Shown here one piece after another: positions 1-32,000 of a stretch of DNA of 32,000 nucleotides. The number at the start of each line of letters is the position of its first letter. Positions within the stretch are counted from its first letter, which is position 1. A model generated the notes under the pieces. That model had not been told where the DNA came from. It was given only the letters and a program-made list of their open reading frames with translations, and did no database searches. Source of the DNA: Candidatus Saccharimonadota bacterium (GTDB lineage: Archaea > Nanobdellota > Nanobdellia > Pacearchaeales > GW2011-AR1); NCBI GenBank assembly GCA_041659445.1, contig JBAZYG010000002.1, positions 60,001 to 92,000 on the forward strand, in the 5' to 3' direction. The position numbers and the translations under genes were made by a program.

Positions 1-2049
1 CTTTAATCTCATAAAAATAATATTTTTGTTTAGTCATTTTTTTACAATTTTCACAATGAGGATAAATTGATTCTTTTCCACAATCTTCACAATAAAAATA
101 AGGAAAAATTCCTTTGACTTTCCCAACTTTACAAGCTTCATTAACACTTCGTAATCTTCCGCCTTCACTTCCAACAGGAAATAAAACATTCGGGCTACCT
201 GTTAATTTTCTCACTTTTGCTTTTTCTGGACGACCCATTCTTGCTCCAATAAATTCACCTGATTTATCTTTAATTTCAAATTTTGAAAAAGAATTAATAA
301 TTTCTAAAACAGGTTTTTCTAAATCAAATTTTTCTAAATCAAAATATTCTTTAAAATAATTTTTATTTAAAACTTCATTTAAATCAAAACCTAAATTCAA
401 AAAAAGAGATTTTGCATTTACAACATCAATAATAACATTTTCTATAAAAACATCGTGAGAAATTCCCAAAAGTTCCAAAGCCCTTTTTCCCAATGAAAAT
501 TTTTCTCTGTCTAATTTAGTATAAGGTAAAATTAATTTATCTAAAAAAACAGAATTTCTTAACCAATCTATTAAATTTAAAAATTCTTCTTTGCTTATTT
601 CGTTCCAATAAAAAATAAATTTTGGATACAAAGGAATTTTTTCTTTTTCACTTATTTCTATTGCTTTTTCAAAAGAAACATTAAAATAATCTAAATTAAC
701 ATAATCTTTTTTATTTTTTTCTTTTAATTCTAAAAACCACCACTCCTCTACAAAACCAGGTTTGATTAATTGCGCGTTTCTATTAATAACATCACTAAAA
801 GGAAAAAGTATATCCCCTAAATAAATTATTTCTTCTATTTCTGAATAAAGTTTTTTTGCTTCATCTTTGCTATTTAATTTTTTAACACTACCATTACGAA
901 GTTTTACAATTGGCCCATCAATAGAATCGTTCACAGTAATTGCACAACCTTTTGTTGGTTTTTCAACTTTTAATTGAGTTCCAATTGCAATAAAGCCGTC
1001 GGTAACAGCCATTGTAGCCGGAGAAATAGATGAAGCACTAAACCCAGAGTTTCGTCCCCGGCCATATCTAAATCTAAATCCTCCTGATCTTGAAGGATGG
1101 CTAAATACAGGTCTTCCTGCAACTAAATCTTTTATATACGTCGGAGAAGCATCAATTTTCCCTTTATCTCTTTTTTCATGAATTTTAATATATTCTTCTA
1201 AAAAATCAAATCCAGTAGACTTTACACCGTTTTTTTTTGCTTTATTTAAAAGTCTAAACCCCTTTGTAGCTTTTTGAGCCAAACCTTCTCCCAAAATTAA
1301 ACAAAAACCACTCCTTAAAAAATTAGTACTAACTCTTTCTAAATTTTTATAATTTGGAACTTCAATTTTTTCTGAGGGTTCACCGTCGACTTGAAAAGGA
1401 AGATGTCTTGCTAAAAATAATGTTTCTTCTTCAGTAGGCATATATTGTAAATTTGCAACTCTATCATGAAAATGTTCTAATTCTGTATAAACTCTTTTTA
1501 TTTCTTCTTCAGTTGGATCATATTTTGCAAAACCATATTTTTCTCTTAAAAAATCAATTAATATTAAAACCATACAAGAAGAAGTTGTCCCAGCACTTCT
1601 TATTGGACCTGAAAAAAAAGCCTTGAGATATTCTTTATTATCTTTTGTTTTTCCAATTTTAATTCCAGTATAACCCTCGATTGGACTTGAAACAACACCT
1701 AAAGTGATGTATGCAAATCCTATTCTAATTCCTGCATCAATGGATTCAATTAAATTTTCAAATTTACAAAATTTTTGTTCTGAAACTTCTTCAGCAATTT
1801 TAAAAATAATTGTCGGGTCTAGTTTACCATATTGCTCTTCTAATTCCAAAATCCTTTTAGAGATTTCTGAATCTTTCATTTGAGGATAAATTGTTGAAAT
1901 TAAACCTACAACTTTTTCAGCCATGCTCATTGCCAAAGGTATTTCTACTTCATTTACAGGATCTATTCCTTTACTTCTAGCAATACTTGAAATCCCATAA
2001 ATTTCATCAATTTTATCTTTAAAATTTTTAAAATATTTTTCAGTTTGCA
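1..2049 (-). CDS. polC: DNA polymerase II (PolD) large subunit DP2, N-terminal 683 codons; C-terminus lies beyond the window start
   Basis: Absent from the ORF track because it is truncated. Hand translation of the minus strand from the ATG at 2049-2047 is uninterrupted: MQTEKYFKNFKDKIDEIYGISSIARSKGIDP...GPIRSAGTTSS...GRPVFSHPSRSGGFRFRYGRGRNSGF...GARMGRPEKA...YCEDCGKE..HCENC. These are typical DP2 blocks. The gene lies downstream of DP1 in the same operon. Confidence 0.9.
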
Positions 2050-2654
2050 TTTTTATAAATTGCCTCCTGTTTTTCAAATTCATTAATTTTTTCTAAAATT
2101 TCATTCCAATCATTTACTTTAACAATATTTTTATAATTTTCAAAATTTTGATTCCAGGGTTTATTTAATAATAAAACTTTAACCCCTTTTCTTGCACAAT
2201 CTTTAGCATAACTTAAATTATCTTCAATAAGAATGGAACAATTTTCTTCAAAACAAATTTCAGATTTACTTTTATTTCCTCCCCAAGCATCTCCTGAAAA
2301 AATTATCTTAAATTCCTTATGCGGAAAATGTTTCTTAAAAAAAGTCCTTGTTTTTTCTTCATTTGAAACATGCCGAGAGGTGACAAAAAAAATTTCATGA
2401 TTGTTCTCTAAAAAATTAATAGAATCTAAACTGCCTTTTATTAATTCTAAATTTAATAAAGTCGAATCTCCTGAAGTATGTTCTTGGATATACTCTTGAA
2501 CTTGCTCTAAATTTAACCCTTTGCCCGAACACAAGTTATTATAATCTAAAACTTCATAATAATTTATATTTATTTTTTTTTCTGCATTAAGAAATTTTAA
2601 AAAACTTTTTAAATATTCTACAACAATTTCATCTATATCAATTGCTATTTTCAT
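2040..2654 (-). CDS. HAD-superfamily 5'(3')-deoxyribonucleotidase-like protein (NT5C family)
   Basis: N-terminal DxDxV motif (IAIDIDEIVVEY), FFVTSR, and C-terminal LIEDN...GVKVLLLNKPWN, typical of NT5C/HAD nucleotidases. The start overlaps the DP1 stop by 4 nt, and the stop overlaps the DP2 start. Confidence 0.7.
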   Translation of the reverse strand: MKIAIDIDEIVVEYLKSFLKFLNAEKKININYYEVLDYNNLCSGKGLNLEQVQEYIQEHTSGDSTLLNLELIKGSLDSINFLENNHEIFFVTSRHVSNEEKTRTFFKKHFPHKEFKIIFSGDAWGGNKSKSEICFEENCSILIEDNLSYAKDCARKGVKVLLLNKPWNQNFENYKNIVKVNDWNEILEKINEFEKQEAIYKNAN

Positions 2655-4237
2655 TTTTTTTCTTCCTCCTTATTTTCATAATTTTCAAAGTCCAAAATTT
2701 TTACTGCTCTTGTTTTTAAATTAACCATTGGAACTTTGCAATGATCAGGAATATTTCCAAATTTTTCTTGATACGTAGTCATAGCTTCCCAAGTAGAACC
2801 TGAAATAACTAAAATATTATTATAATAAAATACATCACTTTTATGTGTGTGCCCTGAAACAAAGATATCTGGAATTTTTTTAATAATATGAAAATCTTTT
2901 TCAGAAGGAACATACTGAACAGAACCATGTGTTGGGGCTAAATGCCTATTCATTAAAAGATATTCCATTATTTTTTCTGGATGATTCATTGCATCTGCTG
3001 AAATTAATTTTGGAATAGCTCTTGCAAAATAATTAAAAGAAAAACCATGATAAACTAAAATGTTAAACCCTTCAAATCCTTTTCTCTCAGAAATATTAAT
3101 TAAACTAGGATTACTTACTAAAAAAATGTTATTAATATTATATAAAGGCCAAGCATATTTTTCATCAAATATTGGTTGAGGCTCCATTAATCTAACACCG
3201 TCGTGATTTCCAGGCGAAATTATAATTTGAATATCTTTCCTTATTAACTTTAATGCGTCTGCAAGACCTTGAAATTGCTTTTCTAAATCTGTAAATTCTA
3301 AATCCTTTTCTTGGTCAGGATAATTTCCAACACCTGTGACCACATCTCCTACAATAAAAAGATATTTTATTTTATTTACTTCTTCCAAATTTCCATCTTT
3401 TCCATTCAAATAATCAATAAATTTGAAAAATTCTTCTTTAAAAAATTTTTTACTTCCAAAATGTAAATCACTAATAAATAAAGCATACTCTTCTACAGGA
3501 GATTTCTTACGAATAGGTAAGTCTGAATCAGGATAAATTATTTCATTAACAAATAATACTTCTTTATTTCCTGAGCATTTAAAACACAAAACACTATCTA
3601 AAGATATATTTTCTACCAATTCTATTAAATTAGATTTTTCTTTACTAATTAATAATTTAATCCTTCCTGTTAAATCTTCTATTTCCAAAATAAAATTTTT
3701 ATTTTTTGTCAAAGACTTATCCAAAACCATACCAATTAGAGAAACATTTTGCTTTTCTTTACTTAGCCTATTGATAGAAATTAAATTTTCAAATTTAACA
3801 TTGTTTGAGAAATAATTTTTCATTTCATTAAACCTATTTCTAAAATAATTTATAAAATCTTTAACTCCAAAATCTTTACTAATAGAACTATATGAATTTA
3901 AAATTTTTACTTTGGATTGTTCTTTTTCTAAATTATTAATTAATTCCTTTTGCGAATGAATTTTAGCAGAAATTTCTAAATTTAACCCGAATTTTATTGT
4001 TAATTCTTTCAAAATTTCTTTATTTCGAGGGTCACTTAAAAAAAACTCTCTAAGGTTGTCTTTATTTGAATTTAAAACTTCTTTAGTAATAATATTTTTA
4101 TTAGTTAAACTTTGAATTTGCTCAATAAACATTTTTACAGAAGAGAAATCTTCAGAATTGCTAAAAATTTCCAATAAATCTTTATCTAATAAAACTTTTT
4201 TTTCAATACAAAAATTTAATAATTCTTTTTTATCCAT
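2651..4237 (-). CDS. polB: DNA polymerase II (PolD) small subunit DP1
   Basis: 528 aa with calcineurin-like phosphoesterase motifs (FISDLHFGS, VGDVVTGVG, GNHD, GHTH) and an OB-like middle region. It lies between cdc6 and DP2. Confidence 0.9.
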   Translation of the reverse strand: MDKKELLNFCIEKKVLLDKDLLEIFSNSEDFSSVKMFIEQIQSLTNKNIITKEVLNSNKDNLREFFLSDPRNKEILKELTIKFGLNLEISAKIHSQKELINNLEKEQSKVKILNSYSSISKDFGVKDFINYFRNRFNEMKNYFSNNVKFENLISINRLSKEKQNVSLIGMVLDKSLTKNKNFILEIEDLTGRIKLLISKEKSNLIELVENISLDSVLCFKCSGNKEVLFVNEIIYPDSDLPIRKKSPVEEYALFISDLHFGSKKFFKEEFFKFIDYLNGKDGNLEEVNKIKYLFIVGDVVTGVGNYPDQEKDLEFTDLEKQFQGLADALKLIRKDIQIIISPGNHDGVRLMEPQPIFDEKYAWPLYNINNIFLVSNPSLINISERKGFEGFNILVYHGFSFNYFARAIPKLISADAMNHPEKIMEYLLMNRHLAPTHGSVQYVPSEKDFHIIKKIPDIFVSGHTHKSDVFYYNNILVISGSTWEAMTTYQEKFGNIPDHCKVPMVNLKTRAVKILDFENYENKEEEKK

Positions 4238-4249
4238 TTCATTTTAAAT

Positions 4250-5458
4250 TCAAAAATCTAAGGAATTTTCTAAAATTTCTTTAACTTTTCCCAAAATATC
4301 CTTAGAAATTGCTAATTTTATTTCCCTCATTCTACCACCTCTTCCCTTCGAAATTACTCTTACATTAATAATCCCCAACATATCAAATTCCTGAATAATA
4401 TCTGAAACTCTTCTTTGAGTCAAAATTTCAGACTTGTCTCTAATACATAAATCACGATAAAAATTATAAACATCTCCTGTAAAAAATGGTTCTTCTTTAT
4501 TTTTTTCTGAAAGTTTAAATATAGAATACAAAACCAATTGAAATTGCTTAGGCTCTGATGCAACTATATCTAAAATTTTATCTTTTTCTATTTTGTTGTT
4601 TGCTTCATCGATATGTTTAAAAGAAATTTTTTTATCTCCAATTCTTTCAGCCAATTCTCCTGCAACCCTTAACAAATCCAGTGCTCTTCTTGCATCACCG
4701 TGTTCTCTAGCAGCATAAGCAGCACATTTTGCAATAACCCCCTCACTTAGAATATTTTCTCTAAATGCTTTTTCAGCTCGCTTATTTAAAATATCTTGAA
4801 TTTGCAAGGCATTATAAGGCGGAAAAACAATTTCTTCTTCTGATAATGAACTTCTAACTCGGGGATCTAATTCATCTAAAAAAGTTAAATTATTACTTAT
4901 CCCAACAATAGAAATTTGAGATTTAGATAATTCAGTATTTAATCTTGTTAAATTGTATAAAAAATTATTTGAAATTTTTTTAACAGTTTGATCAATTTCA
5001 TCTAAAACTAAAATAACTGATTGCTTTTTTGAATCAATTAATTCTATAAAAGAGTTATAAACTGCTTGAGTTGGAAGCCCTGTTGATGGAACTTCTCCCC
5101 CTAATTTTTTAATAAGTTCTGCTAAAATTCTATATTCTGTATCAGATACTTTTTTTAATTTACAATTTAAATATTCTATCCTTAATTCAAAATTGGAATT
5201 CTTATTAAAACGCTTTAAAAGTTCGTCTTTTACAAATTGAATTGAAAGAGTTTTTCCAGTTCCAGTCTTTCCATATAAAAAAAGATTACTTGTTTTTTCT
5301 CCTCTTAAAATTGGAGCTAAAATAGATGCAATTTGCTTTATTTGTTCATCCCTGTGAATTATTGCTTCAGGTTTATAATTTGTTTGTAATAAAGATTTAT
5401 CTTTAAAAATTAAATTTTTATCAAAAGATTCAAAAATTTTATCTAATTCATTTTTCAT
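4250..5458 (-). CDS. cdc6: Orc1/Cdc6 replication initiator
   Basis: 402 aa with Walker A GKTGTGKT, Walker B VLDEID, GISN sensor region and a C-terminal winged helix (SKGRGGRMREI). It is adjacent to an AT-rich noncoding region. Confidence 0.93.
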   Translation of the reverse strand: MKNELDKIFESFDKNLIFKDKSLLQTNYKPEAIIHRDEQIKQIASILAPILRGEKTSNLFLYGKTGTGKTLSIQFVKDELLKRFNKNSNFELRIEYLNCKLKKVSDTEYRILAELIKKLGGEVPSTGLPTQAVYNSFIELIDSKKQSVILVLDEIDQTVKKISNNFLYNLTRLNTELSKSQISIVGISNNLTFLDELDPRVRSSLSEEEIVFPPYNALQIQDILNKRAEKAFRENILSEGVIAKCAAYAAREHGDARRALDLLRVAGELAERIGDKKISFKHIDEANNKIEKDKILDIVASEPKQFQLVLYSIFKLSEKNKEEPFFTGDVYNFYRDLCIRDKSEILTQRRVSDIIQEFDMLGIINVRVISKGRGGRMREIKLAISKDILGKVKEILENSLDF

Positions 5459-5936
5459 TTTATTTTTTTAATTAATATCTCTTTGCTTATTTCTTATTTT
5501 ATACCCTACACGTATATTTCTTATGGAAAAACAAACTAATAAGAAAATACCAACGAAAAAAAGGAATGAATTATATAAAGGGTTATAACTACTTCTAAAG
5601 AAAGACGCCTAGATTTCTAGTGGAAAAGGCAAAAATAAAAAGCAATTAGATATCCTTTAATTTAAAAGAATAAAAATATATTCTAATTTAAAATAATTTA
5701 TTATATTTCGAACTAAGATATAATTTATTATTAAAATTAAGAGGTATCTTATTCTCTTAATTTTAAATTAAAAGAAAGAATATATATACTACAAAATATA
5801 TATTATAATATATATAATATAATATATAAATATTTATAAATGAAATATTTAAAAAAATAAATTTAAATTATTAAAAAAATAAATTCCAATAGAAATCAAA
5901 GGGTGAGGGACTACCCTCTTTTTAAAGTTAAAAGTA
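5459..5936. other. Candidate replication origin (oriC): ORB-like elements flanking an AT-rich unwinding element
   Basis: 478 bp noncoding region directly upstream of cdc6. It contains TTTCTAGTGGAAAAGG (5614-5629), TTCTTATGGAAAAAC (5518-5532) and TTCCAATAGAAATCAAAGGGTGAGGG (5884-5909, with a G-string). Between them is a nearly pure A/T TATATA-type stretch (about 5770-5880). Confidence 0.65.
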
Positions 5937-6197
5937 TTAAATAATGTCTTCTTCAGAAACTATAATAAAATCTCCAATAGCAATAATTGCACTATATGGA
6001 ATTAAATATTCATTTGAAGGAGTCTTTTCTAAATTAAGGTTTCTAGTGTAAATAGTAGCATCTTTTATAACTAAATTTATCAATTCTCCAGATTTTGTTT
6101 CAAAAGTAACATCTCGTACAAAACCTAATCTTTTACCTTCTTTTGTTACAACCATCTTACCAATGATTATTTTATAGGGTATTTTTTCTGTTTGCAT
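5937..6197 (-). CDS. PRC-barrel domain protein
   Basis: 86 aa; the pattern GKMVVTKEGKRLGFVRDVTFETKSGELINLVI...IPYSAIIAIGDFIIV is typical of small archaeal PRC-barrel proteins. Confidence 0.7.
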   Translation of the reverse strand: MQTEKIPYKIIIGKMVVTKEGKRLGFVRDVTFETKSGELINLVIKDATIYTRNLNLEKTPSNEYLIPYSAIIAIGDFIIVSEEDII

Positions 6198-6339
6198 AGT
6201 AAATATAAAATTAATTTGTTTATAAATTTATCTACACACAACAATATATTTAATATAATAAATTTTTATCTCTTTTTATTTGATTATTTTATCTTTTTAA
6301 AACACAAATATTTAAAAATCAAAATGGTTTGAAAGATTT

Positions 6340-6759
6340 ATGAAATTAGCAGGTTTTAACTTCACAAAAATTGTGGGAGAACGATCTAATATAAAATTTG
6401 AAGAATTAAAAATAAATTCAACATTAGATTTAAAAGAAATAAAAGAAATTTCTTCTGATCTTATTAAAACAAAAGAAGATTTACTTGGAGTTCGTTTCTT
6501 CTATAGTATTGAATATTCTCAAAAGGTTGCAAAAATAGAATTTGAAGGAAATATTATAATTTCTTTAGACTCAAAGCAAGCTAAAGAGATTCTTAAAGAA
6601 TGGGATGATAAAAAAGTAAAAAGTTCTTTTAAAGAAGCAATTTTTAATTTGATTTTAAATAAATGTAATATTAAAGCCTTACAATTAGAAGAAGAATTGG
6701 GTCTTCCTATACACTTTAAGTTGCCTTCTATAAAAATTGAAGAACCTAAAAAAGATTAA
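6340..6759 (+). CDS. hypothetical protein
   Basis: 139 aa ORF in clean intergenic context with host-like composition; no motif recognised. Confidence 0.6.
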   Translation: MKLAGFNFTKIVGERSNIKFEELKINSTLDLKEIKEISSDLIKTKEDLLGVRFFYSIEYSQKVAKIEFEGNIIISLDSKQAKEILKEWDDKKVKSSFKEAIFNLILNKCNIKALQLEEELGLPIHFKLPSIKIEEPKKD

Positions 6760-6806
6760 TTTAATTTTTTAAAAAATTATATAAAGGATTATTTATTTCA
6801 TCTTTT

Positions 6807-7085
6807 ATGAAAATATCTTCTAAGAAAAAAGATAAAATTTTAGAACAAATTCTAGCTTACTTATTCTCTCAAAATCCAAAACCTATCTTTACAGCATATA
6901 TTGCATTAGAAATAGCAAGAGATGAAGAATTCACAAAAAAACTTTTGTTAGAATTAAAACAAAAAAACTTAATTTCAGAAATAAAGAAAAATCCTTCTGG
7001 GCGAGATTATCTTAAAAGAGCCCGTTGGAAGTTAACAGAAGAAGCATATGTTCTTTATAAAAATATTCAAGAAGTTAAAAAGTAA
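6807..7085 (+). CDS. small winged-helix DNA-binding protein (putative transcription regulator)
   Basis: 92 aa; ILEQILAYL...IFTAYIALEIARDEEFTKKLLLELKQKNLISE...W has a wHTH-like helix-turn-helix plus wing pattern. Confidence 0.5.
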   Translation: MKISSKKKDKILEQILAYLFSQNPKPIFTAYIALEIARDEEFTKKLLLELKQKNLISEIKKNPSGRDYLKRARWKLTEEAYVLYKNIQEVKK

Positions 7086-7135
7086 AAGATATATTCCACT
7101 ACATTAAATCTTTTAAACAGACAATCATTCTTTTT

Positions 7136-7846
7136 ATGATGGATAATTTAAAAGAGGCGTTTAATAAAATTAAAGAAGATATTCTTTTTTTAAATAAAGA
7201 AATAATCATCTTAAAGAAATCCTTACAAGAAATATCTTTAGAGCTTAAGGAAATACCTTTAATATCTAGAAAAATATCTGATTTGGGATTACAAACACAT
7301 ATGCTTGAAAATAAGACAAATTCTATTTTAAAAAAGACAGATATTTTACCTTTTAAGCCTTTAGAAGGTAAATATTTGGGTATTTCCACAGGAAACAAGG
7401 GGGTTCCAACAGACAAACAGACAAACAGACAAACAGACAAACAAAGGGAATTAATGGGTATTTCAAGGGGTTTTTTACAAAAAGAGCCTCTTTTATTAAA
7501 GCAAGAGAAGATGTCTATTGATTCTGCAGCATATGTATTAGATTCACTAGAAGAACTTAAAAAAGAACTTAAAATCAAGTTTAAAAAATTAACAGATCAA
7601 GAAATGCTTGTTTTCTCGACAATTTATCAAATTGACGAAGAAAAAGGTTTTTGTGATTACAAAACACTTTCTTTAAAGATGAATCTAACTGAAAGTTCAA
7701 TACGAGACTATGTGAGAAGATTAATATTAAAAGAAATGCCTATAAATAAGATTAAAGTTAATAATAAGGAAATTCACCTTCAAATATCTGAAAATCTTAA
7801 AAAAATTACCACCTTATCAACTATTTTGAAACTTAGAGAAGTATAA
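7136..7846 (+). CDS. coiled-coil / tandem-repeat / C-terminal wHTH protein (paralog of 8037-8651)
   Basis: 236 aa. N-terminal heptad-like region, central PTDKQTNRQTDKQ encoded by (ACAGACAA)x4, and C-terminal LTDQEMLVFSTIY...LTESSIRDYVRRLILKEMPI HTH. Confidence 0.75.
   Translation: MMDNLKEAFNKIKEDILFLNKEIIILKKSLQEISLELKEIPLISRKISDLGLQTHMLENKTNSILKKTDILPFKPLEGKYLGISTGNKGVPTDKQTNRQTDKQRELMGISRGFLQKEPLLLKQEKMSIDSAAYVLDSLEELKKELKIKFKKLTDQEMLVFSTIYQIDEEKGFCDYKTLSLKMNLTESSIRDYVRRLILKEMPINKIKVNNKEIHLQISENLKKITTLSTILKLREV
7409..7443 (+). repeat. 8-bp tandem repeat (ACAGACAA) x4 plus a partial unit, inside the CDS
   Basis: Read directly: acagacaa acagacaa acagacaa acagacaa aca. The unit length is not a multiple of 3. 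Confidence 0.95.
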
Positions 7847-7907
7847 AATTTTGGCTTTTATCGTCGTGGATTTGTCTTTTTTTACTTTTTATTCTTTGAA
7901 AATTAAT

Positions 7908-7927
7908 TTATTCGTTTAAACGAATAA
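7908..7927. repeat. perfect 20-bp palindrome TTATTCGTTTAAACGAATAA between convergent genes
   Basis: Read directly; the sequence is its own reverse complement. It could be a bidirectional terminator hairpin or a protein-binding site. Confidence 0.9.
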
Positions 7928-8036
7928 CTATAAAACTATTTTAAACGTTTATTTAACTCTCATTTTGTGATTCCGAAGTTCTTTTTTTTGAAAGTTAAAA
8001 ATCTTTTTATCTCATTTTTTTGTTTTATGCTACATT

Positions 8037-8651
8037 TTATTGCTTTTCTTTAGGTTTTTTATTTAAATTAACTCTCACTTTTGATTTTTTTAAGAGTATT
8101 TCTTTCATATTTTCAGGTATAAACACTCTCTTTTTGCCATTTTGTTCTATTATTTCATCAATTAACCCCTCACTTTTTTGTTTTATTGAGTTTAATTGAC
8201 CTCTAATTGTTGTTTTTTCTTTACTAAGCATTGAAGCAAGATCTTCATAACTGAGTTTTAATTCACTATTTAAAAGAATCCAAATTATTGCTTTTTCAGT
8301 TATTGAAAATTGTTTTAAATTTGGTGTTTGAACACCTGTTTGAACACCTGTTTGAACAGCATAAACACCTGTTTGTTTTTTTGACAAGCCTGAGGGTGTT
8401 TTAAACAGCCTGTTTGTTTTTAATTCATTCATTATTGAAATAACATTTTTTAAACTTTCTAATTCATTTTTTATATTCGATAAATTCTCTTTAATCTCGT
8501 TTATATCTCTTTTTTGCAAATCTTTTTCAGAATCAAGATGTTTAATCCAACCACTAACAGCAGAAATATCTTTTTTTACAGATTCAAAACTCTTTTTTGT
8601 ATCTTCTTTAATCTGATTTATCTCTTTTTTTTGTTTAAATAATCCAAACAT
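8037..8651 (-). CDS. coiled-coil / tandem-repeat / C-terminal wHTH protein (paralog of 7136-7846)
   Basis: 204 aa. N-terminal coiled coil, central VQTGVQTGVQT repeat, and C-terminal ITEKAIIWILL...LSYEDLASMLSKEKTTIRGQLNSIKQK HTH. Confidence 0.75.
   Translation of the reverse strand: MFGLFKQKKEINQIKEDTKKSFESVKKDISAVSGWIKHLDSEKDLQKRDINEIKENLSNIKNELESLKNVISIMNELKTNRLFKTPSGLSKKQTGVYAVQTGVQTGVQTPNLKQFSITEKAIIWILLNSELKLSYEDLASMLSKEKTTIRGQLNSIKQKSEGLIDEIIEQNGKKRVFIPENMKEILLKKSKVRVNLNKKPKEKQ
8324..8375. repeat. 12-bp in-frame tandem repeat (CTGTTTGAACAC-like, about 3 units plus one more nearby) inside the CDS
   Basis: Read directly: gtgtttgaacac ctgtttgaacac ctgtttgaacag cataaacacctgtttg. It encodes the QTGV repeats on the minus strand. 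Confidence 0.9.
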
Positions 8652-8767
8652 ATATTTATTTGTAAGAAATACTTTAAAAATGTTTTCTTTTTAGACGGAA
8701 AATTTCATTGTTTTAATTCTAAAAGATATAATAAATGTTGATAAATTTTCCTTTTTTAAGAGCTTTT

Positions 8768-8941
8768 AAACACCTATAAACAGCCAAAAAACACCAAAAA
8801 CAGCCTGTTTAAACAGCATTAAACATTTAAAAAATATTTTAAACACCTAAAAAAGTTTTTTTCTTTGCTTTAAACAGCTGTTTAAATTAAAGTTTTTTAA
8901 ATATTTAATCGACGATAAACACCAAAAACAGCCTGTTTAAA
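8768..8941. promoter_or_regulatory. operator-like cluster of AAACAG(C)CTGTTT / AAACACC sites upstream of 8037-8651
   Basis: Exact 25-bp direct repeat AAACACCAAAAACAGCCTGTTTAAA at 8788-8813 (approximate) and 8917-8941. Perfect 18-bp palindrome TTTAAACAGCTGTTTAAA at 8869-8886. Extra AAACACC half-sites at about 8768 and 8841. Confidence 0.7.
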
Positions 8942-9045
8942 AAATAAAAATCAAATGAATTTAGTGTGAATAAAGTTTACCTAAGTATAAACAATCTTTT
9001 TTTTATTATAACAATCTTTAAAAATAAACAATAATTCTTTGCAAT

Positions 9046-9264
9046 ATGAAGGTAGTTTATAATAAAATTCAAGAGCAATTAATCGAGGAATCTTTTTATT
9101 CTCGTTCAAGTCACCTTGATGAAAATTCAAAACTACCAACAGATAAGGTTTTTATTCTTAAAGAAAAGGAAATAGATAAAGGGAATTTATCTAAAAGTAG
9201 CCTTCAAGTAGTTTGGAATAAAAGAGATTTAATTGAAAAAATCTTAGATAGAAAAATGGAATGA
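9046..9264 (+). CDS. hypothetical protein
   Basis: 72 aa ORF with host-like composition; no recognisable motif. Confidence 0.4.
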   Translation: MKVVYNKIQEQLIEESFYSRSSHLDENSKLPTDKVFILKEKEIDKGNLSKSSLQVVWNKRDLIEKILDRKME

Positions 9265-9397
9265 GAAAATTTCAATTATTAATTCCCAAAAAATATTATG
9301 TAATAACGAACTTAACCTAAGTGCACAAAATAATGGCCTTATAATTGTTGAATTTTTAAATATAAATACTTAAATAATCTTAAAAAATTAAAATAGA

Positions 9398-9748
9398 ATG
9401 GTTAAACCAGGAGAATATAAAGTAGAAACAAAATTTCATCCTATGGGAAGATTGGTATATGATTTAATTCTGAAATGCCCTTTTGATAAATTTCCATTAA
9501 ATTATGCTTCAGAATTTCCAGATCTGTCTGGTTGGATTTGTTCTAGCCCTAATTGCAGATTATCTTATGGATTGACCTTTGATCAAAATCAAATAAACTT
9601 TGAAGCTAAAAAATATGTTGAAAAATGGAAACAAGAATTGTTAAAGAATAAACAAGAAAAAGAGAAGTTATTAAGAAACCTAGAAAAAGCAGAGCAAGTA
9701 GGCTTAATAGAGAGAAATTTCTGCTTAAAAATTCGTTATTCTGAGTAA
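9398..9748 (+). CDS. hypothetical protein with Cys-containing N-terminal region and C-terminal coiled coil
   Basis: 116 aa; CPFDKF...WICSSPNC may be a zinc-ribbon-like knuckle, followed by KWKQELLKNKQEKEKLLRNLEKAE. Confidence 0.5.
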   Translation: MVKPGEYKVETKFHPMGRLVYDLILKCPFDKFPLNYASEFPDLSGWICSSPNCRLSYGLTFDQNQINFEAKKYVEKWKQELLKNKQEKEKLLRNLEKAEQVGLIERNFCLKIRYSE

Positions 9749-9835
9749 AACTTAATTTATACACAAAAACTTCGTACAATATACCTTATGCGAACTCAAT
9801 AAAAATAAGCAATTCGTGCACAAAGCTAACCTAAA

Positions 9836-9979
9836 TTAAAAGGAATCTAATAGGGCTCTAGATTGGTCTTTTAAAATATTCACAGTAGCTGGAAGAGCAA
9901 CCAAGATACCTAAAATTAAGTAAATCCAATTCTTGGATAGTGCATTATTTTTAAATTTTTTAGAAAAATGTTTAGTCAT
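9836..9979 (-). CDS. possible small single-pass membrane protein (47 aa)
   Basis: Hand-translated: MTKHFSKKFKNNALSKNWIYLILGILVALPATVNILKDQSRALLDSF. It is below the ORF-track size cutoff, and the only support is the hydrophobic helix. Confidence 0.3.
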   Translation of the reverse strand: MTKHFSKKFKNNALSKNWIYLILGILVALPATVNILKDQSRALLDSF

Positions 9980-10024
9980 CTTTATCTAAAAACTAGGAAA
10001 AAAGGGTATAAAAACCTATCTTTT

Positions 10025-10558
10025 TTAATCAAAAACCTTGTAAGCCCATTTATAATACTCATACTTGTCATGGCTTAAATCTCTAAAATAAAATAATTCT
10101 TCATCATTATGATAAAGATACTTTCTTAAGTCATAAGTTCTCAAGTTTCCTTCATAGTCTTCAAAATAAAATCTCACTGTAAAATAACCTTCTGAGCCAT
10201 AATTATAAACATAAACCTTATAAGTGTCTGTATAAATTCCTAAAGAATATTCTTTTGTGTGTTTTCCTGTAGAATCATAATTTTGTTCATGATTTTGGGT
10301 ATTAAAAGGATCCCACTTACTCCAGTCATTTACAAAGTAAAATTCTTTAGGTTCATAGTTTGAAGCTTGAAAATTTCTTGATTTTTCAGAAACATAATAA
10401 GTTTTAGAATTATCTATTGAATTATAAGAATCTGAAATTGTATTAATTGTTGTTGGGTTTTTAGAATGCCCAATATTAAAGCCTATAAGAATTGCAATTA
10501 AAATTAAAACAAAAACCATCATGCCAAGAATAATTTTAATTAAATTCTCTTTTTCCAT
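10025..10558 (-). CDS. membrane-anchored or secreted Tyr-rich protein of unknown function
   Basis: 177 aa with an N-terminal hydrophobic helix (IILGMMVFVLILIAILIGF) and a Y/D/E-rich ectodomain. Confidence 0.6.
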   Translation of the reverse strand: MEKENLIKIILGMMVFVLILIAILIGFNIGHSKNPTTINTISDSYNSIDNSKTYYVSEKSRNFQASNYEPKEFYFVNDWSKWDPFNTQNHEQNYDSTGKHTKEYSLGIYTDTYKVYVYNYGSEGYFTVRFYFEDYEGNLRTYDLRKYLYHNDEELFYFRDLSHDKYEYYKWAYKVFD

Positions 10559-10632
10559 AAATTAATAAATTATTTTTAGTTTTTAAGAATTATTGTGATA
10601 AAAAAATACAAAAAAGAAAAAAATTATTTAGC

Positions 10633-10926
10633 TTAATCTCTTTTTTTAAAAGATTTCTTAGGTTGTTCAGGTTCTTCACTTTTAGGAGTAGCTTCTCTTA
10701 CTTGCAATGGTCTTCCTTCTGCATCTTTTCCATTCATTTCTTTAATGGCTTTTTGAGCAGATTCGTCTTTTGCAAAGGTAATAAAACCAAAACCTTTTGA
10801 TCTACCATTAAATCGGTCTGCAACAACTAGTGCTTCTTGAATTTCACCAAATTTTTCAAATAAGCTAGTCAAGTCTTTAAATCCGTATCTAAAAGGTAGA
10901 TTTCCCACATATATTTTTTTAGCCAT
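10633..10926 (-). CDS. RNA-recognition-motif (RRM) RNA-binding protein
   Basis: 97 aa with RNP-2 IYVGNL and RNP-1 KGFGFITF at canonical spacing. A GGAGG Shine-Dalgarno lies 5 nt upstream of the ATG. Confidence 0.85.
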   Translation of the reverse strand: MAKKIYVGNLPFRYGFKDLTSLFEKFGEIQEALVVADRFNGRSKGFGFITFAKDESAQKAIKEMNGKDAEGRPLQVREATPKSEEPEQPKKSFKKRD

Positions 10927-11057
10927 AATTCCTCCGTTCTTCTATCTACCAAAAGAATTTATCTTTTGTATTTTTAATATGTAAATATATTTTATAAAAT
11001 TAACCTTTTCAGTAGAAGTATAAGAAAATATTTAAGCAAGTTCGCACAATTTATTGA

Positions 11058-11891
11058 ATGAACAATGAAGAATTTCTTAAAAAATTAGAAGTTGAATTAA
11101 AAATTTCAAAAAATTCAGAATATACCTTGAGAAATTATATTTTTTCAAACGAAAAGTTTTTAGATTCTGTAAAAAAACCATTGGAATCTATTAATGAAGA
11201 CGATGTAAAAATATATCTTTCAGAAAAATTAAGTTCAAAATCTTCGACATCTATAATTCTTTTTCTTTCAGCAATAAAATATTCTTTTTCAAATATTTTA
11301 AAAAAAGATATCACATTAGGAATTAAAAGACCAAAAAAAGAAAAAATTCTTCCCGAAGTTTTGACAAAAGAAGAAGTAAAAACCTTAATTAATTCTATTG
11401 AAAATAAAAAATCTAAATTAATGATATCTTTAATGTATGCTACTGGAATGAGGGTTTCAGAATTAATTAATTTAAAAATTAATGATTTGGAATTTGAAGA
11501 AAAAATTTGTCATATACGGCAGGCAAAAGGAAAAAAAGATAGAATTGTTAATCTTCCAAATCAATTATTTGTTAAATTGGAAAAATATGCAGATAAACAG
11601 CGTTTATTAAAATCAGAATATTTCTTTTCTGGAAAAAATGGAAAAATGACTTCGAGAAATCTTCAGAAAATAGTTTCAAAAGCTGCAAAAAAAGCAGGAA
11701 TAAAAAAGAGTGTTCATTGTCATACATTAAGGCATAGTTTCGCAACGCATTTGTTAGAAAATGGTGTTGATATAAGATTAATTCAAACACTTCTCGGGCA
11801 CAGCAATTTAAACACAACTCAATTATATACTCATGTTTCAAAAGAGCAAATAAAAAATGTTAAAAGTCCAATTGACTCTTTAATGAAGTAA
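11058..11891 (+). CDS. xerA: tyrosine recombinase XerA-like
   Basis: 277 aa with an N-terminal SAM-like domain and a catalytic region: ATGMRVSEL, HTLRHSFATHLLENG, LLGHSNLNTTQLYTHV (R..HxxR..Y). Confidence 0.88.
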   Translation: MNNEEFLKKLEVELKISKNSEYTLRNYIFSNEKFLDSVKKPLESINEDDVKIYLSEKLSSKSSTSIILFLSAIKYSFSNILKKDITLGIKRPKKEKILPEVLTKEEVKTLINSIENKKSKLMISLMYATGMRVSELINLKINDLEFEEKICHIRQAKGKKDRIVNLPNQLFVKLEKYADKQRLLKSEYFFSGKNGKMTSRNLQKIVSKAAKKAGIKKSVHCHTLRHSFATHLLENGVDIRLIQTLLGHSNLNTTQLYTHVSKEQIKNVKSPIDSLMK

Positions 11892-11892
11892 A

Positions 11893-12330
11893 ATGGAAGA
11901 ATTAGAAAAACTTAAACAAGAGAATTTTGAATTAAAAAAAGAAATAGAAAAATTAAAAAATTTATTAAATAATCGAGGGAAAACTCAAAAATCAGGAATG
12001 ATAAAAAAAGCAAGTTCAGGAAAAGTTATGTCAAAACCTGCTTTTGGATATAAAATAGAATTCGGAAAATTAATAAAAGATAGTGAAAACGCAAAAAAAG
12101 TTCAAGAAATATTCTCTGAATTTTTAATTAATGATATAAGTTTGAATAAATTATCTAAGAAATACAATTTTTCAGTTAATGGTTTGAAAAAAATTTTAAC
12201 TAATTTTACATACATTGGAAAAATAAAATTTGATAATTCAGTTCATGAAGGAACCCATGAGCCAATAATTTCATCAACAGATTTTAATCATGTTCAAGAT
12301 AAATTAGAAAAAATGCTTAAGAAGAATTGA
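11893..12330 (+). CDS. stand-alone 'Recombinase' domain protein (large-serine-recombinase DNA-binding domain without the catalytic resolvase domain)
   Basis: 145 aa with an N-terminal coiled coil. It then shows FGYK...AKKVQEIFSEF...SLNKLSKK...LKKILTNFTYIGK...HEPIISSTDFNHVQ, the conserved pattern of the Recombinase domain. The start is 1 nt after the xerA stop. Confidence 0.65.
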   Translation: MEELEKLKQENFELKKEIEKLKNLLNNRGKTQKSGMIKKASSGKVMSKPAFGYKIEFGKLIKDSENAKKVQEIFSEFLINDISLNKLSKKYNFSVNGLKKILTNFTYIGKIKFDNSVHEGTHEPIISSTDFNHVQDKLEKMLKKN

Positions 12331-12334
12331 TTAT

Positions 12335-12652
12335 TTACTCTCTTATTCTAAAGCCAAATCCACTTGTTTGATCTGTGCAGGGAACTCTTAACAAACTGAG
12401 GGATCTAGAATGATACTTCTTTTCAACTTTTTTAAAATCCTTTTCTGATATTAATTTATAGTTCTGTAGTTCTTTCAAGGAAATTCTTTTATGCTTTTTT
12501 TCTAAAATATTTTCCACAGAGATAATGTCTTCTGTAGTTTTTGCTTCCAGAGATATTTTTTGAAATTGTATAATTTCCCCTTCATAATAATTGTGTTGAA
12601 AATATTTTCCTTTAAGAGATTGTTCAAGTAATTCATACATTGTTTCTTCCAT
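12335..12652 (-). CDS. hypothetical protein (variable cassette ORF 1)
   Basis: 105 aa. Its 5' leader and 3' flank are duplicated around the neighbouring, unrelated ORF at 12847-13152. Confidence 0.5.
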   Translation of the reverse strand: MEETMYELLEQSLKGKYFQHNYYEGEIIQFQKISLEAKTTEDIISVENILEKKHKRISLKELQNYKLISEKDFKKVEKKYHSRSLSLLRVPCTDQTSGFGFRIRE

Positions 12653-12833
12653 AAAAAATTCATTAATTAATTCCTTTTAAAGATTATTGTTCTAAAAAAT
12701 AACCATTTCAGATTAAATGTTATATATACTGAAAAATAATAAACTTGAGTTGCCCATGATTGTGAAATATCTATCATTTCTCTAATCTTTTTTCCAGAAA
12801 TTAAAACCCCAAGCCAATTAATAATAAAGAAAA
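12644..12833. repeat. about 190-bp copy of 13144-13384 (leader plus 3' part of the membrane-protein gene), with a 50-bp internal deletion
   Basis: Aligned by eye: near-identical apart from a few substitutions and loss of 13218-13267. Positions 12717-12833 are a non-functional fragment of the 13203-13493 gene. Confidence 0.85.
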
Positions 12834-12846
12834 TGCTTAAGAAGAA

Positions 12847-13152
12847 TTAAAAGTCTTGAATAAAATTTAAGTCTGGAAATCTTTTAGATAAATTCTCATG
12901 GAAAATTTTTGATTCTTCTTGTGTTGGTAATCTCTCATCTTCGTCGGGTATTAAATCCTGACAAATTTTTATTTCCAAATTTTTATTCTCTTTTGAGAGT
13001 TTATTTAATTCAAAATCTAGGTGAAAATATTTTTCGTTTAAATTATTTGAAAGAAATCCACCACCGCCTGTTGTAGGAGGTTTAAAAAAATAATAAAAGT
13101 ATCTTTTTTCTGAAATTGACGCAAATAGCCTTAATTTATAATCTTCTTCCAT
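12847..13152 (-). CDS. hypothetical protein (variable cassette ORF 2)
   Basis: 101 aa with the same MEE start context and leader as 12335-12652, but an unrelated body. Confidence 0.5.
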   Translation of the reverse strand: MEEDYKLRLFASISEKRYFYYFFKPPTTGGGGFLSNNLNEKYFHLDFELNKLSKENKNLEIKICQDLIPDEDERLPTQEESKIFHENLSKRFPDLNFIQDF

Positions 13153-13202
13153 AAATCTTTCATTAATTAATTCCTTTTAAAGATTGTTGTTCTAAAAAAT
13201 AA

Positions 13203-13493
13203 CTATTTTAGATTAAAGGCGTTGCTTTTCAAATCAGAAAATGGGAAAGGCCTATTGTTTGTTTTGAATGTTATATACACTGAAAAATAATAAACTTGAG
13301 TTGCCCATGATTGTGAAATATCTATCATTTCTCTAATCTTTTTTCCAGAAATTAAAACCCAAAGCCAATTAATAATAAAGAAAATTGCAACAAGATACAT
13401 CCAAACATAGAGAATTATTCCTGAAACAATTAAAACAACAATTCTCATTAATGCTTCTTTTCTTTCGAGTTCAACCTCTTTTTTTTCTTTCAT
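13203..13493 (-). CDS. small two-helix membrane protein
   Basis: I prefer the internal start MKEKKEVELERKEALMRIVVLIVSGIILYVWMYLVAIFFIINWLWVLISG, one nt after the rps9 stop. The track ORF (to 13592) would overlap rps9 out of frame. Confidence 0.55.
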   Translation of the reverse strand: MKEKKEVELERKEALMRIVVLIVSGIILYVWMYLVAIFFIINWLWVLISGKKIREMIDISQSWATQVYYFSVYITFKTNNRPFPFSDLKSNAFNLK

Positions 13494-13494
13494 T

Positions 13495-13905
13495 TTATCT
13501 ATAAGATGTTTGCCTCTTTGCTCTTGCTTTTGAATCTCCTGGTTTATAGGCTTCTTTTCTTCGAACATCTGCAACAAGAATATTTCTATCATAATCTAAA
13601 TATGTTTTTTCAAGCTCACGCGAATTTGAAAATTTTAAAATCCCTCTAGCTAAAGCTAATCTTGCAGCTTCTATTTGTCCTTTTTCTCCGCCACCATGAA
13701 CATTTATTTTTGCATTGAATTCTATTTTTCCTAAAATTTGTTCAGCGATTCTTATTGGTTCTGCAATCCTTAATCTGTTAAAAATATCAAATCCAAGATA
13801 ACTTTTATTATTGATTAAAACTTTTCCATTTCCTGGATAAATTGTTGCTTTTGCAACTGCAGTTTTTCTTTTTCCAGAACTATATACTTTATTTGTTTCT
13901 GTCAT
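13495..13905 (-). CDS. rps9: 30S ribosomal protein S9 (uS9)
   Basis: GKRKTAVAKA...VHGGGEKGQIEAARLALARGI...RRKEAYKPGDSKARAKRQTSYR. The start is taken at MTETNK, just after the L13 stop. Confidence 0.93.
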   Translation of the reverse strand: MTETNKVYSSGKRKTAVAKATIYPGNGKVLINNKSYLGFDIFNRLRIAEPIRIAEQILGKIEFNAKINVHGGGEKGQIEAARLALARGILKFSNSRELEKTYLDYDRNILVADVRRKEAYKPGDSKARAKRQTSYR

Positions 13906-13906
13906 T

Positions 13907-14305
13907 TTAATTAAATTTAGAAAGTTTTTCAACTTCTATATATTTTGGTTTAATTTCTTTTTTCATTCCAAAGAATTTTTTACCTTCAAATTCTTTTGGA
14001 ATATTATCATAGCATCTTAATTTTTTCCAAGCAATTCTTCCTCTTCCTTCTCTATAATCTGGCAACATTCCTCTTATTGTTCTTTTAACAATTTTATAAT
14101 TTAATCTAGAGTGTTTTGGTCCTTTTTGGCTTGAACCAATTCTTGATCTTTTTTGTAAAAATTCTTCTTGAATATTTTTTTTATTTCCAGTAATAATTAT
14201 TTTGCTACAATTTAATATAATTATATCTTCTCCTTTTAGCAATTCTTTAGCTGTGAAACTTGCTAATCTTCCCATTGCAATATCTTTTCCGTCAATAATT
14301 TTCAT
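13907..14305 (-). CDS. rpl13: 50S ribosomal protein L13 (uL13)
   Basis: 132 aa; IIDGKDIAMGRLASFTAKELLKG...IRGMLP...GR pattern, in conserved position between L18e and S9. Confidence 0.9.
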   Translation of the reverse strand: MKIIDGKDIAMGRLASFTAKELLKGEDIIILNCSKIIITGNKKNIQEEFLQKRSRIGSSQKGPKHSRLNYKIVKRTIRGMLPDYREGRGRIAWKKLRCYDNIPKEFEGKKFFGMKKEIKPKYIEVEKLSKFN

Positions 14306-14673
14306 TTTAAAATTTTAACTCCTTTTGCATCTTTATTTTCTTTAATTTCATCTTTTAATAATTTTAATTCGCAATTAGCTTTTAACAACTTTTCCTTTGC
14401 TTTGTCTGAAAAATTTAAAGCACAAATTCGGATTTTTTTAGTTATTTCTCCGACAGATAAAACCTTTCCTGGAATTGCAATTATTTCACCTGGTTTTGAA
14501 TTTTTATCAATGTAATCTAAATTAATTTCAGATTTTTTTCTTGTTGGTCCAGAAAGAATAGAAGCAATTTCAATCCATTTTGAATTTTTTTTAGCTAAAA
14601 TTATTGTTTCAACTAATTCTGGATTTTTCTTTTTAGACAATTGTTTTTGAATTTGTGTTTTTGATTTTTGCAT
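14302..14673 (-). CDS. rpl18e: 50S ribosomal protein L18e (eL18)
   Basis: 123 aa; NPELVETI..LAKKNS.W..IA..LSGPTRKK..INL..I...PGE...IPGKVL..G pattern, with a 4-nt overlap onto L13. Confidence 0.85.
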   Translation of the reverse strand: MQKSKTQIQKQLSKKKNPELVETIILAKKNSKWIEIASILSGPTRKKSEINLDYIDKNSKPGEIIAIPGKVLSVGEITKKIRICALNFSDKAKEKLLKANCELKLLKDEIKENKDAKGVKILK

Positions 14674-14799
14674 TTTGTTTAAATTGAGTTAAATTTACGA
14701 GAAGAATTTATCTTCCCGCTAACGCCAAATTTCTTTAACTCGCGGTGTTTATTCTTTTTTCAGTTTTTAATGGTTTATAAATCATTTGGTTTTAAAAAA

Positions 14800-14883
14800 T
14801 GTGGATGTTAGGATTCGAACCTAAGTAGGCACTAAGCCAACAGATTTTGAGTCTGTCCCGTTTGACCACTCCGGCACATCCAC
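14800..14883 (-). tRNA. tRNA-Leu (anticodon CAA), class II with long variable arm
   Basis: Minus strand GTGGATG-TG-CCGGAGTGGTCAAACGGG-ACAGA-CTCAAAA-TCTGT-TGGCTTAGTGCCTAC-TTAGG-TTCGAAT-CCTAA-CATCCAC-A. All stems pair and the 7-nt loop carries CAA. Confidence 0.92.
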
Positions 14884-15012
14884 TTCTTTAATTAGAGAAT
14901 TTTTATGTTATATAAAAATTGTGGTTTACACTTTCTTAAGCATTTTTATAATAAATCTTTAAAATTCGTTTGAAATACAAAGCTTTATAAATAAATTTAA
15001 TTTATTTAATTC

Positions 15013-15510
15013 ATGGAAAATAAAGGGTTTTTCAATAAAGAAATAGGGAATTTCACTTTTAAATCTCCAGAAATACCCAAAATAAGTGAAATACCTGAAA
15101 TTGCCCAAAATTCCATAAAAGACCCCCTTTTTTACGATTTAGGTAAAGAAAGAATAGAATCTCTTAAAAAAGCAATTTCAGAAATAAAAATTTTAATTAA
15201 AGAAAGAGAAAAGTTAAGTAAAGACACTTTTAACGAAGGTGAAAAACTTAAAACAGAAATAAATAATTTTATTCTTGAAAACGAAAATGCAAACATTGCA
15301 TTAAATTCTGTTTCTACAAATGAATTACTTAGAGAAAAAAACGAATTAAGGTCTAAAAAAATTACAATTTCTGAATCTCAATTAAAAGAAAAAATTGATT
15401 GCTGGAAAGACGTTGCAGTGCTTAAAAAAGAATTAAGAGAACTTGAAATAGAACTTTCAGAAAAAGAAAATAGGATAATTGCATTAAATAAAATTCTCGA
15501 ATCTAATTAA
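15013..15510 (+). CDS. coiled-coil protein, partner of the downstream ATPase
   Basis: 165 aa. The C-terminal two thirds are heptad-rich (ESLKKAISEIKILIKEREKL...LRELEIELSEKENRIIALNKILE). It ends 5 nt before the ATPase gene. Confidence 0.65.
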   Translation: MENKGFFNKEIGNFTFKSPEIPKISEIPEIAQNSIKDPLFYDLGKERIESLKKAISEIKILIKEREKLSKDTFNEGEKLKTEINNFILENENANIALNSVSTNELLREKNELRSKKITISESQLKEKIDCWKDVAVLKKELRELEIELSEKENRIIALNKILESN

Positions 15511-15515
15511 TAAAA

Positions 15516-17534
15516 ATGAAAAGACTTCTTAGTATAGAAGAGTTAAGCACAAAATTAAAACCTTTATTCGGAGAAAAAATTGATCAATTATATTTTAAAT
15601 ATTTAACTTCAAATTCTAACGAAGAAAAAATAGAAATTTTGCAATTATTGACGGCATTATATCAAAAAAATCTTTCAAATTTACTCGATACAAAAATTTT
15701 GTTAGAACCGCCTCCAAAAGAATTAGTTACAGGAGAATACACTCTTGGAAATGTAGTTTATAATGAAAAAGAACTATATCCCTTTAATTTAAGAGAGCAA
15801 GATTGGTCAAGACACATTTGTGTTACAGGTATGTCTGGTAGTGGAAAAACAAATTTAGCATTGAATATTCTTTCAGATTTTATAAAAAAATCAAAGCCAT
15901 TCTTAGTTTTTGATTGGAAAAAAAGTTTTCGACCGTTGGTAAATAAAGATCCTTCATTAATGATTTTTACAGTCGGAAACGAATCTGTAAATAATTTTTT
16001 CAAATTAAACATAAACCGACCACCAAAAGATGTTTCACCAAAAGAATGGATAAATGTTTTGTGTGATCTATTAACAGAAAGTTTTGCAGTTTCATTCGGA
16101 GTTCACAAAGTTTTATTAGAAACATTAGATGAAATTTTTGAAAAATGGGGAGTTTATTCTGGTTTTAATCATTATCCAAATTGGGAGCATGTTAAAAAAA
16201 TGCTTGAAATAAAAGCAAGAGAGGCAAAAAAAAGAGAATCTGCATGGTATGAAAGTGCTTTAAGAATTGCATCTGTTTTAACTTTTGGAAGTTTTGGAAA
16301 AGTTATAAACTACGACGGAAAAAAAAGTCTTTCAGTTGAAGATTTGTTTGATAAAAGAGTTATTCTTGAATTAAATTCTTTGGGAAATATTGAGAAAAAA
16401 TTCTTTTGTGAATATCTTTTAACTTATATTTACAAATTAAAAAAAGCAAATCAATTCAAAGATGAATTAAACTTTAATTATGCAATTTTAGTTGATGAAG
16501 CACACAATATTTTCTTGAAAAATAAAACAAATTTCTTATCTGAATCTGTTACAGACATGGTTTACAGAGAAATGAGGGAATATGGAATAAGTTTAATTTG
16601 TTTAGACCAGCACATTTCTAAAATAAGTGATACTGTTAAGGGAAATTCTGCTTGTCATATAGCATTTCAACAACAACTTCCTGAGGACATTTATGATATT
16701 AGTTCTTTAATGCAAATGTTTGACAGAAAAGAAATTTTTTCAAAAATTCCTGTTGGATATTCTATTGTGAAACTTGCTGAAAGATATAATTCCTCTTTTT
16801 TAATTAAAGTTCCGTTATTTGATTTTTCTGGTGCAGAAGTAGGTGATGAAAAAATAAAATCAAGAATGGATTTTAAATTACTTGAAAATGAAATTGAAGA
16901 ATCAGATAAAGAATTTAAAAAAGAAATAACTTTTCCTTCAATAAAAAATGCAATAAAACCCGGACTAACCTTGAAGAAATCAAAAAAAAGAATTATCTTA
17001 GATAAGGAAGATTTAGAAGTTCCTTTAGAAGTTCAAGATTTTAAGAGAAAAATTGAAAATATTAAAGAGGAATATGCTGGTTTAACTCCTGTTCAAAAAG
17101 AATTATTTTTATTTATTCAATCAAAATTAGATTCAGGACGTGAATTAAAAGATATTGAAAATTTGCTTGAGCAAGGGCTTTCAGAAAAACTTTATAGTTT
17201 TTCAGATGTATTAACTGCAATTAATTATGCAATGGAGCAAAGATTAAAACTTCCTTCAAAATCTTTAACTTTCCAAAATAAAAATAATTTAGAACTTGTT
17301 TCAAATCAATTAAAACATTCTTCTGAAAATTTACCTGACGATGAGAAAAAGTTTGTTGAATTTTTAAGAAAAAATCCAAACAATGAATTAAATACAACTT
17401 CAATATATTCTTCAATGGGTTTTTCAACAAGAAAAGGAAATGTTATTAAAAAAAGGTTAATTGAAAAAAATCTTATAAAAGTTCAAGAACAAAGGACAAC
17501 AAAAGGCTGGCAAAAATTCATAAGATTAGCTTAG
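15516..17534 (+). CDS. HerA/FtsK-superfamily P-loop ATPase (DUF87-like) fused to a C-terminal winged-helix domain
   Basis: 672 aa with Walker A ICVTGMSGSGKTNLALNIL, Walker B YAILVDEAHNIF, then LICLDQH. The C-terminus FVEFLRKNPNNELNTTSIYSSMGFSTRKGNVIKKRLIEKNLIKVQE is wHTH-like. Confidence 0.8.
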   Translation: MKRLLSIEELSTKLKPLFGEKIDQLYFKYLTSNSNEEKIEILQLLTALYQKNLSNLLDTKILLEPPPKELVTGEYTLGNVVYNEKELYPFNLREQDWSRHICVTGMSGSGKTNLALNILSDFIKKSKPFLVFDWKKSFRPLVNKDPSLMIFTVGNESVNNFFKLNINRPPKDVSPKEWINVLCDLLTESFAVSFGVHKVLLETLDEIFEKWGVYSGFNHYPNWEHVKKMLEIKAREAKKRESAWYESALRIASVLTFGSFGKVINYDGKKSLSVEDLFDKRVILELNSLGNIEKKFFCEYLLTYIYKLKKANQFKDELNFNYAILVDEAHNIFLKNKTNFLSESVTDMVYREMREYGISLICLDQHISKISDTVKGNSACHIAFQQQLPEDIYDISSLMQMFDRKEIFSKIPVGYSIVKLAERYNSSFLIKVPLFDFSGAEVGDEKIKSRMDFKLLENEIEESDKEFKKEITFPSIKNAIKPGLTLKKSKKRIILDKEDLEVPLEVQDFKRKIENIKEEYAGLTPVQKELFLFIQSKLDSGRELKDIENLLEQGLSEKLYSFSDVLTAINYAMEQRLKLPSKSLTFQNKNNLELVSNQLKHSSENLPDDEKKFVEFLRKNPNNELNTTSIYSSMGFSTRKGNVIKKRLIEKNLIKVQEQRTTKGWQKFIRLA

Positions 17535-17788
17535 CTTATTTTTGTTTATAGATTATGTTACTTTTATGCAATAGTTACAAATAGAAACATTTATAAATTG
17601 ATTATTCCCTATAAAATAGAAAAAATCATATTCAAAAAACTAAACAAAAAAAACATATTTCAAAAATTACAAAAGAAACAAAAAACCGAGAATAAAACAC
17701 AGAATAAATAAGATAAATAAAATTAAATTTTATCTTGCATTTATTCAAAAATTTTATTCAAAGTTAATAAATTTCTTAAGTAAAAAAA

Positions 17789-17995
17789 TGAAATACCTTT
17801 TTCAAAATCGTTTTAGGTTTTGAAAAACAAGTGAAAAACCGCAAAAGGCTTTTCATGAGAATTATTCTTCATAGAAATATCAACTAGAACTTAAGTGAAA
17901 TACCTCAATTTCTAAGATATTTCATCAAATAAATTTCAAAAAAAATTCAAAAAATAATATGAAATACCCTAATTCAATTAAAAAAAGGTATTTCA
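17789..17995. repeat. iteron-like TGAAAWACC repeats in a 500-bp noncoding region
   Basis: TGAAATACC at 17789-17797, 17896-17904 and 17960-17968. Inverted GGTATTTCA at 17987-17995. Variant GTGAAAAACC at 17831-17840. Confidence 0.8.
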
Positions 17996-18036
17996 CACAA
18001 AATAATTTTTAATATTAACAATTTAAAACTTTAATC

Positions 18037-18234
18037 ATGGAAACAGCAACTTTTTTTCTTTTAATCGGAGCGATAGTTTTCATTTTTTTAGGAGCAATTT
18101 TACTTGTCGCTTCTTCAAAAAAAGAAACCTACCATTTTCCCTGGCTGTCTGTAGCATGCCTAATCGTGGCTTTTGCATTTTGTTTAGCCGCCCTCATCGT
18201 GCAAAACTCGGCCGGCGTTCATCCAGCGAACTAA
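18037..18234 (+). CDS. small two-TM membrane protein
   Basis: 65 aa with two hydrophobic helices (FFLLIGAIVFIFLGAILLVA; SVACLIVAFAFCLAALIV). Confidence 0.6.
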   Translation: METATFFLLIGAIVFIFLGAILLVASSKKETYHFPWLSVACLIVAFAFCLAALIVQNSAGVHPAN

Positions 18235-18265
18235 CTTGCAGGAATTTTAACATCTTTTTAAAACA

Positions 18266-18421
18266 ATGGAACAAATAACTTTAATCATACTCGGAGCAGG
18301 ACTTTCCTGTTTAGGAGTATTAAATTTATTTGATTACAAACATAGAGTAAACAGATCTTCCATTCTTGGAATGGGATGGGGTTTAGCTATGTTTATTTTA
18401 GGGATTTGTATCCTTAAATAA
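18266..18421 (+). CDS. small two-TM membrane protein (51 aa)
   Basis: Hand-translated MEQITLIILGAGLSCLGVLNLFDYKHRVNRSSILGMGWGLAMFILGICILK. It has the same TTTAAAACA-ATGGAA start context as other island genes and is below the track cutoff. Confidence 0.45.
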   Translation: MEQITLIILGAGLSCLGVLNLFDYKHRVNRSSILGMGWGLAMFILGICILK

Positions 18422-18673
18422 TCAAATAGAAATCTGCTAATTTTGGATTAGCCGAGTTGATGCATATCTTGGGAACAGAAGCATCAAATTCTTTTTTATC
18501 TTTTCTTGCCTGCACTTCGTCGATGGATAAGAAGTTCGATTCTTCTTGCAGGCACAATTCAGTGTTAAAAAATTCAAAAACAATTTCGACAAAGCGGAAG
18601 GCGGTTTTGTCAAATTAATTAAAAACAAACCCTTAAAAAAAAGTGCCATAAGGAGGCGCTAGCCGAATGTATC

Positions 18674-19300
18674 ATGAAAAATTTAAATGGAAAAAGTTTT
18701 GATGAACCTGAGGAAGAAAGACTGGTAAATCCCAAAGTTTATCAGGCAAAACCCGAACGGGTTTTTACATATCCCGAAGGGACTTTTGGGAGGTTGTGTG
18801 AAGAACAACACTGCAATCCTGATATTCTAATCTCTTCAGAGACAAAAATATCTCTATTTTCAAAAGTAGGTAATCCGGGGTATCGAATGTATACCTACAA
18901 AATTGAAAACAATGAAACAGACGCGTTGAGCGTCTACGAACCATGGGCGAGAATTGAGCTCAAAAAAGATTTTTTCCTTGAAAGGAAAAATCATGCCAAG
19001 GAATGTGGCCGGATTGCAAAAGAGCTTGGACTTCCGTTTGAATTAATTCTGGCTGTCGGCATTGAGCCAGAAAAACGCCAGGCTCTTCTCCAGTTGAAAG
19101 AAAAAGCCGAATGGTTCAGGGAACTGATCCACGAGCTGAAGGAATGCGGAATTAATAAGAGGAAAATGTCTATTCTCGATCTCATCGGGAGAGAGACATA
19201 CGACTCTTTGGATGTCGAAGGTATGGGGCAAAAAAATTCCTCGACAATTGCCCAATTTCTCACAAGGGGAATAACCATCGAGGGTTATTCTAAAAAATAA
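18674..19300 (+). CDS. hypothetical soluble protein
   Basis: 208 aa with island-type composition and no signal peptide; no motif recognised. Confidence 0.65.
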   Translation: MKNLNGKSFDEPEEERLVNPKVYQAKPERVFTYPEGTFGRLCEEQHCNPDILISSETKISLFSKVGNPGYRMYTYKIENNETDALSVYEPWARIELKKDFFLERKNHAKECGRIAKELGLPFELILAVGIEPEKRQALLQLKEKAEWFRELIHELKECGINKRKMSILDLIGRETYDSLDVEGMGQKNSSTIAQFLTRGITIEGYSKK

Positions 19301-19387
19301 TAATTAACTCGGCAGAAATAAGGCACTGCAATGAGACAAAATATTAACTATTAATTGGATAGGGACATGCTATCCATTTTATTTTAA

Positions 19388-19459
19388 TTCATTATAGCTC
19401 AGTTGGTAGAGCATCTGATTTTATTCAGAAGGTCATAGGTTCGAATCCTATTAATGGAA
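19388..19459 (+). tRNA. tRNA-like gene with bacterial-type D-arm and an aberrant 6-nt anticodon loop (Lys-UUU-like, or pseudo-tRNA)
   Basis: TTCATTA-TA-GCTC-AGTTGGTA-GAGC-A-TCTGA-TTTTAT-TCAGA-AGGTC-ATAGG-TTCGAAT-CCTAT-TAATGGA-A. All four stems pair, but the total is 72 nt because the anticodon loop is one nt short. Confidence 0.6.
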
Positions 19460-19460
19460 C

Positions 19461-19910
19461 AATGTTCTCTTTTGAACATTTTAGCTTCATCCCTTGAAGC
19501 TTGCTCATACATGAGCATTTCGTTTCTCAATTTCTTTGAGAGACAAACATTTTTCTTTTTTTAATCTGATTATCATGTTTTTTTAATCAGGTTTCATTCG
19601 CTGAAATTTCCTTCAGCAAACATTTTCCAAAAACTCTTTAGATTTCAGAGCCAAAACAAAATCAATTTGTTATTTTATTTATTTTCAGTTATTATTTATT
19701 TTTAATTATTTTTCAAATTAATTACTTTATTAGTATTTAGTTAAGTTCTTTTTATTTCAATTATTTTCTTATCATTATTTTATTTTTCTTTTCGTCATTT
19801 CGTTCTGAAGTGACAAACATTTTTCTTAGTTTTCTTTTTAGTTGCTCTTTTTCATTAATTTATTTTGAGCAACTTTCTTCGGCTAATTCCAGCCAAACAT
19901 TTTCCCTTTT
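19461..19910 (+). repeat. array of short hairpins, four to five followed by a conserved AAACATTTT(T)C tail
   Basis: Stems TCTCAA/TTGAGA (tail at 19545), GCTGAA/TTCAGC (tail at 19618), GTCATTTC/GAAGTGAC (tail at 19814) and GGCT/AGCC (tail at 19895), plus AATGTTC/GAACATT at 19461-19480. More hairpins at 19483-19501, 19502-19517, 19566-19590 and 19842-19873. Confidence 0.8.
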
Positions 19911-19966
19911 AATTTTTCTTCTGAATTTTTTTTAAACAAATATTAACAATTTAATTTCAAAACGTC

Positions 19967-20806
19967 ATGAAAAATTTAATTTCAAAAAATTGTTCATCGA
20001 TTCTGCCGTTCTTTCTGATTGCATTAATTGCTATCTTTGCATTTTGCTGTGCAAGACCAGTGAATGCTCAATCCACGTGGGATTGTGAAAGGTATTCAGA
20101 TCCCTTTTCATTCAACGTCAAACAAGTCAATAGTTCAATTTGGATTTTGAGTTATTCGATTAAGAATGATTCAATTATGACATTCAACCATGCCGGCGTG
20201 ACCTCTTTGGAGTTGACTTCAAATGATATAATTCTTGATTCCATTGAGGTTGTCTTTGTGTCAAAATTTCCTTTTTCAAGTACACAAATTCAAGCCAGTC
20301 TTAAAAAAGTTTATTTTGAAAATTCCCCACAATTAGTGAGGCAAGATGTTATTTTCAAAACTTTTCCGAAGTGGCCAGACAAGAAAATAGAAACGTTTTA
20401 CATTTACTGCAAAAAAGAAGGAAATAAAGTAACTTTCTATGATGAATTGGTATTTACTAAAACCAAATCAAATTGGCTTTGGCCGACAGCGTGCGTTATA
20501 GTTTTAATTGGGTTTTTTTTAATTGATGCAATTCAAAAGATTGGGGAAAGAAGAAATTATCTCAAAAATGAAAGCAGGGTAGAAAAGTTTTTTTCAGGAT
20601 TTTTTGCAAATACTTTTTGCAGTTTTGGAGAAGTAATTTTCATCCTTATATTAATTATATTATTTCTTTTTAAGATAATGTCCCTAGTAGAAGATTATTC
20701 TTTAGATAAAATTGGAATAATCTTTTATCTGTCTCTGATTTTCTTGTTCTTTCTCGGAAAATTTATTCTTTACAAAATCTTTTTCCGAGGAATTAAAAAA
20801 TACTAA
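19967..20806 (+). CDS. secreted-domain protein with a C-terminal multi-TM region
   Basis: 279 aa with a signal peptide ending VNA|Q, a soluble domain of about 140 aa, then 3-4 hydrophobic helices. Confidence 0.7.
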   Translation: MKNLISKNCSSILPFFLIALIAIFAFCCARPVNAQSTWDCERYSDPFSFNVKQVNSSIWILSYSIKNDSIMTFNHAGVTSLELTSNDIILDSIEVVFVSKFPFSSTQIQASLKKVYFENSPQLVRQDVIFKTFPKWPDKKIETFYIYCKKEGNKVTFYDELVFTKTKSNWLWPTACVIVLIGFFLIDAIQKIGERRNYLKNESRVEKFFSGFFANTFCSFGEVIFILILIILFLFKIMSLVEDYSLDKIGIIFYLSLIFLFFLGKFILYKIFFRGIKKY

Positions 20807-20813
20807 CTTCTTT

Positions 20814-20890
20814 TAAGGGCAAGTTAAAGAAAAGGATTTTCTACGTTTTGCCTTTTTAGATTAGAGATAGCAATCTAATACTTGCCCTTA
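20814..20890 (+). ncRNA. 77-nt Y-shaped structured element (11-bp closing stem plus two internal hairpins), function unknown; may act as a terminator
   Basis: TAAGGGCAAGT (20814-20824) pairs with ACTTGCCCTTA (20880-20890). Inner hairpins are AAAAGG..CCTTTT and TAGATT..AATCTA. It is followed by TTTTC. Confidence 0.4.
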
Positions 20891-20942
20891 TTTTCAAAAC
20901 TTTTTTTCAAAATTAATTCACCAATTCAAAATTTTAAACGCC

Positions 20943-21632
20943 ATGAAAAATTTAATTTCTTTACTTAAAAAAGTAGGAGTCTTTAAAGCAATCGGAATTT
21001 CTGCTTTAATTGGCTTTATTTTGGTAATAATTTTTCTTGTGCTATTACCAAAAAATTCAAATTCACAAGAAATTTCTTCTCCTGAAAAATGGAAGATTAA
21101 TTCCATAAATTTTGTCGCTGGCGAAACACCCTTGACAAAAGGAATTACTTTAAGCCCAGTTTTTTCAAAAGGTAAATCAACAATAATGATAGATCTAAAC
21201 CAGGAATTAGGAGAACTTATGTTTTTTTATTCTCCTAAAAAATGGTGTTCCATCGGGCCATCAGTAGGGTTCTTCAAGAATACATCTTGGGTAGGACCAA
21301 TTGCTTCATTAAACATTTTTAATGGACATGTTACAACTCTTAACTGGGTGGGATGGAGTTTTGGAAACCCTGAAGCAATCGGAGGAGGAACTACAAATTC
21401 CAACGTTGATTTCTTGTTTTCCTTTCACCAGGTTTCTGTCAATTACTTCGGTGTAGAAGGTTATTATATTCTGCAACACTACCAAAAAAATTTTCCCGGG
21501 CACATTGTAGGGGTTAAGTATACTTTTGCCCTCGGAGATAATTTTTCCCTTTTCGGAGGTTATGCTTATATGTTCCGAGCAGATAAATCCCTTTGGTCCG
21601 CAGGTTTCATTTTGTTATTTCCAGAAAAATAA
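20943..21632 (+). CDS. secreted beta-rich protein, putative beta-barrel (paralog of 21636-22316)
   Basis: 229 aa with a signal/anchor ending SNS|Q and alternating hydrophobic strands. It shares the YSPKKWxSIGPSVG block with the next gene (YSPKEWITFGLSAG). Confidence 0.65.
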   Translation: MKNLISLLKKVGVFKAIGISALIGFILVIIFLVLLPKNSNSQEISSPEKWKINSINFVAGETPLTKGITLSPVFSKGKSTIMIDLNQELGELMFFYSPKKWCSIGPSVGFFKNTSWVGPIASLNIFNGHVTTLNWVGWSFGNPEAIGGGTTNSNVDFLFSFHQVSVNYFGVEGYYILQHYQKNFPGHIVGVKYTFALGDNFSLFGGYAYMFRADKSLWSAGFILLFPEK

Positions 21633-21635
21633 ACC

Positions 21636-22316
21636 ATGAAAGCAAATTTCAAATTAAAAGTTCCCGGTCCATTCACAATTGTAGAATGGATTTTCATCAT
21701 GATGATTGTATTGGCAATCGGAACTTGTTCCAGAACCAATGCTCAAACTTCTCAAAATTTCTTCAAGATAAATGTTCATGTTCAAGTTGTTTCAGACGAG
21801 CAATCTGAAACAAGTAAAAAGTTCAGAACATTTTACCAAGAGGAATTTTATTTTAATCATAAATTTTCTTCGAATTTAGCTTTCACAAGTTTTGCAACAG
21901 TTAGAAATGATCGGGGTGAAATTTATTCTGGATTAGAGTACTCACCAAAAGAATGGATAACTTTTGGTTTGAGTGCTGGTCTAGATGTTGCAAAAGAAGC
22001 TGGTTCATCGTCAGCAACTTTGAGAACTGCAACATCTGTTTCCCTCAAGCCAGTAGAACAATTTGAATTCAAAGGAATTTTTGAATATAGCTCTGAGGAT
22101 TACTGGTTTTTGATTGAGCCAAAATACAATGGAAAGAAATTTTCATTGAGTTTGATTGCCCGTCGATATCATGGTGTCGGGTTTTCATTTTATTGGCCGA
22201 TTGCCAAGGGTAATCTGACTTTATGGTACTATGCGGGATATCTTCAAGGAAAATTCCTCGGAGGTGATGATAACCCACGAGCCTCTTCAGCCTTAGGGTT
22301 GAAAGTTAATTTTTAA
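21636..22316 (+). CDS. outer-membrane-type beta-barrel-like protein
   Basis: 226 aa with a signal peptide ending TNA|Q and amphipathic beta-strand periodicity. The C-terminus is ALGLKVNF, with terminal Phe and alternating hydrophobics (bacterial OMP beta-signal). Confidence 0.65.
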   Translation: MKANFKLKVPGPFTIVEWIFIMMIVLAIGTCSRTNAQTSQNFFKINVHVQVVSDEQSETSKKFRTFYQEEFYFNHKFSSNLAFTSFATVRNDRGEIYSGLEYSPKEWITFGLSAGLDVAKEAGSSSATLRTATSVSLKPVEQFEFKGIFEYSSEDYWFLIEPKYNGKKFSLSLIARRYHGVGFSFYWPIAKGNLTLWYYAGYLQGKFLGGDDNPRASSALGLKVNF

Positions 22317-22347
22317 TTTACTTAATACTAATTTAATTTTTAAAACA

Positions 22348-22842
22348 ATGGAAAATTTTCTTGAAAACAAATCAGTTGCAAAAATCTGCTTGATTCTTGC
22401 AATTATCATCATGGTGATTCTGTCTCTCTCGCCAATAGATGCAAAGTCTCAAGTGATTGTTAATGACGCTGATTCAAGTGTTGTCCTTGACATTCAGAGC
22501 ACCTCTGGCGGTATTCTCATTTCCCGGATGACAGAAGCTCAACGTGACAGCATCTCAGAACCAGCGAATGGTTTGCTGATTTATCAAACAACCGTTCCAA
22601 TGGGTTTTTATTTTTGGGACGGAGTCCAGTGGAACAGGCTCGTAAGTGAAAATGCAGAAGGTATCATACAATATGGTGAGGCAGAATTTTCTGGAGAGCC
22701 TTCCCAGGAATTATTTGAAAGTGTTTTTGGTATCAGACAATTTCATTTTCATTTCACTCTGCTAAGCACAAATCAGAATAAAGTCTTCACTGGCGCCTAC
22801 ATTACTGGGCATGGGTTTTTCTATGAAAAACTCAAGCAATAA
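22348..22842 (+). CDS. secreted protein with an STSGGILISRMT..QRD.I..P..GLLIYQT....W motif
   Basis: 164 aa with a signal peptide ending AKS|Q. From memory, the motif resembles one common in Bacteroidota secreted hypothetical proteins; this was not verified. Confidence 0.6.
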   Translation: MENFLENKSVAKICLILAIIIMVILSLSPIDAKSQVIVNDADSSVVLDIQSTSGGILISRMTEAQRDSISEPANGLLIYQTTVPMGFYFWDGVQWNRLVSENAEGIIQYGEAEFSGEPSQELFESVFGIRQFHFHFTLLSTNQNKVFTGAYITGHGFFYEKLKQ

Positions 22843-22946
22843 CAACTACAACCCTTAATTGGGATTCTGCATTTCTAAATTTCTTTGGCATTATTAAAGA
22901 AATTAAATTCTCAAAATGTTTATTAATCATCAAATTTCAAAATGTC

Positions 22947-23093
22947 ATGGCAAAAAAGAATTTTGCAACCAGAATCATCTTAGAAAATGATGGAGTTTCT
23001 AAAGATGAAGAAATTCCTCTCAAAGCCAAAATGAAAAATATACATAAAACCTACCATCCACTAAAAGGGATGAAAGGAAAAAAAGCAGAATAA
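22947..23093 (+). CDS. small basic protein (48 aa)
   Basis: Hand-translated MAKKNFATRIILENDGVSKDEEIPLKAKMKNIHKTYHPLKGMKGKKAE. It is preceded by the island leader AAATTTCAAAATGTC-ATG and followed by a 10-bp-stem hairpin. Confidence 0.45.
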   Translation: MAKKNFATRIILENDGVSKDEEIPLKAKMKNIHKTYHPLKGMKGKKAE

Positions 23094-23236
23094 AACCCAT
23101 CAGCAACGCAAAAGGCAGGAACTTTTAATCTAAATTAACTAATGGTTTTTGATGAATCTCTATCTTCCCCTGCCTTTTTAATTTGAAAACAATTTATGTC
23201 AAAATATTAATTCAAAACTTTTAATTTCAAAACGTC

Positions 23237-23746
23237 ATGAAAACAAAAGAGAACAATTTTCTGTATTGGGGAGTTGTGATTGTTTTTTTAGTAACGATCA
23301 TATCCCTGGTCTTAATGTTTGTTTCTATAATTTCAAAAGCAAATAAAAAAGATTTAGAAACAAAATCTTCCAACACTTCAAACGTTGTTTTTGTGGAGAA
23401 TTCTGATTCTTCAATAATAATAAACGCAGAAGTTATCATCTCAGAATTCAACGGAATTTCTGATTCCGTTGATTACCAAACCAGCGAGGATTTTATAGAT
23501 ATTTCCTTAGCAATAGAACAATATTATCCTTGCTCAGATACTACTCTCTGTGACAGCCTGAGACAAAATTTTATTGACGAGCTTAGAAAAATTTCAGATG
23601 TTAATGTCCTTGAAATTTTTCTCGAGACAATCAATAGGGTTTTCATCAACACAGACTTTTCAAAAACCGATGACATTAAATCATTAATTACTCAGAGAGT
23701 TAATGATTTATACGCCCTTGAATCATATCAAGAACTCAAAAAATAA
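23237..23746 (+). CDS. N-terminally anchored extracytoplasmic protein
   Basis: 169 aa with one TM (LYWGVVIVFLVTIISLVLMFVSII), and the leader TTAATTTCAAAACGTC-ATG, nearly identical to that of 19967. Confidence 0.65.
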   Translation: MKTKENNFLYWGVVIVFLVTIISLVLMFVSIISKANKKDLETKSSNTSNVVFVENSDSSIIINAEVIISEFNGISDSVDYQTSEDFIDISLAIEQYYPCSDTTLCDSLRQNFIDELRKISDVNVLEIFLETINRVFINTDFSKTDDIKSLITQRVNDLYALESYQELKK

Positions 23747-23785
23747 TTTTCAAAACTTTTTTCAAAACAATTTAAATTAAATGTC

Positions 23786-24178
23786 ATGGAAAAATTTGGT
23801 ATTTATTTAGTATGGATGCTGATACTTCTTGTATTTGCGTTCTTAAATCGCACCATCCTGTATTATGGAGCAATCTGTCCAGCCGTCAGTGGAAGACCTG
23901 TTGCTGACTTAAGACCTTGGAGAATATTCTCTTGGGTTTTCGGAGGAATTTCCTTTATTGTTTACAATTTTCTTTTGTTAGTTCCAATCGACAGCGAGTT
24001 TAAAGATTTCTTCAAACCAGTGTGCCTGATTTTTGCTGGAACCTGTGTTCTGGCATTAATTCTTTTTGCCCTGCTAAGTTCTGATGCAATTTTGATGACT
24101 ATCCGTCGGAGATTTAATCTCGTTGGAATTGCGTTAGGAATTGTCTTGTGCCTAACGCTTTCATTCTTCCTGTTATAA
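23786..24178 (+). CDS. four-TM integral membrane protein
   Basis: 130 aa with four hydrophobic segments. Confidence 0.65.
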   Translation: MEKFGIYLVWMLILLVFAFLNRTILYYGAICPAVSGRPVADLRPWRIFSWVFGGISFIVYNFLLLVPIDSEFKDFFKPVCLIFAGTCVLALILFALLSSDAILMTIRRRFNLVGIALGIVLCLTLSFFLL

Positions 24179-24184
24179 CATTCA

Positions 24185-24224
24185 TTGCATTATGTATCTC
24201 TTGAAGATTATAATGCATTTCTTT
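24185..24224 (+). terminator. hairpin plus T-run (intrinsic-terminator-like)
   Basis: TGCATTAT (24185-24192) pairs with ATAATGCA (24209-24216), followed by TTTCTTTG. Confidence 0.55.
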
Positions 24225-24300
24225 GATTTCAATTACTCAATTTAATTTGAGACAAAATATTTTTCACAAATTTCTATTTATTAATTCAAAAATTTTTACC

Positions 24301-25152
24301 ATGAAAAAAATCGTTTTTTTATTCGGAATTTTCTTCCTTTTTTTAGGAAGTATCTTTTCCCAAGACATCATCTATAAAAGAGATGGGTCCAGAATTCAAT
24401 CAGTGGTTTTGAAAATCACTGAGACGTCGATAGAATATCAATATTTCAATCAACCCGACGGGCCTGTGCGAGTACTCTCTCTAAAAGATGTGTATATGGT
24501 CAGGTACAACGACGGAACAGAAGAACAATTCACATCTGAAGTTCCTGAAGTTCAACCTGAACCTGAGGCTGTTTCCACCACATCTATTATGCCGACGACA
24601 ACAATCAGTCAACCTGTTTCAACAGAACCAATTCAGCCACCAGTTACAACCAAACAAAAATCATCTGGAAAATTCTCCCTCAATGCTGGAGGGTTTCTCC
24701 ATATGTATTACAACGAGGAAATGTCCTCGACATTTGGCACCATGCCTTTGTTCGGCTTGGGTCTTGGCGTGGACATGGATAATATATTTTTCACGCTGAG
24801 ATATAATACTGGCTCTGTGAAGTATGATGAGGATAACTGGACATTAAAGCATTCCCAGTTGGACTTGCTGTTCGATTTAAAGTGGTATAAATCACAGGGA
24901 AGCAAAGCCCAAGTATATTCTGGAATTGGGCTTTCTCTTAATACATTGAAAGATGAAGGTCCAGACAACGAGAAAGAAAAAGGAACAGGTGCAGGGGTTT
25001 TGCTCGAGCTTGGCTTTGATATCTTACTTGCAAATAATTTATATTTGTTTGTCACGGCAACATCTGTGATAGGGAATGTAAATATTTACGAAGAGAAAGT
25101 TAACATCAGCGGAGAACGACTCGGAGTCGGGCTCAAGGTTAACTTTGATTAA
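24301..25152 (+). CDS. outer-membrane-type beta-barrel protein with an N-terminal small domain and a Pro/Thr-rich linker
   Basis: Start taken at MKKIVFLFGIFFLFLGSIFS|QD. It has an N-domain IIYKRDGSRIQSVVLKITETSIEYQYFNQPDGPVRVLSLKDVYMVRYNDGTEEQF, a PEPEAVSTTSIMPTTT linker, about 8 amphipathic strands, and ends GVGLKVNFD. Confidence 0.7.
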   Translation: MKKIVFLFGIFFLFLGSIFSQDIIYKRDGSRIQSVVLKITETSIEYQYFNQPDGPVRVLSLKDVYMVRYNDGTEEQFTSEVPEVQPEPEAVSTTSIMPTTTISQPVSTEPIQPPVTTKQKSSGKFSLNAGGFLHMYYNEEMSSTFGTMPLFGLGLGVDMDNIFFTLRYNTGSVKYDEDNWTLKHSQLDLLFDLKWYKSQGSKAQVYSGIGLSLNTLKDEGPDNEKEKGTGAGVLLELGFDILLANNLYLFVTATSVIGNVNIYEEKVNISGERLGVGLKVNFD

Positions 25153-25269
25153 CTTTTAAATTTTCAAAAAATCCTTAATCGAAATTCTAAAATTAGTTTG
25201 AAGAAAAGAGCATAACTGTGAGTGTATGCTTTTAAATTTTCAAAATGTCTAATAACAAATTTTTTAACA

Positions 25270-26055
25270 ATGGAAACAAAAACAAAAAAAATCACATGGT
25301 GGGACGTAGCATTTGTCGCCATCGTGGTGACTTTGGTGGGGTTTGTACTTTGGGTTTGTCTCACACCGCCGCCCAACAAAATAACCGACGAGAGAGCCCA
25401 ACAAACCCAAGATTCACTCTCAAACCAGTATCGATTTGAGTGTAACTTAATTTCTTTCAACTCAGAACCAGTTCCGGCCTTTTTTGAATGGTTGGAATTG
25501 CAAGGAGAGGGATACACTCCAGTAGGTAATAATCCGGTTCTGGTACCCATACGTTCAGGACAGGAAATGATTTATTCGTATGAAGGTAAAATGTATAAAG
25601 GCATTTTACCAAACACAACCTACTTCATGTGGGAGCCAGCTTCAGGTATGGAATTCAAATGTCTCTCCAGAAATGGAGCAATTATATCCATAACTCCTTA
25701 TGAAACAGGTGAGCCAGTCCAGTATTTTATCCGTCGATACAATGAATTCTGGAGTTTCGAGGAATTAAAAATTCGTAATTATCGTTATTCATTGAACATC
25801 ACCGCAATTTATCCTTGGGGAGAAATTCTCATCGATAACTACGAAGATCTGTTGATGAATTCTTCTGTAAAAAGGTTTCGCTCCTGGGGACCTGCTTATG
25901 AAGTTCAGGTCGGGCAAGCTGAGTTAAATGGGTGGGAAGATTTTTTCCTCGTCAGTCAGGATGGGAAAGCATGGCTTACCCGCGAACAAGAGCAACGACG
26001 ACGTGAAAGTCAGTTCATACATAACGTCGGACCTGGAGGTTTTATACTTCCATAA
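25270..26055 (+). CDS. N-terminally anchored extracytoplasmic protein
   Basis: Start taken at METKTKKITWWDVAFVAIVVTLVGFVLWVCL (single TM); the remaining roughly 230 aa are soluble with no recognised motif. Confidence 0.65.
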   Translation: METKTKKITWWDVAFVAIVVTLVGFVLWVCLTPPPNKITDERAQQTQDSLSNQYRFECNLISFNSEPVPAFFEWLELQGEGYTPVGNNPVLVPIRSGQEMIYSYEGKMYKGILPNTTYFMWEPASGMEFKCLSRNGAIISITPYETGEPVQYFIRRYNEFWSFEELKIRNYRYSLNITAIYPWGEILIDNYEDLLMNSSVKRFRSWGPAYEVQVGQAELNGWEDFFLVSQDGKAWLTREQEQRRRESQFIHNVGPGGFILP

Positions 26056-26246
26056 TTCCCCCAATTATTAAACCCAAAATGTGAAGTTGACAAGAATGTG
26101 ACTTGATGTGCACATTTTTTCTTTTGAACAAATTATTAATTTAAAAAAGAAAGGAGGAAAAAATAATTAAGAGTGTTGGTATGAACATAACCTTATTTTT
26201 AAGGTGTATGTAAAATTATAATTATTCACCTAAATTTTAAATCATC

Positions 26247-26813
26247 ATGAAAAAGATTCTTTTTATTTTCTTTGGACTACTCTTTGCGAGTAGTCTTTTT
26301 GCAATCGAACCGACAGTACCTGCTACCAGCACCGGCGAGAATTCCCCGACGATTTTCACTGCTGAGCAGAAAGCTGAAGCCATCAACGCTTTCGTGACCA
26401 GTGGAAGCATGGAAATGGCTATTCCCGGATTGCCTGATGCACCGCCGCCGGTGAGGTATGAGAACATCTTAGGTTTTGAAGTAACCGCATGTAACTCCAT
26501 GCACATTGCGTATGGGGTGACCGGGGGTAATGAAGAACCTGCTTTTTGGGTTTACCCATGGGGAGGAACCGTTAGAGTAGAAAAAACAGTTTGGCCCCAA
26601 GCAGGACAGCAAGTTTGGGTAAAAGTATTATCCTGTTCAAGCCCACAGCAAGGATATTGCAATCTACATTTAGACCGAAGGGTTTGGTATCCAGATCAAG
26701 GTCCTATGGGCGAGCCCTTATTGTGCTTGTATGGATGGATATGGTGTTATACCGCGGGAAGTATCCTACCTCAAACAGGATACACCGAGGCCGGTTATTG
26801 TGTGACTGAATAG
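26247..26813 (+). CDS. secreted Cys/Trp-rich protein
   Basis: 188 aa with signal peptide MKKILFIFFGLLFASSLFA|IE. It is the G+C-richest gene in the window and its C-terminal half contains 7 Cys. Confidence 0.65.
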   Translation: MKKILFIFFGLLFASSLFAIEPTVPATSTGENSPTIFTAEQKAEAINAFVTSGSMEMAIPGLPDAPPPVRYENILGFEVTACNSMHIAYGVTGGNEEPAFWVYPWGGTVRVEKTVWPQAGQQVWVKVLSCSSPQQGYCNLHLDRRVWYPDQGPMGEPLLCLYGWIWCYTAGSILPQTGYTEAGYCVTE

Positions 26814-26828
26814 CCTATCCTGCTCTTC

Positions 26829-26870
26829 AAGGACTTTATTTCTCTCGAGGATTAAAGTCCTTTTCTTTTG
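26829..26870 (+). terminator. hairpin plus T-run (intrinsic-terminator-like)
   Basis: AAGGACTTTA (26829-26838) pairs with TAAAGTCCTT (26853-26862), followed by TTCTTTTG. Confidence 0.6.
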
Positions 26871-26900
26871 ATTTTAATTTCCTTTAAGGAATCAAAATAT

Positions 26901-27001
26901 AAGGCGTTGGTCAGAAGCAATTCCTGAAGTAATTGCACAAGTTGCGAAAAATCAAATTTTTGTGTGAGAATTCATCCAACCAAGGGAAAATCCAACGCCT
27001 T
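26901..27001 (+). ncRNA. about 100-nt element closed by a 10-bp stem (possible structured RNA), function unknown
   Basis: AAGGCGTTGG (26901-26910) pairs with CCAACGCCTT (26992-27001). It has an internal GCAATT..AATTGC hairpin and lies at the right edge of the G+C-rich island. Confidence 0.3.
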
Positions 27002-27044
27002 CTTTTAATATAAGTCTTTTAACAACTAAAAAAGGGGGTTTATT

Positions 27045-27239
27045 ATGTTTTATCATGTGTGGGTATCTGTGTTTTTAATTGTATTCGGAGCATTAGTGTT
27101 ATCTAGACAGATATCTTTTCCAATTGAAAAACGTTCAACTTCAAGATTATTTTGGGGTTTTGCTTATTTTGGAATAGGCATAAGTCTTTTAACAACTATT
27201 GTTTTATTGAAATACATTAAAGATATTCCTTGGTTTTAA
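27045..27239 (+). CDS. small two-TM membrane protein
   Basis: 64 aa with two hydrophobic helices. It contains the second copy of a 19-bp direct repeat (27180-27198); the first copy is at 27010-27028, just upstream. Confidence 0.5.
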   Translation: MFYHVWVSVFLIVFGALVLSRQISFPIEKRSTSRLFWGFAYFGIGISLLTTIVLLKYIKDIPWF

Positions 27240-27346
27240 ACTAATTAAAAAAATGCTTATTTAATTTTTCAGAATTTTATTTAAGCATTTTTTTTGCAAA
27301 ACAGAACTGCTAAAATATAGCAGTAGTATTTAATTAAAAAAAAGAA

Positions 27347-28060
27347 CTATAATTTTTTTGAAACACTTTCTAAATCTTTTTTCAAGAATTCAAGAGCTTT
27401 TTTGAAAATTTCTTTAGGTTCTATTTGTCCAAATGATTCAACTTTAATTATTAATTCATCTCCTTCTTTTATTTCTGCTTTCTTTTTATTTTTTATAGCC
27501 AAGCCTTCACAAAAATCTGAGATTGGTTTTTCAGAATTATCTTCTATAATTATTTTATCACCTTTTTCTTTAATAGCATTTTCTGGAAAATTTTTTTTAA
27601 TTATGTCAGAAAATTCTTTATCAATAATAATCTCTCCAGAGTTTCTGTAAATTATAATTCCAGGTGAGAACTTTGCATGTTCAAATCCTCTTCCCATTCT
27701 AACATAAGCAGTAATATCAACTTCTTTTCCAGGATTTAATATTGTAATTGGAATTTTATCATAAACTACTTCAATATTTCCTTTGAAATCCCCAGAATAA
27801 ACAATCCCTTCTTTTTTTACTTTTAATTTTAATTTTTCTTCTGAATTTTCTTTAAATCCTTTTGAAAATTTTAAAGGTATTAATCCAATTCTATGTGCAA
27901 CTGTTTCGTCGTACAATGCAGTATCATTTTTTGCAATTTCAACTTCATCAATTGCTAAAATTGGAATCAAATTAACACTTCTTCTTATTGCATTTGCCAA
28001 AGTTTCATTTATTTTTGCCTTAAAAACAAATTTGTCTTTTGTGTTTTTTATTGTTTCCAT
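27347..28060 (-). CDS. rpoD: DNA-directed RNA polymerase subunit D (Rpo3)
   Basis: 237 aa; ANAIRRSVNLIPILAIDEVEI..NDTALYDETVAHRIGLIPL, in the conserved position after S11. Confidence 0.88.
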   Translation of the reverse strand: METIKNTKDKFVFKAKINETLANAIRRSVNLIPILAIDEVEIAKNDTALYDETVAHRIGLIPLKFSKGFKENSEEKLKLKVKKEGIVYSGDFKGNIEVVYDKIPITILNPGKEVDITAYVRMGRGFEHAKFSPGIIIYRNSGEIIIDKEFSDIIKKNFPENAIKEKGDKIIIEDNSEKPISDFCEGLAIKNKKKAEIKEGDELIIKVESFGQIEPKEIFKKALEFLKKDLESVSKKL

Positions 28061-28097
28061 TTTAATTTTTGTTTTATATTGTTTTTAAATTTAATTA

Positions 28098-28565
28098 TTA
28101 AGGTCTTCTACCACGTCTTCCACCTTTTTTCTTAGGTCCTCCTCGTGGAAATCTAGTTGTGTCTAAAATATTTAAAATTTTAAATCCTTCTCTTGATAAG
28201 CTTTTAACAATTGCACTTGCTCCAGGGCCAGGTGCAGGGTTTCTTGTTTTTGCTCGAATTCTAACATAAAGATTTTTTACACCCAAATCTTTTATTTGTT
28301 CAGTAATTCTTTTTGCTATGAACATTGCAATTGTAGGATTTGCTTTAAGTCTGTCTTGTTTTGTAACCATGCCACCTGTAACTTTTGCAATAGTTCTTCC
28401 AGACATATCTGTGACATGAACAATTGTGTTGTTGAATGAAGTATAAATATTAATTATTGCTTCTGCCTCTTTTATAGAAGTTATTTTATTTTTTTCAGAT
28501 TCTTCTTCATTTTCTTCTTCAATTGGTTTCTCTTCTGCAATTTCTTCGTTTTTTTTCTTTGGCAT
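28098..28565 (-). CDS. rps11: 30S ribosomal protein S11 (uS11)
   Basis: IINIYTSFNNTIVHVTDMSGRTIAKVTGGM...GPGASAIVKSLSREGFKILNILDTTRFPRGGPKKKGGRRGRR, with an acidic N-terminal extension. Confidence 0.92.
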   Translation of the reverse strand: MPKKKNEEIAEEKPIEEENEEESEKNKITSIKEAEAIINIYTSFNNTIVHVTDMSGRTIAKVTGGMVTKQDRLKANPTIAMFIAKRITEQIKDLGVKNLYVRIRAKTRNPAPGPGASAIVKSLSREGFKILNILDTTRFPRGGPKKKGGRRGRRP

Positions 28566-28566
28566 T

Positions 28567-29022
28567 TTATTTCTTTTCTTTTTTCTTTAAACTTATTTTA
28601 TTTTCAAATTCTACTGGAACAACATAAGATGGACTGTTAACTACTTTTCCATCCACTAAAACTTTTTGATGAACTATTAATTGTCTTGCTTCTTTTACTG
28701 TTTTAGATAATTCTTTTTCTTTGACAATTGTTTGAAGTCTTCTTTTCAAATAATCTTTTTTATCTAATGCGAGAGCATCTCCTAACGAGTTTACATTTAG
28801 TCCTATTTTTTTTAATTTTGTAAAAAATATTTTTTGATTTTCCGAACTATCTCCAATTAATTTTTTTGCCTTTTCTCTTATTTTTTTTATTTTTGCGTCG
28901 GCTTTCCAAATTTCTCTTTTATTTTTTAATCCAAATTCTTTTTTTATTTCTCCTTCTTCTTCGATTCTTGCTTTTTCAAAAGGTCTTTTTGGTCTTGAAT
29001 ATGTTTTATGTTTTCTTTTCAT
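28567..29022 (-). CDS. rps4: 30S ribosomal protein S4 (uS4)
   Basis: 151 aa; KTYSRPKRPFEK.RIEEE...YGLKNKREIWK, with a C-terminal S4 domain (RRLQTIV...ARQLIVHQKVLVDGKVVNSPSYVV). Confidence 0.9.
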   Translation of the reverse strand: MKRKHKTYSRPKRPFEKARIEEEGEIKKEFGLKNKREIWKADAKIKKIREKAKKLIGDSSENQKIFFTKLKKIGLNVNSLGDALALDKKDYLKRRLQTIVKEKELSKTVKEARQLIVHQKVLVDGKVVNSPSYVVPVEFENKISLKKKEKK

Positions 29023-29084
29023 GCAAAATACCTCCGAACTTTTTTGTGTGAAATGGAAATTTTATATTTGCTTTTCATTTTTAT

Positions 29085-29573
29085 TTATTCCTTTTTTTCT
29101 TTTTTCTTTTTAATTCCAGAACCTTTTCTTCTGTTCTTTCTAAAGTGGGCTTTTGTTCTTTGTCCTCTTAAAGGAAGGTTACTAGCATGTCTTAATCCCT
29201 TGTAACTTTTTATTTTTTTTAATCTTTTAATATCAAATTCTTTTTTTAACTCTAAATCTGAACCTGTTAAATGGGAATCTTCGCCTGTTTCAAAATCTTT
29301 TCTTCTGTTGATTAAAAATTTTGGAATTTTGTTTTCTTTTATAACATCAGATATTTTTTTTATTTCTTCAGGACTCAGTGAACCAATTTTTCTTCTTTTG
29401 TCAATTTTTAAAATATTGCAAATTGCATTTGAAATGCTCCAAGAAATTCCTTTAATATTTGTTAATCCTGAATAAACACTTGTTTTACCCTCGATATCTG
29501 TCGATACAACTCTAACAACTCTTTCTTCATGTTTTTGTTGTTCACTTGTTTGAGGTCTTATATTTTTTTCCAT
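29085..29573 (-). CDS. rps13: 30S ribosomal protein S13 (uS13)
   Basis: 162 aa; VRVVSTDIEGKTSVYSGLTNIKGISWSISNAIC...YKGLRHASNLPLRGQRTKAHFRKN. Confidence 0.92.
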   Translation of the reverse strand: MEKNIRPQTSEQQKHEERVVRVVSTDIEGKTSVYSGLTNIKGISWSISNAICNILKIDKRRKIGSLSPEEIKKISDVIKENKIPKFLINRRKDFETGEDSHLTGSDLELKKEFDIKRLKKIKSYKGLRHASNLPLRGQRTKAHFRKNRRKGSGIKKKKEKKE

Positions 29574-29574
29574 T

Positions 29575-30108
29575 TTATCTTATAAATAAATTAAATCTTT
29601 CCATGTTTGTTAATTCTTGAAATATTCTTTTTTCAATTGCTTTTTGTGGATCTGGTAGATTTGCAATTCTTGATTTCATTTCTTCGAATGATGCAAATTC
29701 TTTTTCTTCTCTTTGTTTTAATATTTCTTGCATGTGTTTTTTTCCTAATCCAGGTATCAATTCTATTTGATGTAACCTTTTATTTATTGCTTCTGCTTTG
29801 TTGAAAAACTCAACAAACTGTACTTCTGAATCTTTTACAAGAGTTTTAATAACTTCTTGCAATTGGTTTTTTCCACTTTCTGTTATTTTTTCCCTTTTTA
29901 ATCTTCCTAAAATGTAAGAAATTTTATCTCTCTTACCTTCTCCAATATAAACTTTTTCTCCGATTTCTAAATTAAATCCTCTTCGAGGAACTAATTCAAG
30001 TAAAGTAAAACTTTTTTCACCAATAGCTTGTGCTATAGGGAGCATTTTTTTCTCTAGTGGATAACCATTCGGTAAATATTCGATTATTATTGCATATTCT
30101 TCTTTCAT
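29575..30108 (-). CDS. DUF655-family OB/HhH nucleic-acid-binding protein
   Basis: 177 aa; EEYAIIIEYLPNGYP...LLELVPRRG...IGEKVYIG...VEFFNKA..IN.RLHQIELIPGLGKKHM..IL..R. This is a conserved archaeal neighbour of the rpoF/L21e genes. Confidence 0.8.
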   Translation of the reverse strand: MKEEYAIIIEYLPNGYPLEKKMLPIAQAIGEKSFTLLELVPRRGFNLEIGEKVYIGEGKRDKISYILGRLKREKITESGKNQLQEVIKTLVKDSEVQFVEFFNKAEAINKRLHQIELIPGLGKKHMQEILKQREEKEFASFEEMKSRIANLPDPQKAIEKRIFQELTNMERFNLFIR

Positions 30109-30173
30109 TTAAATTTTCTCCTGAATTTCTCTCTGAATTAATTGTTTTTTTATTTTGATTGTCATTATTTTTT

Positions 30174-30464
30174 TTAAATTGCATTTTTAATTGTTTGTAA
30201 AATTGTATTTGTTTCATTTTCATCTAAATTCACTTCATGAATAATTTTATTCAAATCTTCTTTATTTTCTGGAAGTAAATCAATTATTTTTGAAATTTGT
30301 CTTTCATTAATTTTTATAATATTTAAATTTTCTAATTTTTTTCTTAATTCTTTTGCTTTTTCAGGTGTTAAAGAACTAAATGATTTTATGAAAGATTTTA
30401 GATTTACGTTTTTTGTGTACTCGTTAGATTCTGCCATGCTTAAAGGTTTTCTATTGTGTATCAT
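30174..30464 (-). CDS. rpoF: DNA-directed RNA polymerase subunit F (Rpo4)
   Basis: 96 aa; LSMAESNEY...LTPEKAKELRKKLENLNIIKINERQISKIIDLLPENKEDL, in conserved position next to L21e. Confidence 0.75.
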   Translation of the reverse strand: MIHNRKPLSMAESNEYTKNVNLKSFIKSFSSLTPEKAKELRKKLENLNIIKINERQISKIIDLLPENKEDLNKIIHEVNLDENETNTILQTIKNAI

Positions 30465-30465
30465 T

Positions 30466-30729
30466 TTAATTATTTGTTTGTTTCAATTTTTTTAAATGTA
30501 CTGGTTCGATTATAAATCTTTTTTCTAAATTTTGGTCTTTTATTTTTACAATGTATGCTTTTCCTCTTTGATCTTCGATTTCTCCTGTTCTTCCTTGAAG
30601 TCTTATTGGAAAGCTGAAATTAAGAGAAGATTCAATTACAACTGCGACTTTGTCTCCTTTTTCAAATTTTTGAAAATATCGATTTAGTTTTATTTTTCCC
30701 TTTTCACGAACTTTCTTATTTAATAACAT
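30466..30729 (-). CDS. rpl21e: 50S ribosomal protein L21e (eL21)
   Basis: 87 aa; REKGKI.LNRYFQKFEKGDKVAVVIESS......P.RLQGRTGEI..QRGKAYIVKI.D....K.FI..P.HLK. Confidence 0.88.
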   Translation of the reverse strand: MLLNKKVREKGKIKLNRYFQKFEKGDKVAVVIESSLNFSFPIRLQGRTGEIEDQRGKAYIVKIKDQNLEKRFIIEPVHLKKLKQTNN

Positions 30730-30786
30730 GAATAACGAAGAAAAATTCCCTTTAAAAAGCTTATCTTTTTGTTGCAGAATTATTAA

Positions 30787-30981
30787 CTATGCAAATTTTT
30801 TCTTGTCTAGACATTCTCCAGAATTAAAATTCAAATCCCCTCTTTCTTGTGCCGCATCTGTTTCATTTTTTATGTTTGCCCATTGTTTCGGGCCCCAAAC
30901 TCCAACGCCACATCTATCACAAATTTCCATTGAACGACTATCTGGAACATCTGATTTACAGTAAACACATTTCTTTGACAT
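30787..30981 (-). CDS. small zinc-ribbon protein
   Basis: 64 aa with CxxC (CVYC) and CxxC (CDRC) pairs 12 residues apart; family not recognised. Confidence 0.55.
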   Translation of the reverse strand: MSKKCVYCKSDVPDSRSMEICDRCGVGVWGPKQWANIKNETDAAQERGDLNFNSGECLDKKKFA

Positions 30982-31093
30982 TTTTGCCTCTTTTTACTTT
31001 AAGCAATTTAAAGATAATTTAAGTTTTTAAATTTTTGTGTGATTTTTTGCAACTTTTAGTAACCTTTAAAAACCCCTGTTTAAGAATAATAAT

Positions 31094-31291
31094 ATGATAA
31101 TTCCAGTTAGATGTTTTTCATGTGGAAAACCAATCGGGCATTTGTGGGAAGAATTTAAGAAAAGAGTTTCTTCAGGCGAAGCTCCGAAAAAAATTTTAGA
31201 CGAATTAGGTTTAGAAAGATTCTGTTGCAGAGCAATTTTTTTAGGTCAAGAAGATTTTATTGAGTTAACAGGGAAATTCAAAAAAGCTTAA
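31094..31291 (+). CDS. rpoN: DNA-directed RNA polymerase subunit N (Rpo10)
   Basis: 65 aa; MIIPVRCFSCGKPIGHLWEEF...LGLERFCCRAIFLG. Confidence 0.92.
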   Translation: MIIPVRCFSCGKPIGHLWEEFKKRVSSGEAPKKILDELGLERFCCRAIFLGQEDFIELTGKFKKA

Positions 31292-31392
31292 ATTGATTTT
31301 ATTTATATAACTTTTATATATATTTTTTACTAGCAATAATTTTAATAAGTCTAAATTCATTAAATATTTCAGTTTCAGTATCAAAAAGTAAA

Positions 31393-32000
31393 ATGGCAAA
31401 AATAGATAATACAATTTACCTTTCAAAATTAACCTTGCGAGAAAAGATAGGGCAATTAATAATTGTAAAACCTCAAAGATTAGATAAGAGATATATCGAC
31501 GAATTACACGTCGGAGGAATCTTTTTAAATAATTTAAAATCTTCTTCAGAATATTCTGAAGTAATTGGATTTTATCAAGATGTTTCTAAAATAAAATTAT
31601 TTGTTGCAACAGATATGGAAGGATATTTAAATCCGTTCAGTAAATTTTATTCATCAAAAAATTTTAGCGAGATAACTGACGAGCAAGAAGCATATGATTT
31701 GGGAATTGAACAAGGAAAAATTTTGTCTGAATTAGGGTTTAACCTAAATTTCTCTCCTGTAGTTGAAACAAGAAATGAAGTTTGGCCAGGAAGAAGTTTT
31801 ACAGGAACTAAAGAACAAATAAAAGAAAAAATAAATGCTTACATGCAGGGTTTGCGTAAATACAAAATTTTTACAACTGCAAAACATTATCCTGGTGGGA
31901 GTTTAATAAAAAATCCACATTTATTAAAATTTAGGGCACCTATTTTTGAAGAGGATTTAGAATATTTTGATTATGCTATGGACAAAGATGTTGATGCTAT
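31393..32000 (+). CDS. glycoside hydrolase family 3 N-terminal domain protein (NagZ/beta-hexosaminidase-like), truncated by the window end
   Basis: Hand-translated MAKIDNTIYLSKLTLREKIGQLII...HVGGIFL...ATDMEGY...LNFSPVVE...GRSF...AKHYPGG. The order of GH3 signature blocks is preserved. It is absent from the ORF track because it is open-ended. Confidence 0.7.
   Translation, partial: MAKIDNTIYLSKLTLREKIGQLIIVKPQRLDKRYIDELHVGGIFLNNLKSSSEYSEVIGFYQDVSKIKLFVATDMEGYLNPFSKFYSSKNFSEITDEQEAYDLGIEQGKILSELGFNLNFSPVVETRNEVWPGRSFTGTKEQIKEKINAYMQGLRKYKIFTTAKHYPGGSLIKNPHLLKFRAPIFEEDLEYFDYAMDKDVDA

Follow-up and report, generated by a model that had tools for sequence, protein, structure and literature searches.

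Putative protein-binding DNA elements within the linker-coding stretches of two convergent winged-helix genes near cdc6-oriC in a Pacearchaeota genome

Organization of the cdc6-oriC locus

The window, by which is meant the whole 32-kb stretch of DNA analyzed, comes from the genome of a member of the Pacearchaeota (DPANN). It carries a cdc6 gene (4250-5458, minus strand), in which the Cdc6 domains were found, and adjoining it a classical oriC (5459-5936), recognized from its sequence and an ORB scan. ORB-like boxes at 5517 (-), 5614 (-) and 5885 (+) lie on either side of an AT-rich stretch (5780-5870), and this three-box arrangement is also present in the orthologous loci. Some 1.5-3 kb away from this origin sit two convergent genes for coiled-coil/winged-helix proteins, namely gene 1 (7136-7846, plus strand, 236 aa) and gene 2 (8037-8651, minus strand, 204 aa), while a 92-aa winged helix-turn-helix (wHTH) ORF (6807-7085) is the third wHTH gene of the block. 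The gene 1 ortholog is convergent with gene 2 in all of 80 related loci (about 80 species), and the order cdc6, PRC-barrel, o6340, 92-aa wH, gene 1 and gene 2 is kept in most of these. The convergent intergenic region (7847-8036) holds additional conserved motifs, these being TTATCGTCG (7858), the palindrome TTATTCGTTTAAACGAATAA (7908-7927) and AACTCTCA(T/C)TTT, which is found at 7955 and again within the 3′ end of gene 2 at 8070.

An earlier reading of this DNA from its sequence alone (the sequence-only reading) had described genes 1 and 2 as paralogs. This relationship is doubtful, with BLASTP giving no match between the two proteins and hhalign an E-value of 4e-5 (probability 70%) for an alignment limited to an N-terminal KxxFxxVKxDI stretch.

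Gene 1, its ORB-type box and its tandem repeat

From the ORF list and the alignment of its orthologs, gene 1 codes for a coiled-coil, a low-complexity linker and a wHTH. As the orthologs begin MD..., translation may in fact start from the second ATG, at 7139. The DnaD_N model scored 22.9 bits against the protein, below its cut-off of 27.

Within the coding sequence (CDS) of gene 1 lies an ORB-type box, TTTCCACAGGAAACAAGGGGG (7383-7403, plus strand), which encodes I-S-T-G-N-K-G-V. The pattern TTCCA-N3-GAAAY-N1-4-GGGG has its sole match in the window at this box, is found in 71 of 73 gene 1 orthologs, and 77 of its 94 matches across the loci sit at the position of the gene 1 box. The element has the ORB dyad core with its TTCC and GAA motifs (TTCCA-N3-GGAAA, TTTCCACAGGAAAC in the window) and, downstream of the dyad, a G-rich string of the long-ORB type (AAGGGGG in the window), the consensus over 79 elements being TTTCCAcaGGAAAT. 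In the same genomes, the consensus of the gene 1 box is taTTTCCAcaGGAAATgaAGGGGTT and that of the oriC-side boxes ATTTCCAtanGAAATnaaGG.G. The element is both close to a cdc6/orc1-linked origin and similar to the boxes of that origin; its distance to the AT-rich stretch is 1.5 kb, and it is oriented like the near-side oriC box at 5885. The gene 1 box also matches the Pyrococcus ORBs (...TTTCATTTCCACTGGAA...), whose TTCC and GAA cores are indispensable (PMC1904270). The box codons TCC, GGA, GGG, GTT and CCA are 100% invariant among the orthologs, and the box is kept in the gene-1-like neighbors of the distant homologs L084 and L087 (28-41% identity). In a few genomes ORB-like boxes also occur at -110 to -138 of gene 2.

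After the box comes a perfect tandem repeat, (ACAGACAA)x4.5 (7408-7443, plus strand), whose three-frame reading is TDKQTNRQTDKQ and for which TRF reports the unit AACAGACA with a period of 8, 4.5 copies and 100% matches. The word AAACAGAC is present at 7115, 7415, 7423 and 7431, with just one further copy in the 32 kb. The first of these belongs to an exact copy, AAACAGACAA (7115-7124, plus strand), situated 12 nt upstream of gene 1, so that the repeat and its upstream copy are as the sequence-only reading described them. The idea that the copy is an operator is not supported by the orthologs. It overlaps the TATA box position and is genome-specific: at least 70 orthologs lack CAGACA or AAACAGAC at this position, showing cTTTTTATA there, and carry a plain TTTTTATA box where the window has AAACAGACAA. 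Across the orthologs (ACAG)n-like CAGACAnAC units follow the ORB-type box with a 12-nt period, and the CAGACA motif clusters solely within the gene 1 CDS. The conserved block is better read as a putative ORB-type Orc1/Cdc6 box with tetranucleotide repeats than as a self-operator.

A perfect 8-nt unit in 4.5 copies in the window, (ACAG)n in the orthologs and (ATTC)n in its place in L087 are features which could point to a contingency locus in gene 1, created by slippage of a unit that is not a multiple of three, with the gene 2 repeat being ordinary low-complexity slippage. We consider this extremely unlikely. Frame-shifting changes in repeat number among close relatives were not seen: of the 76 loci with a match, 73 keep the gene 1 frame open over its full length, repeat included, the other three being short recoveries. 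The units are often interrupted (GAC AAA CAG, AAC CAA CAG), yet the CAGACA core is still held at 12-nt spacing. Moreover, the same codons recur in about 70 species in which other synonymous sites are saturated, and at such divergence selection is needed rather than within-genome homogenization; slippage or low complexity as the sole cause was rejected on this ground. For gene 2, more than 20 genera-level relatives share the peptide without change.

Gene 2 and its two site arrays

The gene 2 product is composed of an 80-residue N-terminal helix, a predicted disordered linker and a MarR-like wHTH. This agrees with the coiled coil, repeat and wHTH layout proposed in the sequence-only reading, the AlphaFold model showing a helix (residues 2-79), a low-confidence segment (80-107, pLDDT <50) and a wHTH (117-177). 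Foldseek relates the model to the MarR-type winged helices MepR, MarR, SlyA and AbfR2 (E-values 7e-5 to 1e-3). The resemblance to MarR, Lrs14 and Sta1 is at the fold level only: the NCBIfam model Sta1 reached 16.2 bits against a cut-off of 80 and Lrs14 14.5 bits against 90, no Pfam HTH scored above gathering, and a PDB sequence search returned nothing significant. Unlike these proteins, gene 2 protein also possesses the additional N-terminal helix of 80 residues and a linker of 30 residues. No match above threshold to initiator, partition or phage families was obtained from Pfam, PHROG or NCBIfam. The alignment gives about 70% identity across Pacearchaeota/Nanoarchaeia, and more than 2300 homologs were found, none with a curated family. 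The family comprises 281 clusters at 50% identity and lacks a Pfam or NCBIfam model. It is worth mentioning that the linker peptide is predicted to be disordered yet is nearly invariant.

The DNA of this linker contains an intragenic array (8323-8415) encoding K-T-N-R-L-F-K-T-P...K-Q-T-G-V-Y-A-V-Q-T-G-V-Q-T-G-V-Q-T-P, with AAACAGCCTGTTT at 8403, AAACACCTGTTT at 8363 and TGTTTGAACACC in 2.8 copies (8325-8358). A further array (8765-8941) is located upstream, at a distance of 115-290 bp from the start codon of gene 2; it contains about 10 half-sites of the form TAAACA(G/C)(C/G), together with three complete palindromes at 8798, 8872 and 8926. The exact 13-mer AAACAGCCTGTTT occurs three times, within the CDS at 8403 and upstream at 8798 and 8926, and nowhere else. 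The upstream array also includes a perfect 18-bp palindrome TTTAAACAGCTGTTTAAA (8869-8886), which contains AAACAGCTGTTT at 8872, and an exact 25-bp direct repeat AAACACCAAAAACAGCCTGTTTAAA (8789-8813, plus strand, and 8917-8941; 100% identity). Between this array and the gene lies a probable TATA box, TTTTTAAA on the gene strand (8673-8682, minus strand), about 25-30 nt before the ATG, with an equal element (...aaaacatttttaaa...) at this position in the orthologs. Archaeal promoter architecture suggests a promoter role for it, and, judged by the TATA position, the gene 2 mRNA is probably leaderless or near-leaderless.

Seven of the nine AACA-N2-3-TGTT palindromes of the window fall within 8331-8937. 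AAACASSTGTT has six matches against 0.09 expected, a number attained in none of 100 shuffles, and AAACASC has 19 against 7.2 expected, 14 of them within 8323-8932; a chance origin of the motifs is ruled out by the shuffles. The roughly seven palindromes, the direct repeat, the perfect palindrome and the repeat units that had been noted around gene 2 were all recovered. As regards the core CAAACAG, said to be common to both genes, seven of its nine matches in the window are in the two repeat blocks, but it does not count as evidence for an operator common to both. A domain-swapping inversion between the two convergent linkers was also considered and rejected, since their arrays have only 4-7 nt in common.

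Among the orthologs, copies of the palindrome AAACA-SS(N)-TGTTT are grouped in two arrays, at -300 to -100 and at +200 to +400 from the start codon. Upstream palindromes are present at 66 of 73 loci, each representing a species, as would be expected of an autoregulatory operator, and upstream 8-mers are enriched 100-270 fold over the flanks. Half-sites in the 73 genomes number 8.5 per locus at -300 to -100 and 7.6 at +200 to +400, where the background is near 0.1 per 100 bp. Of the full palindromes, 171 fall into the -300 and -200 bins and 115 into the +200 bin, against 17 at all other positions. Spacings of the upstream half-sites (10, 20/23, 31, 42/43 and 53 bp) indicate helical phasing of about 10.5 bp, and the CDS has four to five copies of TTTAAACA-SS(N)-TGTTTAAA with 12-bp phasing (+240 to +340). 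The center dinucleotides of upstream and CDS sites correlate weakly in the main family (rho 0.26, p 0.05). Two proposals of the sequence-only reading for gene 2 are therefore supported: the internal motif does recur in a conserved array ahead of the promoter of this gene, and candidate operator sites appear to lie inside the CDS, in the linker-coding DNA. The phased upstream palindromes, together with the long helix and the MarR-like wHTH, would fit dimeric binding to double-stranded DNA. As a chromosomal origin the upstream array was rejected, the classical ORB/AT-rich oriC adjoining cdc6 and the palindrome being unlike an ORB.

Nucleotide-level selection and possible function of the sites

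Synonymous-site constraint, which had been suggested as a check, was found in the repeat regions of both genes. In the gene 2 linker, Gly is GGT in 97 of 97 cases compared with 29% in the remaining gene, Ala is GCT in 99% compared with 38% elsewhere and Val is GTA in 0% compared with 27%, while Thr is ACA in 94% and Gln CAA in 95%. The per-column codon profile shows a main frozen block from F83 to L112, with many other conserved residues saturated. The variable linker residue, G, A or P, is encoded by GGT, GCT or CCT and corresponds to the SS center of the upstream palindromes. Frozen residues 75-103 of gene 1 use GAC for Asp (99-100%), CCA for Pro (100%) and GGG or GGA for Gly (100%), with the remainder saturated; in its repeat, Asp is GAC in 99% against 24% elsewhere, Asn is AAC in 90%, His CAC in 100% and Arg AGA in 100%.

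The distant homologs show the same motif in other frames. In L084 and L085, CTGTCCAAACAG is read L-S-K-Q rather than A-V-Q-T, and the linker DNA of L084 has TGTCCAA five times, with full TGTCCAAACA or near variants in three frames of a single linker. As the same motif in other frames gives other peptides, the selected object is the nucleic acid. Peptide-level selection as the main cause was rejected for this reason and because the product is predicted to be disordered. These codon and frame comparisons show the repeats to be under nucleotide-level and not peptide-level selection, with the peptides apparently being largely translated DNA signals; the best-supported reading is thus the alternative suggested earlier, with the DNA sites under selection and the peptide repeat arising as their by-product.

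Frozen synonymous sites by themselves cannot separate a DNA from an RNA function, and the palindromes are able to fold as RNA, so that mRNA structure, an sRNA/antisense target or translational autoregulation might be considered instead. Such a role is very improbable. Copies of the motif are also arranged ahead of the TATA box, in either orientation and with helical phasing, the palindrome centers of 0-3 nt allow no hairpin on their own, and genomes with GCT throughout (L006, L053) keep the terminal AACACC, leaving the GGUGUU/AACACC stem uncompensated. A search of Rfam with the window and 16 loci returned no known RNA family, and the block in gene 1 matches a known DNA element, the ORB.

The reading we favor, with moderate confidence, is that the repeats are putative protein-binding DNA elements within the linker-coding stretches of genes 1 and 2, the peptides being largely their translation, with self-occupancy in gene 2 and an Orc1/Cdc6 site in gene 1. 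Selection at the nucleotide level, motif conservation, the array positions, the likeness to ORBs and the synteny with oriC are shown by the data; which protein occupies which site, and a mechanism by looping or roadblock, are what we infer. Both gene 2 arrays would be occupied by a coiled-coil dimer of a wHTH protein, the gene 2 product being the simplest candidate, and bridging of the bound arrays could close a loop of roughly 500 bp that surrounds the promoter; alternatively, RNA polymerase might be blocked from inside the gene. The outcome would be dose-sensitive autoregulation. In gene 1, Orc1/Cdc6 would bind the box, coupling the gene or its DNA stretch to the state of the origin.

Candidate binders can be compared in the distant loci. 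The FMNV subfamily (L081-L083) has the recognition helix IVTVRRHIN in contrast to RSTIRGQIN of the main family, and its linker embeds a different palindrome, CGTTCATGAACG, written in codons rare in AT-rich genomes. S-T-x-R-G-Q-I-N is paired with AAACAG (main family, L084/L085) and V-T-V-R-R-H-I-N with CGTTCATGAACG, a pairing that comprises only two to three independent groups. No copy of the FMNV intragenic palindrome was present in the short upstream DNA available at the three loci, which means that the upstream-plus-internal pair is not universal. A gene 1-like neighbor of gene 2 persists even in the distant loci, and with three wHTH genes in the block the gene 2 product is consequently not the sole constant candidate binder. 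These gene 1-like neighbors, along with o6340-like ones, weaken a mobile-element context (integrase/recombinase neighbors) for the distant homologs.

The sequence-only reading knew of no described family with this property, for which precedents do exist. The origin of phage lambda sits in the middle of gene O, where two extra iterons amount to 13 extra residues of O (PMC7466680). Like lambdoid ori/O, the present genes have a short dyad-symmetric repeat array in the middle of a gene for a DNA-binding protein, and the arrays coincide with the low-confidence linker. The repeat-coded part of lambda O likewise acts as a tolerant linker. Initiator homology and an adjacent AT-rich unwinding region were not found, and no distinct AT-rich block follows the array, a test that is weak in a 25% GC genome. 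Unlike lambda O, these are chromosomal archaeal genes without sequence relationship to it (Pfam, PHROG), and their DNA-binding domain is at the C-terminus. A classical ORB-type oriC also exists separately in the vicinity, and in gene 2 a second array precedes the promoter. In the Thermococcales an ORB cluster is found inside dp1, is conserved within the order and is bound by Pyrococcus Cdc6 in vivo (PMC1904270). The gene 1 box resembles the dp1 ORBs in lying inside a protein-coding gene near cdc6/oriC and in its TTCC...GAA core and G-string. It differs in that its host encodes a wHTH regulator and not a polymerase subunit, a single box is followed by tetranucleotide repeats, the box dictates the invariant peptide S-T-G-N-x-G-V in a low-complexity linker, and the Cdc6 site is here putative.

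Auxiliary operators within coding sequences are also known, examples being lac O2 in lacZ and gal OI in galE, with looping by a multimeric repressor. As in lac and gal, sites cluster at or before the promoter and again, a few hundred bp further on, within coding DNA, an arrangement suited to loops made by such a repressor. The gene 2 sites differ in that the gene containing them encodes the regulator itself, and in being a multi-site array that dictates the peptide of its linker; a loop is putative here. A parS site occurs inside spo0J/parB, and the tubC and parC centromere arrays are bound by the local small (w)HTH autoregulators TubR and ParR. The present palindromic or phased repeat arrays are similar to these in lying near an origin or partner gene. 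ParB or ParA domains were absent from the two proteins and the conserved block.

These parallels bear on a different reading, in which the wHTH proteins would serve an extended origin-proximal nucleoprotein domain as origin-accessory or centromere-like factors. The arrays, functioning in the manner of lambda iterons or of parS and tubC arrays, would organize, mark or segregate the origin, with the gene 1 ORB included. It is in keeping with the synteny from cdc6 and oriC to gene 2 in most of the 80 species, with ORB-like boxes at oriC, within gene 1 and, in a few genomes, near gene 2, and with the several further motif families that tile the locus. The 12-bp phased arrays and coiled-coil wHTH recall iteron- and centromere-binding proteins, and lambda ori in gene O (PMC7466680) and the dp1 cluster (PMC1904270) again serve as precedents. 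We nevertheless regard it as unlikely: the conserved block has no partition NTPase (ParA, SegA or TubZ type), the classical oriC with its three ORBs and AT-rich stretch is already present 1.5-3 kb off, the upstream array sits just before a recognizable promoter, the usual place of an operator or activator site, and the profile searches gave no initiator or partition family.

An extension of the favored reading, offered tentatively as a possibility, is that the 3.5 kb between cdc6 and the promoter of gene 2 constitute one self-referential origin-control module, in which three winged-helix coding sequences are partly built from Orc1/Cdc6 and own-product sites. If so, replication state and regulator dosage would read each other directly on the genes, and the linker peptides STGNxGV, the TDRQ repeats and the QTGV repeats would be passenger translations, the DNA word being tolerated in any frame.

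To our knowledge, no experiments have addressed how DPANN archaea control replication or their cell cycle, and a search of the literature on the motif or on DPANN regulators found nothing relevant. The locus offers candidate cis-elements and candidate factors at a DPANN replication origin which can be approached with a few recombinant proteins and oligonucleotides. Gene 2 stands for a new uncharacterized protein family recognizable by its embedded-site hallmark. The locus is also a clear case of dual coding, recognized by synonymous sites that are frozen, by a DNA word that recurs in three frames and by a product predicted to be disordered, in which peptide motifs appear invariant in hundreds of species owing to the underlying DNA, and a caution against inferring protein function from residue conservation.

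Other frozen motifs in gene 2, namely TTA TCG TCG and AAA GTG AGA GTT, both recur in the flanking DNA. With such frozen and flanking motifs, the nucleoprotein structure at this locus may be denser than a simple autoregulatory loop would require.

Genomic setting beside a predicted origin

The window has a GC content of approximately 25% and encodes an archaeal Cdc6/Orc1 (4250-5458, minus strand) as well as the small subunit of PolD. Between cdc6 and the gene for a PRC-barrel protein lies a region (5459-5936) with the textbook layout of an archaeal oriC, in which ORB-like boxes (origin recognition boxes of the Orc1/Cdc6 type) at 5517 (-), 5614 (-) and 5885 (+, TTCCAATAGAAATCAAAGGGTGAGGG) flank an AT-rich stretch with AT repeats (5780-5870). 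This three-box layout is common to the orthologous loci, 80 of which, from different species and with 3 kb on either side per genome, formed the comparison set. The two genes for coiled-coil/linker/winged helix-turn-helix (wHTH) regulators, gene 1 (7136-7846, plus strand) and gene 2 (8037-8651, minus strand), are located 1.5-3 kb to the right of oriC and are convergent in 80 of 80 loci. In most species they are syntenic with genes for the PRC-barrel protein (5937-6197), an unknown 139-aa protein (6340-6759) and a 92-aa winged-helix-like protein (6807-7085). Homologs of the 139-aa protein also lie beside distant homologs (L081, L087); the comparison covered DNA from seven distant members, the family comprising 281 clusters.

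A protein identical to that of gene 2 has been deposited from a Candidatus Pacearchaeota MAG. GC content is 0.30-0.40 at 18000-27000 against approximately 0.25, and there is a tRNA gene at 19388-19460 with a clear Rfam match (64.6 bits) and an anticodon unreadable by ARAGORN.

Palindrome arrays upstream of and within gene 2

Gene 2 has more than 2300 homologs, approximately 70% identical across MAGs of Pacearchaeota, Woesearchaeota and Nanoarchaeia, with no curated family membership found among them. The AlphaFold model of its product has a long helix (residues 2-79), a low-confidence segment (80-107), with secondary structure absent until residue 111, and a winged helix (117-177) whose resemblance to MarR-type regulators and to the winged-helix domains of ORC2 is confined to the fold. 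The low-confidence segment coincides with the peptide KQTxVYAVQTxVQTxVQTP, almost invariant in the orthologue alignment, and thus the most conserved peptide of the protein is its predicted disordered part. The sole variable residue in this repeat is G, A or P, written GGT, GCT or CCT, so that the intragenic array (8323-8415) reads AAACA-SS-TGTT, the same family as the palindromes of the upstream array (8765-8941).

Codon choice in the linker is severely restricted, with Gly as GGT in 97 of 97 cases (29% elsewhere in the same genes), Ala as GCT in 99% (38% elsewhere), Val never as GTA (27% elsewhere), Thr as ACA in 94% and Gln as CAA in 95%. When codon use is profiled column by column, the main frozen block is F83-L112, and many invariant residues elsewhere in the protein have saturated codons. 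AAACASSTGTT occurs six times in the window (0.09 expected), 14 of the 19 AAACASC half-sites fall in 8323-8932, and of the three copies of the 13-mer AAACAGCCTGTTT one falls within the CDS of gene 2 and two lie upstream; the CDS copy uses the rare codons AGG CTG (N-R-L-F), most relatives having N-R-V-F. The features listed in the sequence-only reading were all present in the DNA at the coordinates given, and its claim that the internal repeat of gene 2 is made of the gene's own upstream motif is borne out, as AAACAG-N0-3-CTGTTT was found upstream in 66 of 73 loci. Upstream 8-mers such as ACAGGCTG exceed their frequency in the flanks 100-270 fold, and half-site density peaks sharply at -300 to -100 and +200 to +400 from the start codon over a background of approximately 0.1 per 100 bp.

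Among the distant homologs the motif occurs irrespective of reading frame. The word CTGTCCAAACAG there reads L-S-K-Q instead of A-V-Q-T, while the linker DNA of L084 holds five copies of TGTCCAA, with full TGTCCAAACA or near variants in three frames of the one linker. In the FMNV subfamily (L081-L083) both the recognition helix and the palindrome embedded in the linker differ, the latter being CGTTCATGAACG, written with codons unusual for an AT-rich genome, and a third group has GGACGGAC/GTCCGTCC repeats. Upstream conservation, frozen synonymous sites and frame independence together show that the nucleic acid is selected and the peptide is secondary, as the earlier suggestion of a by-product had it.

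With regard to the level at which the arrays act, the GGUGUU/AACACC stem that an RNA could form is uncompensated where all units are GCT, and no Rfam match was found for the repeats or arrays in the window or in 16 of the orthologous loci. The motif is a palindrome around a centre of 0-3 nt, and its copies upstream of the TATA box run in both directions and are helically phased, with half-site spacings of 10, 20/23, 31, 42/43 and 53 bp. These sequences are most simply read as double-stranded DNA sites for a dimeric wHTH protein, the most economical candidate for which would be the gene 2 product. A coiled-coil dimer of this protein may bind the two arrays, approximately 500 bp apart, and either loop out the promoter or block elongation, resulting in autoregulation beside the origin.

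An ORB-type box within gene 1

The internal block of gene 1, taTTTCCAcaGGAAATgaAGGGGTTcCaACAGACAgACAGA, is frozen more cleanly than that of gene 2; its codons TCC, GGA, GGG, GTT, CCA, ACA, GAC and AGA are invariant in at least 70 species, the remainder of the gene being saturated. By its sequence it is a predicted ORB-type box (7383-7403) followed by (ACAG)n-like repeats, and the invariant peptide S-T-G-N-x-G-V would therefore result from translating an origin box. Within the 32-kb window, TTCCA-N3-GAAAY-N1-4-GGGG is matched only once (at 7384). Of the 73 gene 1 orthologues, 71 have the pattern; its 94 matches across all loci comprise 77 at the gene 1 position, 13 in oriC by cdc6 and four in gene 2 promoters. 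The box agrees with those on the oriC side in these genomes and resembles the ORBs of Pyrococcus, in which the TTCC and GAA cores are required for Cdc6 binding (PMC1904270). It is also retained in the gene-1-like neighbours of distant homologs at 28-41% identity. Orc1/Cdc6 may bind within gene 1, linking the gene to the state of the origin.

In the gene-1-like gene of L087 (~2885, minus strand), (ATTC)n follows the ORB in place of (ACAG)n, the tetranucleotide repeat beside the G-string being retained with an altered sequence. In L035, L048, L049 and L078 an ORB-like box (-110 to -138) also separates the palindrome array from the promoter of gene 2, with looser matches in L011, L016, L020 and L024.

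The interpretation in the sequence-only reading was partly supported, holding for gene 2 and for the by-product idea and failing for the upstream site of gene 1 and for an operator shared by both genes. Conservation does not extend to the proposed upstream copy AAACAGACAA, where orthologues have a plain TTTTTATA box, and the CAGACA motif clusters only inside the gene 1 CDS.

Precedents for binding sites within genes include lac O2, gal OI and the parS site within spo0J. Phage lambda has its origin midway through gene O, where extra iterons lengthen the O protein (PMC7466680), and in Thermococcales a Cdc6-bound ORB cluster is located within dp1 (PMC1904270). The principle is therefore already known; what is new is the family of proteins, its setting in DPANN archaea, the frame-independent evidence and the fact that the linkers of two adjacent regulators are coupled to a predicted ORB and an array of palindromes.

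Further motifs tiling the locus

A second motif, TTATCGTCG(R) (7858-7866, 8910-8918), has constant positions in and around gene 2, these being -300, approximately -45, +170 (codons 57-59, L57-S58-S59) and the convergent spacer in orthologues. Its coding copy is TTA TCG TCG in approximately 85-90% of species, despite TCG being rare in these genomes. There are also AAAGTGAGAGTT(AAA) repeats (7955-7968, 8070-8082), of which 2-6 copies fill the spacer between the two genes in the orthologous loci (L001-L080); they are conserved as far as distant homologs, being found in the downstream spacers of L081-L083. One AAAGTGAGAGTT copy is frozen within the gene 2 3′ end at codons 191-194 (K-V-R-V, AAA GTG AGA GTT, with GTG in 99%). 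The recurrence of both motifs inside gene 2 and in flanking DNA speaks for a dense assembly. The main rival to autoregulation by the gene 2 product is that the block as a whole may form a nucleoprotein domain near the origin or a centromere-like one.

The outer edge of the conserved block is marked by a conserved distal element, (CTTTAGTGCTTGGC..)GTTGTGCACTAAGGTTAnCTTAGTT, with two small inverted repeats, at approximately -330 to -400 in orthologous loci; it is degenerate in the window (~8960-8990) and had no match in Rfam. Directly past the gene 1 stop codon is the perfect palindrome TTATTCGTTTAAACGAATAA (7908-7927; conserved as AGTTATTCGGTnnnCCGAATAACT in orthologues), which may serve as a terminator hairpin or a further binding site.

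Follow-up and report, generated by a model that had tools for sequence, protein, structure and literature searches.

Integrons are a known setting in which a tyrosine recombinase gene lies near small, unrelated ORFs of the same orientation with repeated boundaries, and in which the cargo varies between genomes, features that the locus described here displays as well (PMC9668308). They exist in DPANN archaea (Ghaly et al. 2022, PMC9668308), and the integron integrase is defined by an IntI-specific additional domain around patch III (PMC9668308). Another kind of plasticity resembles our locus more closely: tandem segmental duplication through microhomology, with unequal crossing-over, at flexible genomic hotspots (islets between conserved core genes). 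It likewise yields direct tandem units, a junction like the 5-nt one found here and one decaying partial gene, together with the presence, absence and replacement of genes between lineages at a fixed position and the horizontal movement of one module, here a gene encoding a DUF4389 protein.

Integrative elements exploiting Xer (IMEX) at dif, such as CTXphi and the gonococcal genetic island, are similar in having a nearby Xer recombinase and short direct repeats flanking their modules. Orphan toxin/immunity modules lie downstream of cdiA or rhs genes; there, as here, recombination on a common stretch leaves part of the 3' end of the upstream gene with another small ORF behind it.

We argue below that the locus is an ordinary kind of genome plasticity and not a new system; it probably represents a genuine chromosomal structure of Candidatus Pacearchaeota, produced by microhomology-mediated duplication and short-flank recombination at a hotspot of gene turnover.

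Architecture of the locus

All coordinates refer to the window, i.e. the whole stretch of 32,000 nucleotides that was analyzed. The variable slot extends from the end of the S9 operon to the convergent gene for a Recombinase-domain protein (Rec) and XerA, and is delimited by the following genes:

11058..11891, + strand: XerA tyrosine recombinase, 277 aa, a conserved core gene (Pfam Phage_integrase, 163 bits)
11893..12330, + strand: Rec, a stand-alone 'Recombinase' (PF07508) domain protein, 145 aa (Pfam, 38.3 bits)
13495..13905, - strand: ribosomal protein S9, end of the conserved L18e-L13-S9 operon and boundary of the slot

A sequence-only reading of this DNA had placed the locus next to a recombinase pair; both genes do adjoin it, and the pair can be specified further as XerA and a stand-alone PF07508 protein. 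XerA obtained 253.3 bits with the NCBIfam model recomb_XerA_Arch (equivalog NF040815), above the cut-off of 220, and 211 bits with the integron integrase model TIGR02249, under the cut-off of 265; the latter match is in two stretches, the IntI-specific region (model positions ~184-251) being unmatched. Rec, which begins with a coiled coil and lacks a catalytic resolvase domain, corresponds to the integrase middle region of PHROG 95 and is 69-85% identical to its relatives. Its gene lies downstream of xerA, convergent with the slot genes, and both are syntenic core genes in all relatives. Scanning the window for known RNAs with Rfam returned two tRNAs only.

Between these boundaries lie two tandem copies (12310-12829 and 12830-13384, each ~0.5 kb) of a unit composed of the 3' part of the DUF4389 gene, a promoter with an MEE start, a small ORF and the terminal 19 nt of the Rec gene. 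Its features are:

12310..12328, + strand: tail copy 1, final codons (KMLKKN) of the Rec gene
12335..12652, - strand: ORF105, of a small uncharacterised family, with an ORF101-type leader and MEE start
12644..12717, - strand: leader copy 1, with start ATGGAAGAA, TATA/BRE-like AATCTTTAAAA (12675-12685), a Rec-tail relic and a mutated DUF4389 stop (TGG)
12703..12829, - strand: dead DUF4389 3' fragment, ~55 codons, with no start codon, a 51-bp in-frame deletion, the stop lost and 2 substitutions
12830..12848, + strand: tail copy 2, a non-coding remnant of the 3' end of the Rec gene that keeps the overlapping ancestral stop TTAA
12847..13152, - strand: ORF101, of the family native to the slot
13144..13217, - strand: leader copy 2, with start codon, promoter-like AATCTTTAAAA (13175-13185), Rec-tail relic (13190-13202) and DUF4389 stop TAG (13203-13205)
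13203..13493, - strand: intact DUF4389 membrane protein gene, 96 aa (Pfam DUF4389, 43.3 bits), directly after S9

Three segments are common to both units: the 19-bp tail (12310-12328 and 12830-12848, identical at 19/19 positions; 22/24 when extended to 12305-12328 and 12825-12848), a 74-nt leader (12644-12717 and 13144-13217, 92%) and a 122-nt fragment of the DUF4389 gene (12713-12834 and 13264-13385, 98%). Every repeat position of the sequence-only reading agrees with this map, and so does its view of the first copy of the membrane protein gene as a dead fragment; in contrast, the deletion (13218-13268) measures 51 bp, that is 17 codons in frame, and not 50 bp, and the intact gene is a DUF4389 gene at 13203-13493. 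The fragment also carries a W-to-G change. When the 19-mer and a 25-nt leader core were searched for elsewhere, each was found in exactly 2 copies within the 32-kb window; the shuffle expectation, with 3 mismatches permitted, was 0.28 and 0.00, respectively.

The flanks are ordinary sequence, namely the coding 3' end of the Rec gene (AAATTAGAAAAAATGCTTAAGAAGAATTGA) and the clade's generic TATA-type promoter with start ATGGAAGAA. The leader core AATCTTTAAAA is also found upstream of other genes at 9013 and 14954, and precedes the slot genes in other species as well as the ORF105 relative P0005 in L016, which argues for a generic promoter; each unit has its own TATA/BRE-like AATCTTTAAAA, ~30 nt upstream of the ATG. 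The Rec-tail relic of leader copy 1 lies at 12690-12702 (TTATTTTTTAGAA on the minus strand). These tail-relic homologies are short and AT-rich.

Two unrelated small ORFs

While the flanks diverge by only ~4% between units, the ORF bodies cannot be aligned as DNA. The head-to-tail direct repeat with a single junction of low homology is that of a tandem segmental duplication; however, the central 295-315 bp (the ORF bodies) are unrelated between units, which does not agree with a plain tandem duplication, so that a further event is required, in which the segment was replaced or alleles were joined. Both ORFs are non-random, given that an ORF of at least 100 codons appeared in just 0.2% of shuffles of the 1.1-kb stretch.

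ORF105 and ORF101 both begin ATGGAAGAA, and no similarity between them was detected by BLASTP or by shuffled Smith-Waterman on DNA. A six-frame hmmsearch, antisense included to account for a cassette inversion, was also negative, and so was profile-profile comparison of the two families by hhalign, first with 3 and then with 5+3 sequences, the latter giving a probability of 1.8%; the initial impression that the two enclosed ORFs are unrelated is thus borne out by all four methods. Using phmmer, ORF105 was found to be related to P0005 (48% identity over the full length, E 1.5e-18) and also to P0006-P0008, all sitting in other genomic contexts (L016-L021); P0005 adjoins a Fic gene. The position of one ORF105 homolog upstream of a Fic gene is the lone toxin or defence lead for the small ORFs.

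ORF105 had no match in Pfam, PADLOC, PHROGs or NCBIfam; for ORF105, ORF101 and their relatives together, nothing reached the curated cut-offs of these four collections, and no toxin, antitoxin or defence family was found. PDB was searched by sequence and by fold for hints at what the small ORFs do, with no significant match; the AF2 model of ORF105, made from a single sequence (pLDDT 54), was too poor for use. The ORF101 family has three known members (ORF101, P0003 and P0004), with an invariant C-terminus, FPDLNFIQDF, that is absent from ORF105. Nucleotide conservation of the ORF101 3' end was considered as a possible DNA element and dropped, because amino-acid conservation and an extreme AT codon bias suffice. 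The predicted topology of ORF101 is beta-beta-beta-alpha-beta-alpha-beta (AF2 pLDDT 83.6); it fits an RNase H-like core, a fold that has conserved acidic catalytic residues, strand 1 being without a conserved acidic residue across the family, and the fold matches were weak and RNase H-like only (best Foldseek E 4.3e-3, TM 0.34-0.46). The locus is predicted to yield two small cytoplasmic proteins that are unrelated, with a copy of one strong generic promoter in front of either gene.

The slot in related lineages

We compared the slot among nine related lineages and found at least five other gene contents, one lineage being empty and one having two ORF101 paralogs:

L005, L006, L010 and L014: a 97-98 aa lipoprotein-like gene
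L007, L008, L013 and L015: a 128 aa gene
L009: a 64 aa gene
L011: a 326 aa gene
L022, L023 and L025: DUF4389 alone, otherwise empty
L003: S9 - promoter - A - 16-nt Rec-tail relic - promoter - B - Rec

The sequence-only reading had proposed that the slot holds alternative cargo in the population. The occupant of the slot does differ, with at least five other contents or none across the nine lineages, but this variation is documented between lineages and not within a population: no single-unit alleles of the same population were found, no other strain with a Rec identity of at least 90% is present in a collection of 15 billion proteins, and a scan of GTDB returned just two species, both more distant.

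In L003, A, B and ORF101 are 39-51% identical, while Rec and S9 are 85% and 83% identical, respectively. The paralog pair ends with a TTAA stop overlapping Rec, identical to the overlap preserved in tail copy 2. ORF101 is thus a member of the family native to the slot. By eye, no convincing tail relic was seen upstream of the promoters in the single-gene slots L005, L007, L009 and L010.

The history of DUF4389 is different: it displays 87.5% amino acid identity to its counterpart in L022, whereas L18e, L13 and S9 are only 58-68% identical, so DUF4389 was transferred horizontally, in an exchange with a lineage whose slot is otherwise empty. The 13 nt past the DUF4389 stop resemble a Rec tail of the L023 type, and the junction AGAA|CAAYAATC is found in the L003 spacer too. 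Both independent junctions at the slot lie 16 and 20 nt into the Rec gene; this could hint at a preferred break or recombination site, and not at random illegitimate events.

Origin of the tandem units

The duplication junction is at 12829/12830, with the microhomology AAAAT (12830-12834) as the sole 5 nt common to both parents. We propose that microhomology-mediated recombination (illegitimate or unequal) gave rise to a second copy of the ORF101 unit, or else fused two alleles of the locus. In the Rec-proximal copy, the body of ORF105, from codon 4 to the stop, sits exactly between the ORF101-type promoter/MEE and the Rec tail, and would have been placed there by recombination on the short flanks common to both units; selection would have preserved the frame of the promoter fusion and a closed reading frame in Rec (stop TAA to TGA), and the duplicated DUF4389 piece would be decaying. 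The order of events may be either way, duplication followed by replacement or two alleles joined, and dedicated recombination machinery would not be needed. No ORF105 donor with the same flanks was found. In comparison with tandem duplications described at hotspots, three aspects differ here: the replaced segment matches one coding sequence almost exactly (codon 4 to stop), both independent junctions lie no more than 16-20 nt from where the convergent Rec gene ends, and the whole array is very small, with units of ~0.5 kb.

From the assemblies, we infer that the two units are physically linked. An alternative already raised by the sequence-only reading is that ORF105 and ORF101 are strain alleles of a single-unit locus that were concatenated by the assembler, an improbable explanation on the present data. 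The window belongs to a metagenome-assembled genome, near-identical repeats of 74-122 nt in the flanks can mislead assemblers, and Logan contig L001 terminates inside the repeat and is hence uninformative, ORF101 and DUF4389 being unrecorded from Logan. Nevertheless, the tandem join has to link the interior of DUF4389 to the Rec tail, and the AAAAT that the parents have in common is far under any assembler k, so junction-spanning reads must exist. MEGAHIT contig k141_943055 from ENA, assembled with a k (141) that exceeds the 122-nt repeat, has the same structure with a single mismatch in 12,306 bases against the window (at 11354, outside the locus), and consecutive proteins MFA5953700-703 of the NCBI MAG are Rec, ORF105, ORF101 and DUF4389 in this order; the NCBI, JGI and ENA assemblies possibly derive from the same or related samples and may thus not be independent. 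Moreover, copy 1 has decay marks of its own (the 51-bp deletion, the lost stop and SNPs), and the L003 locus demonstrates that the clade does contain two-gene arrays with tail relics.

It is also quite improbable that the locus is an integron-like or Xer-exploiting platform, in which promoter-ORF-tail modules are inserted and excised at the Rec-gene tail by XerA and/or Rec. The slot adjoins xerA and the Rec gene in every relative while its content varies across unrelated families, with at least six unrelated cargos in closely related genomes; Rec-tail relics bound the modules, the two junctions (16 and 20 nt into the Rec gene) are independent, ORF105 is positioned almost exactly from start to stop, and integrons are known in DPANN archaea (PMC9668308). 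However, XerA passes the XerA equivalog cut-off, fails the integron integrase one and has no IntI-specific domain, while Rec is without a catalytic domain. Single-strand folds of the spacers of the window and of L003, on both strands, gave z-scores of -1.19 to +1.14 against shuffles, with no attC-like folding, and no inverted repeats suitable for attC, whose sites are imperfect inverted repeats forming single-stranded hairpins, were found at the boundaries. A dif-like site was taken as a pair of inverted arms of ~11 bp with a 6-8-bp spacer in between, occurring at both ends of the element; the tail copies showed no such 11-6-11 palindrome and no short-spacer inverted repeats, the 19-bp sequence holding only the palindrome CTTAAG. 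Furthermore, the left end of the recent junction falls within the DUF4389 coding sequence instead of at a repeated site, the promoter in the leader is generic, clear relics are missing from single-gene slots, and the tail owes its conservation to the KILKKN that it encodes.

Most cassettes of integrons have no promoter and are expressed from a common Pc next to attI, whereas each unit here has its own promoter; one boundary here is inside a gene, and a single gene, that of Rec, separates xerA from the slot genes, with which it is convergent. Unlike those of IMEX, the repeats here come from the coding end of a gene, no dif-like palindromic site is present at the boundaries and the modules carry no element functions. 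The proximity of the recombinases appears to be incidental, since XerA is not of the IntI type, both genes are syntenic core, the flanks are generic and no structured or palindromic site is present. We would give little credit to the end of the Rec gene as a preferred site where XerA and/or Rec capture and shuffle self-promoted mini-cassettes; if true, it would be a minimal integron-analogous gene-capture platform in DPANN, using a housekeeping Xer and a coding-sequence tail instead of attC.

A very improbable reading treats DUF4389 and the downstream small gene as a two-gene unit comparable to the CDI/Rhs orphan toxin/immunity modules, in which recombination between the fragment and the full DUF4389 gene would delete ORF101 and bring ORF105 into the position of expression together with a changed C-terminus of DUF4389. 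The layout (complete gene, small ORF, 3' fragment of that gene, different small ORF) and the in-frame 51-bp deletion agree with it; on the other hand, ORF105 has its own predicted promoter copy and would therefore not be silent, the stop codon of the fragment is gone and the W-to-G change is present in it, and there are no toxin, immunity or defence matches. In addition, L022, L023 and L025 have DUF4389 alone and L003 has ORF101 paralogs but no DUF4389 with them, so the pair is not obligate; and the variable part here is the small ORF only, not the C-terminus of a large gene as in cdiA or rhs systems.

Finally, a simple tandem duplication in which ORF105 is a fast-evolving ORF101 paralog diverged past recognition is hardly credible and already largely refuted: the family does evolve fast (39-51% identity against 83-85% for the neighbours), both ORFs have the MEE and leader in common, hmmsearch gave a weak collinear alignment (2.1 bits), and there is an LxGKYF-like motif, but flanks differing by ~4% surround bodies unalignable at the DNA level, comparison of the two profiles gives a probability of 1.8%, the invariant FPDLNFIQDF is absent from ORF105, and ORF105 has a full-length match of 48% identity in P0005, which neighbours a Fic gene in another context.

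Significance for DPANN genomes

Under duplication and short-flank recombination, no new mechanism or system is revealed, unless the preference for the Rec tail proves to be enzymatic. Two uncharacterised small-protein families gain a defined genomic setting. The locus offers a clean small-scale record of accessory-gene renewal in reduced DPANN genomes, in which one intergenic slot by a ribosomal operon has been occupied, vacated, duplicated and occupied anew via short common sequences only, these being a generic promoter and the final few codons of a neighbour gene, and in which one demonstrable transfer between lineages, that of DUF4389, is recorded.

Structure of the tandem units

The locus consists of two units in tandem (unit 1, 12310-12829; unit 2, 12830-13384), each holding a small ORF between repeated flanks. 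The source genome is a Candidatus Pacearchaeota MAG, in which NCBI proteins MFA5953700-703 follow the order Rec, ORF105, ORF101, DUF4389. The features are:

11893-12330: Rec, a stand-alone PF07508 'Recombinase' protein of 145 aa, without catalytic domain
12335-12652, minus strand: ORF105, start ATGGAAGAA
12847-13152, minus strand: ORF101, start ATGGAAGAA
13203-13493: DUF4389 protein of 96 aa, directly after ribosomal protein S9 (first read simply as a membrane protein)

The duplication proposed in the sequence-only reading was borne out by three repeat pairs on the plus strand, 12310-12328 with 12830-12848 (19/19 identical, 22/24 on extension), 12644-12717 with 13144-13217 (74 nt, 92% identity) and 12713-12834 with 13264-13385 (122 nt, 98% identity). 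Copy 1, the flank pieces of unit 1, lacks 13218-13268; the deletion noticed earlier is thus real, its size being 51 bp (17 codons in frame) and not 50. Together with a stop change TAG to TGG and a W-to-G change, it makes up the decay marks of this copy. Both the 19-mer and the leader core were found at just these two sites in the 32-kb window, where shuffling predicts 0.28 and 0.00 matches, respectively, with 3 mismatches allowed.

The 19-bp repeat represents the final codons (KMLKKN) of the Rec gene, its second copy being a non-coding relic with the ancestral TTAA, in which the stop codons of both convergent genes overlap. In the leader, AATCTTTAAAA lies ~30 nt before the ATG. The same motif is found ahead of other window genes (9013, 14954), of slot genes in other species and of one ORF105 homolog on an unrelated contig, which identifies it as a generic promoter of the clade, of TATA/BRE type.

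The two small ORFs

ORFs of at least 100 codons arose in just 0.2% of shuffles of the enclosing 25%-GC stretch. No relationship between ORF105 and ORF101 was detected by BLASTP, by an ORF101-family profile against the six frames of the ORF105 region or by shuffled Smith-Waterman comparison of their DNA, and profile-profile comparison of the two families gave a probability of 1.8%; by these measures the ORFs are unrelated, as first read. Divergence of the ORF bodies in place was rejected, because the flanks differ by just ~4%, far too little.

Only two relatives of ORF101 were found among 5.8 billion proteins, both on contig L003; the three share 39-51% mutual identity, and the family is fast-evolving. 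ORF101 is modeled confidently by AlphaFold (pLDDT 83.6), in a beta-beta-beta-alpha-beta-alpha-beta topology that gave weak, RNase H-like fold matches only (E 4e-3 or worse, TM 0.34-0.46). ORF105 looked like an orphan in a word-indexed search; a full HMMER scan recovered its family, comprising P0005 (48% identity, full length), P0006 (40%), P0007 (31%) and P0008 (41%), with which its length agrees at both ends. Neither family matched Pfam, PADLOC, PHROGs, NCBIfam or PDB sequences.

In the stretch 56-1383 of L016 (Logan SRR29699978), the gene for P0005, the closest ORF105 homolog, lies 90 nt upstream of a 307-aa Fic-domain gene on the same strand, a possible functional lead, e.g. to a small Fic partner or regulator; the [ST]xxxE[GN] Fic-inhibition motif was absent from ORF105 on inspection by eye. 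Past its TAA stop, the reading frame of ORF101 continues into that of the DUF4389 fragment (12690-12849, minus strand), and read-through would add ~55 residues of membrane-protein sequence; this match of frame is probably a coincidence (1 in 3 chance).

Content of the slot in relatives

Syntenic loci, retrieved with Rec as anchor, share the gene order XerA, Rec, a convergent slot, S9, L13 and L18e. The slot holds:

L005, L006, L010, L014: a 97-98-aa lipoprotein-like gene
L007, L008, L013, L015: a 128-aa lipoprotein-like gene
L009: a 64-aa membrane protein
L011: a 326-aa membrane protein
L003: two ORF101 paralogs
L022, L023, L025: DUF4389 only

In the last group DUF4389 lies right against the Rec stop, leaving nothing else in the slot. 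Given this variation the position is a gene-turnover hotspot, in agreement with the variable-cargo slot first proposed. The ORF101 family is native to it and slot contents are lineage-specific; none of the ORF105 homologs occupies an S9-Rec slot, all being located in other contexts. In L003, the closest relative (Rec 85%, S9 83% identical), both ORF101 paralogs come with a separate promoter copy, and between them lies a Rec-tail relic of 16 nt.

DUF4389 (13203-13493) is 87.5% identical in protein sequence to its counterpart in L022 (1586-1876), far above the neighboring L18e, L13 and S9 (just 58-68%) and Rec (69-76%), which demonstrates horizontal exchange and indicates, on sequence grounds, that it was recent between the two lineages. 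The 13 nt behind its stop (TTATTTTTTAGAA) resemble an L023-type Rec tail, and the following junction, AGAA|CAAYAATC, is the same in the L003 spacer. These sequences would plausibly fit recombination on a short tail relic, and no more than plausibly, as they are short and AT-rich.

In L005, L006 and L014 an additional 126-aa multi-pass membrane gene lies between xerA and Rec (e.g. L005 3633-4013), a second variable position in the neighborhood. Beyond the ribosomal operon (15013-17534 in the window), all syntenic loci keep a gene for a 165-aa coiled-coil protein and, after it, one for a HerA/DUF87-type ATPase of 672 aa. Further on, 18000-27000 (~9 kb) has 31-40% GC versus ~25% elsewhere in the window and has the appearance of a foreign island or an integrated element; it begins near a tRNA (19388-19460; Rfam tRNA, 64.6 bits; anticodon unnamed by ARAGORN) and carries ten plus-strand ORFs, nine of them without a Pfam match. 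The ORF at 24223-25152 matches the PF13505 outer-membrane beta-barrel family (29.7 bits), odd in an archaeon.

Origin of the tandem

That an assembler concatenated two strain alleles, the other possibility raised at first, is very unlikely. At 12829/12830 the DUF4389-derived and Rec-tail-derived sequences overlap by AAAAT alone, from which no de Bruijn assembler could join two single-unit alleles; reads spanning the junction should therefore exist. An ENA MEGAHIT contig, assembled at k=141, which exceeds the longest exact repeat, shows the identical structure with one mismatch in 12,306 bases (11354, outside the locus), although its samples may be shared with those of the window; the decay marks particular to copy 1 also argue against an artefact. 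Logan contig L001 stops within the repeat and is uninformative on the tandem.

In layout the locus is reminiscent of an integron array or of an element exploiting Xer, and integrons do occur in DPANN archaea (PMC9668308). The first gene of the supposed recombinase pair is XerA (NCBIfam recomb_XerA_Arch, 253 bits versus a cut-off of 220); unlike an integron integrase, it has no IntI-specific domain, the integron-integrase model scoring under its cut-off with no match in that region. Neither attC-like single-strand folding nor a dif-like palindrome was found at the locus; moreover, in contrast to those systems, every unit has its own promoter and one junction falls inside coding sequence. A site-preferring, recombinase-assisted cassette platform is thus most improbable, even though one regularity favors it, the position of the two independent junctions 16 and 20 nt inside Rec; no link to the neighboring recombinases was demonstrated. 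Stand-alone PF07508 proteins directly downstream of xerA are kept across Pacearchaeota/Woesearchaeota-like genomes at 69-85% identity. They are 142-148 aa long, with a coiled-coil N-terminus but without the catalytic domain of a resolvase, and may perhaps act as XerA accessory factors. The succession of a gene, a small ORF, a fragment of the gene and another small ORF also recalls the orphan modules of CDI and Rhs loci; in relatives, however, the pairing of DUF4389 with the small ORFs is not obligate.

The tandem unit has a microhomology junction and unrelated cargo. Illegitimate or unequal recombination would have duplicated an ORF101 unit, or joined two allelic loci, and an ORF105-family gene would have replaced the Rec-proximal ORF body between an ORF101-type promoter/MEE start and the Rec tail. 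The leader of unit 1 is more L003-like than that of unit 2, and the Rec stop changes from TAA to TGA exactly at the start of the replacement. The locus is a further example of a known event, segmental duplication and gene replacement at a flexible hotspot.

Follow-up and report, generated by a model that had tools for sequence, protein, structure and literature searches.

A probable hypervariable gene island at an old split in the rpoD/L18e cluster of a Pacearchaeota-like DPANN clade

In the 32,000-nucleotide stretch of archaeal DNA analysed here (the window), the genes lying between rpoD and the L18e gene probably form a lineage-conserved hypervariable island, which occupies the site at which the rpoD/L18e cluster was split long ago in a Pacearchaeota-like DPANN clade. 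The gap consists of two layers: a native first 2.6 kb, encoding a coiled-coil protein and an ATPase that resembles DNA pumps, and variable cargo behind it. Relatives differ in a cassette of 5-10 kb, whose genes encode secreted and membrane proteins, some carrying domains of the bacterial outer-membrane type; the scaffold around it is native and conserved, and reads L18e-tRNA-Leu (minus strand), coiled-coil protein and HerA/FtsK-type ATPase (plus strand), spacer, variable block, terminators, and rpoD (minus strand).

All genes of the canonical archaeal S13-S4-S11-RpoD-(tRNA-Leu)-L18e-L13-S9 cluster are present in the window, and their relative order and orientation, on the minus strand, are canonical, but the cluster is interrupted: 12.5 kb of genes on the opposite strand separate rpoD from tRNA-Leu. 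One half comprises S9 (13495-13932; Pfam Ribosomal_S9, 6e-31), L13 (13907-14305; Ribosomal_L13, 6e-15), L18e (14302-14673; L27A/L18e, 3e-5) and tRNA-Leu(CAA) (14800-14883; ARAGORN, and Rfam at 60.6 bits). The other, identified with Pfam, comprises RpoD (27347-28060), S11, S4 and S13, together spanning 27347-29573, with DUF655, RpoF and L21e carried alongside on the same strand. The gap, at 14884-27346, holds about 16 plus-strand ORFs. RpoN has been relocated from the cluster to 31094-31291 on the plus strand, as is also seen in relatives. These coordinates and identities agree with an earlier reading made from the letters of the DNA (the sequence-only reading), which had also described a contiguous form of the cluster with tRNA-Leu between rpoD and L18e. 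Such a form has been found in a more distant related Nanoarchaeota MAG (L006), which has an unbroken RpoD-tRNA-Leu(CAA)-L18e-L13-S9; because the contiguous order persists there, the split truly departs from the ancestral arrangement. Elsewhere among the relatives the native tRNA-Leu(CAA) stays with L18e, which it adjoins.

In 13 related loci, with ATPases 57-71% identical, S9-L13-L18e lie directly upstream of the coiled-coil/ATPase pair, and in seven of the 13 the gap is closed by RpoD-S11-S4, 4.9-9.8 kb downstream. Since the interrupted order is kept across the lineage, the break is an old and native feature, and the coiled-coil and ATPase genes belong to the lineage core. S9, L13 and L18e keep their position in L010, L015-L017, L020-L022, L025, L029 and L051; on the far side, the RpoD-S11-S4-S13 order is the same in L003-L007, L010, L012 and L016, with RpoD, S11 and S4 also present in L020 and RpoD and S11 in L029. 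The sequence-only reading had taken all of the gap genes to be accessory, and this fails for the first two, which are conserved, native and of host composition. The first (15013-15510, plus strand) encodes a coiled-coil protein of 165 aa with a host-like GC3 of 0.14; it shows 53-63% identity in L007, L010 and L012 by tblastn, its alignment is conserved across loci, and wherever a locus offers enough sequence it is found upstream of the ATPase. The second (15516-17534, plus strand), which anchors the locus, encodes a 672-aa FtsK/HerA-superfamily (DUF87) ATPase (Pfam DUF87, 3e-9; Zot) with more than 800 full-length DPANN homologues at 54-70% identity, and its Walker motifs are invariant among 36 homologues.

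Directly after the ATPase gene lies a conserved AT-rich spacer (17535-18036, plus strand). It contains TGAAATACC boxes at 17790-17797, 17897-17904 and 17961-17968 on the plus strand and at 17987-17994 on the minus strand, and it also carries a TATA-like 15-mer (18012-18026), of which a second exact copy is found at 19940-19954. The motif was present in the post-ATPase spacer of all seven loci first compared, at a density of 6.7 per kb in spacers vs 0.15 per kb elsewhere (about 46-fold enrichment), and the whole window has 10 copies vs 0.95 expected. Seventeen spacers yielded 61 instances, with the consensus TGAAATACCtt, and several of the arrays are helically phased. The array is a putative protein-binding operator or iteron that would control the block promoter; a candidate for binding it is the winged-helix-like tail of the ATPase itself. 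About 26 nt before its ATG, every block gene in the window has a TATA-like box of its own, an archaeal-type promoter, and the ten genes of the block's second coding segment, described below, share the start context ...TTTCAAAAYGTC-ATG.

The block itself begins with a plus-strand segment (18037-19300; GC3 0.23-0.39) encoding small 2-TM proteins (18037-18234 and 18266-18421) and p208 (18674-19300), the only clearly cytoplasmic protein of the block; none of its proteins belongs to a Pfam, PHROG, PADLOC or NCBIfam family. Next comes a tRNA-like gene (19388-19460, plus strand; Rfam tRNA, 64.6 bits), which the sequence-only reading had missed. ARAGORN calls it 'Lys|Stop (tt)'; it is 36% GC with a 6-nt anticodon loop (TTTTAT), has homologous U1-A72 tRNA-likes in the L003 and L004 blocks, and matches in its acceptor signature a tRNA-Asn on L027. 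It is followed by a structured non-coding stretch (19461-19966, plus strand) with at least nine local hairpins (RNA fold z = -9.5) and with four exact AAACATTTTYC tails at 19545, 19618, 19815 and 19895, two of which are called as terminator-like hairpins. The second coding segment (19967-26813, plus strand; GC3 0.24-0.42) has ten genes in the same orientation, encoding proteins with N-terminal hydrophobic leaders that are of signal-peptide or membrane type: p279, p229, p226, p164 (PTL_trimer; PF26696 on record), p48, p169, p130 (4 TM), an OMP beta-barrel protein (24301-25152; Pfam OMP_b-brl, 7e-7 to 9e-7), p261 and p188. Among 5.8e9 proteins p164 has a single homologue, whose neighbours in a bacterial genome are T9SS, OmpH and POTRA genes; for the OMP protein there are five weak homologues, one of which adjoins bioA/bioD. 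These neighbourhoods speak for a bacterial affinity. The last gene, tm64 (27045-27239, plus strand), encodes a small 2-TM protein with host-like codon usage (GC3 0.18), and small 2-TM proteins are also last in the L007 and L012 blocks. From there to 27346, hairpin and T-run terminators face rpoD; terminator-like hairpins occur at the rpoD-side boundary in five of five loci compared.

Across loci the blocks are alike in kind and differ almost entirely in content. All but one of 99 block genes are co-oriented, 73% have hydrophobic leaders vs 25% of upstream genes (Fisher, 9e-11), and about 90% are without Pfam domains. The Pfam domains detected among 92 block proteins were TonB_C, CBM96 and PKD, twice each, and Fib_succ_major, Ank, NMN_transporter and OMP_b-brl; of these, TonB_C, CBM96, PKD, Fib_succ_major and the OMP barrel are domains of envelope type. 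Beyond the named families there were a few weak single matches, and none was to a mobility-related domain. Sharing between loci extends to only 5% of block genes vs 67-76% of the window's flank genes; six gene families are common to other blocks, in shuffled order. The blocks draw on a pool of genes that is partly shared and shuffled and includes domains of diderm-bacterial envelopes. The sequence-only reading had named conservation of the order and its genes throughout the lineage as the mark of an ancient native arrangement; the interrupted order is indeed found in the 13 loci, but the cargo is not kept, since none of the 13 block genes in the window has a homologue in nine other blocks. No strains with more than 90% flank identity and different blocks were found, and among loci whose ATPases are 57-78% identical, extensive replacement of non-essential genes is nothing exceptional in itself.

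It is unlikely, in our estimation, that the ATPase and block together form one machine, a HerA/VirB4-type translocase with a coiled-coil partner that loads at the TGAAATACC array. Such a machine might transfer DNA or protein through block-encoded membrane components, like Ced or type IV secretion, or the ATPase might promote capture or export of adjacent DNA, which would explain the hypervariable neighbouring block. Ced is a DNA import system, VirB4 and TrwB belong to type IV secretion, and SIR2-HerA and DUF4297-HerA are HerA-based defence systems. The window ATPase has the core fold of all of these and of HerA-NurA, with Foldseek matches to the DNA translocases DndH-C, HerA, VirB4 and TrwB (E about 4e-11 to 3e-6), and among named families the Ced DNA-translocating ATPase comes closest to it; yet the NCBIfam CedD match (1.7e-16) reaches only 60 bits vs a cutoff of 600, and the protein falls far short of all curated family cutoffs. 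There is no NurA, Mre11/Rad50, SIR2, DUF4297, CedA or VirB partner in the window, the partner here being a coiled-coil protein of 150-165 aa. Helices and a beta-hairpin at 587-671 of the AF2 model (pLDDT 74.6) make up a winged-helix-like C-terminal domain, an extension that, with the downstream array, is specific to this ATPase family. Direct repeats stand immediately 3' of the ATPase gene in every lineage checked, with several arrays phased, the block is always co-oriented with the coiled-coil/ATPase pair, small 2-TM, 4-TM and 6-7-TM proteins recur in blocks, and where the pair lies outside the ribosomal cluster the downstream genes are still leader-enriched (33% vs 14%, p = 5e-4). One machine would, however, require a block protein common to all loci, and none is conserved; the ATPase is without a TM segment, a spacer of 340-650 bp, which bears a promoter of its own, lies between it and the block, and in distant lineages a third of the downstream genes are on the other strand.

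The compositionally foreign part of the gap is confined to about 9 kb (18037 to ~27030), at 30-45% GC vs 25% for the host, and the current cargo is strongly foreign in codon usage (GC3 0.33 vs 0.14-0.16; p = 2e-6 against the host's 0.14); block GC3 exceeds flank GC3 in eight of nine loci with a usable flank sample. To this extent the foreign DNA proposed by the sequence-only reading is present, but the break itself is ancient and native. That these 9 kb are a mobile element or provirus of some unknown type peculiar to DPANN, which integrated recently and happens to target this intergenic site, is quite improbable. The sharp compositional step, the embedded aberrant tRNA-like gene, the near-orphan proteins, and the homogeneous start-codon context and repeated promoter strings, which suggest a single source, all fit it; many phages and elements carry tRNA-like genes, and DPANN viruses and plasmids are poorly sampled. 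So does a direct repeat of 19 nt, ATAAGTCTTTTAACAACTA, whose two exact copies (27010-27028 and 27180-27198, plus strand) lie at the GC step on the right; the first copy sits where GC drops to host level, and none of 100 shuffles gave two. On the other hand, the gap contains no integrase or transposase, as the sequence-only reading had noted, and no block protein is of a replication, capsid, portal or terminase type. Direct repeats flanking the whole segment and att sites were not found, IMG/VR contigs held no relatives, and phage and plasmid collections gave matches to the tRNA only. The relatives' equivalent blocks fill the same slot with shared families shuffled, which is not the behaviour of a discrete element. 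A bacterial fragment mis-joined into an archaeal contig would likewise account for GC 13 points above the host and for bacterial-type domains (OMP barrel, PTL_trimer), but this is very improbable and already close to refuted. Both flanks are archaeal and form a conserved scaffold, the window has no N runs, host-type TATA boxes and AT-rich intergenic regions occur inside the segment, and the same architecture is seen in other lineages' megahit, SPAdes, JGI and Logan assemblies. The chimerism that the sequence-only reading had wished to see checked is excluded as far as contigs allow: a separate 68-kb ENA assembly contig is collinear across both junctions (one mismatch in 14,654 bp), and a Logan contig from another run spans the rpoD-side (right) junction at 100% identity.

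The preferred reading, a hypervariable island in a conserved slot, finds its closest analogue among flexible genomic islands of the replacement type, for instance SAR11 HVR2, which sits between the 16S-tRNA-tRNA-23S cassette and the 5S rRNA gene (PMC3448164; original description in PMC2217521). Both are hypervariable islands that split a universally conserved informational cluster at a fixed slot in a genome-streamlined lineage, keep their position across deeply divergent members, and are rich in unknown membrane and hypothetical proteins; each group has one divergent member with an unsplit cluster (HIMB59 in SAR11, L006 here). HVR2, however, is bacterial, splits an rRNA operon and has about 50 genes, mostly glycosyltransferases, whereas the archaeal locus splits an r-protein/rpoD cluster, has 8-16 small secreted proteins, is compared between relatives rather than strains, and has a conserved ATPase anchor and repeat array, neither of which is described for HVR2. 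Replacement flexible islands (Lopez-Perez, Martin-Cuadrado and Rodriguez-Valera 2014, PMC4033161) similarly hold different genes of the same broad function class (exposed structures) at the same position in all genomes, with no mobility genes inside and conserved boundary genes that could guide homologous recombination. The concept is framed for strains within a single species and comes with substitution peaks at the island boundaries; those islands mostly encode glycosylation pathways, whereas the comparisons here are at genus or family level and the blocks are arrays of small orphan secreted proteins.

The island reading leaves the 19-nt direct repeat, the tRNA-like gene and the hairpin array unaccounted for, and the bacterial-type outer-membrane domains, which have no obvious role in a monoderm archaeon, count against it. 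If it holds, the block would, going by a crude prediction of hydrophobic leaders, encode an exposed surface or envelope repertoire. As in replacement-type islands, blocks would be exchanged by horizontal transfer and recombination, with the conserved flanks as guides. The repertoire would serve in attachment to partner cells or surfaces, or in evading viruses, and selection would keep it diverse.

The archaeal ribosomal protein and RNA polymerase cluster is split in the window by a gap of 12.5 kb (14884-27346), so that canonical contiguity of rpoD and L18e is lost. On the minus strand to one side lie the genes for S9 (13495-13932), L13 and L18e (to 14673) and tRNA-Leu(CAA) (14800-14883); on the other, also on the minus strand, lie RpoD (27347-28060) and S11, S4, S13, DUF655, RpoF and L21e, with RpoN (31094-31291) on the plus strand. 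Apart from the tRNA these were identified using Pfam, and the identities and coordinates that the sequence-only reading had given proved correct. The gap carries about 16 ORFs, all of them on the plus strand. Two of the window's proteins are filed at NCBI (MFA5953708.1 and MFA5953715.1) under a Candidatus Pacearchaeota MAG, and searching with RpoD brought up MAGs of Nanoarchaeota and Pacearchaeota as relatives. In one distant Nanoarchaeota MAG (L006, RpoD 45% identical), RpoD-tRNA-Leu(CAA)-L18e-L13-S9 is unbroken and is followed by the same XerA neighbours as in the window.

Next to the tRNA-Leu gene, the gap opens with a coiled-coil protein (15013-15510, plus) and a 672-aa ATPase (15516-17534, plus). 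Genomic context was retrieved for orthologues of this ATPase at 57-70% identity (L007-L017). There, S9-L13-L18e-tRNA-Leu(CAA) occupies one strand and the coiled-coil protein and ATPase the other, followed by small co-oriented ORFs; RpoD-S11-S4-S13-DUF655-RpoF-L21e ends the block, with RpoN past that. A metagenome scan using the ATPase alignment yielded 49 further loci. S9-L13-L18e lies directly 5' of the pair in 13 loci (ATPase identity 57-71%), with the block closed by RpoD at 4.9-9.8 kb in seven of the 13; in three others the block is longer than 10 kb. The pair is also present, but with the ribosomal neighbours absent, in at least 13 loci of more distant relationship. The simplest history would be that the pair, and whatever trailed it, came between rpoD and tRNA-Leu in the ancestor of the clade and was then inherited. 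The earlier proposal of a foreign insertion into a core operon is supported in part: the split is real and the block is foreign in composition, but the split itself is ancient and native, kept across the lineage. That proposal had also named a lineage-wide interrupted order with conserved genes as the sign of a native arrangement: the order is conserved, unlike the genes that follow the ATPase.

Several smaller features are seen around this break. In L023 (474-558) and L029 (8993-9077), ARAGORN places tRNA-Leu(CAA) on the strand opposite L18e, which suggests that the tRNA gene was locally inverted there, at the margin of the break. In L017 a LAGLIDADG homing-endonuclease ORF (8137-8892) lies between L18e and the coiled-coil gene, a putative second type of insertion at the same break point. 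A DUF4389 membrane-protein ORF (13203-13592, minus) overlaps the 3' end of the window's S9 gene by about 100 nt, and is kept downstream of S9 in L015, L016, L020-L022 and L025.

Judged from contigs, the locus is very unlikely to be a product of misassembly. An ENA contig from a separate assembly runs collinear with 17347-32000, differing by one mismatch in 14,654 bp; over 26927-29005 the window is matched identically by a Logan contig (run SRR6484324), the window has no runs of N, and the same architecture is found in assemblies of other lineages made with different pipelines. The L005 contig (JAUSIC010000023.1) stops at 10701, just beyond the rpoD stop codon, consistent with the assembly having broken where the island boundary is variable or low in coverage.

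The slot between the ATPase and rpoD is filled in all seven loci that have both ends on the contig, with the left scaffold common to 13. Its genes are co-oriented with the ATPase in 98 of 99 cases (ten loci of the clade), and 73% of them have an N-terminal hydrophobic leader, versus 25% of upstream controls (Fisher 9e-11). About 90% of 92 block proteins from nine loci have no Pfam domain; those domains that were found -- TonB_C (2), CBM96 (2), PKD (2), Fib_succ_major, ankyrin, an NMN transporter and an OMP beta-barrel, the remaining matches being few, weak and single -- include envelope or adhesion types, and no integrase, transposase, replication or virion protein was detected by Pfam among the 92. 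Overall, just 5% of the block genes are matched by a homologue at another locus, and only 2-3 of 11-14 are common to loci whose ATPases are 75-78% identical; none of 13 window block genes has a homologue in nine other blocks. Six families are common to the blocks of L003, L010, L012, L015, L016 and L017, in shuffled order. The window's flank genes are 67-76% common to loci having both flanks available, and of the 9 loci whose flank sample was usable, 8 have a higher GC3 in block than in flank. Among relatives that carry a different block, the nearest reach an ATPase identity of only 70%, and the contigs of the window's own strain are all identical.

The window as a whole has a GC content of 25%. 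It is host-like, at about 25%, up to 17.5 kb, where a very AT-rich spacer (17535-18036) begins; between 18.04 and about 27.0 kb it rises to 30-45%, with a non-coding break of 24% GC at 19461-19966, and the host level is regained before rpoD. GC3 is 0.33 +/- 0.06 in 13 block genes versus 0.14 +/- 0.04 in 22 host genes (p = 2e-6), and the difference between block and host is not merely one of amino-acid composition. TATA-like boxes (ATATTAAC) lie about 26 nt 5' of the ATG of window block genes, as in host genes, and ATATTAACAATTTAA occurs in exact copies at 18012 and 19940. A Shine-Dalgarno sequence is absent from most of these genes, and they have a start context of their own (...TTTCAAAAYGTC-ATG). 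Because of the TATA-like boxes, the scarcity of Shine-Dalgarno sequences and the common start context, they look to be expressed in the archaeal manner and not as passive bacterial operons. As to affinities, block protein p164 (PF26696) has a single homologue, 36% identical, among 5.8e9 proteins, from a bacterial genome in which it adjoins Por_Secre_tail, OmpH and POTRA genes; the OMP-barrel protein (24301-25152) has five weak partial homologues in the same set, the best adjoining bioA/bioD. These neighbourhoods point to a bacterial, FCB-like affinity of the cargo. A recent bacterial donor was dropped, since neither protein has a close homologue among the 5.8e9, and for that reason no donor can be named. 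A single-sequence AF2 model of block protein p208 had a pLDDT of 36.

The coiled-coil and ATPase genes, along with tm64 (27045-27239, a small protein with two transmembrane segments before rpoD), cluster with host genes in GC3. The ATPase has Pfam DUF87 and Zot matches and more than 800 full-length homologues at 54-70% identity, which, if named, are from Pacearchaeota, Nanoarchaeota/Nanobdellota, Diapherotrites or "archaeon". It is a member of the FtsK/HerA superfamily. Its nearest named relative in NCBIfam is the Ced DNA-translocating ATPase CedD (E 1.7e-16, 60 bits against a cutoff of 600), HerA_Thermprot scores 31 bits (cutoff 800), and a PDB profile search found Sulfolobus HerA alone (E 2e-4). 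The AF2 model (pLDDT 74.6) matched DndH-C, HerA (4d2i), SIR2-HerA complexes, VirB4 and TrwB in Foldseek at E of about 4e-11 to 3e-6, and its C-terminal end is modelled as helical bundles and a beta-hairpin, as typical in winged-helix domains. PHROGs gave one weak terminase-like match, in the P-loop region. The hexameric-type HerA/FtsK fold is thus shared, by Foldseek and PDB profile, with HerA-NurA, HerA defence and Ced systems, but their cognate partners are NurA, SIR2, DUF4297 or CedA/A1/A2, whereas the partner here is the 165-aa coiled-coil protein, conserved, Pfam-less and invariably preceding the ATPase; no cognate HerA or Ced partner lies next to the window ATPase, and the curated family cutoffs are missed. 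A defence-system reading was dropped, PADLOC giving weak HerA/mad8 matches for the ATPase only and none for the block proteins searched.

In every locus the ATPase is followed by a non-coding, AT-rich spacer of 340-650 bp that carries copies of an octamer, GAAATACC (extended consensus TGAAATACCtt). All seven loci first compared have it, with 6.7 copies per kb of spacer versus 0.15 per kb elsewhere; there are 10 copies in the window against 0.95 expected, and 61 over 17 spacers, for the most part as direct repeats. Four copies in the L010 spacer are spaced at exactly 31 nt, and those of L016, L020 and L021 lie at 10-, 21- and 32-nt intervals, the copies sitting 30-440 nt 5' of the first block gene. 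Inverted TGAAATACC pairs are confined to this ATPase-side spacer; the rpoD-side boundary, in five loci, has neither TGAAATACC nor GAAATACC sites and bears hairpin plus T-run terminators. This geometry fits a candidate protein-binding array of operator or iteron type. In some lineages tandem GAAATACC pairs also fall within a gene, either that of the coiled-coil protein (5' end) or that of the ATPase (3' part): window 15070-15095, L007 601-626, L017 9288-9305, L012 2319-2335, L015 11495-11511. Copies in the coiled-coil gene encode a P-E-I-P repeat in some lineages only, and so were left uncounted as evidence; the constraint there may act on the protein as well as on the DNA. Two other window proteins (7136-7846, plus, and 8037-8651, minus) combine a coiled coil at the N-terminus with a winged-helix-like region at the C-terminus, and the gene for the former contains three more GAAATACC boxes (7250, 7379 and 7457); both are candidates for binding the array or being co-regulated with it.

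The genes for Orc1/Cdc6 (4250-5458) and the DNA polymerase D small subunit (2651-4237), together 2651-5458 on the minus strand, adjoin the lowest-GC intergenic region of the window (5459-5936). A replication origin is likely there, beside Orc1/Cdc6 and about 10-12 kb from the island, so the split cluster and island would be origin-proximal; with those features at that distance, it is unlikely that the spacer array is itself the origin. A Cdc6 gene lies about 10 kb from the ATPase in L016 as well.

Three further features lie in the block or at its edge. The tRNA-like gene at 19388-19460 (plus; Rfam 64.6 bits, 36% GC) has a 6-nt anticodon loop (TTTTAT). Others were found, on the minus strand, in the blocks of L003 (15601-15678 and 16614-16698, non-canonical, with enlarged loops of roughly 11-15 nt) and L004 (5799-5872, with a canonical CAT anticodon); the window, L003 and L004 genes have the U1-A72/G73 acceptor stem and T-arm in common and differ in the anticodon arm. 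In its D-arm and anticodon stem the window's gene is also similar to tRNAs of bacteria and phages, but its acceptor signature equals the one in a normal tRNA-Asn(GTT) of DPANN contig L027 (5032-5106), a match that weakens the case for bacterial import. The 506 nt following the window's gene (19461-19966, non-coding) form at least nine discrete local hairpins (MFE -90.2 versus -52.2 +/- 4 kcal/mol, z = -9.5) and carry four exact AAACATTTTYC tails; they may act as several terminators in series, as a structured RNA or as recombination sites. In the two non-coding stretches Rfam matched only the tRNA, and nothing in these 506 nt. A 19-nt exact direct repeat, ATAAGTCTTTTAACAACTA, occurs at 27010-27028, where GC drops to the host level, and 170 bp away at 27180-27198, within tm64, with no third copy in the window; it may be the scar of the recombination that delivered the current cargo. 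None of the three provides a mobility mechanism.

Att sites of integrated elements are typically duplications of a tRNA 3' end. The gap adjoins tRNA-Leu at its 5' end, not its 3' end, no pair of att-type direct repeats flanks 18.0-27.0 kb, and both copies of the 19-nt repeat are at the right end, not bracketing the block. For a provirus or other mobile element, the lack of an integrase or transposase remarked on in the sequence-only reading was borne out, with no such enzyme or other recombinase among the main block proteins (Pfam, PHROGs, PADLOC and NCBIfam, a subset each). Three IMG/VR scans (ATPase, p208 and p277) found no relatives and PHROGs had nothing for the block proteins searched, on which grounds a viral origin was dropped; PHROGs and PADLOC, covering most block proteins, gave no relatives, and blastn against phage and plasmid collections gave generic tRNA similarity only. 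An integron would have an integrase adjoining attI and promoterless cassettes, each with a terminal attC. The nearest tyrosine recombinase is XerA (11058-11891, passing the XerA model with 253 bits against 220), 3 kb off, past S9-L13-L18e; the block genes have their own TATA-like boxes, no attC-like recurring element was seen between window block genes, and the integron reading was dropped. XerA and the inverted TGAAATACC pairs also prompted consideration of an IMEX at dif, which was rejected because the rpoD-side boundary lacks dif-like sites in five loci. XerA is followed in the window (11058-12330, plus) by a 145-aa protein having the serine-recombinase "Recombinase" domain alone, and this gene pair adjoins S9 in L006, L010, L015, L016, L020-L022, L025 and L029; in L017 the second gene is replaced by that of a 372-aa methyltransferase-domain protein with a faint Recombinase match only.

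Another possibility is that the coiled-coil protein, the HerA-type ATPase with its winged-helix tail and the phased TGAAATACC array form an integrase-free gene-exchange module that stocks bacterial-envelope-type proteins for docking to diderm hosts. Such a module, dedicated to DNA translocation or gene capture, could be loaded onto the repeats and from there supply or swap the neighbouring cassette block, and the proteins supplied could be those with TonB_C, OMP-barrel and T9SS-associated domains. Against such coupling of ATPase, array and block, the block has no conserved components of the kind that such a machine needs. We consider the coupling improbable and the gene-exchange reading very improbable; if true, the latter would show directly, at the genomic level, that bacteria are the hosts of some Pacearchaeota.

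The best-supported reading is instead that the locus is a lineage-conserved, replacement-type flexible island of envelope and surface proteins in an ancient break between rpoD and L18e, with the conserved ATPase module and the predicted regulatory array as its putative anchors. Its nearest described analogues are replacement flexible genomic islands, which are swapped by homologous recombination between conserved flanks (PMC4033161), and HVR2 of SAR11, a conserved yet hypervariable region that separates the 16S-23S cassette from the 5S rRNA gene and holds many unknown membrane proteins (PMC3448164). As in the former, the same slot is occupied in related genomes (seven loci with both ends) by non-homologous genes of one functional class, here of predicted surface exposure. 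Such islands are defined by replacement at the strain level, with boundary substitution peaks indicating homologous recombination, whereas the comparison here is with relatives whose ATPases are 57-71% identical to the window's. Unusual are the setting, in the ribosomal protein and RNA polymerase cluster of a DPANN symbiont and some 10 kb away from the likely origin, and the gene pool, with envelope domains of diderm-bacterial kind in an archaeon.

A flexible island can be stably accommodated even in the most conserved gene cluster of archaea, which matters to annotators and to phylogenomic pipelines that assume contiguity. The stretch from the conserved ATPase to rpoD is a fixed, recognisable address at which fast-turnover secreted and membrane proteins are concentrated; it yields a short list of proteins that may serve in host interaction or in evading viruses, acts as a marker of strain-level diversity suited to PCR and read recruitment, and pairs a conserved cis-element with an ATPase in a relationship open to biochemical testing. 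DPANN archaea, with their tiny genomes, are regarded as living attached to other cells; to our knowledge no hosts of Pacearchaeota have been described, and we know of some block domains only from the envelopes of diderm bacteria. Why DPANN encode bacterial proteins, and whether some have bacterial hosts, are openly stated questions (PMC8204110), and the diderm-type gene pool of this island bears on the latter.

Follow-up and report, generated by a model that had tools for sequence, protein, structure and literature searches.

A tRNA-like gene with a six-nucleotide anticodon loop belongs to a recurring set of tRNA-shaped elements in a hypervariable locus of DPANN archaea

In plant mitochondria, non-canonical tRNA-like structures known as t-elements are cut by RNase P and RNase Z, which makes the ends of mRNAs (PMC1920247). 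The same enzymes process engineered tRNA-like elements in vivo in Haloferax, where such elements flank an RNA (PMC4946936). Few features of natural tRNAs are as rare as an anticodon loop of non-standard size (PMC5009743), and the decoding of doublets by a tRNA has structural support (PMC12202706). Here we describe a tRNA-like gene at positions 19388-19459 (plus strand) of a 32,000-nt stretch of DNA, hereafter the window. The gene is one of a set of recurring tRNA-shaped elements whose anticodon arms are damaged or missing. In the literature, we found no description of the locus or of recurrent short-loop tRNA-like genes, nor the phrase "6-nt anticodon loop." What is new here is the occurrence of tRNA-derived structural elements in a new setting and with a characteristic 16-nt arm.

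The host of the window is a Pacearchaeota (DPANN) archaeon. Flanking genes are archaeal, in the minus-strand order S13-S4-S11-RpoD, island, tRNA-Leu-L18e-L13-S9, and host DNA has a GC content of ∼25%, compared to 30-48% in the stretch from 18.0 to 27.0 kb. That stretch holds an array of same-strand genes for small membrane and signal-peptide proteins (18037..26813, plus strand), each followed by a hairpin and T-run and preceded by an AT-rich promoter-like motif before its ATG. The locus is anchored by a 672-aa ATPase of the HerA/FtsK superfamily (15516..17534, plus strand) with matches to DUF87/HerA and Zot, a remote match to CedD (60 bits), and more than 800 homologs among DPANN proteins at 57-70% identity. 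The same synteny recurs in relatives: L18e, tRNA-Leu, a coiled-coil protein of ∼160 aa, the ATPase, variable genes, and RpoD. In these relatives, the variable genes between the ATPase and RpoD take up 5-9 kb; they are orphans, all on the same strand, and encode signal peptides or membrane segments. With this conservation and synteny throughout DPANN, the ATPase has to be counted as a host gene rather than as cargo of the island. Gene order thus indicates that the "island" is a conserved hypervariable locus and no one-off insertion. The earlier note had called the tRNA-like gene island-borne; it does lie inside the GC-elevated gene array, but the idea of a simple insertion has to be given up.

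Variable regions exceed their flanks in GC content in 65 of 74 loci, and a few protein families are common to different variable regions. A secreted family of ∼200 aa occurs in 11 loci, including the window (20943-21632), and an OMP-beta-barrel-like family includes the window's 24301-25152. The variable region of one related locus, L086, opens with a gene that clearly encodes a bacterial-type FliS (E = 1.4e-31), within a segment whose GC content is 45-48%, compared to 33% for the host. An exhaustive HMMER search with the OMP-like protein gave thousands of matches to its N-terminal domain; since the closest are unnamed metagenome proteins, no donor lineage can be assigned. Searches of the island proteins against PHROGs, PADLOC, and NCBIfam gave no meaningful match, and the PHROGs match of the ATPase is limited to its Walker motif region. 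Homology searches with a 164-aa island protein and with the 208-aa neighbor of the tRNA-like gene returned only self-matches or one remote match. The AT-rich spacer after the ATPase carries a cluster of four exact TGAAATACC/GGTATTTCA motifs (17789..17995). Across loci, this motif is enriched 36-fold in density within the 700 nt that follow the ATPase, where 53 of 87 loci have at least two copies, and this distribution identifies the cluster as a conserved cis element of the locus.

The nearest recombinase to the array, a 277-aa protein (11058-11891), lies outside it, with ribosomal protein genes, tRNA-Leu, and the ATPase in between. It scores 253 bits with the XerA equivalog model (cutoff 220) and 211 with the integron-integrase model (cutoff 265). 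We found no recombinase or integrase among the island open reading frames (ORFs) of the window, and a search of 17535-27340 for the attC cores R''(RYYYAAC)/R'(GTTRRRY) gave zero candidate pairs on either strand. An integron cassette array was therefore rejected, given the absence of attC cores and a recombinase that falls below integron-integrase cutoffs and stands apart from the array. Also rejected was a single mobile unit, made up of ATPase and island and integrated in tRNA-Leu, as the ATPase is syntenic across DPANN and there is no displaced tRNA-Leu half. The tRNA-Leu(CAA), a normal host gene (14800-14883, minus strand), is the only other tRNA in the window. A Logan contig ends inside it, at 14852, possibly due to a k-mer common to another tRNA-Leu gene.

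The element at 19388-19459 is a full cloverleaf with U1-A72, U2.G71, and discriminator A73; CCA is not encoded. Its first half is TTCATTA-TA-GCTC-AGTTGGTA-GAGC-A-TCTGA-TTTTAT-TCAGA, and its second half, after TCAGA, is AGGTC-ATAGG-TTCGAAT-CCTAT-TAATGGA-A, followed by the trailer CAAT. The earlier note described four canonical stems, an AT-rich acceptor stem with a T-G wobble, and six nucleotides enclosed by the anticodon stem, and all of this is borne out. All four stems pair, with a single U.G at 2-71 in the AT-rich acceptor stem, and the cloverleaf is the minimum-energy fold of the element alone (-17.1 kcal/mol). The anticodon arm TCTGA-TTTTAT-TCAGA (19414..19429, plus strand) is 16 nt long instead of the usual 17, with a 5-bp stem and a 6-nt loop, U32-U33-[UU]-A37-U38. 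ARAGORN calls it as "tRNA-??? anticodon (tt)," i.e., a two-base anticodon in a 6-nt loop, and the Rfam tRNA model RF00005 aligns with a one-base deletion in the anticodon loop at 64.6 bits (E = 4.7e-12), compared to a gathering score of 29. The alternative with A31-U39 opened, giving a 4-bp stem and 8-nt loop, is 2.2 kcal/mol worse, and the pairing probability of A31-U39 is 0.95. A canonical tRNA has a 7-nt loop with U33 and a purine at position 37 around a three-base anticodon; with 6 nt (TTTTAT), this element falls outside that definition. U8, A14, G18, G19, A21, G53, U54, U55, C56, A58, and C61 are all in place, and a covariance model built from variable-region matches scores the element at 82.3 bits.

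The element's GC content of 35% is the lowest among all tRNA matches, compared to a mean of 53% for host tRNAs. Over its core (positions 8-62), the element shares 93% identity with a Staphylococcus tRNA-Lys(UUU), a one-base gap aside, in a comparison set that held no archaeal tRNA-Lys. The D-arm had been taken as bacterial rather than archaeal, but host DPANN tRNAs in homologous loci have near-identical D-arms (e.g., TAGCTCAATTTGGTAGAGC and TAGCTCAATGGCAGAGC), and it is therefore not diagnostic of bacteria. The broader "bacterial/phage-type" label is likewise not established, given the nondiagnostic D-arm, the lack of PHROGs matches for island proteins, and the absence of the locus from IMG/VR; the likeness to phage tRNAs is generic only, and a viral origin finds no support. 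In IMG/VR, neither the ATPase nor the TCTGA-TTTTAT-TCAGA arm was found on any contig, and an exact scan for the arm in viral contigs and in one genome per species found none. A search of the window for further copies of the arm, allowing up to three mismatches, gave none, and no partial copy of the element turned up either; all that matches is a 15-nt stretch of the T-arm that is identical in the host tRNA-Leu. A permissive Rfam search of 17500-20100 found no other RNA families.

The immediate surroundings of the gene are also structured. A TATTAAC box (19342..19348, plus strand) lies 46 nt upstream of the tRNA-like 5' end and may be an archaeal TATA-like promoter element. Two island ORFs, at 18037 and 19967, have the same heptamer 24-26 nt ahead of their ATG; over the entire window, the heptamer shows no enrichment (9 found, 7.8 expected). 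A terminator-like site, the hairpin TGGATAG-N7-CTATCCA followed by TTTTATTTTA (19356..19386, plus strand), ends directly before the tRNA-like 5' end and also forms in a fold of 320 nt of context. In that fold, the cloverleaf still forms, and the stretch is unusually structured (z = -7.0 relative to shuffles). The upstream hairpin, T-tract, and box suggest that the element may be its own small transcription unit. Downstream, the 320-nt fold and a terminator scan place four to six hairpins in a row (19461..19620, plus strand), two of which are terminator-like (19502-19517 and 19522-19544).

A second, smaller element lies nearby. This mini tRNA-like element (18508..18554, plus strand) consists of an acceptor stem and T arm, lacks D and anticodon arms, and, like the full element, is preceded by a hairpin and T-tract. 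It has a 7-bp acceptor stem (GCCTGCA/TGCAGGC), the T arm AGAAG-TTCGATT-CTTCT, discriminator A, and the trailer CAAT. With filters off and 9.9 kb scanned, the covariance model scores it at 20.4 bits (E = 2.6e-4); its minimum free energy is -16.1, compared to -9.4 ± 2.4 for shuffles, of which 6 in 500 are as low. The mini and the full element bracket a 208-aa orphan ORF (18674..19300, plus strand), the former 119 nt upstream and the latter 87 nt downstream. The only database match of this ORF is itself, from a “Candidatus Pacearchaeota” metagenome-assembled genome.

A missing nucleotide in a T-rich loop raises the question of assembly error. If one T of a homopolymer had been lost, the gene would be an ordinary tRNA-Lys(UUU), and indeed the loop is a T-run in which one inserted T restores a canonical 7-nt loop, UUUUUAU, with anticodon UUU. 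However, the sequence of the element, including the four-T run, is base-identical in ENA assembly ERZ27249449 and in Logan assemblies SRR6484324 and SRR18595301, on contigs of 68, 12.1, and 5.1 kb, respectively, that encode the neighboring 208-aa protein. These assemblies come from different read sets and assemblers. In addition, loops of 5 to 6 nt without T-runs occur in unrelated loci (CTACAA, CTAAAA, CTTCAA, and CTTAA). Because the three assemblies agree on four Ts and short non-homopolymer loops recur elsewhere, a homopolymer error is very unlikely, and we take the short loop as real. Even with the extra T, position 38 and the AT-rich acceptor stem would be atypical, and we give misassembly next to no weight.

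Is the short loop a single oddity? Using the ATPase as an anchor, we fetched 80 loci from a one-genome-per-species set and 57 from metagenomes, and scanned about 150 homologous loci overall with ARAGORN and the covariance model built from variable-region matches. About 15 of ∼90 homologous loci have same-strand tRNA-like elements in the variable region that follows the ATPase. Their anticodon arms are often non-canonical: this holds for 14 of 18 variable-region elements called by ARAGORN, compared to 11 of 71 host tRNAs from these loci (odds ratio 19, p = 1e-6), and the 11 irregular host tRNAs mostly have a single weak stem pair or an intron. Besides the window's TTTTAT, 6-nt loops are found in L010 (TTTCAA), L020 (CTTCAA), two elements of L086 (CTACAA), and two of L073 (CTAAAA), all of which follow the pattern Y-U-[NN]-A-W. 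Other members have 5-nt loops (ATTAA in L086a, CTTAA in L106) or an 8-nt loop (L030), a changed position 33 (G33 in L089a, C33 in L060, A33 in L074c), or a pyrimidine at position 37 (L024 and L073). The anticodon arm is absent altogether in L078 and L104, and only the acceptor stem and T arm are left in L043 and in the window's mini. The rest of the body is well kept, as far as a detection method biased toward intact bodies can show: deviations affect 6 of 198 cells at universal body positions, mismatches affect 6 of 288 pairs in the acceptor, D, and T stems, and pairing holds for 96% of stem cells.

Where one locus has several elements, these can be alike in the arm and different elsewhere. 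The L086b and L086c copies are identical in the anticodon arm (16/16) and 60% identical in the remainder, with compensated stems, and L089a and L089b match at 16 of 17 arm positions and 57% of the remainder. The two L086 copies have diverged and still have the same 6-nt-loop arm, and thus the short loop persisted through much divergence. A pattern for this arm, CCTCACTACAATGAGG, has 10 matches in IMG/VR, which we set aside as chance matches, as none lies within a tRNA-like structure. In L074, a 46-nt tRNA 3' half beginning at the anticodon stem forms, along with its trailer, a direct repeat on both sides of one ORF; next to the left copy is a non-pairing 5' half, as in a hybrid att site. We found no ortholog of 19388-19459 in the close relatives L007, L011, L069, L079, and L160-L162. 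As the class is absent from these closest relatives and from most homologous loci, it is not essential to the locus.

The placement of the elements relative to genes is also regular. All elements of the class share the strand of the cassette genes; many begin 6-26 nt past the upstream stop codon, and for 15 of 29 the next ATG is 32-67 nt downstream. Single small genes are bracketed by elements in L073, L074, L086, and L089, as is the orphan ORF of the window. For the element at 19388-19459, the gap to the upstream stop is 87 nt and that to the next ATG is 507 nt. A CAAT or CAAA trailer straight after the discriminator is common to the window's clade.

Taken together, loop-specific damage, intact bodies, and clean arm-less and mini derivatives suggest that the tRNA shape is maintained and decoding is not. 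We tentatively favor the reading, at a probability of about 0.4, that 19388-19459 gives a non-decoding tRNA-like RNA which, by analogy with t-elements, works via its acceptor/T-arm half; that half, which the element keeps, works in this way in plant mitochondria and Haloferax. The RNA, if transcribed, would fold into the cloverleaf. RNase P would be expected to cut at U1 and tRNase Z after A73, before the conserved CAAT trailer. These cuts might release a stable small RNA, or they might set the 3' end of an upstream message and the 5' end of a downstream one. Selection would then keep the tRNA body, above all the top half (acceptor stem plus T arm), the part recognized by RNase P, tRNase Z, and the CCA-adding enzyme, and the anticodon arm would be free to shrink, mutate, or vanish. 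Normal triplet decoding would not be expected of a 6-nt loop. In agreement with this, the class forms a graded series from 5-, 6-, and 8-nt loops to arm-less elements and minis, with the top half retained. Of the four options that the earlier note had left side by side, a tRNA-like structural element is the one best supported.

Several observations fit the non-decoding reading less well. The terminator-like hairpin and T-tract just upstream of the element count against it, and co-transcription of the element with neighboring genes in the window appears doubtful from the arrangement of these signals. Each window gene seems to have its own promoter- and terminator-like signals, and so a need for polycistronic processing is not evident here. 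The 87- and 507-nt gaps to the neighboring genes, the lack of the class in most homologous loci, and a detection biased toward intact bodies also weigh on this side. In addition, the exact sharing of the anticodon arm within a locus, with the rest differing, is not predicted by a function of the top half only.

It is tempting to dismiss the gene as a relic, i.e., a tRNA-Lys(UUU)-type gene that arrived with horizontal or mobile DNA, lost one U of U33-U36 recently, and has no function. The close match of its core to canonical tRNA-Lys(UUU), one-base gap aside, is what this would leave, and every 6-nt loop of the class can be derived from a canonical loop by deleting base 33 or 34, mostly in a slippage-prone U-run. 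The low GC content and AT-rich stems, the patchy presence without orthologs in close relatives, and the GC-elevated region with its orphan or bacterial-looking cargo (the OMP beta-barrel here, FliS in L086) also fit. Neutral decay, however, would spread damage across the gene, and the first and only lesion is nearly always in the anticodon arm, which makes up ∼10% of it. Arm-less and mini derivatives with paired acceptor stems do not resemble random decay either, and the two L086 copies keep an identical 6-nt-loop arm in otherwise diverged bodies with compensated stems. The suggestion that this is a decaying tRNA is weakened accordingly, and we regard a functionless relic as unlikely, though it deserves to be taken seriously. 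The conserved arm could instead be a DNA feature. Integrases that target tRNA genes are known to use the anticodon loop as a crossover sublocation, and tyrosine-recombinase spacers are normally 6-8 bp. The arm could then be a recombinase core, an inverted repeat around a 5-8 bp spacer that marks cassette boundaries, with the nearby XerA or an element-borne integrase as candidate enzyme; XerA lies ∼3 kb upstream in 34 of 57 loci and beside the variable region in L075. Arms shared exactly between otherwise different elements of a locus, co-oriented elements around single small genes, and the half-tRNA repeat of L074 would be accounted for. For the window itself, this explanation runs into difficulty: there is no second arm, partial tRNA-like copy, or island integrase, the GC borders of the array (about 18030 and 26950) do not coincide with the element, and integron attC cores number zero. 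Elements without an anticodon arm could not work in this way, and paired acceptor stems with conserved tertiary nucleotides point to selection at the RNA level. A remnant of an integration target, another of the options first raised, is thus disfavored by the window, which lacks partner repeat and integrase, and favored by L074, which has such a repeat; overall, we consider a recombination site improbable.

The remaining possibility is that the gene decodes after all, as a working non-canonical tRNA with a two-base anticodon that is still charged and keeps positions 35-36, A37, and the discriminator. It could read doublets and cause -1 frameshifting, read through an 8-nt loop formed by opening A31-U39, or donate its amino acid outside translation. 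The regularity of the loops speaks for this, as all five distinct 6-nt loops are Y-U-[NN]-A-W. Under the amino-acid identity rules known for tRNAs, their doublets also fit their discriminators (UU with A73 for Lys, AC with A73 for Val, AA with A73 for Phe, and UC with G73 or A73 for Asp/Glu). A fully intact body, an arm conserved between diverged copies, a possible promoter box of its own, and T-runs downstream would suit a working tRNA as well. However, class members without U33, with 5-nt loops, or with no arm mean that decoding cannot be the shared function, and a pyrimidine at position 37 in others adds to the misfit. The island ORFs are uninterrupted in the standard code, so that frameshifting or stop suppression is not evidently needed, and no gene for an aminoacyl-tRNA-using transferase was found in the island. 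Loops of non-standard size are a great rarity in nature, and none of the documented examples is known to shift frame (PMC5009743). A working two-base tRNA is therefore quite improbable in our view. We see a slimmer chance still for the full version of the idea, in which loss of position 33 or 34, with Y32/U33, N35-N36, A37, and a fitting discriminator retained, yielded natural two-base-anticodon tRNAs that are charged yet barred from triplet decoding and either read doublets, with programmed -1 frameshifting as the result, or serve a non-ribosomal supply. Cognate charging would be with Lys in the window and with Val, Phe, and Glu/Asp elsewhere. In the non-ribosomal case, the activated amino acids would go to a process tied to the surface-protein array, which lies beside the Ced-like DNA-translocating ATPase.

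The element is not a single oddity: tRNA-shaped genes with shortened, mutated, or deleted anticodon arms are tied to one conserved, fast-evolving DPANN locus. With its Ced/HerA-like ATPase, 36-fold enriched motif, and GC-elevated secreted-protein cassettes that include bacterial-type genes, this locus is a candidate region for host interaction or DNA uptake. Should the elements be processing signals, the t-element principle would reach beyond organelles and haloarchaea into the accessory genome of symbiotic, ultra-small archaea, and the elements would give a handle on the expression of the locus. If they are recombination cores or two-base-anticodon tRNAs, there are larger implications for gene-cassette capture or decoding.

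How, then, does the element compare with known systems? It shares with the elongator tRNA-Lys(UUU) the cloverleaf, D-arm, variable loop, T-arm, A73, and U-rich loop. In contrast, its loop is one nucleotide short, its AT-rich acceptor stem with U1-A72 and U2.G71 is unrelated, and it sits in a variable accessory region away from host tRNA genes. Like tRNAs with non-standard loops, it combines an altered loop length (6 nt) with an otherwise normal, intact body. In most known frameshift suppressors the loop is enlarged, to 8 nt, and that of the doublet-decoding tRNA-Ser3 is normal. A further difference from the suppressors is that no gene requiring a frameshift is seen among the uninterrupted island ORFs. 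The tRNAs of phages and mobile elements that evade anticodon nucleases resemble the class as accessory-region genes with changes concentrated in the anticodon loop, but in the part of that report considered here, the changes are substitutions in functional 7-nt loops, and loop size and position 33 are not discussed (PMC10264068). Here, we see length change, loss of U33, or loss of the loop, and found neither viral hallmark genes nor IMG/VR matches for the locus. There is also some likeness to tRNA att sites and integrons, including archaeal ones (PMC9668308), namely co-oriented variable orphan cassettes, a XerA-family tyrosine recombinase nearby, and, in L074, a half-tRNA direct repeat from the anticodon stem. 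Unlike those systems, the window has no attC cores, partner repeat, or island integrase; its recombinase scores above the cutoff of the housekeeping XerA model, and ribosomal protein genes stand between it and the array.

The closest likeness is to t-elements, with some differences. The element at 19388-19459 is a complete, high-scoring cloverleaf in which only the loop is shortened. It sits in a DPANN hypervariable surface-protein array whose genes seem to have promoters and terminators of their own, and conservation of the anticodon arm within a locus is no property of t-elements. In common with t-elements, the class has tRNA-shaped, non-canonical or degenerate cloverleafs with the conserved GGTTCRANYCC T-loop motif, and the fold of 19388-19459 keeps the acceptor stem and T arm that characterize a t-element. 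The elements are on the same strand as protein-coding genes and near gene ends, as t-elements are, and an anticodon-independent function is common to both on the reading preferred here (PMC1920247, PMC4946936). The likeness extends to the mini versions, which are made up of an acceptor stem and a T arm.

The tRNA-like elements lie in a locus anchored by a 672-aa HerA/FtsK-type ATPase, which is encoded together with a 165-aa coiled-coil protein (window 15013-17534, plus strand). The pair is conserved across DPANN and was found in 56/57 loci. The closest named relative of the ATPase is CedD, the DNA-translocating ATPase of the archaeal Ced system, at 60 bits, far under the family cutoff; matches to HerA and TraD were weaker. 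Immediately past the ATPase, the AT-rich spacer holds three to six repeats of a motif, (G)TGAAATACC / GGTATTTCA, located at 17789-17995 in the window (also at 15069-15095) and, in three of the related ATPase-anchored loci, at 2820-2900 (L010), 11930-12170 (L020), and 11960-12090 (L086). The motif occurs at 2.76 per kb in the post-ATPase spacer versus 0.076 per kb in the remaining sequence; in 53 of 87 loci this spacer carries at least two copies. This conserved cis element may serve as a set of binding sites, as an origin, or as a site of transfer.

A second conserved pair near the ATPase consists of an archaeal XerA, which passes the NCBIfam equivalog, and a 145-aa fragment similar to the "Recombinase" domain of serine recombinases (window 11058-12330, plus strand). 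In 34/57 loci this pair precedes the ATPase by ∼3 kb, and in the related locus L075 it is found directly downstream of the ATPase (8960-10286). Between XerA and the S9 gene of the window, a 122-bp segment is repeated (12713-12834 and 13264-13385, copies 97.5% identical) near two small minus-strand open reading frames (ORFs).

Downstream of the ATPase, the variable region (window 18037-26813) has a higher GC content than its host in 65 of 74 loci, and its cargo includes genes that look bacterial, i.e., one for an outer membrane protein (OMP) beta-barrel-like protein (window 24301-25152) and, in L086, one for a bona fide FliS (12133-12459). Genes of this island are preceded, immediately 5′ of the ATG, by a conserved AT-rich motif ending AATTTCAAAACGTC (18010-18036, 19941-19974, 20928-20950, 22921-22954, 23211-23244, and 26232-26254), with a TATTAA-like box ∼25 nt upstream. 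These regions look like archaeal promoters for leaderless mRNAs. A terminator-like module, in which AAACATTTTTCTT follows a hairpin whose last bases are GAGAC or GTGAC, occurs twice on the plus strand (19539-19562 and 19809-19832) in the 500-nt AT-rich non-coding stretch 3′ of the full tRNA-like gene.

Two kinds of repeat lie at or near the right border of the island. A 10-bp long-range inverted repeat, AAGGCGTTGG ... CCAACGCCTT (26901-27001, plus strand), surrounds a 100-nt structured segment (z = -2.3) exactly where the GC-rich region ends. A 19-bp exact direct repeat, ATAAGTCTTTTAACAACTA, of which none is expected by chance, has its first copy at the right GC border (27010-27028, plus strand) and its second (27180-27198, plus strand) within a 64-aa membrane ORF (27045-27239); a third copy is absent at the island's left border. 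Two independent Logan contigs start at the same point, 14852, inside the anticodon region of the host's tRNA-Leu gene. Contig L002, one of the two, extends to 26954, and a further contig assembled from that run, L005, begins at 26927. The left break may possibly be caused by a k-mer common to another tRNA-Leu gene, and the right break (26927-26954) possibly by population variation at the island border.

The window contains a second, mini tRNA-like element (18508-18554, plus strand). It has an acceptor stem of 7 bp, discriminator A, and a T arm whose loop reads TTCGATT, and it lacks both a D arm and an anticodon arm. As in the full element, it has a hairpin and T-tract on its 5′ side and CAAT on its 3′ side. 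Further tRNA-like elements occur in related loci. In L086 (13024-13094 and 13429-13498) and L089 (8500-8572 and 9187-9258) they form pairs whose anticodon arms match at 16/16 and 16/17 bases, respectively, within the locus, while the remainder is only 57 to 60% identical, which is the background between unrelated tRNA-like elements. Just downstream of the ATPase in L091, two tRNA-like genes (7159-7274 and 7349-7475, plus strand) each have a 50-nt insertion inside the anticodon loop; these could be intron-bearing archaeal tRNAs, or they could represent an alternative route to disabling the arm. In L074, a 46-nt tRNA 3′ half, which begins with the anticodon stem and continues through the 3′ end, is directly repeated along with its trailer TTTTCA (14812-14857 and 15582-15627), and the copies flank a single 216-aa ORF on both sides. 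The left copy is preceded by a 5′ half that does not pair with it, and in this it resembles a hybrid attachment site.

Follow-up and report, generated by a model that had tools for sequence, protein, structure and literature searches.

A duplicated array of variable-stem hairpins with a conserved tail downstream of a tRNA-like gene in a Pacearchaeota genome

Described systems closest to the array

The promoter-early stem-loop (PeSL) cassettes of T4-type phages (PMC2839356, PMC4122927) are among the closest described counterparts of the hairpin array reported here, which lies at positions 19461 to 19966 (+ strand) of the window, that is, of the whole 32-kb stretch of DNA analyzed. Both combine a small composite stem-loop with a conserved regulatory sequence, and both lie in a hyperplastic region within an otherwise conserved gene order; in addition, a second module in the cluster studied here (a hairpin followed by TTTTTAATTTGAAAACAAT) sits between unrelated genes in two genomes. 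However, no genes separate the units of the array, no exchange breakpoints were seen, and the host is an archaeon, not a phage. The tail of the array also lies off the promoter-like consensus of the genome: where a PeSL joins its stem-loop to a promoter consensus, the tail contains AAACATTT but no TTTWTAAA box. Finally, PeSLs occupy the borders of genes that differ between relatives, a placement that we found for the second module but not for the array.

Integron attC sites resemble the array units in being sequence-variable imperfect hairpins with short conserved flanks and a conserved unpaired or mismatched position, and the array units, if functional, would likewise act as a folded single strand. 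In contrast to attC sites, which span 57 to 141 nt, the array sites measure 20 to 30 nt and four of them are packed into 390 nt. The suggestion, made in the original prediction, that the hairpins are attC-like fails on three defining features of integrons. An attC site marks the 3' end of each cassette, but no credible ORF, and no cassette, lies between the units in 19519-19905; the flanks TTCG/CAAACATTTTYC do not follow the R'' (RYYYAAC) and R' (GTTRRRY) core consensus, nor does the reverse strand (GRAAAATGTTTG, where GTTTGnn mismatches GTTRRRY); and no IntI or attI adjoins the array, the nearest tyrosine recombinase gene (11058-11891) being 7.5 kb away across the S9-L13-L18e operon. Iteron-type replication origins offer another comparison, since in the array, too, short direct repeats flank an AT-rich core (19629-19790, 14% GC, in the place of an adjacent unwinding element) beside the gene of a small protein with HTH-like motifs and mobile-element relatives. 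Unlike iterons (at least three phased direct repeats of about 17 to 22 bp), the array repeats are four irregularly spaced 12-mers without a 10- to 11-bp periodicity, they come with covarying stems that have no duplex-binding role, and no initiator is recognizable.

Intrinsic and archaeal oligo-T terminators share with the array sense-strand hairpins and T-runs, located 3' of a tRNA-type gene and between co-oriented units. Free stem sequence and a T-rich tail are further traits in common with intrinsic terminators, and two array units as well as two neighboring hairpins pass a consensus terminator scan. What sets the array apart from intrinsic terminators is an invariant CAAACA between stem and T-run, a conserved 5' TTCG and conserved CU-rich loops, together with a fixed three-hairpin module that occurs twice, weak AU-rich stems, and surplus hairpins. 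To our knowledge, archaeal termination requires no hairpins, and we know of almost nothing on cis-regulation in DPANN archaea. Murid herpesvirus 68 carries tRNA-like/pre-miRNA units, that is, tRNA-linked hairpin RNAs. The likeness to the array is one of layout only (a non-decoding tRNA-like gene, followed on the same strand by short hairpins and T-runs), whereas the domain of life and the machinery differ. Lambdoid late-control regions contain a regulator gene, a tRNA gene, terminators, and a late or structural operon.

Anatomy of the array

The spacer 19461-19966 (+ strand) comprises about 500 non-coding bases with ten local hairpins, all within the region for which at least nine had been predicted. 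Inspection of its open reading frames revealed none that is credible, in agreement with the original description of this stretch as non-coding; the tiny ORFs that start at the reverse-strand ATG of each tail were rejected as well, encoding mutually unrelated peptides of 5 to 19 aa. The first three hairpins form a back-to-back trio (19461..19517, + strand) immediately 3' of the tRNA-like gene: H1 (19461-19480; AATGTTC/GAACATT, dG -5.8 kcal/mol), H2 (19483-19501; AGCTTCA/TGAAGCT, dG -8.0 kcal/mol), and H3 (19502-19517; TGCTCA/TGAGCA, dG -6.1 kcal/mol). H1 is the hairpin that had been proposed to embed the tail in its stem, and its 3' arm plus TT indeed gives the tail-like sequence GAACATTTT.

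Downstream of this trio, on the same strand, lie four tail-bearing units (U1 to U4) of two types and two long-loop hairpins (M1 and M2). The type A units are U1 (hairpin 19519-19547, unit 19519..19555), which reads TTCG, TTTCTCAA, loop TTTCT, TTGAGAGA, and CAAACATTTTTC, followed by TTTTTTT, and U3 (hairpin 19791-19817, unit 19791..19825), which reads TTCG, TCATTTC, loop GTTCT, GAAGTGA (one G.T), and CAAACATTTTTC. Both are flagged as terminator-like, with folding energies of -11.0 and -9.3 kcal/mol, and they score 37.1 and 38.6 bits, respectively, against a covariance model built from the four units. The type B units are U2 (hairpin 19597-19620, unit 19597..19628; TTCG, CTGAA, loop ATTTCC, TTCAG, CAAACATTTTCC; 44.8 bits) and U4 (hairpin 19878-19897, unit 19878..19905; TTCG, GCT, loop AATTCC, AGC, CAAACATTTTCC; 36.7 bits). 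M1 (19563-19593) consists of AATCTGATTA, a U-rich 11-nt loop, and TAATCAGGTT, with one G.T and an energy of -7.8 on the + strand versus -5.1 on the - strand, and M2 (19840-19874) of AGTTGCTC, a U-rich 19-nt loop, and GAGCAACT (dG -9.6). The stems listed in the original prediction (TCTCAA/TTGAGA, GCTGAA/TTCAGC, GTCATTTC/GAAGTGAC with one G.T, and GGCT/AGCC) are all present as quoted.

Every unit thus follows one layout, namely TTCG, a variable stem, a CU-rich loop, the complementary stem arm, and the 12-mer tail CAAACATTTTYC, which is found in all four; the G of the TTCG flank base-pairs with the C of CAAAC. The predicted succession of flank, stem, loop, stem, and tail therefore stands, except that the conserved 5' flank is TTCG instead of TTTC. 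Type A has the loop xTTCT and a tail ending in TTTTTC, type B the loop AxTTCC and a tail ending in TTTTCC. AAACATTTT starts at 19545, 19618, 19815, and 19895, in all four cases on the + strand, and the tail starts are 73, 197, and 80 bp apart, a spacing as irregular as had been noted; across the whole window, both strands together hold 11 matches to AAACATTTT, versus 5.25 expected. A-unit, long-loop hairpin, and B-unit make up a three-hairpin block of about 110 nt (A-M-B) that occurs in two copies, block 1 at 19519-19628 and block 2 at 19791-19905. The AT-rich core between them (19629..19790) is T-rich on the + strand and contains one weak hairpin (H7, 19634-19652), and we found neither an ORF nor helical phasing of T-tracts in it. 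Its subregion 19660-19790, for which an extreme AT-richness had been claimed, has a GC content of 10.7%.

The comparison between the two blocks separates two classes of positions: unpaired segments are identical at 42 of 46 positions (91%), whereas stem arms are identical at only 9 of 36 (25%), and yet every stem still pairs. The duplication thus carries compensatory stem changes, and the earlier observation of a conserved structure and flank with free stem sequence holds in quantitative terms. Since structure and flanks are conserved while stem sequence is free, the function would be expected to lie in a single-stranded nucleic acid. All three non-Watson-Crick positions in the variable stems (in U1, U3, and M1) are T.G, which corresponds to G.U on the + strand and to an A.C mismatch on the - strand. 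For seven of the ten hairpins, the + strand gives the more stable fold; U2 and U4 fold better on the - strand. A C.A mismatch at the stem base (TTCG/CAAA) is common to all four units and to a related hairpin at 18585, although the two outer T-A pairs may be simply unpaired.

These features exceed what base composition yields. Folded as RNA, 19461-19966 has a minimum free energy (MFE) of -90.2 kcal/mol, compared with -52.2 +/- 4 for shuffled sequences (z = -9.5), and its minus strand reaches z = -7.0; in a 120-nt sliding scan of the 32 kb, the top structured stretch is 19501-19620, with a z of about -10. A descriptor of the units (TTCG, a stem of at least 3 pairs, a loop of 3 to 8, the complementary stem, CAAA) matches six times on the + strand of the window and not at all on the - strand, versus 0.53 matches per strand in first-order Markov copies. 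Four of these matches fall within the 506-nt segment, where 0.0076 are expected from such copies, and the composition control that had been proposed as a check thus rules out chance. Plain counts of 6-bp hairpins cannot tell the array apart in DNA this rich in AT, where perfect stems of at least 6 bp occur at about 14 per kb across the window, whereas energy z-scores can. It is this abundance of short hairpins, together with the dispensability of the array that its absence from relatives implies, that would speak for a chance by-product of AT-rich low-complexity DNA or a functionless neutral remnant. Given the count of tail-bearing units and the MFE z-score, we regard this as very unlikely and the least probable reading, and the high identity of unpaired positions next to divergent stems with retained pairing is the opposite of a neutrally decaying duplication.

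Genomic setting and search for further copies

The array is part of a strain-specific gene cluster that interrupts a conserved ribosomal-protein/RNA-polymerase operon. Among related Pacearchaeota, this locus, bounded by L18e/tRNA-Leu and RpoD, is hypervariable: the flanks and an ATPase are conserved, but the gene content in between is unrelated. The surroundings at 18-27 kb have 33-43% GC, compared with about 25% in the host. The tRNA-like gene (19388..19460) and all genes from 15013 to 26813 are oriented on the + strand. Directly upstream of the array, the tRNA-like gene is of the bacterial/phage type and nearest to tRNA-Lys(UUU), with 75-87% identity to its matches, which are solely bacterial, phage, and plasmid tRNAs; exact searches in viral contigs gave no match. 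The Rfam tRNA model assigns it 64.6 bits, but ARAGORN calls it 'tRNA-???' with a 2-base anticodon. Its sequence, considered next to E. coli tRNA-Lys, shows the D-loop AGTTGGTA, the T-loop TTCGAAT, an anticodon loop of 6 nt (TTTTAT), and an acceptor stem rich in AT, and it is probably a pseudogene and not a decoding tRNA.

Further upstream, a gene of an unnamed family (18674..19300, + strand) encodes a 208-aa protein with the motifs CGIxRRK and MGQxNSxRxA, which are HTH-like. Its remote relatives occur in bacterial mobile elements, including conjugative or plasmid-like contigs; a protein search gave no close relative, no Rep, primase, or HUH signature was seen in it, and an AlphaFold model computed without an alignment is unusable (pLDDT 36). 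It may be the trans-acting partner of the array. Downstream, nine ORFan genes (19967..26813, + strand) encode secreted or membrane proteins, including OMP_b-brl and PTL_trimer. In DPANN genomes, the FtsK/HerA-type (Ced-like) ATPase of the locus has more than 800 homologues, which are 55-70% identical and occupy the same chromosomal position; it is therefore a host gene. For this reason, we rejected an inovirus-like provirus with an Ff-type hairpin-rich intergenic region, an idea prompted by a Zot hit and the one-strand gene arrangement. Also rejected was an integrated element delimited by 14852 and 26954, where the independent 12.1-kb Logan contig L002 starts and ends, as no direct repeats were found there; the 5' break of this contig falls, in several samples and species, inside the conserved tRNA-Leu gene and appears to be a break in the assembly graph, not an attachment site.

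Within the DNA searched, the array is unique to this spot. No further copy was found in about 50 kb of the genome (the window plus about 18 kb of extra flanks), at the syntenic loci of five related Pacearchaeota, or in phage or plasmid records. The covariance model built from the four units, one of the checks proposed originally, gave no other match in the window, the five related loci, or the other fetched DNA, and a comparison with Rfam returned only tRNA matches, both at the gathering threshold and at E values up to 10. The descriptor unit with a CATTT tail is absent from a further 2.08 Mb of fetched DNA. The notion of a dispersed family of small RNAs or repeats, as had been considered, is therefore unsupported, and the REP/MITE type of dispersed palindromic repeat, in which one palindrome occupies many genomic sites, was rejected because the stems all differ and neither covariance model nor descriptor finds copies elsewhere in the window, in the extra flanks, or in the related loci. 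A look for the same motif at the boundaries of variable regions in relatives had also been suggested; the CAAACATTTTYC tail does not occur in the five related loci. We also scanned three public collections for two tails 50-80 nt apart, a pattern for which the window's own locus was not among the matches returned. Viral contigs gave 3 matches, all due to chance and in coding sequence; genome contigs gave 35, of which the 12 inspected were tandem repeats or chance; and in metagenome contigs (at least 120 stretches) no variable hairpins abutting tails were seen among the matches listed. In L046, the only one of the relatives to have an equivalent tRNA-like gene, this gene is followed by the next within about 50 nt and has no array, which indicates that the array is not a required part of the locus.

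Proposed transcription termination and its rivals

We tentatively favor reading the array as tandem RNA hairpins that act as terminators or attenuators and insulate the secreted-protein operon downstream. The original prediction had ranked tandem terminators as the less likely explanation; what moves them to the first rank is the sense strand, the T-runs, and the T-rich spacer between co-oriented units, and the notion of repeated regulatory hairpins, also raised there, survives in a form close to this one. All four tails share the + strand with every flanking gene, and the array comes after the 208-aa and tRNA-like genes of that strand, as expected of an element 3' of a transcription unit. In a consensus terminator scan, which returned 5 sites over 2.5 kb where 1.5 are expected, U1, U3, H3, and the hairpin preceding the tRNA were flagged. 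Every unit is followed by T4-T5; the U1 tail reads T5 C T7, and the run is limited to T4 in U2 and U4. The segment 19501-20000 (+ strand) contains at least 12 runs of five or more T, and its AT skew of -0.27 and GC skew of -0.29 make it pyrimidine-rich on the sense strand. The archaeal oligo-T signal (a non-template-strand run of at least 5 T downstream of a gene) is represented by the T5 of the U1 and U3 tails and the T7 after U1. Host genes in the window have plain T-tracts at their ends, and other gene ends in the cluster and in a related genome show a hairpin followed by a conserved T-rich tail, for example the module AAGGnCAGG...CCTGnCC TTTTTAATTTGAAAACAAT, whose 17-mer tail is identical at 23177 in the window and in locus L043. 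Such modules are a precedent in the same locus family.

In mechanistic terms, the array would act in cis as an RNA of the + (sense) strand, with each A or B unit forming a short G-C-closed hairpin followed by CAAACA and a U4-5 run. Given this form and the T5-T8 tracts that fill the spacer, transcripts from the 208-aa or tRNA-like gene would meet a series of hairpin and U-tract stop signals. An archaeal RNA polymerase would also encounter many oligo-T signals, the region could act as a multi-terminator or insulator, and the hairpins might shield the 3' ends of upstream transcripts. Alternatively, a factor that reads the loops and the CAAACAUUUUYC tail could turn the region into a gated attenuator that controls the downstream operon; that the region is transcribed, that transcripts end at the tails, and that such a factor exists are all presumed here. 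However, the stems are weak (4-9 pairs, 1-4 of them G-C, -5.2 to -11.0 kcal/mol), and at a scan threshold of 3 G-C pairs U1 and U3 pass while U2 and U4 fail. The spacer between stem and U-run is 5-6 nt (AAACA) with the G-C-closed stem, which would weaken a classical bacterial intrinsic terminator, or 2 nt (CA) if TTCG and CAAA pair with the conserved C.A mismatch. Moreover, plain termination accounts for neither the invariant 12-mer nor the conserved CU-rich loops, and ten hairpins in about 500 nt are far beyond what a terminator requires. Judged from sequence conservation, CAAACA and the loops suggest a specific reader.

Such a reader is central to the runner-up, a rather unlikely one in our view, in which the A-M-B blocks are factor-bound structured RNA (a small RNA, a leader for processive antitermination or for attenuation, or hairpins that RNase P or tRNase Z releases from a precursor headed by the tRNA-like gene), with the hairpins as scaffolds, the loops and the CAAACAUUUUYC tail as the parts read, and the 208-aa HTH-like protein as a possible reader. 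Conserved unpaired positions next to divergent yet complementary stems are what a sequence-specifically read structured RNA would show, and the order A, M, B is fixed in both copies. A gene with HTH-like motifs lies directly upstream, the order of regulator gene, tRNA gene, terminators, and late or structural operon recalls lambdoid late-control regions, and the non-decoding tRNA-like gene, located just 5' to the hairpins, might act as a handle for processing. Yet Rfam holds no match, the lack of copies elsewhere in the DNA searched reduces comparative support to the internal duplication, no promoter is evident between the blocks, and the presumed reader has an unusable model and a family without known function. 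More broadly, frozen loops combined with free stems point to the existence, in a DPANN archaeon, of a specific reader of hairpin RNA or single-stranded DNA. One could speculate, with little probability, that the A-M-B blocks are a new cis element of the hypervariable, bacterial-like Pacearchaeota cluster, either a protein-read RNA switch that gates imported surface-protein genes or tRNA-like-led hairpin RNAs or single-stranded DNA sites for the capture and exchange of foreign genes beside the FtsK/HerA-type ATPase.

Recombination is the theme of two further readings, which differ in the activity ascribed to the units. As PeSL-like junction modules, each unit would join a terminator hairpin to a promoter start and act as a homology patch for gene swapping, and the array would be a stack of 'empty' junctions after gene loss. 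The hypervariable locus between conserved flanks, the module shared with L043 beside different genes, and the two promoter-like BRE/TATA sites that open with AAACATTT (GAAAACATTTTTAAAG, which precedes the gene at 8651, and AGAAACATTTATAAAT, located at 17585 and conserved in L043 and L046) all agree with this. We nevertheless consider it quite unlikely: the A-rich 3' half that the TATA box has at the genome's promoter-like sites is missing from the tails, none of the tails has a gene or a start codon at promoter distance, and no other gene junction in the window, the genome flanks, or the five related loci carries the CAAACATTTTYC tail. Recombination between direct repeats should collapse arrays and not build them. 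Structure-specific recombination sites, attC-like or of the HUH/Y1-transposase type, would instead be cut in the conserved tail of folded single-stranded DNA. Variable stems between conserved flanks, the shared C.A mismatch, the position at the edge of a hypervariable cluster, and a tyrosine recombinase gene with a 'Recombinase'-domain ORF at 11058-12330 are compatible with such sites; but, besides the lack of cassettes and cores described above, this recombinase pair is separated from the array by the ribosomal-protein operon and is conserved in relatives without the array, and hence probably represents the chromosomal Xer enzyme; searches revealed no HUH or Y1 transposase, and other cassette borders in the cluster bear different hairpins, all of which leaves this reading very improbable. 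A DNA-level replication origin of a captured foreign element, with the CAAACATTTTYC boxes as iterons, the 160-bp AT-rich core as unwinding element, the 208-aa protein as initiator, and the hairpins forming on the unwound single strand (e.g., as primosome or single-strand initiation sites), is improbable as well, if somewhat less so. Direct 12-mers do flank the core two-plus-two, the adjoining HTH-like gene has relatives in bacterial conjugative or plasmid-like contigs, the surroundings are richer in GC than the host, and strand-specific hairpins are typical of single-strand origins. However, the 12-bp boxes are neither regularly spaced nor helically phased, duplex binding sites need no adjacent covarying stems, no Rep, HUH, primase, or partition gene was recognized in the cluster, nothing points to an autonomous replicon (the Logan contig starts inside tRNA-Leu at a presumed graph branch), and the chromosomal origin most likely adjoins cdc6/orc1 at about 5.5-6.3 kb.

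Taken alone, the array is a small regulatory oddity, albeit a clean case of two paralogous copies with frozen loops and flanks and free stems. What lends it more weight is its setting, at the entry to a strain-specific set of secreted and outer-membrane-like genes of bacterial type, beside a conserved DNA-translocase-like ATPase. If it gates or helps to assemble this cluster, it would offer a way to study how these symbiotic archaea take up foreign surface genes and express them; a plain stack of terminators would be ordinary.

A few other candidates were discarded. A Bacteroidota promoter on the reverse strand (GAAAAATGTTTG versus TAnnTTTG) has a mismatch at the first T and would point away from all genes, and H/ACA, C/D, CRISPR, BHB, and DNA-uptake-sequence elements do not fit in hairpin size, boxes, or genome-wide frequency. 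The hairpin at 18585..18614 (+ strand; TTCG, ACAAAGC, loop, GTTTTGT, CAAA, then TTAATTAAAAAC) lies 60 nt upstream of the 208-aa gene, has energies of -10.2 on the + strand and -6.8 on the - strand, and is a possible fifth family member with a different tail. At the other end of the array, a T-rich leader (19906..19966, + strand) is the probable promoter region of the downstream operon, and its final bases TTAATTTCAAAACGTC, just before the ATG, are found again upstream of the gene at 23237.

A duplicated block of hairpins behind the tRNA-like gene

The array, a 506-nt non-coding spacer 3' of the tRNA-like gene (19461-19966), is a real, statistically robust and internally duplicated structured spacer, relatives of which were not found in the collections searched. 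The four AAACATTTT tails, the quoted stem sequences, the fifth hairpin and the AT-rich core of the original prediction are all present in the window sequence as described, and we count 10 local hairpins in total. Folded as RNA, the spacer reaches -90.2 kcal/mol versus -52.2 +/- 4 in dinucleotide shuffles (z = -9.5; opposite strand, z = -7.0), and a sliding scan placed the window's most structured 120 nt at 19501-19620.

Each tail-bearing unit is laid out as TTCG, a variable stem (3-8 bp), a 5-6-nt loop, the second stem arm and CAAACATTTTYC. Two types can be told apart: A units (U1, 19519-19547; U3, 19791-19817) have the loops TTTCT and GTTCT and a tail ending in TTTTTC, and B units (U2, 19597-19620; U4, 19878-19897) have ATTTCC and AATTCC and a tail ending in TTTTCC. 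Downstream of each A unit come a T-rich spacer, a long-loop hairpin (M1, 19563-19593, or M2, 19840-19874), three bases and a B unit; given this recurring order, the array is a three-hairpin block in two direct copies (19519-19628 and 19791-19905) flanking a 14% GC core. When the two blocks are compared, unpaired segments of equal length are identical at 42 of 46 positions and stem arms at 9 of 36, and the three helices nonetheless pair in both copies. The three non-Watson-Crick positions within the variable stems are all T.G, that is, G.U wobbles on the + strand and A.C mismatches on the - strand, and the + strand fold is the more stable one for 7 of the 10 hairpins. All units keep a C.A opposition (TTCG/CAAA) at the base of the stem.

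Across the window, a descriptor consisting of TTCG, stem, loop, complementary stem and CAAA matched six + strand and no - strand sites, compared with 0.53 expected, and four in the 506-nt segment, compared with 0.0076 expected, which excludes a chance origin. An extra site upstream of the 208-aa gene (18585-18614) shares the TTCG/CAAA frame and has a different tail; CATTT-tailed sites numbered zero in 2.08 Mb of other DNA. The covariance-model scan proposed with the original prediction, run with a model of the four units, returned nothing significant beyond these in the window (36.7-44.8 bits; next best match 20 bits, within a coding region), nor in the five related loci, an additional ~18 kb of flanking sequence from this genome or the other DNA compared. 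Rfam matched only the tRNA, even at E values up to 10, and BLAST searches of phage and plasmid records with 19380-19970 gave matches confined to the tRNA part. When viral, genome and metagenome collections were scanned for pairs of tails separated by 50-80 nt, the matches listed were chance matches in coding DNA, tandem repeats and unrelated operator-like repeats, with no hairpin-plus-tail array among them. The array is identical in independent assemblies of the locus, so that these offer no population variation. One unrelated metagenome contig (L135) holds six CCACAAACATTTTT copies in both orientations within 115 bp (7860-7975); this repeat has a 9-mer in common with the array tails but lacks the hairpin-plus-tail layout, and is reminiscent of operator or origin repeats.

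Terminators, attenuators and other readings

The four tails share the + strand with every gene around the array; on this strand the spacer is strongly T- and C-rich, and a T-run follows every unit. A consensus scan marked U1, U3, H3 (a hairpin within 19461-19517) and the hairpin preceding the tRNA as terminator-like. T-tracts terminate the host genes in the window, and hairpins with T-rich tails occur at other gene ends of the cluster; one of these modules, described below, is shared with the relative L043. We infer that the array most likely represents a variant form of terminator or attenuator hairpins. The simplest mechanism is sense-strand hairpins stacked as terminators or attenuators, which would serve the operon downstream as an insulator or a gate and cap transcripts from upstream at their 3' ends. 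This reading leaves the invariant CAAACA, the TTCG and the conserved loops unexplained. Such features require something that reads them sequence-specifically, and the main rival is accordingly an RNA module read by a protein, or else a set of processed hairpin RNAs headed by the tRNA-like gene.

Readings at the DNA level do less well than those at the RNA level. Covarying stems would be needless for duplex binding by the initiator of an iteron replication origin; moreover, the boxes are 12 bp long and irregularly spaced, no initiator was recognised, and the chromosomal origin is probably elsewhere, beside cdc6 at ~5.5-6.3 kb. For attC sites, the array lacks a cassette per site, the core consensus and an adjacent IntI, while REP/MITE repeats are hard to reconcile with stems that all differ and with the lack of further copies in the DNA and collections searched. 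PeSL-like shuffling fits the locus in general but not the array, whose tail mismatches the genome's promoter-like consensus and occurs at no other gene border in the window and related loci examined. Elsewhere in the cluster, a terminator hairpin (AAGGnCAGG...CCTGnCC) followed by the 17-mer tail TTTAATTTGAAAACAAT (23113-23193) recurs, with the tail exact, beside different genes in the relative L043 (5880-5961 and 9040-9122); it is a PeSL-like junction module within this hypervariable region. The L043 ATPase is 70% identical to that of the window, and the genes next to the module are unrelated.

A hypervariable locus in Pacearchaeota

The window has a GC content of ~25% and carries the archaeal genes S13-S4-S11-RpoD, L18e-L13-S9, L21e, Rpb4, Cdc6/Orc1 and PolD; NCBI lists the 208-aa protein and the ATPase under a Candidatus Pacearchaeota MAG. 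S13-S4-S11-RpoD-L18e-L13-S9 is a usual archaeal operon and typically contiguous; here it is broken between RpoD (27347-28060, - strand) and L18e (14302-14673, - strand), and the intervening ~12.6 kb are transcribed in the opposite direction. After tRNA-Leu(caa) (14800-14883, - strand) come a coiled-coil ORF, a 672-aa DUF87/Zot ATPase (15516-17534), a non-coding stretch of ~500 nt, two small membrane ORFs, the 208-aa ORF (18674-19300), the odd tRNA (19388-19460), the array (19461-19966) and nine ORFan genes whose products have signal peptides or membrane helices (19967-26813). GC content at 18-27 kb is 33-43%, well over the host's 25%.

More than 800 homologues of the ATPase (55-70% identity), many on long contigs, were found in DPANN archaea. 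In five relatives it occupies the same position, following L18e/tRNA-Leu and the coiled-coil ORF and preceding a + strand ORFan block ending at RpoD, and the block's gene content differs in each genome compared. The region is thus a conserved hypervariable locus of Pacearchaeota and no prophage, a more surprising feature than the array itself; this rules out the initial idea of an inovirus-like element carrying an intergenic region of the Ff type. The order tRNA-Leu/L18e, coiled-coil ORF, ATPase, ORFans and RpoD is shared by the window (14800-27346), L043, L046, L047, L050 and L051, with FtsK/HerA-type ATPases of 650-700 aa and genome-specific + strand ORFans over 5-9 kb. The ATPase matches DUF87 and Zot, and weakly the NCBIfam model of the Ced DNA-import ATPase CedD.

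Variable genes show diderm-type bacterial features (OMP_b-brl with C-terminal ...KVNF, TonB_C, Fib_succ_major/PKD, PTL_trimer) at 19967-26813 in the window, 11871-13931 in L047 and 5837-6619 in L051. Of six signal peptides in the window, five stop immediately before Q, the 'Q-rule' of Bacteroidota. Together with the GC difference, these traits suggest that genes were repeatedly imported from bacteria, which may be the symbionts' hosts. TT(T)CAAAAC motifs recur closely 5' of cluster-gene start codons (19955-19966, 20893-20942, 23225-23236, 23747-23785), and TTAATTTCAAAACGTC-ATG is common to two cluster genes. Genes so preceded lack GGAGG ribosome-binding sites; variable genes of L043 and L046 have them.

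Behind the ATPase gene, in the window and every relative, A-rich non-coding DNA holds clusters of GAAATACC (window, 17790-17994; L047, 9427-9572; L050, 6705-6843; L051, 3063-3226; L043, 3335-3400), with 10 copies in the window versus 0.95 expected and five in L047 at exact 31-nt spacing. A promoter-like site, GAAACATTTATAAA, immediately 3' of the ATPase stop codon is also conserved. The repeats are probably a conserved regulatory array or non-coding RNA.

The tRNA-like gene, the 208-aa protein and the flanks

BLAST against phage and plasmid records showed the odd tRNA to resemble bacterial and phage tRNAs; by eye, it appears nearest to tRNA-Lys(UUU), with an anticodon loop one base short (6 nt). 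A second bacterial-type tRNA-like gene lies in the variable cluster of another Pacearchaeota (L046, 3886-3957), with anticodon CAA and without the long variable arm of tRNA-Leu; both are probably non-decoding. Since the next gene in L046 follows this tRNA within ~50 nt, the array is not a standard component of the locus.

For the 208-aa protein, we found no close relative and no Pfam or PDB match of its family, and 57 remote relatives of ~180-200 aa with the motifs CGIxRRK and MGQxNSxRxA. One is located in a bacterial conjugative element (VirB4-like, TrbL, coupling-protein, SSB and resolvase genes), another on a contig (48% GC) whose ORFan genes are co-oriented and which we read as phage- or plasmid-like. 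From these settings and the likeness of the tRNA, the 208-aa gene, the tRNA and the array together look like a module of mobile-element DNA imported from bacteria.

Outside the locus, a 122-bp direct repeat (12713-12834 and 13264-13385; 97.5% identical) lies between recombinase genes and the S9 gene; two similar ORFs of 101 aa (12335-12652 or 12847-13152 region) are associated with it. Cdc6/Orc1 (4250-5458, - strand) and the PolD small subunit (2651-4237, - strand), with the large subunit just beyond, adjoin an intergenic region (5459-5936) of 19% GC where GC skew changes; the chromosomal replication origin probably lies in this region (2651-6340).

Follow-up and report, generated by a model that had tools for sequence, protein, structure and literature searches.

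An upstream motif reused before non-paralogous genes in a fast-evolving surface-protein locus of a Candidatus Pacearchaeota archaeon

Introduction

To our knowledge, almost nothing is known about gene expression in uncultured DPANN archaea. The window analysed here, 32,000 nt from a Candidatus Pacearchaeota (a DPANN archaeon; genome GC approximately 25%), contains an inserted block with a run of same-strand genes, the island, whose GC content is above that of the host (Table 1). An earlier note on this DNA described a shared motif in front of most island genes and proposed that a common promoter, translation-initiation signal or regulator controls a string of autonomous monocistronic modules. 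This raises the question of what the motif marks and at which step of gene expression it would act.

Results

The motif is non-random and specific to the island

The island start set comprised 14 genes (18037, 18266, 18674, 19967, 20943, 21636, 22348, 22947, 23237, 23786, 24301, 25270, 26247 and 27045). The string AATTTCAAAAYGTCATG occurs in three exact copies (19953, 22933 and 23223), each abutting an island start codon, and in none of 100 dinucleotide shuffles (0 expected against 3 observed). A core score was assigned by comparing the 11 nt preceding each ATG with TTYAAAAYRYC, with a cut-off of at least 10/11. Of the 836 ATGs of the window, 5 reached this score, and a scan of 49.25 kb of this genome (1,328 ATGs) again gave 5, every one an island start (19967, 20943, 22947, 23237 and 26247). 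The earlier note had named equal frequency before host genes as evidence against its claim; the five best of the 1,328 ATGs were instead all in the island, and none of the 31 host starts in the window had a core score of 10, the best being 9.

The motif does not precede most island genes, as had been claimed. Strict copies stand before 3 of 14 starts and close copies, these three included, before 5 of 14 (5-6 of 14 counted as preceded), the other listed cases are loose, and 18037, 18674, 21636, 24301 and 27045 carry none. Upstream blocks of 16-24 nt are identical before non-paralogous island genes, the longest in the window being 24 nt; one block, 19950-19973, is identical to 23220-23243 and contains the strict copy of 19967. 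All-against-all BLASTP of the island proteins gave no significant pair despite these identical blocks. Because the downstream genes are non-paralogous and yet the upstream blocks are identical, the motif is a reused cis-element and not a by-product of gene duplication, and to this extent the shared signal proposed earlier was borne out.

All strings quoted in the earlier note were found in place, save for one coordinate: the detached copy aaattttcaaaatgtc is present but spans 25234-25249, not 25233-25249. This copy overlaps a 17-nt direct repeat (25153-25169 and 25229-25245) and stops 21 nt short of the 25270 ATG, which indicates that contact with the start codon is not obligatory. The first 17 coding nucleotides, ATGAAAAATTTAATTTC, are indeed common to 19967 and 20943. 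The shorter variant proved to be an exact, separate 17-mer common to 18266 and 22348, to which 25270 is merely similar.

Table 1 Features of the window, with positions counted from its first letter.
Feature	Position	Strand	Context
Whole inserted block	14884..27346	+	Between tRNA-Leu(CAA)/L18e and Rpo3 ribosomal-protein cluster
DUF87/HerA-type ATPase	15516-17534		Within the block, ahead of same-strand gene run
Run of same-strand genes, 30-40% GC	~18.0-27.0 kb		Few or no detectable homologues
Short variant TTTTTAAAACAATGGAA	18255..18271	+	Start of 51-aa gene 18266-18421; intergenic gap 31 nt
AATATTAACAATTTAA block	19939..19954	+	Upstream of 19967; contains ATATTAAC at -27..-20, candidate variant TATA box
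Strict copy AATTTCAAAACGTC+ATG	19953..19969	+	Start of 279-aa gene 19967-20806
Long stem-loop + U-tract, terminator-like	20814..20890	+	After gene 19967-20806; -23.7 kcal/mol, z = -3.3
Three TTCAAAA units (20893, 20906, 20925)	20887..20931	+	Upstream of 20943
Near copy aaaattttaaacgcc+ATG	20928..20945	+	Core 10/11; start of gene 20943-21632
Short variant TTTTTAAAACAATGGAA	22337..22353	+	Start of gene 22348-22842; intergenic gap 31 nt
TTATTAAT box, putative	22920..22927	+	Upstream of 22947, -27..-20
Strict copy AATTTCAAAATGTC+ATG	22933..22949	+	Start of 48-aa ORF 22947-23093
Stem AAAAGGCAGG/CCTGCCTTTT + U-tract	23110..23178	+	After ORF 22947-23093
Tandem array, 3.9 copies of 15-nt unit TTAATTTCAAAACTA	23178..23233	+	TRF
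ATATTAAT box, candidate variant TATA	23204..23211	+	Upstream of 23237, -33..-26
Strict copy AATTTCAAAACGTC+ATG	23223..23239	+	Start of 169-aa gene 23237-23746
Loose copy tttaaattaaatgtc+ATG	23771..23788	+	8/11; start of gene 23786-24178
Hairpin + U-tract	24186..24217	+	After gene 23786-24178; z = -2.1
TTATTAAT box	24278..24285	+	Upstream of OMP-like gene 24301, -23..-16
Hairpin + U-tract	25206..25233	+	After OMP-like gene 24301-25152
Detached copy AAATTTTCAAAATGTC	25234..25249	+	21 nt upstream of 25270 start codon
Hairpin + U-tract	26089..26121	+	After gene 25270-26055
Near copy aaattttaaatcatc+ATG	26232..26249	+	Core 10/11; start of gene 26247-26813
Hairpin + U-tract	26829..26862	+	After gene 26247-26813

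TTCAAAA units and the start context

The core of the motif is TTCAAAA, which is strand-specific, often tandem and nearly absent before host genes. The island's intergenic DNA, 2,675 nt in total, has 19 occurrences on the coding strand against 4.1 expected, a count of 19 being reached in 0 of 300 shuffles, and the 60 nt ahead of the start contain it in 7 of 14 island genes compared to 2 of 48 host genes. Its distance to the ATG varies from -11 to -50, with tandem periods of 13-15 nt, and the final unit of the array at 23178..23233 is the strict motif before 23237. The strand bias (12 TTTCAAAA against one reverse complement, TTTTGAAA) is accompanied by no dyad symmetry.

All 14 island starts are ATG, and 11 have a pyrimidine at -1 (C in 10, T in 1). 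C at -1 was found at 10 of 14 island starts compared to 6 of 48 host genes (Fisher p = 5e-5). Information anchored on the ATG peaks at -3..-1 (GTC) and at +4..+8 (RAAAA). GGAG, GAGG and AGGA were absent within -18..-4 of all 14 island starts; 27045 has GGGGG at -11..-7. The reported lack of a Shine-Dalgarno (SD) sequence therefore holds for the island, whereas the contrast with the host had been overstated, as an SD-like match was present in just 7 of 48 host genes. Host unit-leading genes, with T or C at -1, also lack an SD, so its absence is no peculiarity of the island. No complementarity was evident between the motif and the usual archaeal anti-SD.

Upstream boxes and host promoter geometry

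[quoted passage not shown] Eight host promoters carry CTTTAAAA with its C at -30/-29 from the ATG, and, judged from sequence, host unit-leading promoters are arranged as leaderless mRNAs would predict. When island genes were scanned with a PWM derived from the host TATA boxes, -30 gave no site; the top-scoring matches fell within the motif at -11/-12 and otherwise at -19, -39 and -41. The variant boxes ATATTAAC and TTATTAAT of island starts fall at -33..-16, variably spaced, and are plausible as TATA boxes; the ATTAAY box ranges between -14 and -26 relative to the ATG and in several genes is 3-6 nt too near for the canonical TATA-to-start distance. In the strict copies AATTTCAAAA spans -16..-7 and is A/T-rich as a PPE would be, a likeness that is weakly diagnostic at 75% A+T. 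The 16-mer AATATTAACAATTTAA recurs at 18011-18026, upstream of 18037. TATA-like strings are easily found in DNA of 75% A+T.

Layout of the transcription units

Most transcription units end in a hairpin and U-tract, usually followed by an AT-rich segment of 36-60 nt and then the ATG. Since the space from hairpin to ATG is mostly 36-60 nt, any leader must be short. The hairpin terminators earlier ascribed to every gene thus follow most units and not each, and the layout of autonomous monocistronic modules, true of most units, fails at three tight junctions (20943/21636, 3 nt; 18037/18266 and 21636/22348, 31 nt each). These junctions leave little or no promoter room, and the island is therefore not purely monocistronic. 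A search of the whole window against Rfam at gathering score returned two tRNA matches only, with no match in the leader regions.

Related loci and proteins of the block

The locus is a fast-evolving surface-protein locus. In Pacearchaeota its order is a VirB4/HerA-type ATPase, a string of secreted-protein genes and a convergent Rpo3 cluster, and among its products are proteins of the outer-membrane type known from diderm bacteria. In the island, one protein is an OmpA/OmpW-like 8-stranded barrel with the C-terminal end KVNFD, and the sole homologue of the PTL_trimer protein is located on a T9SS/BamA-bearing contig; a related island encodes a TonB_C protein (TonB C-terminal domain). The only non-secreted island protein, 18674-19300, had no homologues, and structure prediction gave no usable model. 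Among the proteins of the block, none was identified as DNA-binding.

No related Pacearchaeota locus yielded the exact motif unit; the design recurs, the sequence does not. This design, an ATTATTAAY box, an A-rich spacer, Y at -1 and then ATGAAAAA, precedes unrelated secreted or lipoprotein genes in loci L142, L143, L146, L150 and L009. In L143 the canonical CTTTAAAA stands in place of ATATTAAC, ahead of the same ACAATTTAATTTCAA spacer. At -24..-16, TTATTAAY persists in homologues of the OMP gene whose proteins are 32-56% identical, and in L009 and L146 the leaders of the homologues retain the TTATTAAT box of 24301 at an unchanged distance. Recurrence in equivalent loci indicates that the design is a lineage habit of the locus and not the signature of one recent import. 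The locus architecture is also conserved in a distant archaeal relative, which argues that the island genes are long-term residents.

Discussion

The reading that we favour, with a probability of roughly 0.45, is that the motif covers the stretch from TATA box to start in a class of archaeal promoter particular to the island, which would give leaderless or short-leader monocistronic mRNAs and would have spread by promoter reuse. A variant AT-rich box (ATATTAAC or TTATTAAT), approximately 20-27 nt upstream, would replace the host CTTTAAAA TATA box; the A/T-rich AATTTCAAAA would sit at the position of the promoter-proximal element, near -10; and YGTC would provide the pyrimidine at -1. Transcription would start at the A of the ATG or a few nucleotides earlier, and such leaderless or very short-leadered mRNAs would have no need of an SD. 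A hairpin and U-tract would close each unit, and the exact 17-24-nt identities before unrelated genes would reflect reuse of an active module by duplication or gene conversion. Archaeal leaderless core promoters share with the island the lack of an SD, the ATG start, the -1 pyrimidine, an A/T-rich segment near -10, an AT-rich box 20-30 nt upstream and units that are for the most part monocistronic and have a U-tract behind them; this textbook geometry is seen in the window's host genes. They differ in that the island box is variably spaced and of another sequence than the host's, the proximal segment is an exact 14-nt string that is tandemly iterated, and C replaces the host's usual T at -1, with island start sites being putative. 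Evidence for this reading comes from the motif's specificity, the non-paralogous genes behind it, the leaderless geometry of host promoters, the -1 pyrimidine, the ATG-anchored information, the small space available for a leader, the detached copy and the recurring design in relatives. The 31-nt junctions that carry the short variant offer scant promoter space and count against a promoter, as do the missing host-type TATA site at -30, the short box-to-ATG distances of several genes and the ease with which TATA-like strings arise at this A+T content.

Since TTCAAAA occurs at many distances and in tandem units, it looks more like a set of iterated binding sites than a core-promoter element. Operator arrays of archaeal regulators can overlap the TATA box and start site, and the island units are likewise similar to one another, spaced by 13-15 nt, and cover the promoter and start of co-located genes. 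The TTAATTTCAAAAC-type units may accordingly be sites of a dedicated repressor or activator, with one factor switching the locus, and the excess of TTCAAAA, its scarcity before host genes and its variable distance to the ATG point the same way. We nevertheless consider this unlikely, as the units are non-palindromic with a strong strand bias, unusual for dimeric regulators, the exact unit was not found in related loci and no regulator gene was identified in the block. Control of the whole island by one putative regulator, as proposed earlier, is possible. Similarly doubtful is a role in translation, in which the motif would lie in a short 5' leader as an SD-independent, A-rich and unstructured start context or enhancer, on mRNAs that begin further upstream or are polycistronic. 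The ATG-anchored conservation and the lack of an SD at all 14 starts fit such a role. The short variant AAAACAATGGAA also occurs at 31-nt junctions too short for a promoter, where translation must begin on a read-through transcript without an SD. Against it, the 21-nt gap of the detached copy fits a transcription signal better, TTCAAAA units reach -50, the A-richness at +4..+8 is expected from Lys-rich signal-peptide starts in an AT-rich genome, and pairing with the usual archaeal anti-SD is not evident.

It is improbable that the repeats have no function of their own and were left behind as hitch-hikers when low-complexity, AT-rich spacers duplicated locally, slipped and recombined at cassette junctions. 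No exact identity exceeds 24 nt and all are local, TRF-type slippage arrays are present, the direct repeats at 25153 and 25229 flank a hairpin, and scans of viral and metagenome collections gave single chance-level matches only. In addition, the hairpin at 26829..26862 is approximately 90% identical to one in L009 where the flanking genes differ, which suggests that junction sequences move with rearrangements. Yet in three copies the distance to the ATG is identical, each ATG opening a real ORF; both the strand bias and the excess over shuffles are strong, and the design is kept before homologous genes at 32-56% protein identity. Least probable is a bacterial relic, a donor's sigma-70 or Bacteroidota-type promoter and SD-less initiation imported with envelope genes, for which the OmpA/OmpW-like barrel, the PTL_trimer homologue, the TonB_C protein and the elevated GC speak. 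Bacteroidota genes have SD-less, A-rich start contexts and a TTTG/TAnnTTTG promoter (-7 element); the island shares the former and encodes Bacteroidota-like proteins, whereas the 60 nt before each of the 14 island starts contain no TAnnTTTG, the homologue's Bacteroidota-like contig L004 lacks the motif, the genome is archaeal and the architecture is conserved in the distant archaeal relative. A sigma-70 promoter, which would need -35/-10 hexamers 16-18 nt apart at a constant distance from the start, was rejected, given no enrichment of sites (60 compared to 54.8 expected) and no consistent -10-to-ATG distance, which for the best -35/-10 pairs scatters over 3-39 nt in 26 leaders.

Near-identical upstream DNA before non-paralogous genes of one genome, which may reach the first codons, also characterizes the putative mobile promoters of bacteria, defined by at least 80% identity over at least 50 nt at -150..-50 (Nijveen, Matus-Garcia and van Passel 2012, PMC3575422). 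The island blocks differ in that they are 16-24 nt long, short of that length, abut the ATG and belong to an archaeon; only a pair of similar upstream regions in L142, approximately 60 nt long, nears the length criterion.

The motif itself is an ordinary kind of signal, interesting locally, and the locus that it marks is of greater interest. The window gives a sequence-only view of the presumed host leaderless promoter geometry, with CTTTAAAA at -30, and of a second, distinct upstream module confined to the surface-protein locus. Should this module prove to be a promoter or operator class of its own, the genes behind it would form a co-regulated cell-surface set, including some of bacterial outer-membrane type, and such genes are obvious candidates for host interaction. 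More speculatively, and with little probability, the motif could be the private regulon mark of a lineage-conserved, hypervariable Pacearchaeota locus whose bacterial-envelope-like proteins are switched together in order to attach to or insert into a bacterial host. As a short sequence tag, it can be used to find the gene set in related genomes and to check its expression in metatranscriptomes.

The island also resembles integron cassettes, in which attC hairpins lie between promoterless cassettes, in its unrelated small same-strand genes, the imperfect hairpins between them and a content that varies among relatives; it differs in that every island gene has its own upstream module. The whole intergenic set contained one R' (GTTRRRY) and two R'' (RYYYAAC) attC cores, none paired at a hairpin, and with no IntI-type integrase adjoining the array, an integron was rejected. 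The single tyrosine recombinase (11058-11891) lies outside the block, approximately 3 kb beyond tRNA-Leu.

Occurrence and arrangement of the leader motif

Every leader string quoted in the earlier note was found in the window, and the detached copy upstream of the gene at 25270 (island genes are named by their start positions) was confirmed as a string but spans 25234-25249, one base later than claimed. The strict form of the motif, AATTTCAAAAYGTCATG, occurs in three exact copies in the window, each of which ends in the ATG of an island ORF, and shuffled sequence produced none. When up to three mismatches were allowed the count was 4, which is not above chance, and loose matches alone therefore carry little weight. 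The 11 nt preceding each ATG were then compared with the core TTYAAAAYRYC. A match of 10/11 was reached by 5 of 836 ATGs in the window and by 5 of 1,328 ATGs in 49.25 kb of the same genome; the ATGs concerned were 19967, 20943, 22947, 23237 and 26247, all of them island starts, and the top score among the 31 host starts in the window was 9. The start at 23786 scored 8. These results indicated that the motif is real and specific to the island, yet it precedes only about a third of the island genes rather than most of them. The "short variant" proved to be an exact 17-mer, TTTTTAAAACAATGGAA, common to the leaders of 18266 and 22348, but distinct from the main motif; the original observation was thus partly confirmed. 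A motif scan of IMG/VR gave 11 matches, each single, and the exact motif was not multi-copy there. The JGI metagenome scan gave at least 120 single matches, and among the matches listed, which do not extend to the source contig, no locus had two or more and none was island-like. The matches in both collections are at chance level and carry no information.

The upstream DNA of the island genes has exact blocks of 16-24 nt in common, yet the proteins encoded are not paralogues, which rules out paralogy as the origin of the common leaders. One exact 24-mer covers positions -17 to +7 at both 19967 and 23237. The recurrent core is TTCAAAA, with 19 coding-strand copies compared to 4.1 expected in the 2,675 nt of island intergenic DNA, where the octamer TTTCAAAA occurs 12 times and its reverse complement, TTTTGAAA, once. 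Of the 14 island genes, 7 have TTCAAAA in the 60 nt before the start, compared to 2 of 48 host genes. The core is often in tandem: three units precede 20943, and a 15-nt unit repeated 3.9 times forms an array that ends at the ATG of 23237. In leaders anchored at the ATG, information is concentrated at -3 to -1 (GTC) and at +4 to +8 (RAAAA), and C occupies -1 in 10/14 island genes compared to 6/48 host genes (p = 5e-5).

The suggestion that the island consists of monocistronic modules with hairpin terminators held for most units, which are followed by a stem-loop and U-tract with 36-60 nt left before the next ATG, but not for three tight junctions (3, 31 and 31 nt), where there is little or no promoter room. 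Two direct repeats, CTTTTAAATTTTCAAAA and ATAAGTCTTTTAACAACTA, look like duplication or insertion scars; one copy of the latter lies upstream of a 64-aa gene and the other inside it.

Features of the window and of related loci (positions are those of the window unless a locus is named).
Feature	Position	Strand	Details
Recombinase region	11058-12330	+	Tyrosine recombinase, Phage_integrase/Xer-like, 277 aa
Inserted block	14884-27346		12.5 kb
TGAAATACC cluster	17789-17995		Three direct and one inverted copy within 210 nt
tRNA-like gene	19388-19460	+	64.6 bits against the Rfam tRNA model
CAAACATTTTYC region	19522-19905	+	Four exact copies (19544, 19617, 19814, 19894)
Strict motif AATTTCAAAAYGTCATG	19953, 22933, 23223
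PTL_trimer domain gene	22348-22842	+	164 aa; PF26696
OMP-like gene	24301-25152	+
Direct repeat CTTTTAAATTTTCAAAA, 17 nt	25153-25169 and 25229-25245		Flanks hairpin behind OMP-like gene
Hairpin	26829-26871		~90% identity to 134-175 of L009
Long stem-loop	26901-27001
Direct repeat ATAAGTCTTTTAACAACTA, 19 nt	27010-27028 and 27180-27198		Island right edge
64-aa gene	27045-27239
Hairpin	27234-27301		~75% identity to 1032-1104 of L009
TonB C-terminal domain gene	L142, 14193-14885	-	E = 4e-21
Flank genes			Orc1/Cdc6, PolD small subunit; Rpo3/RpoD with S11, S4, S13; L21e, RpoN

Start signals of the host genes

A regular TATA box of the CTTTAAAA type was found at host starts (for example 9046, 12847, 15013, 30466 and 31094), and in eight host promoters its C lies exactly -30 or -29 from the ATG. 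In host genes that lead a transcription unit, -1 is T or C and a Shine-Dalgarno (SD) sequence is absent. An SD-like match was present in only 7 of 48 host genes, typically operon-internal ones, and GGAGG is restricted to some operon-internal host genes. Leaderless archaeal mRNAs are marked by a TATA box near -27, a BRE near -33, an A/T-rich proximal element near -10, a pyrimidine at -1 and an ATG start, and are mostly monocistronic or first genes (PMC5316973; PMC7289017). As read from sequence, the host start pattern is this published signature. The regular box at -30/-29 together with T or C at -1 implies that leaderless mRNAs would serve the translation of most unit-leading genes in this Pacearchaeote. 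The lack of an SD in the island, which had been set against the host genes, is not a contrast, because the host's own signals are the leaderless signature without an SD.

Candidate functions of the motif

Our leading reading, to which we assign a probability of about 0.45, places the motif in a private class of archaeal promoters, where it would be the TATA-to-start segment. Such promoters would initiate at or just before the ATG, and the leader module would be reused before unrelated genes within a fast-evolving locus. Counted in favor of this reading were the anchoring at the ATG, the pyrimidine at -1, the short space behind the terminators, the leaderless habit of the host, the design kept in relatives, and the detached motif copy 21 nt upstream of 25270. 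The island motif has four of the features that define archaeal leaderless core promoters, while the position of its TATA box is ambiguous. Putative mobile promoters (PMC3575422) are alike in promoter reuse, but the island blocks do not have the length that defines that class. Against the promoter reading, a position weight matrix of the host TATA box gave no score at -30 and no consistent position in the island genes; its best sites in the island leaders are at -11/-12, which is within the motif, or at -19, -39 or -41. This result weakens the reading without killing it. The ATTAAY box also stands at variable spacing, and the tandem, variably placed TTCAAAA units resemble iterated binding sites.

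An operator array bound by a regulator, of which such iterated sites would be part, is considered unlikely. The protein encoded at 18674 had no homologues and no PDB sequence match, and its single-sequence AlphaFold model (pLDDT 36) was unusable, so the search for an island-encoded regulator failed. We likewise doubt that the motif is an SD-independent translation context. The promoter, operator-array and translation-context readings are not mutually exclusive, and the earlier interpretation, a common start signal or one regulator for the whole island, is partly supported. That the motif is functionless junction debris appears improbable, and a relic of bacterial promoters is very improbable. 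Sequence tests of the island leaders ruled out sigma-70 promoters, and the Bacteroidota -7 element was absent. An integron array was rejected since attC cores were absent, and no known RNA family matched the leaders. The motif is probably an ordinary kind of signal, and the surrounding locus deserves a separate look.

The inserted block and its relatives

Within the window, the flanks of the island carry archaeal core genes at ~25% GC, and NCBI assigns one island protein to a Candidatus Pacearchaeota MAG. In L145, a distant relative, tRNA-Leu(CAA), L18e and L13 directly follow Rpo3; in the window, the inserted block lies between Rpo3 and tRNA-Leu(CAA)/L18e. Two of its genes, one of 165 aa and one for a DUF87/HerA-type ATPase, have host-like GC. 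From ~18.0 to 27.0 kb it consists of same-strand genes whose GC is 30-40% and whose detectable homologues are few or none; most of these genes encode signal peptides or transmembrane segments. A chimeric assembly was ruled out, as contigs of separate samples (ERZ27249449, SRR6484324 and SRR18595301) are near-identical to the island and its flanks; island proteins were also found on NCBI/JGI contigs of up to 222 kb. A 70.8-kb contig of a distant relative from another metagenome (JGI 3300072015) has the same ATPase-island-Rpo3 architecture, with a DUF87/Zot ATPase, ~27 small same-strand genes and convergent Rpo3-S11-S4-S13, and its OMP-like gene is a homologue at 29%. The block is therefore no assembly artefact. 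The layout in common suggests that the ATPase-to-Rpo3 block may be a locus that is conserved yet hypervariable in content; it is possibly connected with a secretion or uptake ATPase of VirB4/HerA type and the small membrane proteins 18037 and 18266.

Two independent Logan contigs, L002 and L003, both end at 26954, within the long stem-loop, which suggests that the assembly breaks, or that the junction varies, at this structure. Directly behind the tyrosine recombinase is a 145-aa ORF that matches the "Recombinase" domain of large serine recombinases, and ~3 kb separate this pair from the tRNA-Leu at the border of the inserted block.

Relative loci were fetched through Rpo3. In L142 and L143, both Pacearchaeota-type, secreted-protein and lipoprotein genes lie on the opposite strand immediately after Rpo3, and their leaders have the window's design in a different sequence. 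L143 has two copies of a aattattaactaaatttaaagtcATGAAAAAATTT leader, and L142 has two of a aattattaacaattaaaataaaaaatgttATGAAAAATCT leader, with ~60 nt alike before unrelated proteins. One L143 gene has the canonical CTTTAAAA in place of the window's AT-rich box, ATATTAAC, followed by the same ACAATTTAATTTCAA. GGAGG is used by one gene of the equivalent locus in L150. The OMP-like homologues in L009 and L146 (32-56% identity) keep TTATTAAY at -24 to -16, and L146 keeps the pair of OMP and 25270-homologue genes with a hairpin in between. Two terminator-like hairpins of the window recur in L009, a 1.1-kb metagenome contig, where they flank a 56% OMP-like homologue rather than the window's genes; hairpins therefore persist while cassettes differ.

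Island proteins

Profile searches of ten island proteins (Pfam, NCBIfam, PHROGs) gave only a weak OMP_b-brl match and one N-terminal domain match. The OMP-like protein gave a confident model (pLDDT 89), in which a small beta domain at the N terminus accompanies an 8-stranded barrel; the structure is closest to OmpA, NspA, OmpW and OmpX (TM 0.65-0.75 on target). The protein has a signal peptide and the C-terminal sequence KVNFD. No information was gained from the cluster names of its homologues. The 22348 protein has a PTL_trimer domain by precomputed annotation and includes ILISRMTEAQRDSI; its sole detectable homologue (36% identity) is in L004, a contig whose Por_Secre_tail (T9SS), BamA/POTRA and OmpH genes indicate a Bacteroidota-like bacterium. 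The 25270 protein had no homologue in a word-indexed search, and direct BLASTP found a 26% homologue in L146. The L142 island encodes a protein with a TonB C-terminal domain and a CBM96/PKD lipoprotein. As predicted from models and domain matches, envelope proteins of diderm-bacterial type (OMP-like barrel, TonB_C, CBM96/PKD) are encoded in DPANN archaea. What surprises more in this region than the motif is that a conserved archaeal locus encodes proteins of bacterial outer-membrane type.

Other non-coding features

The tRNA-like gene inside the island has an anticodon loop (UUUUAU) of only 6 nt, and ARAGORN therefore names no anticodon. It aligns with the tRNA-Met(CAT) genes inside the equivalent L142 and L143 islands, each of which is followed, after 39-40 nt, by an unrelated gene with the common leader design. 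The tRNA-like gene may have decayed from a tRNA copy or be the scar of an old integration. The CAAACATTTTYC copies lie in the 500-nt non-coding stretch downstream of it, each directly 3' of a different short hairpin, such that the tail is conserved and the stems vary. Two of the sites were flagged terminator-like; possible identities for the sites are stacked terminators, small RNAs, or what remains of cassettes since lost. The TGAAATACC cluster lies within a 500-nt non-coding gap behind the ATPase gene, and six copies were found in the whole window compared to 0.44 expected, an arrangement that is iteron-like or operator-like.

Follow-up and report, generated by a model that had tools for sequence, protein, structure and literature searches.

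Genes for secreted and outer-membrane-type beta-barrel proteins form an island in a ribosomal-protein operon of a Pacearchaeota archaeon

How did a run of genes for secreted proteins with bacterial outer-membrane (OM) features come to lie in an archaeal chromosome? The window, meaning the whole 32,000-nucleotide stretch analysed, comes from a Pacearchaeota MAG, and NCBI names its proteins 'Candidatus Pacearchaeota archaeon'. A sequence-only reading had described a Bacteroidota-like envelope gene set at 19967-26813. The results showed that this interval holds the secreted-protein genes, and that the compositionally distinct block is wider, from 18037 to about 27000, within an insertion of 12.46 kb (14884-27346). 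The insertion splits tRNA-Leu/L18e from rpoD inside a ribosomal-protein operon, flanked by RpoD, S11, S4, S13, DUF655, Rpb4 and L21e at one end and by tRNA-Leu, L18e, L13 and S9 at the opposite end; these ribosomal and RNA polymerase flanks, together with the MAG, bear out that the chromosome is archaeal. Relatives whose RpoD is 56-59% identical show the ancestral layout, in which tRNA-Leu lies 60-230 bp downstream of rpoD and L18e-L13-S9 come next. Our preferred answer, to which we give about an even chance of being correct, is a surface-protein island that is conserved in the lineage, turns over fast and was stocked from FCB-group (Bacteroidota/Ignavibacteriota) diderms, probably for interaction with a bacterial partner.

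The insertion consists of two parts, a host-like module with a HerA/FtsK-type ATPase and a compositionally foreign cargo (18037-~27000). Its left anchor is the native tRNA-Leu(CAA) (14800-14883, minus strand; ARAGORN and Rfam). The module, on the plus strand, comprises g15013 (15013-15510), a small protein of host-like composition (GC3 0.14) that in every case lies upstream of the ATPase, and the conserved anchor gene of the island, a 672-aa HerA/FtsK-superfamily P-loop ATPase (15516-17534) that is also host-like in composition. The ATPase matched DUF87/HerA (3.2e-9) and Zot (3.6e-6) in Pfam and mad8/HerA in PADLOC, and gave a weak PHROG match to a terminase-like P-loop family. An AT-rich spacer of 19% GC with repeated TGAAATACC motifs (17535-18036) forms the boundary with the cargo. 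The right junction (26954-27346), where GC returns to the host level, contains a small host-like ORF, g27045 (27045-27239), and a 19-nt direct repeat at 27010 and 27180; the right anchor is archaeal RNA polymerase subunit D (27347-28060, minus strand), identified by Pfam and from relatives.

At least three further DPANN species carry an island at this locus, each with its own cargo. In contigs L092, L095 and L110, the last of which covers the rpoD side alone, an orphan array with a g20943 homolog is flanked by L18e-L13-S9 and/or RpoD-S11-S4-S13, and in L092 and L095 a HerA-like ATPase precedes the array; on L103 it comes after S9 that the array begins to appear in the gene order. The ATPase homologs in L092 and L095 are 58-60% identical to ours and those of g15013, in the same position, 52-57%; with g20943 at 50-62%, these genes co-diverge with the ribosomal proteins (60-87%). 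Relatives that lack the island also lack the ATPase. A conserved, AT-rich gene-start motif ahead of the island genes is common to the other DPANN islands and most regular in L092, and the islands, that of L074 included, draw on a common gene pool. Eight g20943 homologs (39-62% identity) were found in DPANN contigs, the only contigs that have yielded relatives so far. As the sole family common to all five compared islands, g20943 is their signature gene.

The cargo opens, at the start of the higher-GC block, with two small membrane proteins of 65 and 51 aa known from their translations (18037-18421; GC3 0.36 and 0.23), followed by the soluble orphan g18674 (18674-19300; GC3 0.39); like all cargo features below, they lie on the plus strand. 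At 19388-19460 is a tRNA-like gene resembling bacterial-type tRNA-Lys(UUU) (Rfam, 64.6 bits), to which ARAGORN assigned an odd anticodon; its anticodon loop has 6 nt, and the gene is therefore probably defective. In translation, g19967 (19967-20806) has a signal peptide (VNA-Q, the hyphen marking cleavage), an extracellular domain and, at the C-terminus, transmembrane helices; family searches gave no match for g18674 or g19967. A signal peptide (AKS-Q) and a 'RMTEAQRD..GLL.Y' domain make up g22348 (22348-22842; precomputed Pfam PF26696, PTL_trimer). The orphans g23237, N-terminally anchored, and g23786, a 4-TM membrane protein, occupy 23237-24178. The N-terminally anchored g25270 (25270-26055) shows a weak relationship to a lipoprotein encoded by contig L074, which was binned as Woesearchaeota (E 2e-6 in a single pairwise comparison), and g26247 (26247-26813), a secreted Cys/Trp-rich orphan (LFA-IE), has the highest GC of the island (GC3 0.42). 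Orphans with no detectable bacterial relative are the majority of the cargo genes.

Cargo genes have a GC3 of 0.23-0.42, against 0.10-0.21 for the host genes and the HerA module, and the block is thus compositionally foreign. The cargo is layered: g18266, g19967, g20943, g21636 and g23237 lie at 0.23-0.29, and g18037, g18674, g22348, g23786, g24301, g25270 and g26247 at 0.36-0.42, and these two classes suggest several events.

The whole 12.5-kb insert might instead be an integrated archaeal mobile element (provirus, plasmid or conjugative-like) targeting the tRNA-Leu region, an explanation that overlaps with ours and that we consider rather unlikely. The HerA/FtsK ATPase would then be its motor for packaging or transfer, and the genes for secreted proteins would serve the envelope or host recognition. 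The insert adjoins a tRNA, is present or absent among relatives, and carries a one-direction array of small orphan genes, each behind the AT-rich gene-start motif, as well as foreign cargo and its own degenerate bacterial-type tRNA. Consistent with such an element, the ATPase has the PHROG and Zot matches and is 25% identical to two 7-9-kb 'Bacteriophage sp.' records; the g22348 domain is also part of 250-940-aa proteins encoded by six IMG/VR viral contigs; two Logan contigs stop at 26954, and L002 begins inside tRNA-Leu. However, family and profile searches found no integrase, replication, capsid or portal gene inside the insert, and neither the tRNA nor the junctions showed an att-type duplication. 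IMG/VR profile scans with the ATPase and the g24301 and g20943 barrels gave no match, nor did island DNA against phage and plasmid collections, except for the tRNA-like gene, which matched bacterial phage or plasmid records at 83-87%. Moreover, the ATPase and g15013 are host-like in GC3, and their divergence keeps pace with that of the ribosomal proteins, which is what vertical inheritance predicts.

Three cargo proteins had been proposed as bacterial-type OM proteins, and the structural and profile comparisons agreed that they are transmembrane beta-barrels. The first, g24301 (24301-25152; signal peptide IFS-Q), passed Pfam OMP_b-brl PF13505 (30.0 bits against a cut-off of 28.7), and its AlphaFold model shows a signal helix and then the beta N-domain, disordered Pro/Thr linker (81-121) and barrel of 8 long strands that had been anticipated. 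A Foldseek search of the PDB placed 8-stranded OM barrels on top, namely NspA (TM 0.84, rmsd 3.0), OmpA, OprF, OmpW and OmpX. For g21636 (21636-22316; TNA-Q), the AF2 model (pLDDT 85.3, pTM 0.71) has 12 strands and again retrieved bacterial OM barrels, with KdgM (TM 0.69), NanC, PcoB, intimin/invasin and OMPLA on top; the remote homologs of its family number 24 and have Q+1 signal peptides, and roughly half of them end in Phe or Trp. The C-termini ALGLKVNF (g21636) and GVGLKVNFD (g24301) are present in the translations. The third, g20943 (20943-21632; SNS-Q), matched the g21636 family by profile (hhalign probability 95.2%, E 2.7e-8, 178 columns), which identifies it, at the level of sequence profiles, as a diverged tandem paralog of g21636 and hence a predicted 12-strand barrel-family member. 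OM-protein barrels normally require the BAM machine, which works from the periplasm, and we know of no transmembrane beta-barrel characterised in the envelope of an archaeon.

As had been noticed, Gln occupies +1 in five of the six cleavable signal peptides at 19967-26813: RPVNA-QS (19967), KNSNS-QE (20943), SRTNA-QT (21636), IDAKS-QV (22348) and GSIFS-QD (24301), the sixth being SLFA-IE (26247). We then scored [AGS]-Q within 14 residues past the hydrophobic core, which needs no cleavage-site call, in this island and seven related ones. It occurred in 28 of 60 secreted proteins versus 44 of 656 control windows (6.7%) taken from those proteins (binomial p 1.7e-17), and the signal peptides follow the Q-rule reported for Bacteroidetes (mean 71%) and Ignavibacterium (77%) (PMC5837995). 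Gln+1 and the barrels could be native to the archaeal clade, through its own glutaminyl cyclase with a lineage-wide Q-rule or through an outer envelope layer housing barrels. This we consider improbable. In its favour, archaea lay outside the analysis of the Q-rule paper, the signature is consistent over at least seven DPANN contigs, and the g20943 family is so far DPANN-only. Against this, island and host genes are compositionally distinct, no barrel of an archaeal envelope is known to us, the g21636 and g24301 families have relatives in bacterial contexts, and the sole clear non-island secreted protein seen, a GH3 in L095 (a control set of 1-2 proteins), is cleaved before Glu.

The donor-clade comparison for g24301 gave 142 relatives in GTDB species genomes, the best 80 of which were nearly all from Bacteroidota; the best full-length match was from Stygiobacter (Ignavibacteriota). 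In reference genomes, the family of its N-domain is found overwhelmingly in Bacteroidota/FCB, with identities up to 44-45% to Bacteroidota proteins. The bacterial-context relatives of g21636 lie on contigs unlike Bacteroidota (L097, with type IV pilus genes, and L100, with 54% GC), and their neighbours show no obvious Q-rule. The main sequence-only reading, in which one contiguous piece of a Bacteroidota chromosome or phage arrived recently as a single block of functionless passengers, could draw on the g24301 N-domain, the Q-rule signal peptides, the bacterial-type tRNA and the GC3 raised over 18037-27000. At the 80 Bacteroidota loci, however, no other island gene adjoins the g24301 homolog and there is no synteny; most cargo genes are orphans in two GC3 classes, all nine ORFs are intact, and the genes carry the DPANN gene-start motif, with no Bacteroidota-type promoter evident. 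Since g20943 occurs at the same locus in other DPANN species and has diverged about as much as the ribosomal proteins, the set was not imported as a unit. These conserved homologs already largely refute the block transfer, which we regard as very improbable. Because the insert is not one imported bacterial block, the earlier interpretation needs revising: a cross-domain acquisition holds in spirit, but it would be layered and old instead of a single import.

An assembly or binning chimera joining bacterial DNA to an archaeal contig, suggested by GC steps near 18.0 and 27.0 kb and by the Logan contig ends, is effectively refuted and has almost no probability left, as the same operon continues in correct orientation on both flanks, a 68-kb ENA contig crosses both junctions, contigs of two other runs cross the left junction or the interior (independent assemblies 99.98-99.99% identical, one shared SNP), and three other species keep the architecture.

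According to the surface-protein island that we favour, the tRNA-Leu/L18e-rpoD gap would be occupied in one clade of Pacearchaeota-like DPANN archaea by a conserved host-like module (the small protein and the ATPase) beside a quickly changing array of small secreted and membrane proteins, all encoded on one strand. This array would have been stocked in layers of different age, with FCB diderm bacteria as the ultimate gene source; such an origin would explain both the Gln after the signal peptide and the 8- and 12-stranded OM-type barrels. The archaeal lineage has retained and duplicated the g20943/g21636 family, and at least that family is therefore under selection there. We infer that the archaeal Sec pathway would export the proteins and that they would act at the cell surface, where they touch a diderm bacterial partner; barrels, for example, could insert into or mimic the partner's outer membrane, and other proteins could be adhesins, while the ATPase may drive island-linked DNA or protein translocation. 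That the proteins may be directed at a bacterial partner is the most attractive functional reading, and similar islands in related archaea may point to such a partner. Castelle et al. 2021 (PMC8204110) put forward independently that bacteria may be the hosts of Pacearchaeota and Woesearchaeota with small genomes, which would live on them as episymbionts. In their predicted models, g24301 resembles NspA, OmpA and OmpX as an 8-stranded barrel, and g21636 resembles KdgM and NanC as a 12-stranded one.

The region 19967-26813, which the sequence-only reading had marked as an island, does hold nine ORFs on one strand, but the insertion is wider and spans 14884-27346. It fills the gap between rpoD and tRNA-Leu, which measures 12.46 kb here. 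In relatives with an RpoD 56-59% identical, rpoD lies within 60-230 bp of tRNA-Leu, which is followed by L18e-L13-S9; one relative has a gap of 1.36 kb. The minus strand of the window carries RpoD, S11, S4, S13, DUF655, Rpb4 and L21e downstream, with tRNA-Leu, L18e, L13 and S9 upstream. These ribosomal and RNA polymerase flanks, and the NCBI source name of the proteins ('Candidatus Pacearchaeota archaeon' MAG), bear out the archaeal chromosome context described earlier. The window has about 25% GC, with a stretch of 30-40% GC at roughly 18-27 kb. GC at third codon positions (GC3) was 0.14 in g15013 (island proteins are named by gene start) and in the 672-aa HerA/FtsK-type ATPase, a host-like value (host genes 0.10-0.21), and 0.23-0.42 in all genes of 18037-26813. 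The latter formed one class at 0.23-0.29 (g18266, g19967, g20943, g21636, g23237) and another at 0.36-0.42 (g18037, g18674, g22348, g23786, g24301, g25270, g26247), which suggests several acquisition events of different ages.

Several other features were observed in and around the insertion. The 1.36 kb in the rpoD/tRNA-Leu gap of an island-free relative (L084, 1457-2820) encodes a 382-aa secreted protein, and the gap therefore looks like a hotspot for insertion. The ATPase is separated from the cargo by a spacer of 19% GC (17535-18036), in which (G)TGAAATACC(T) occurs several times, in forward and reverse orientation, and a further copy lies inside g15013 (15083-15096); the copies look like iterons or operators. 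The tRNA-like gene at 19388-19460 (+), scored at 64.6 bits by Rfam, resembles tRNA-Lys(UUU); its anticodon loop has 6 nt (TTTTAT) and its acceptor stem is AT-rich, and it is probably defective. When island DNA was compared with phage and plasmid records by blastn, this gene alone gave matches (83-87%), to tRNAs of bacterial phages and Bacillus-group plasmids. The sole junction repeat found at the right end is an exact 19-nt direct repeat, ATAAGTCTTTTAACAACTA, at 27010-27028 and 27180-27198; it brackets the start of a small host-like ORF, g27045, and may be a recombination scar at the island edge. Two Logan contigs from different runs (L002, L003) both stop at 26954, and L002 begins inside tRNA-Leu (14852); these contig ends suggest that the assembly graph branches at the island edges, through repeats or strain variants. 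Elsewhere in the window, in its host part, tandem paralogous small genes of 105 and 101 aa (12335-12652 and 12847-13152, minus strand), with near-identical 60-nt upstream regions, are a local duplication.

The same locus was found in other DPANN species. The search with g20943 (20943-21632), one of three outer-membrane protein (OMP) candidates, returned eight relatives of 39-62% identity, one of them annotated from a Nanoarchaeota MAG. On two of the contigs (L092, L095), S9-L13-L18e is followed by a small ORF, a DUF87/HerA ATPase of 665-705 aa and a same-strand run of orphan genes, the g20943 relative among them. RpoD-S11-S13 closes the run in L095 and in L110, which shows the rpoD side only, with the ATPase out of view; in L103 the array comes directly after S9, and L093 and L112 carry more orphan arrays with the g20943 family. 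Identity was 50-62% for g15013, the ATPase and g20943 and 60-87% for the flanking ribosomal proteins, and the other cargo genes were genome-specific. The divergence of g15013, the ATPase and g20943 is thus about that of ribosomal proteins, as expected for long residence. In an all-against-all comparison of five islands, the g20943 family alone was present in all. In addition, a contig binned as Woesearchaeota (L074) encodes a g24301-like OMP (Pfam OMP_b-brl_2, E 1.6e-15), along with a g25270 relative of weak similarity, and has one family in common with L093. Of the two barrel families fixed in archaeal chromosomes, one is shared by several DPANN species and is thus no stray contaminant.

An AT-rich gene-start motif, approximately 'AAACAAATTATTAAYT..AAATTT' and then ATG, stands ahead of most genes in the arrays. 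Its core was found upstream of 40-54% of island genes at four loci, 25% of host genes and 6-7% of random positions. The common motif therefore places the cargo in a DPANN-type expression context and argues that it is not raw bacterial DNA. An archaeal TATA box and a Bacteroidota -7 element were both considered for the motif, and its distance to the ATG fits neither cleanly. The orphan array of L093 (Nanoarchaeota MAG GCA_020430505.1) also contains a 559-aa protein (..ISVA/QTWDGSTSTDWHTASNWN; the slash marks cleavage here and below) and a TonB_C-domain protein (8554-10233, 12097-12560), which add to the genes of bacterial envelope type in DPANN islands. Both the L092 and the L112 arrays contain small proteins with a SiaC domain (PF09345), joined in L092 by a small STAS-domain protein (L092 11911-12273 and 17746-18135; L112 2477-2845, 3328-3699 and 10722-11144); together they hint at a component for partner switching or regulation. 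L112 further encodes a second small OMP_b-brl-like protein (11238-11798), with the site ..TNA/Q and the C-terminus GIKF.

The three OMP barrels proposed from the sequence are upheld, by structure models for g24301 and g21636 and by homology for g20943. Among the island proteins, only g24301 (24301-25152) matched a curated family, narrowly passing the gathering cut-off of Pfam OMP_b-brl (PF13505; cut-off 28.7, score 30.0 bits, E 6.9e-7, residues 123-282). An AF2 model, built from an alignment of five distant homologs, showed eight long strands over residues 123-282, where pLDDT was 63-85, preceded by a signal helix, a small beta domain of good prediction quality (22-76) and a disordered Pro/Thr linker (81-121). 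The Foldseek comparison of AlphaFold models that had been suggested as a check for a closed barrel placed outer-membrane (OM) barrels at the top for both g24301 and g21636. For g24301, the top PDB matches were 8-stranded OM barrels, led by NspA (TM 0.84, rmsd 3.0 A) and followed by the transmembrane domains of OmpA, OprF, OmpW, OmpX and Ail. We therefore predict g24301 to be a closed barrel of eight antiparallel transmembrane strands. In translation, the protein begins with MKKIVFLFGIFFLFLGSIFS/QD and ends in ..GVGLKVNFD, with Phe penultimate, a putative Sec signal peptide and aromatic C-terminal beta-signal; this C-terminus and the other one described, ALGLKVNF, read as stated. No Omp85 gene was seen within the 32-kb window and the fetched flanks.

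The other two candidates fall into a different barrel family. An indexed search with g21636 (21636-22316) returned no protein other than itself, and an exhaustive HMMER search recovered 24 remote relatives of 180-243 aa; the family counts 25 representatives among 1.84 billion proteins, plus a DPANN-resident branch. Neither g21636 nor g20943 matched any Pfam or NCBIfam family at E<=0.1-1. The g21636 model built with the 24 relatives was confident (pLDDT 85.3, pTM 0.71) and had 12 strands. Its PDB matches were all bacterial OM barrels (KdgM, NanC, PcoB, intimin/invasin beta-domains, OMPLA, OmpG), with TM 0.69 and rmsd 4.0 against KdgM and TM 0.60 against NanC; g21636 is accordingly modelled as a 12-stranded transmembrane beta-barrel. 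The g20943 family profile matched the g21636 family profile over 178 columns (probability 95.2%, E 2.7e-8). This match and the adjacency of the genes point to diverged tandem paralogs of the same fold, and g20943 is thus a putative 12-stranded barrel by profile homology alone.

Within the two branches, the C-termini were observed to differ. About half of the g21636 family (P0017-P0040) end in Phe or Trp, whereas the DPANN g20943 copies (P0009-P0016) often extend past the last strand by a short basic tail (KTKK, NRKK, INNK, PEK); a BAM-type C-terminal signal may have been relaxed in the archaeal lineage. Bacterial contigs with g21636 relatives carry type IV pilus genes, YceG, UvrB and ribosomal protein S16 nearby. 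On L097 (GCA_964590105.1), a remote relative with Gln at +1 adjoins type IV pilus genes, and on L100 another such relative adjoins YceG/UvrD; among the neighbours on both contigs the Q-rule is not obvious, and so the family may be mobile also among unrelated small-genome bacteria. The type IV pilus genes and DUF5671 prompted us to consider CPR/Patescibacteria for these contigs, which we keep simply as bacteria.

Gln directly follows five of the six signal peptides in the window, and the translations confirmed the earlier count: ..RPVNA/QS (19967), ..KNSNS/QE (20943), ..SRTNA/QT (21636), ..IDAKS/QV (22348) and ..GSIFS/QD (24301), with ..SLFA/IE (26247) as the single exception. Across eight islands, [AGS]-Q occurred within 14 residues past the hydrophobic core in 28/60 proteins, compared with 6.7% of control windows (p 1.7e-17), and several other island proteins had lipobox-like sites (../C). 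Almost all relatives of g20943 and g21636 have ..A/Q, ..S/Q or similar, and Phe or Tyr is the last residue in many. The signature thus extends to the island family as a whole.

The best-supported reading of these results is a lineage-conserved chromosomal island, in which a fixed ATPase module is combined with a secreted-protein cargo that changes quickly. Its cargo genes appear to derive, layer by layer, from diderm bacteria of the FCB group; one barrel family has been kept and duplicated within the archaea. The island proteins would be exported via Sec and, we infer, act where the archaeon meets a diderm bacterial partner. A function directed at a bacterial partner fits the independent proposal that small-genome Pacearchaeota may be bacterial episymbionts (PMC8204110).

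The main rival is an integrated mobile element, which is partly compatible with the island. The insert adjoins a tRNA gene and is present or absent among relatives, as this rival would have it, but it shows no clear hallmark gene, no att sites and no viral-database support. No insert protein belongs to an integrase or recombinase family, and the XerC/XerA-like gene (11058-11891) lies outside the insert, past the ribosomal genes, and is syntenic in L095. The right end has no partial tRNA-Leu copy and no exact junction repeat duplicating the tRNA, and the inverted repeat at the right junction (26905-27005) folded no better than shuffled sequence (z 0.11). The HerA/FtsK-type ATPase, with weak terminase, Zot and mad8 matches, is the only hallmark candidate in the insert. 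In IMG/VR, the ATPase and the profiles of the g24301 and g20943 families had no relatives; searches of all island proteins against PHROGs, NCBIfam and PADLOC gave nothing informative beyond the OMP match and generic HerA matches; and PDB sequence searches with the ATPase and g22348 gave no match. A short domain of g22348 (precomputed Pfam PTL_trimer) is found too in long proteins on viral contigs.

If the Q-rule were native to the archaeon, or if its envelope had an outer layer, the signature or the barrels would be its own, which we judge to be unlikely. The flanks offered one or two secreted candidates outside the islands; in the clear case, a GH3 enzyme of L095, cleavage falls before Glu, and the GH3 of the window genome has no signal peptide in the called ORF. 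A single recent block transfer from bacteria is disfavoured. Bacteroidota make up nearly all of the best 80 of 142 relatives of the g24301 N-domain family in GTDB species genomes, where the best full-length match is from Stygiobacter (Ignavibacteriota) and one match is from a Woesearchaeota MAG. Biotin-synthesis genes adjoin the closest database relative of g24301 on its bacterial contig, tblastn of all island proteins against 80 bacterial loci with g24301 relatives found no second island gene co-located, and the gene-start motif is of DPANN type. Of the imported Bacteroidota-like set first proposed, the mainly Bacteroidota kinship of g24301 stands, but the cargo is not raw bacterial DNA and the locus is conserved in DPANN. 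An assembly artefact is all but excluded, as the junctions are real: a 68-kb ENA contig crosses both GC junctions, and this contig and two Logan contigs from other runs are 99.98-99.99% identical to the window, with a single shared SNP.

The lineage-conserved island can also be read in a more specific way, which we put forward tentatively and consider unlikely as a whole. The clade would be attached to Bacteroidota/FCB diderms, and the island would be its host-interaction locus, exporting bacterial-type barrels and adhesin-like proteins that have host-style Gln N-termini and engage or enter the partner outer membrane, with a repertoire continually renewed from partner genes. If this were true, the Q-rule signature would name the long-sought host group of these archaea.

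To our knowledge, OM-type beta-barrels characterise diderm bacteria and organelles, and none has been described in detail from an archaeal envelope. On archaeal OM-type barrels, our literature search yielded nothing beyond a brief mention of a possible distant relative in Altiarchaeales; we found no account of such barrels fixed in DPANN chromosomes, of an archaeal secretome island with an FCB-type Gln signature, or of the conserved locus. Genomic islands and OMP genes on mobile DNA are already known kinds. In the search for the hosts of Pacearchaeota and Woesearchaeota, the FCB/Bacteroidota-specific Gln signature provides a concrete, testable candidate for the partner clade. The locus, with its HerA-type ATPase and fast-turnover secreted array at a fixed ribosomal-operon site, offers a handle on surface-repertoire renewal in ultra-small symbionts.

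Small-genome Pacearchaeota and Woesearchaeota have bacterial-type extracellular proteins, including murein-like lytic transglycosylases, which were read as hints of bacterial hosts, and many of the families specific to these lineages are secreted or bound to the membrane (Castelle et al. 2021, PMC8204110). That account is without outer-membrane barrels, a Q-rule signature or the island locus, and the terms 'outer membrane' and 'Bacteroidetes' are absent from its text. Under the Bacteroidetes Q-rule, Gln lies past the signal peptidase I site in most secreted proteins (PMC5837995; PMC10653852), with a mean of 71% in Bacteroidetes, 77% in Ignavibacterium album and low values in most Chlorobi and other phyla, in a survey that took in no archaea (Bochtler et al. 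2018, PMC5837995). The islands resemble it, with Gln at +1 in 5/6 cases in the window and in about half of the N-terminally hydrophobic island proteins. The rule was described for Bacteroidetes and a few FCB relatives with a periplasmic glutaminyl cyclase, whereas the present genes sit in DPANN chromosomes, between archaeal ribosomal and RNA polymerase genes and under a Pacearchaeota source name rather than in a Bacteroidota or close FCB genome.

The g24301 protein is like the Bacteroidota 'porin family' (PF13505, PF13568; OmpA/OmpX/NspA fold) in its Q-rule signal peptide, Pro/Thr linker, eight strands and aromatic C-terminal motif, and its small beta N-domain occurs also in hundreds of Bacteroidota proteins. 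It differs in that Asp is terminal, after the Phe, in that identity is only 26-45% and mostly within the N-domain, and in that its gene lies in an archaeal chromosome without known outer membrane or BAM.

Phages and mobile elements also carry small barrels as accessory surface genes, many of which are in a viral structure library (e.g. the phage OMP barrels in BFVD); lambda Lom is an example from a phage of Gram-negative bacteria. Unlike the DPANN-encoded barrels, phage-borne OMPs act in a diderm host able to assemble them. The likeness of the island barrels to viral ones is only generic (TM 0.4-0.5), and the g24301 and g20943 families occur in no IMG/VR viral contig.

Unlike the KdgM/NanC porins, g21636 has no sequence-level membership in any Pfam or NCBIfam family and represents an undescribed small family. 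Its model superposes on 12-stranded OM barrels (KdgM/NanC porins, PcoB, OMPLA, intimin/invasin beta-domains) with TM 0.5-0.69, the mature protein has about 190 aa, and its family shares with these barrels the terminal Phe or Trp, found in about half of its members.
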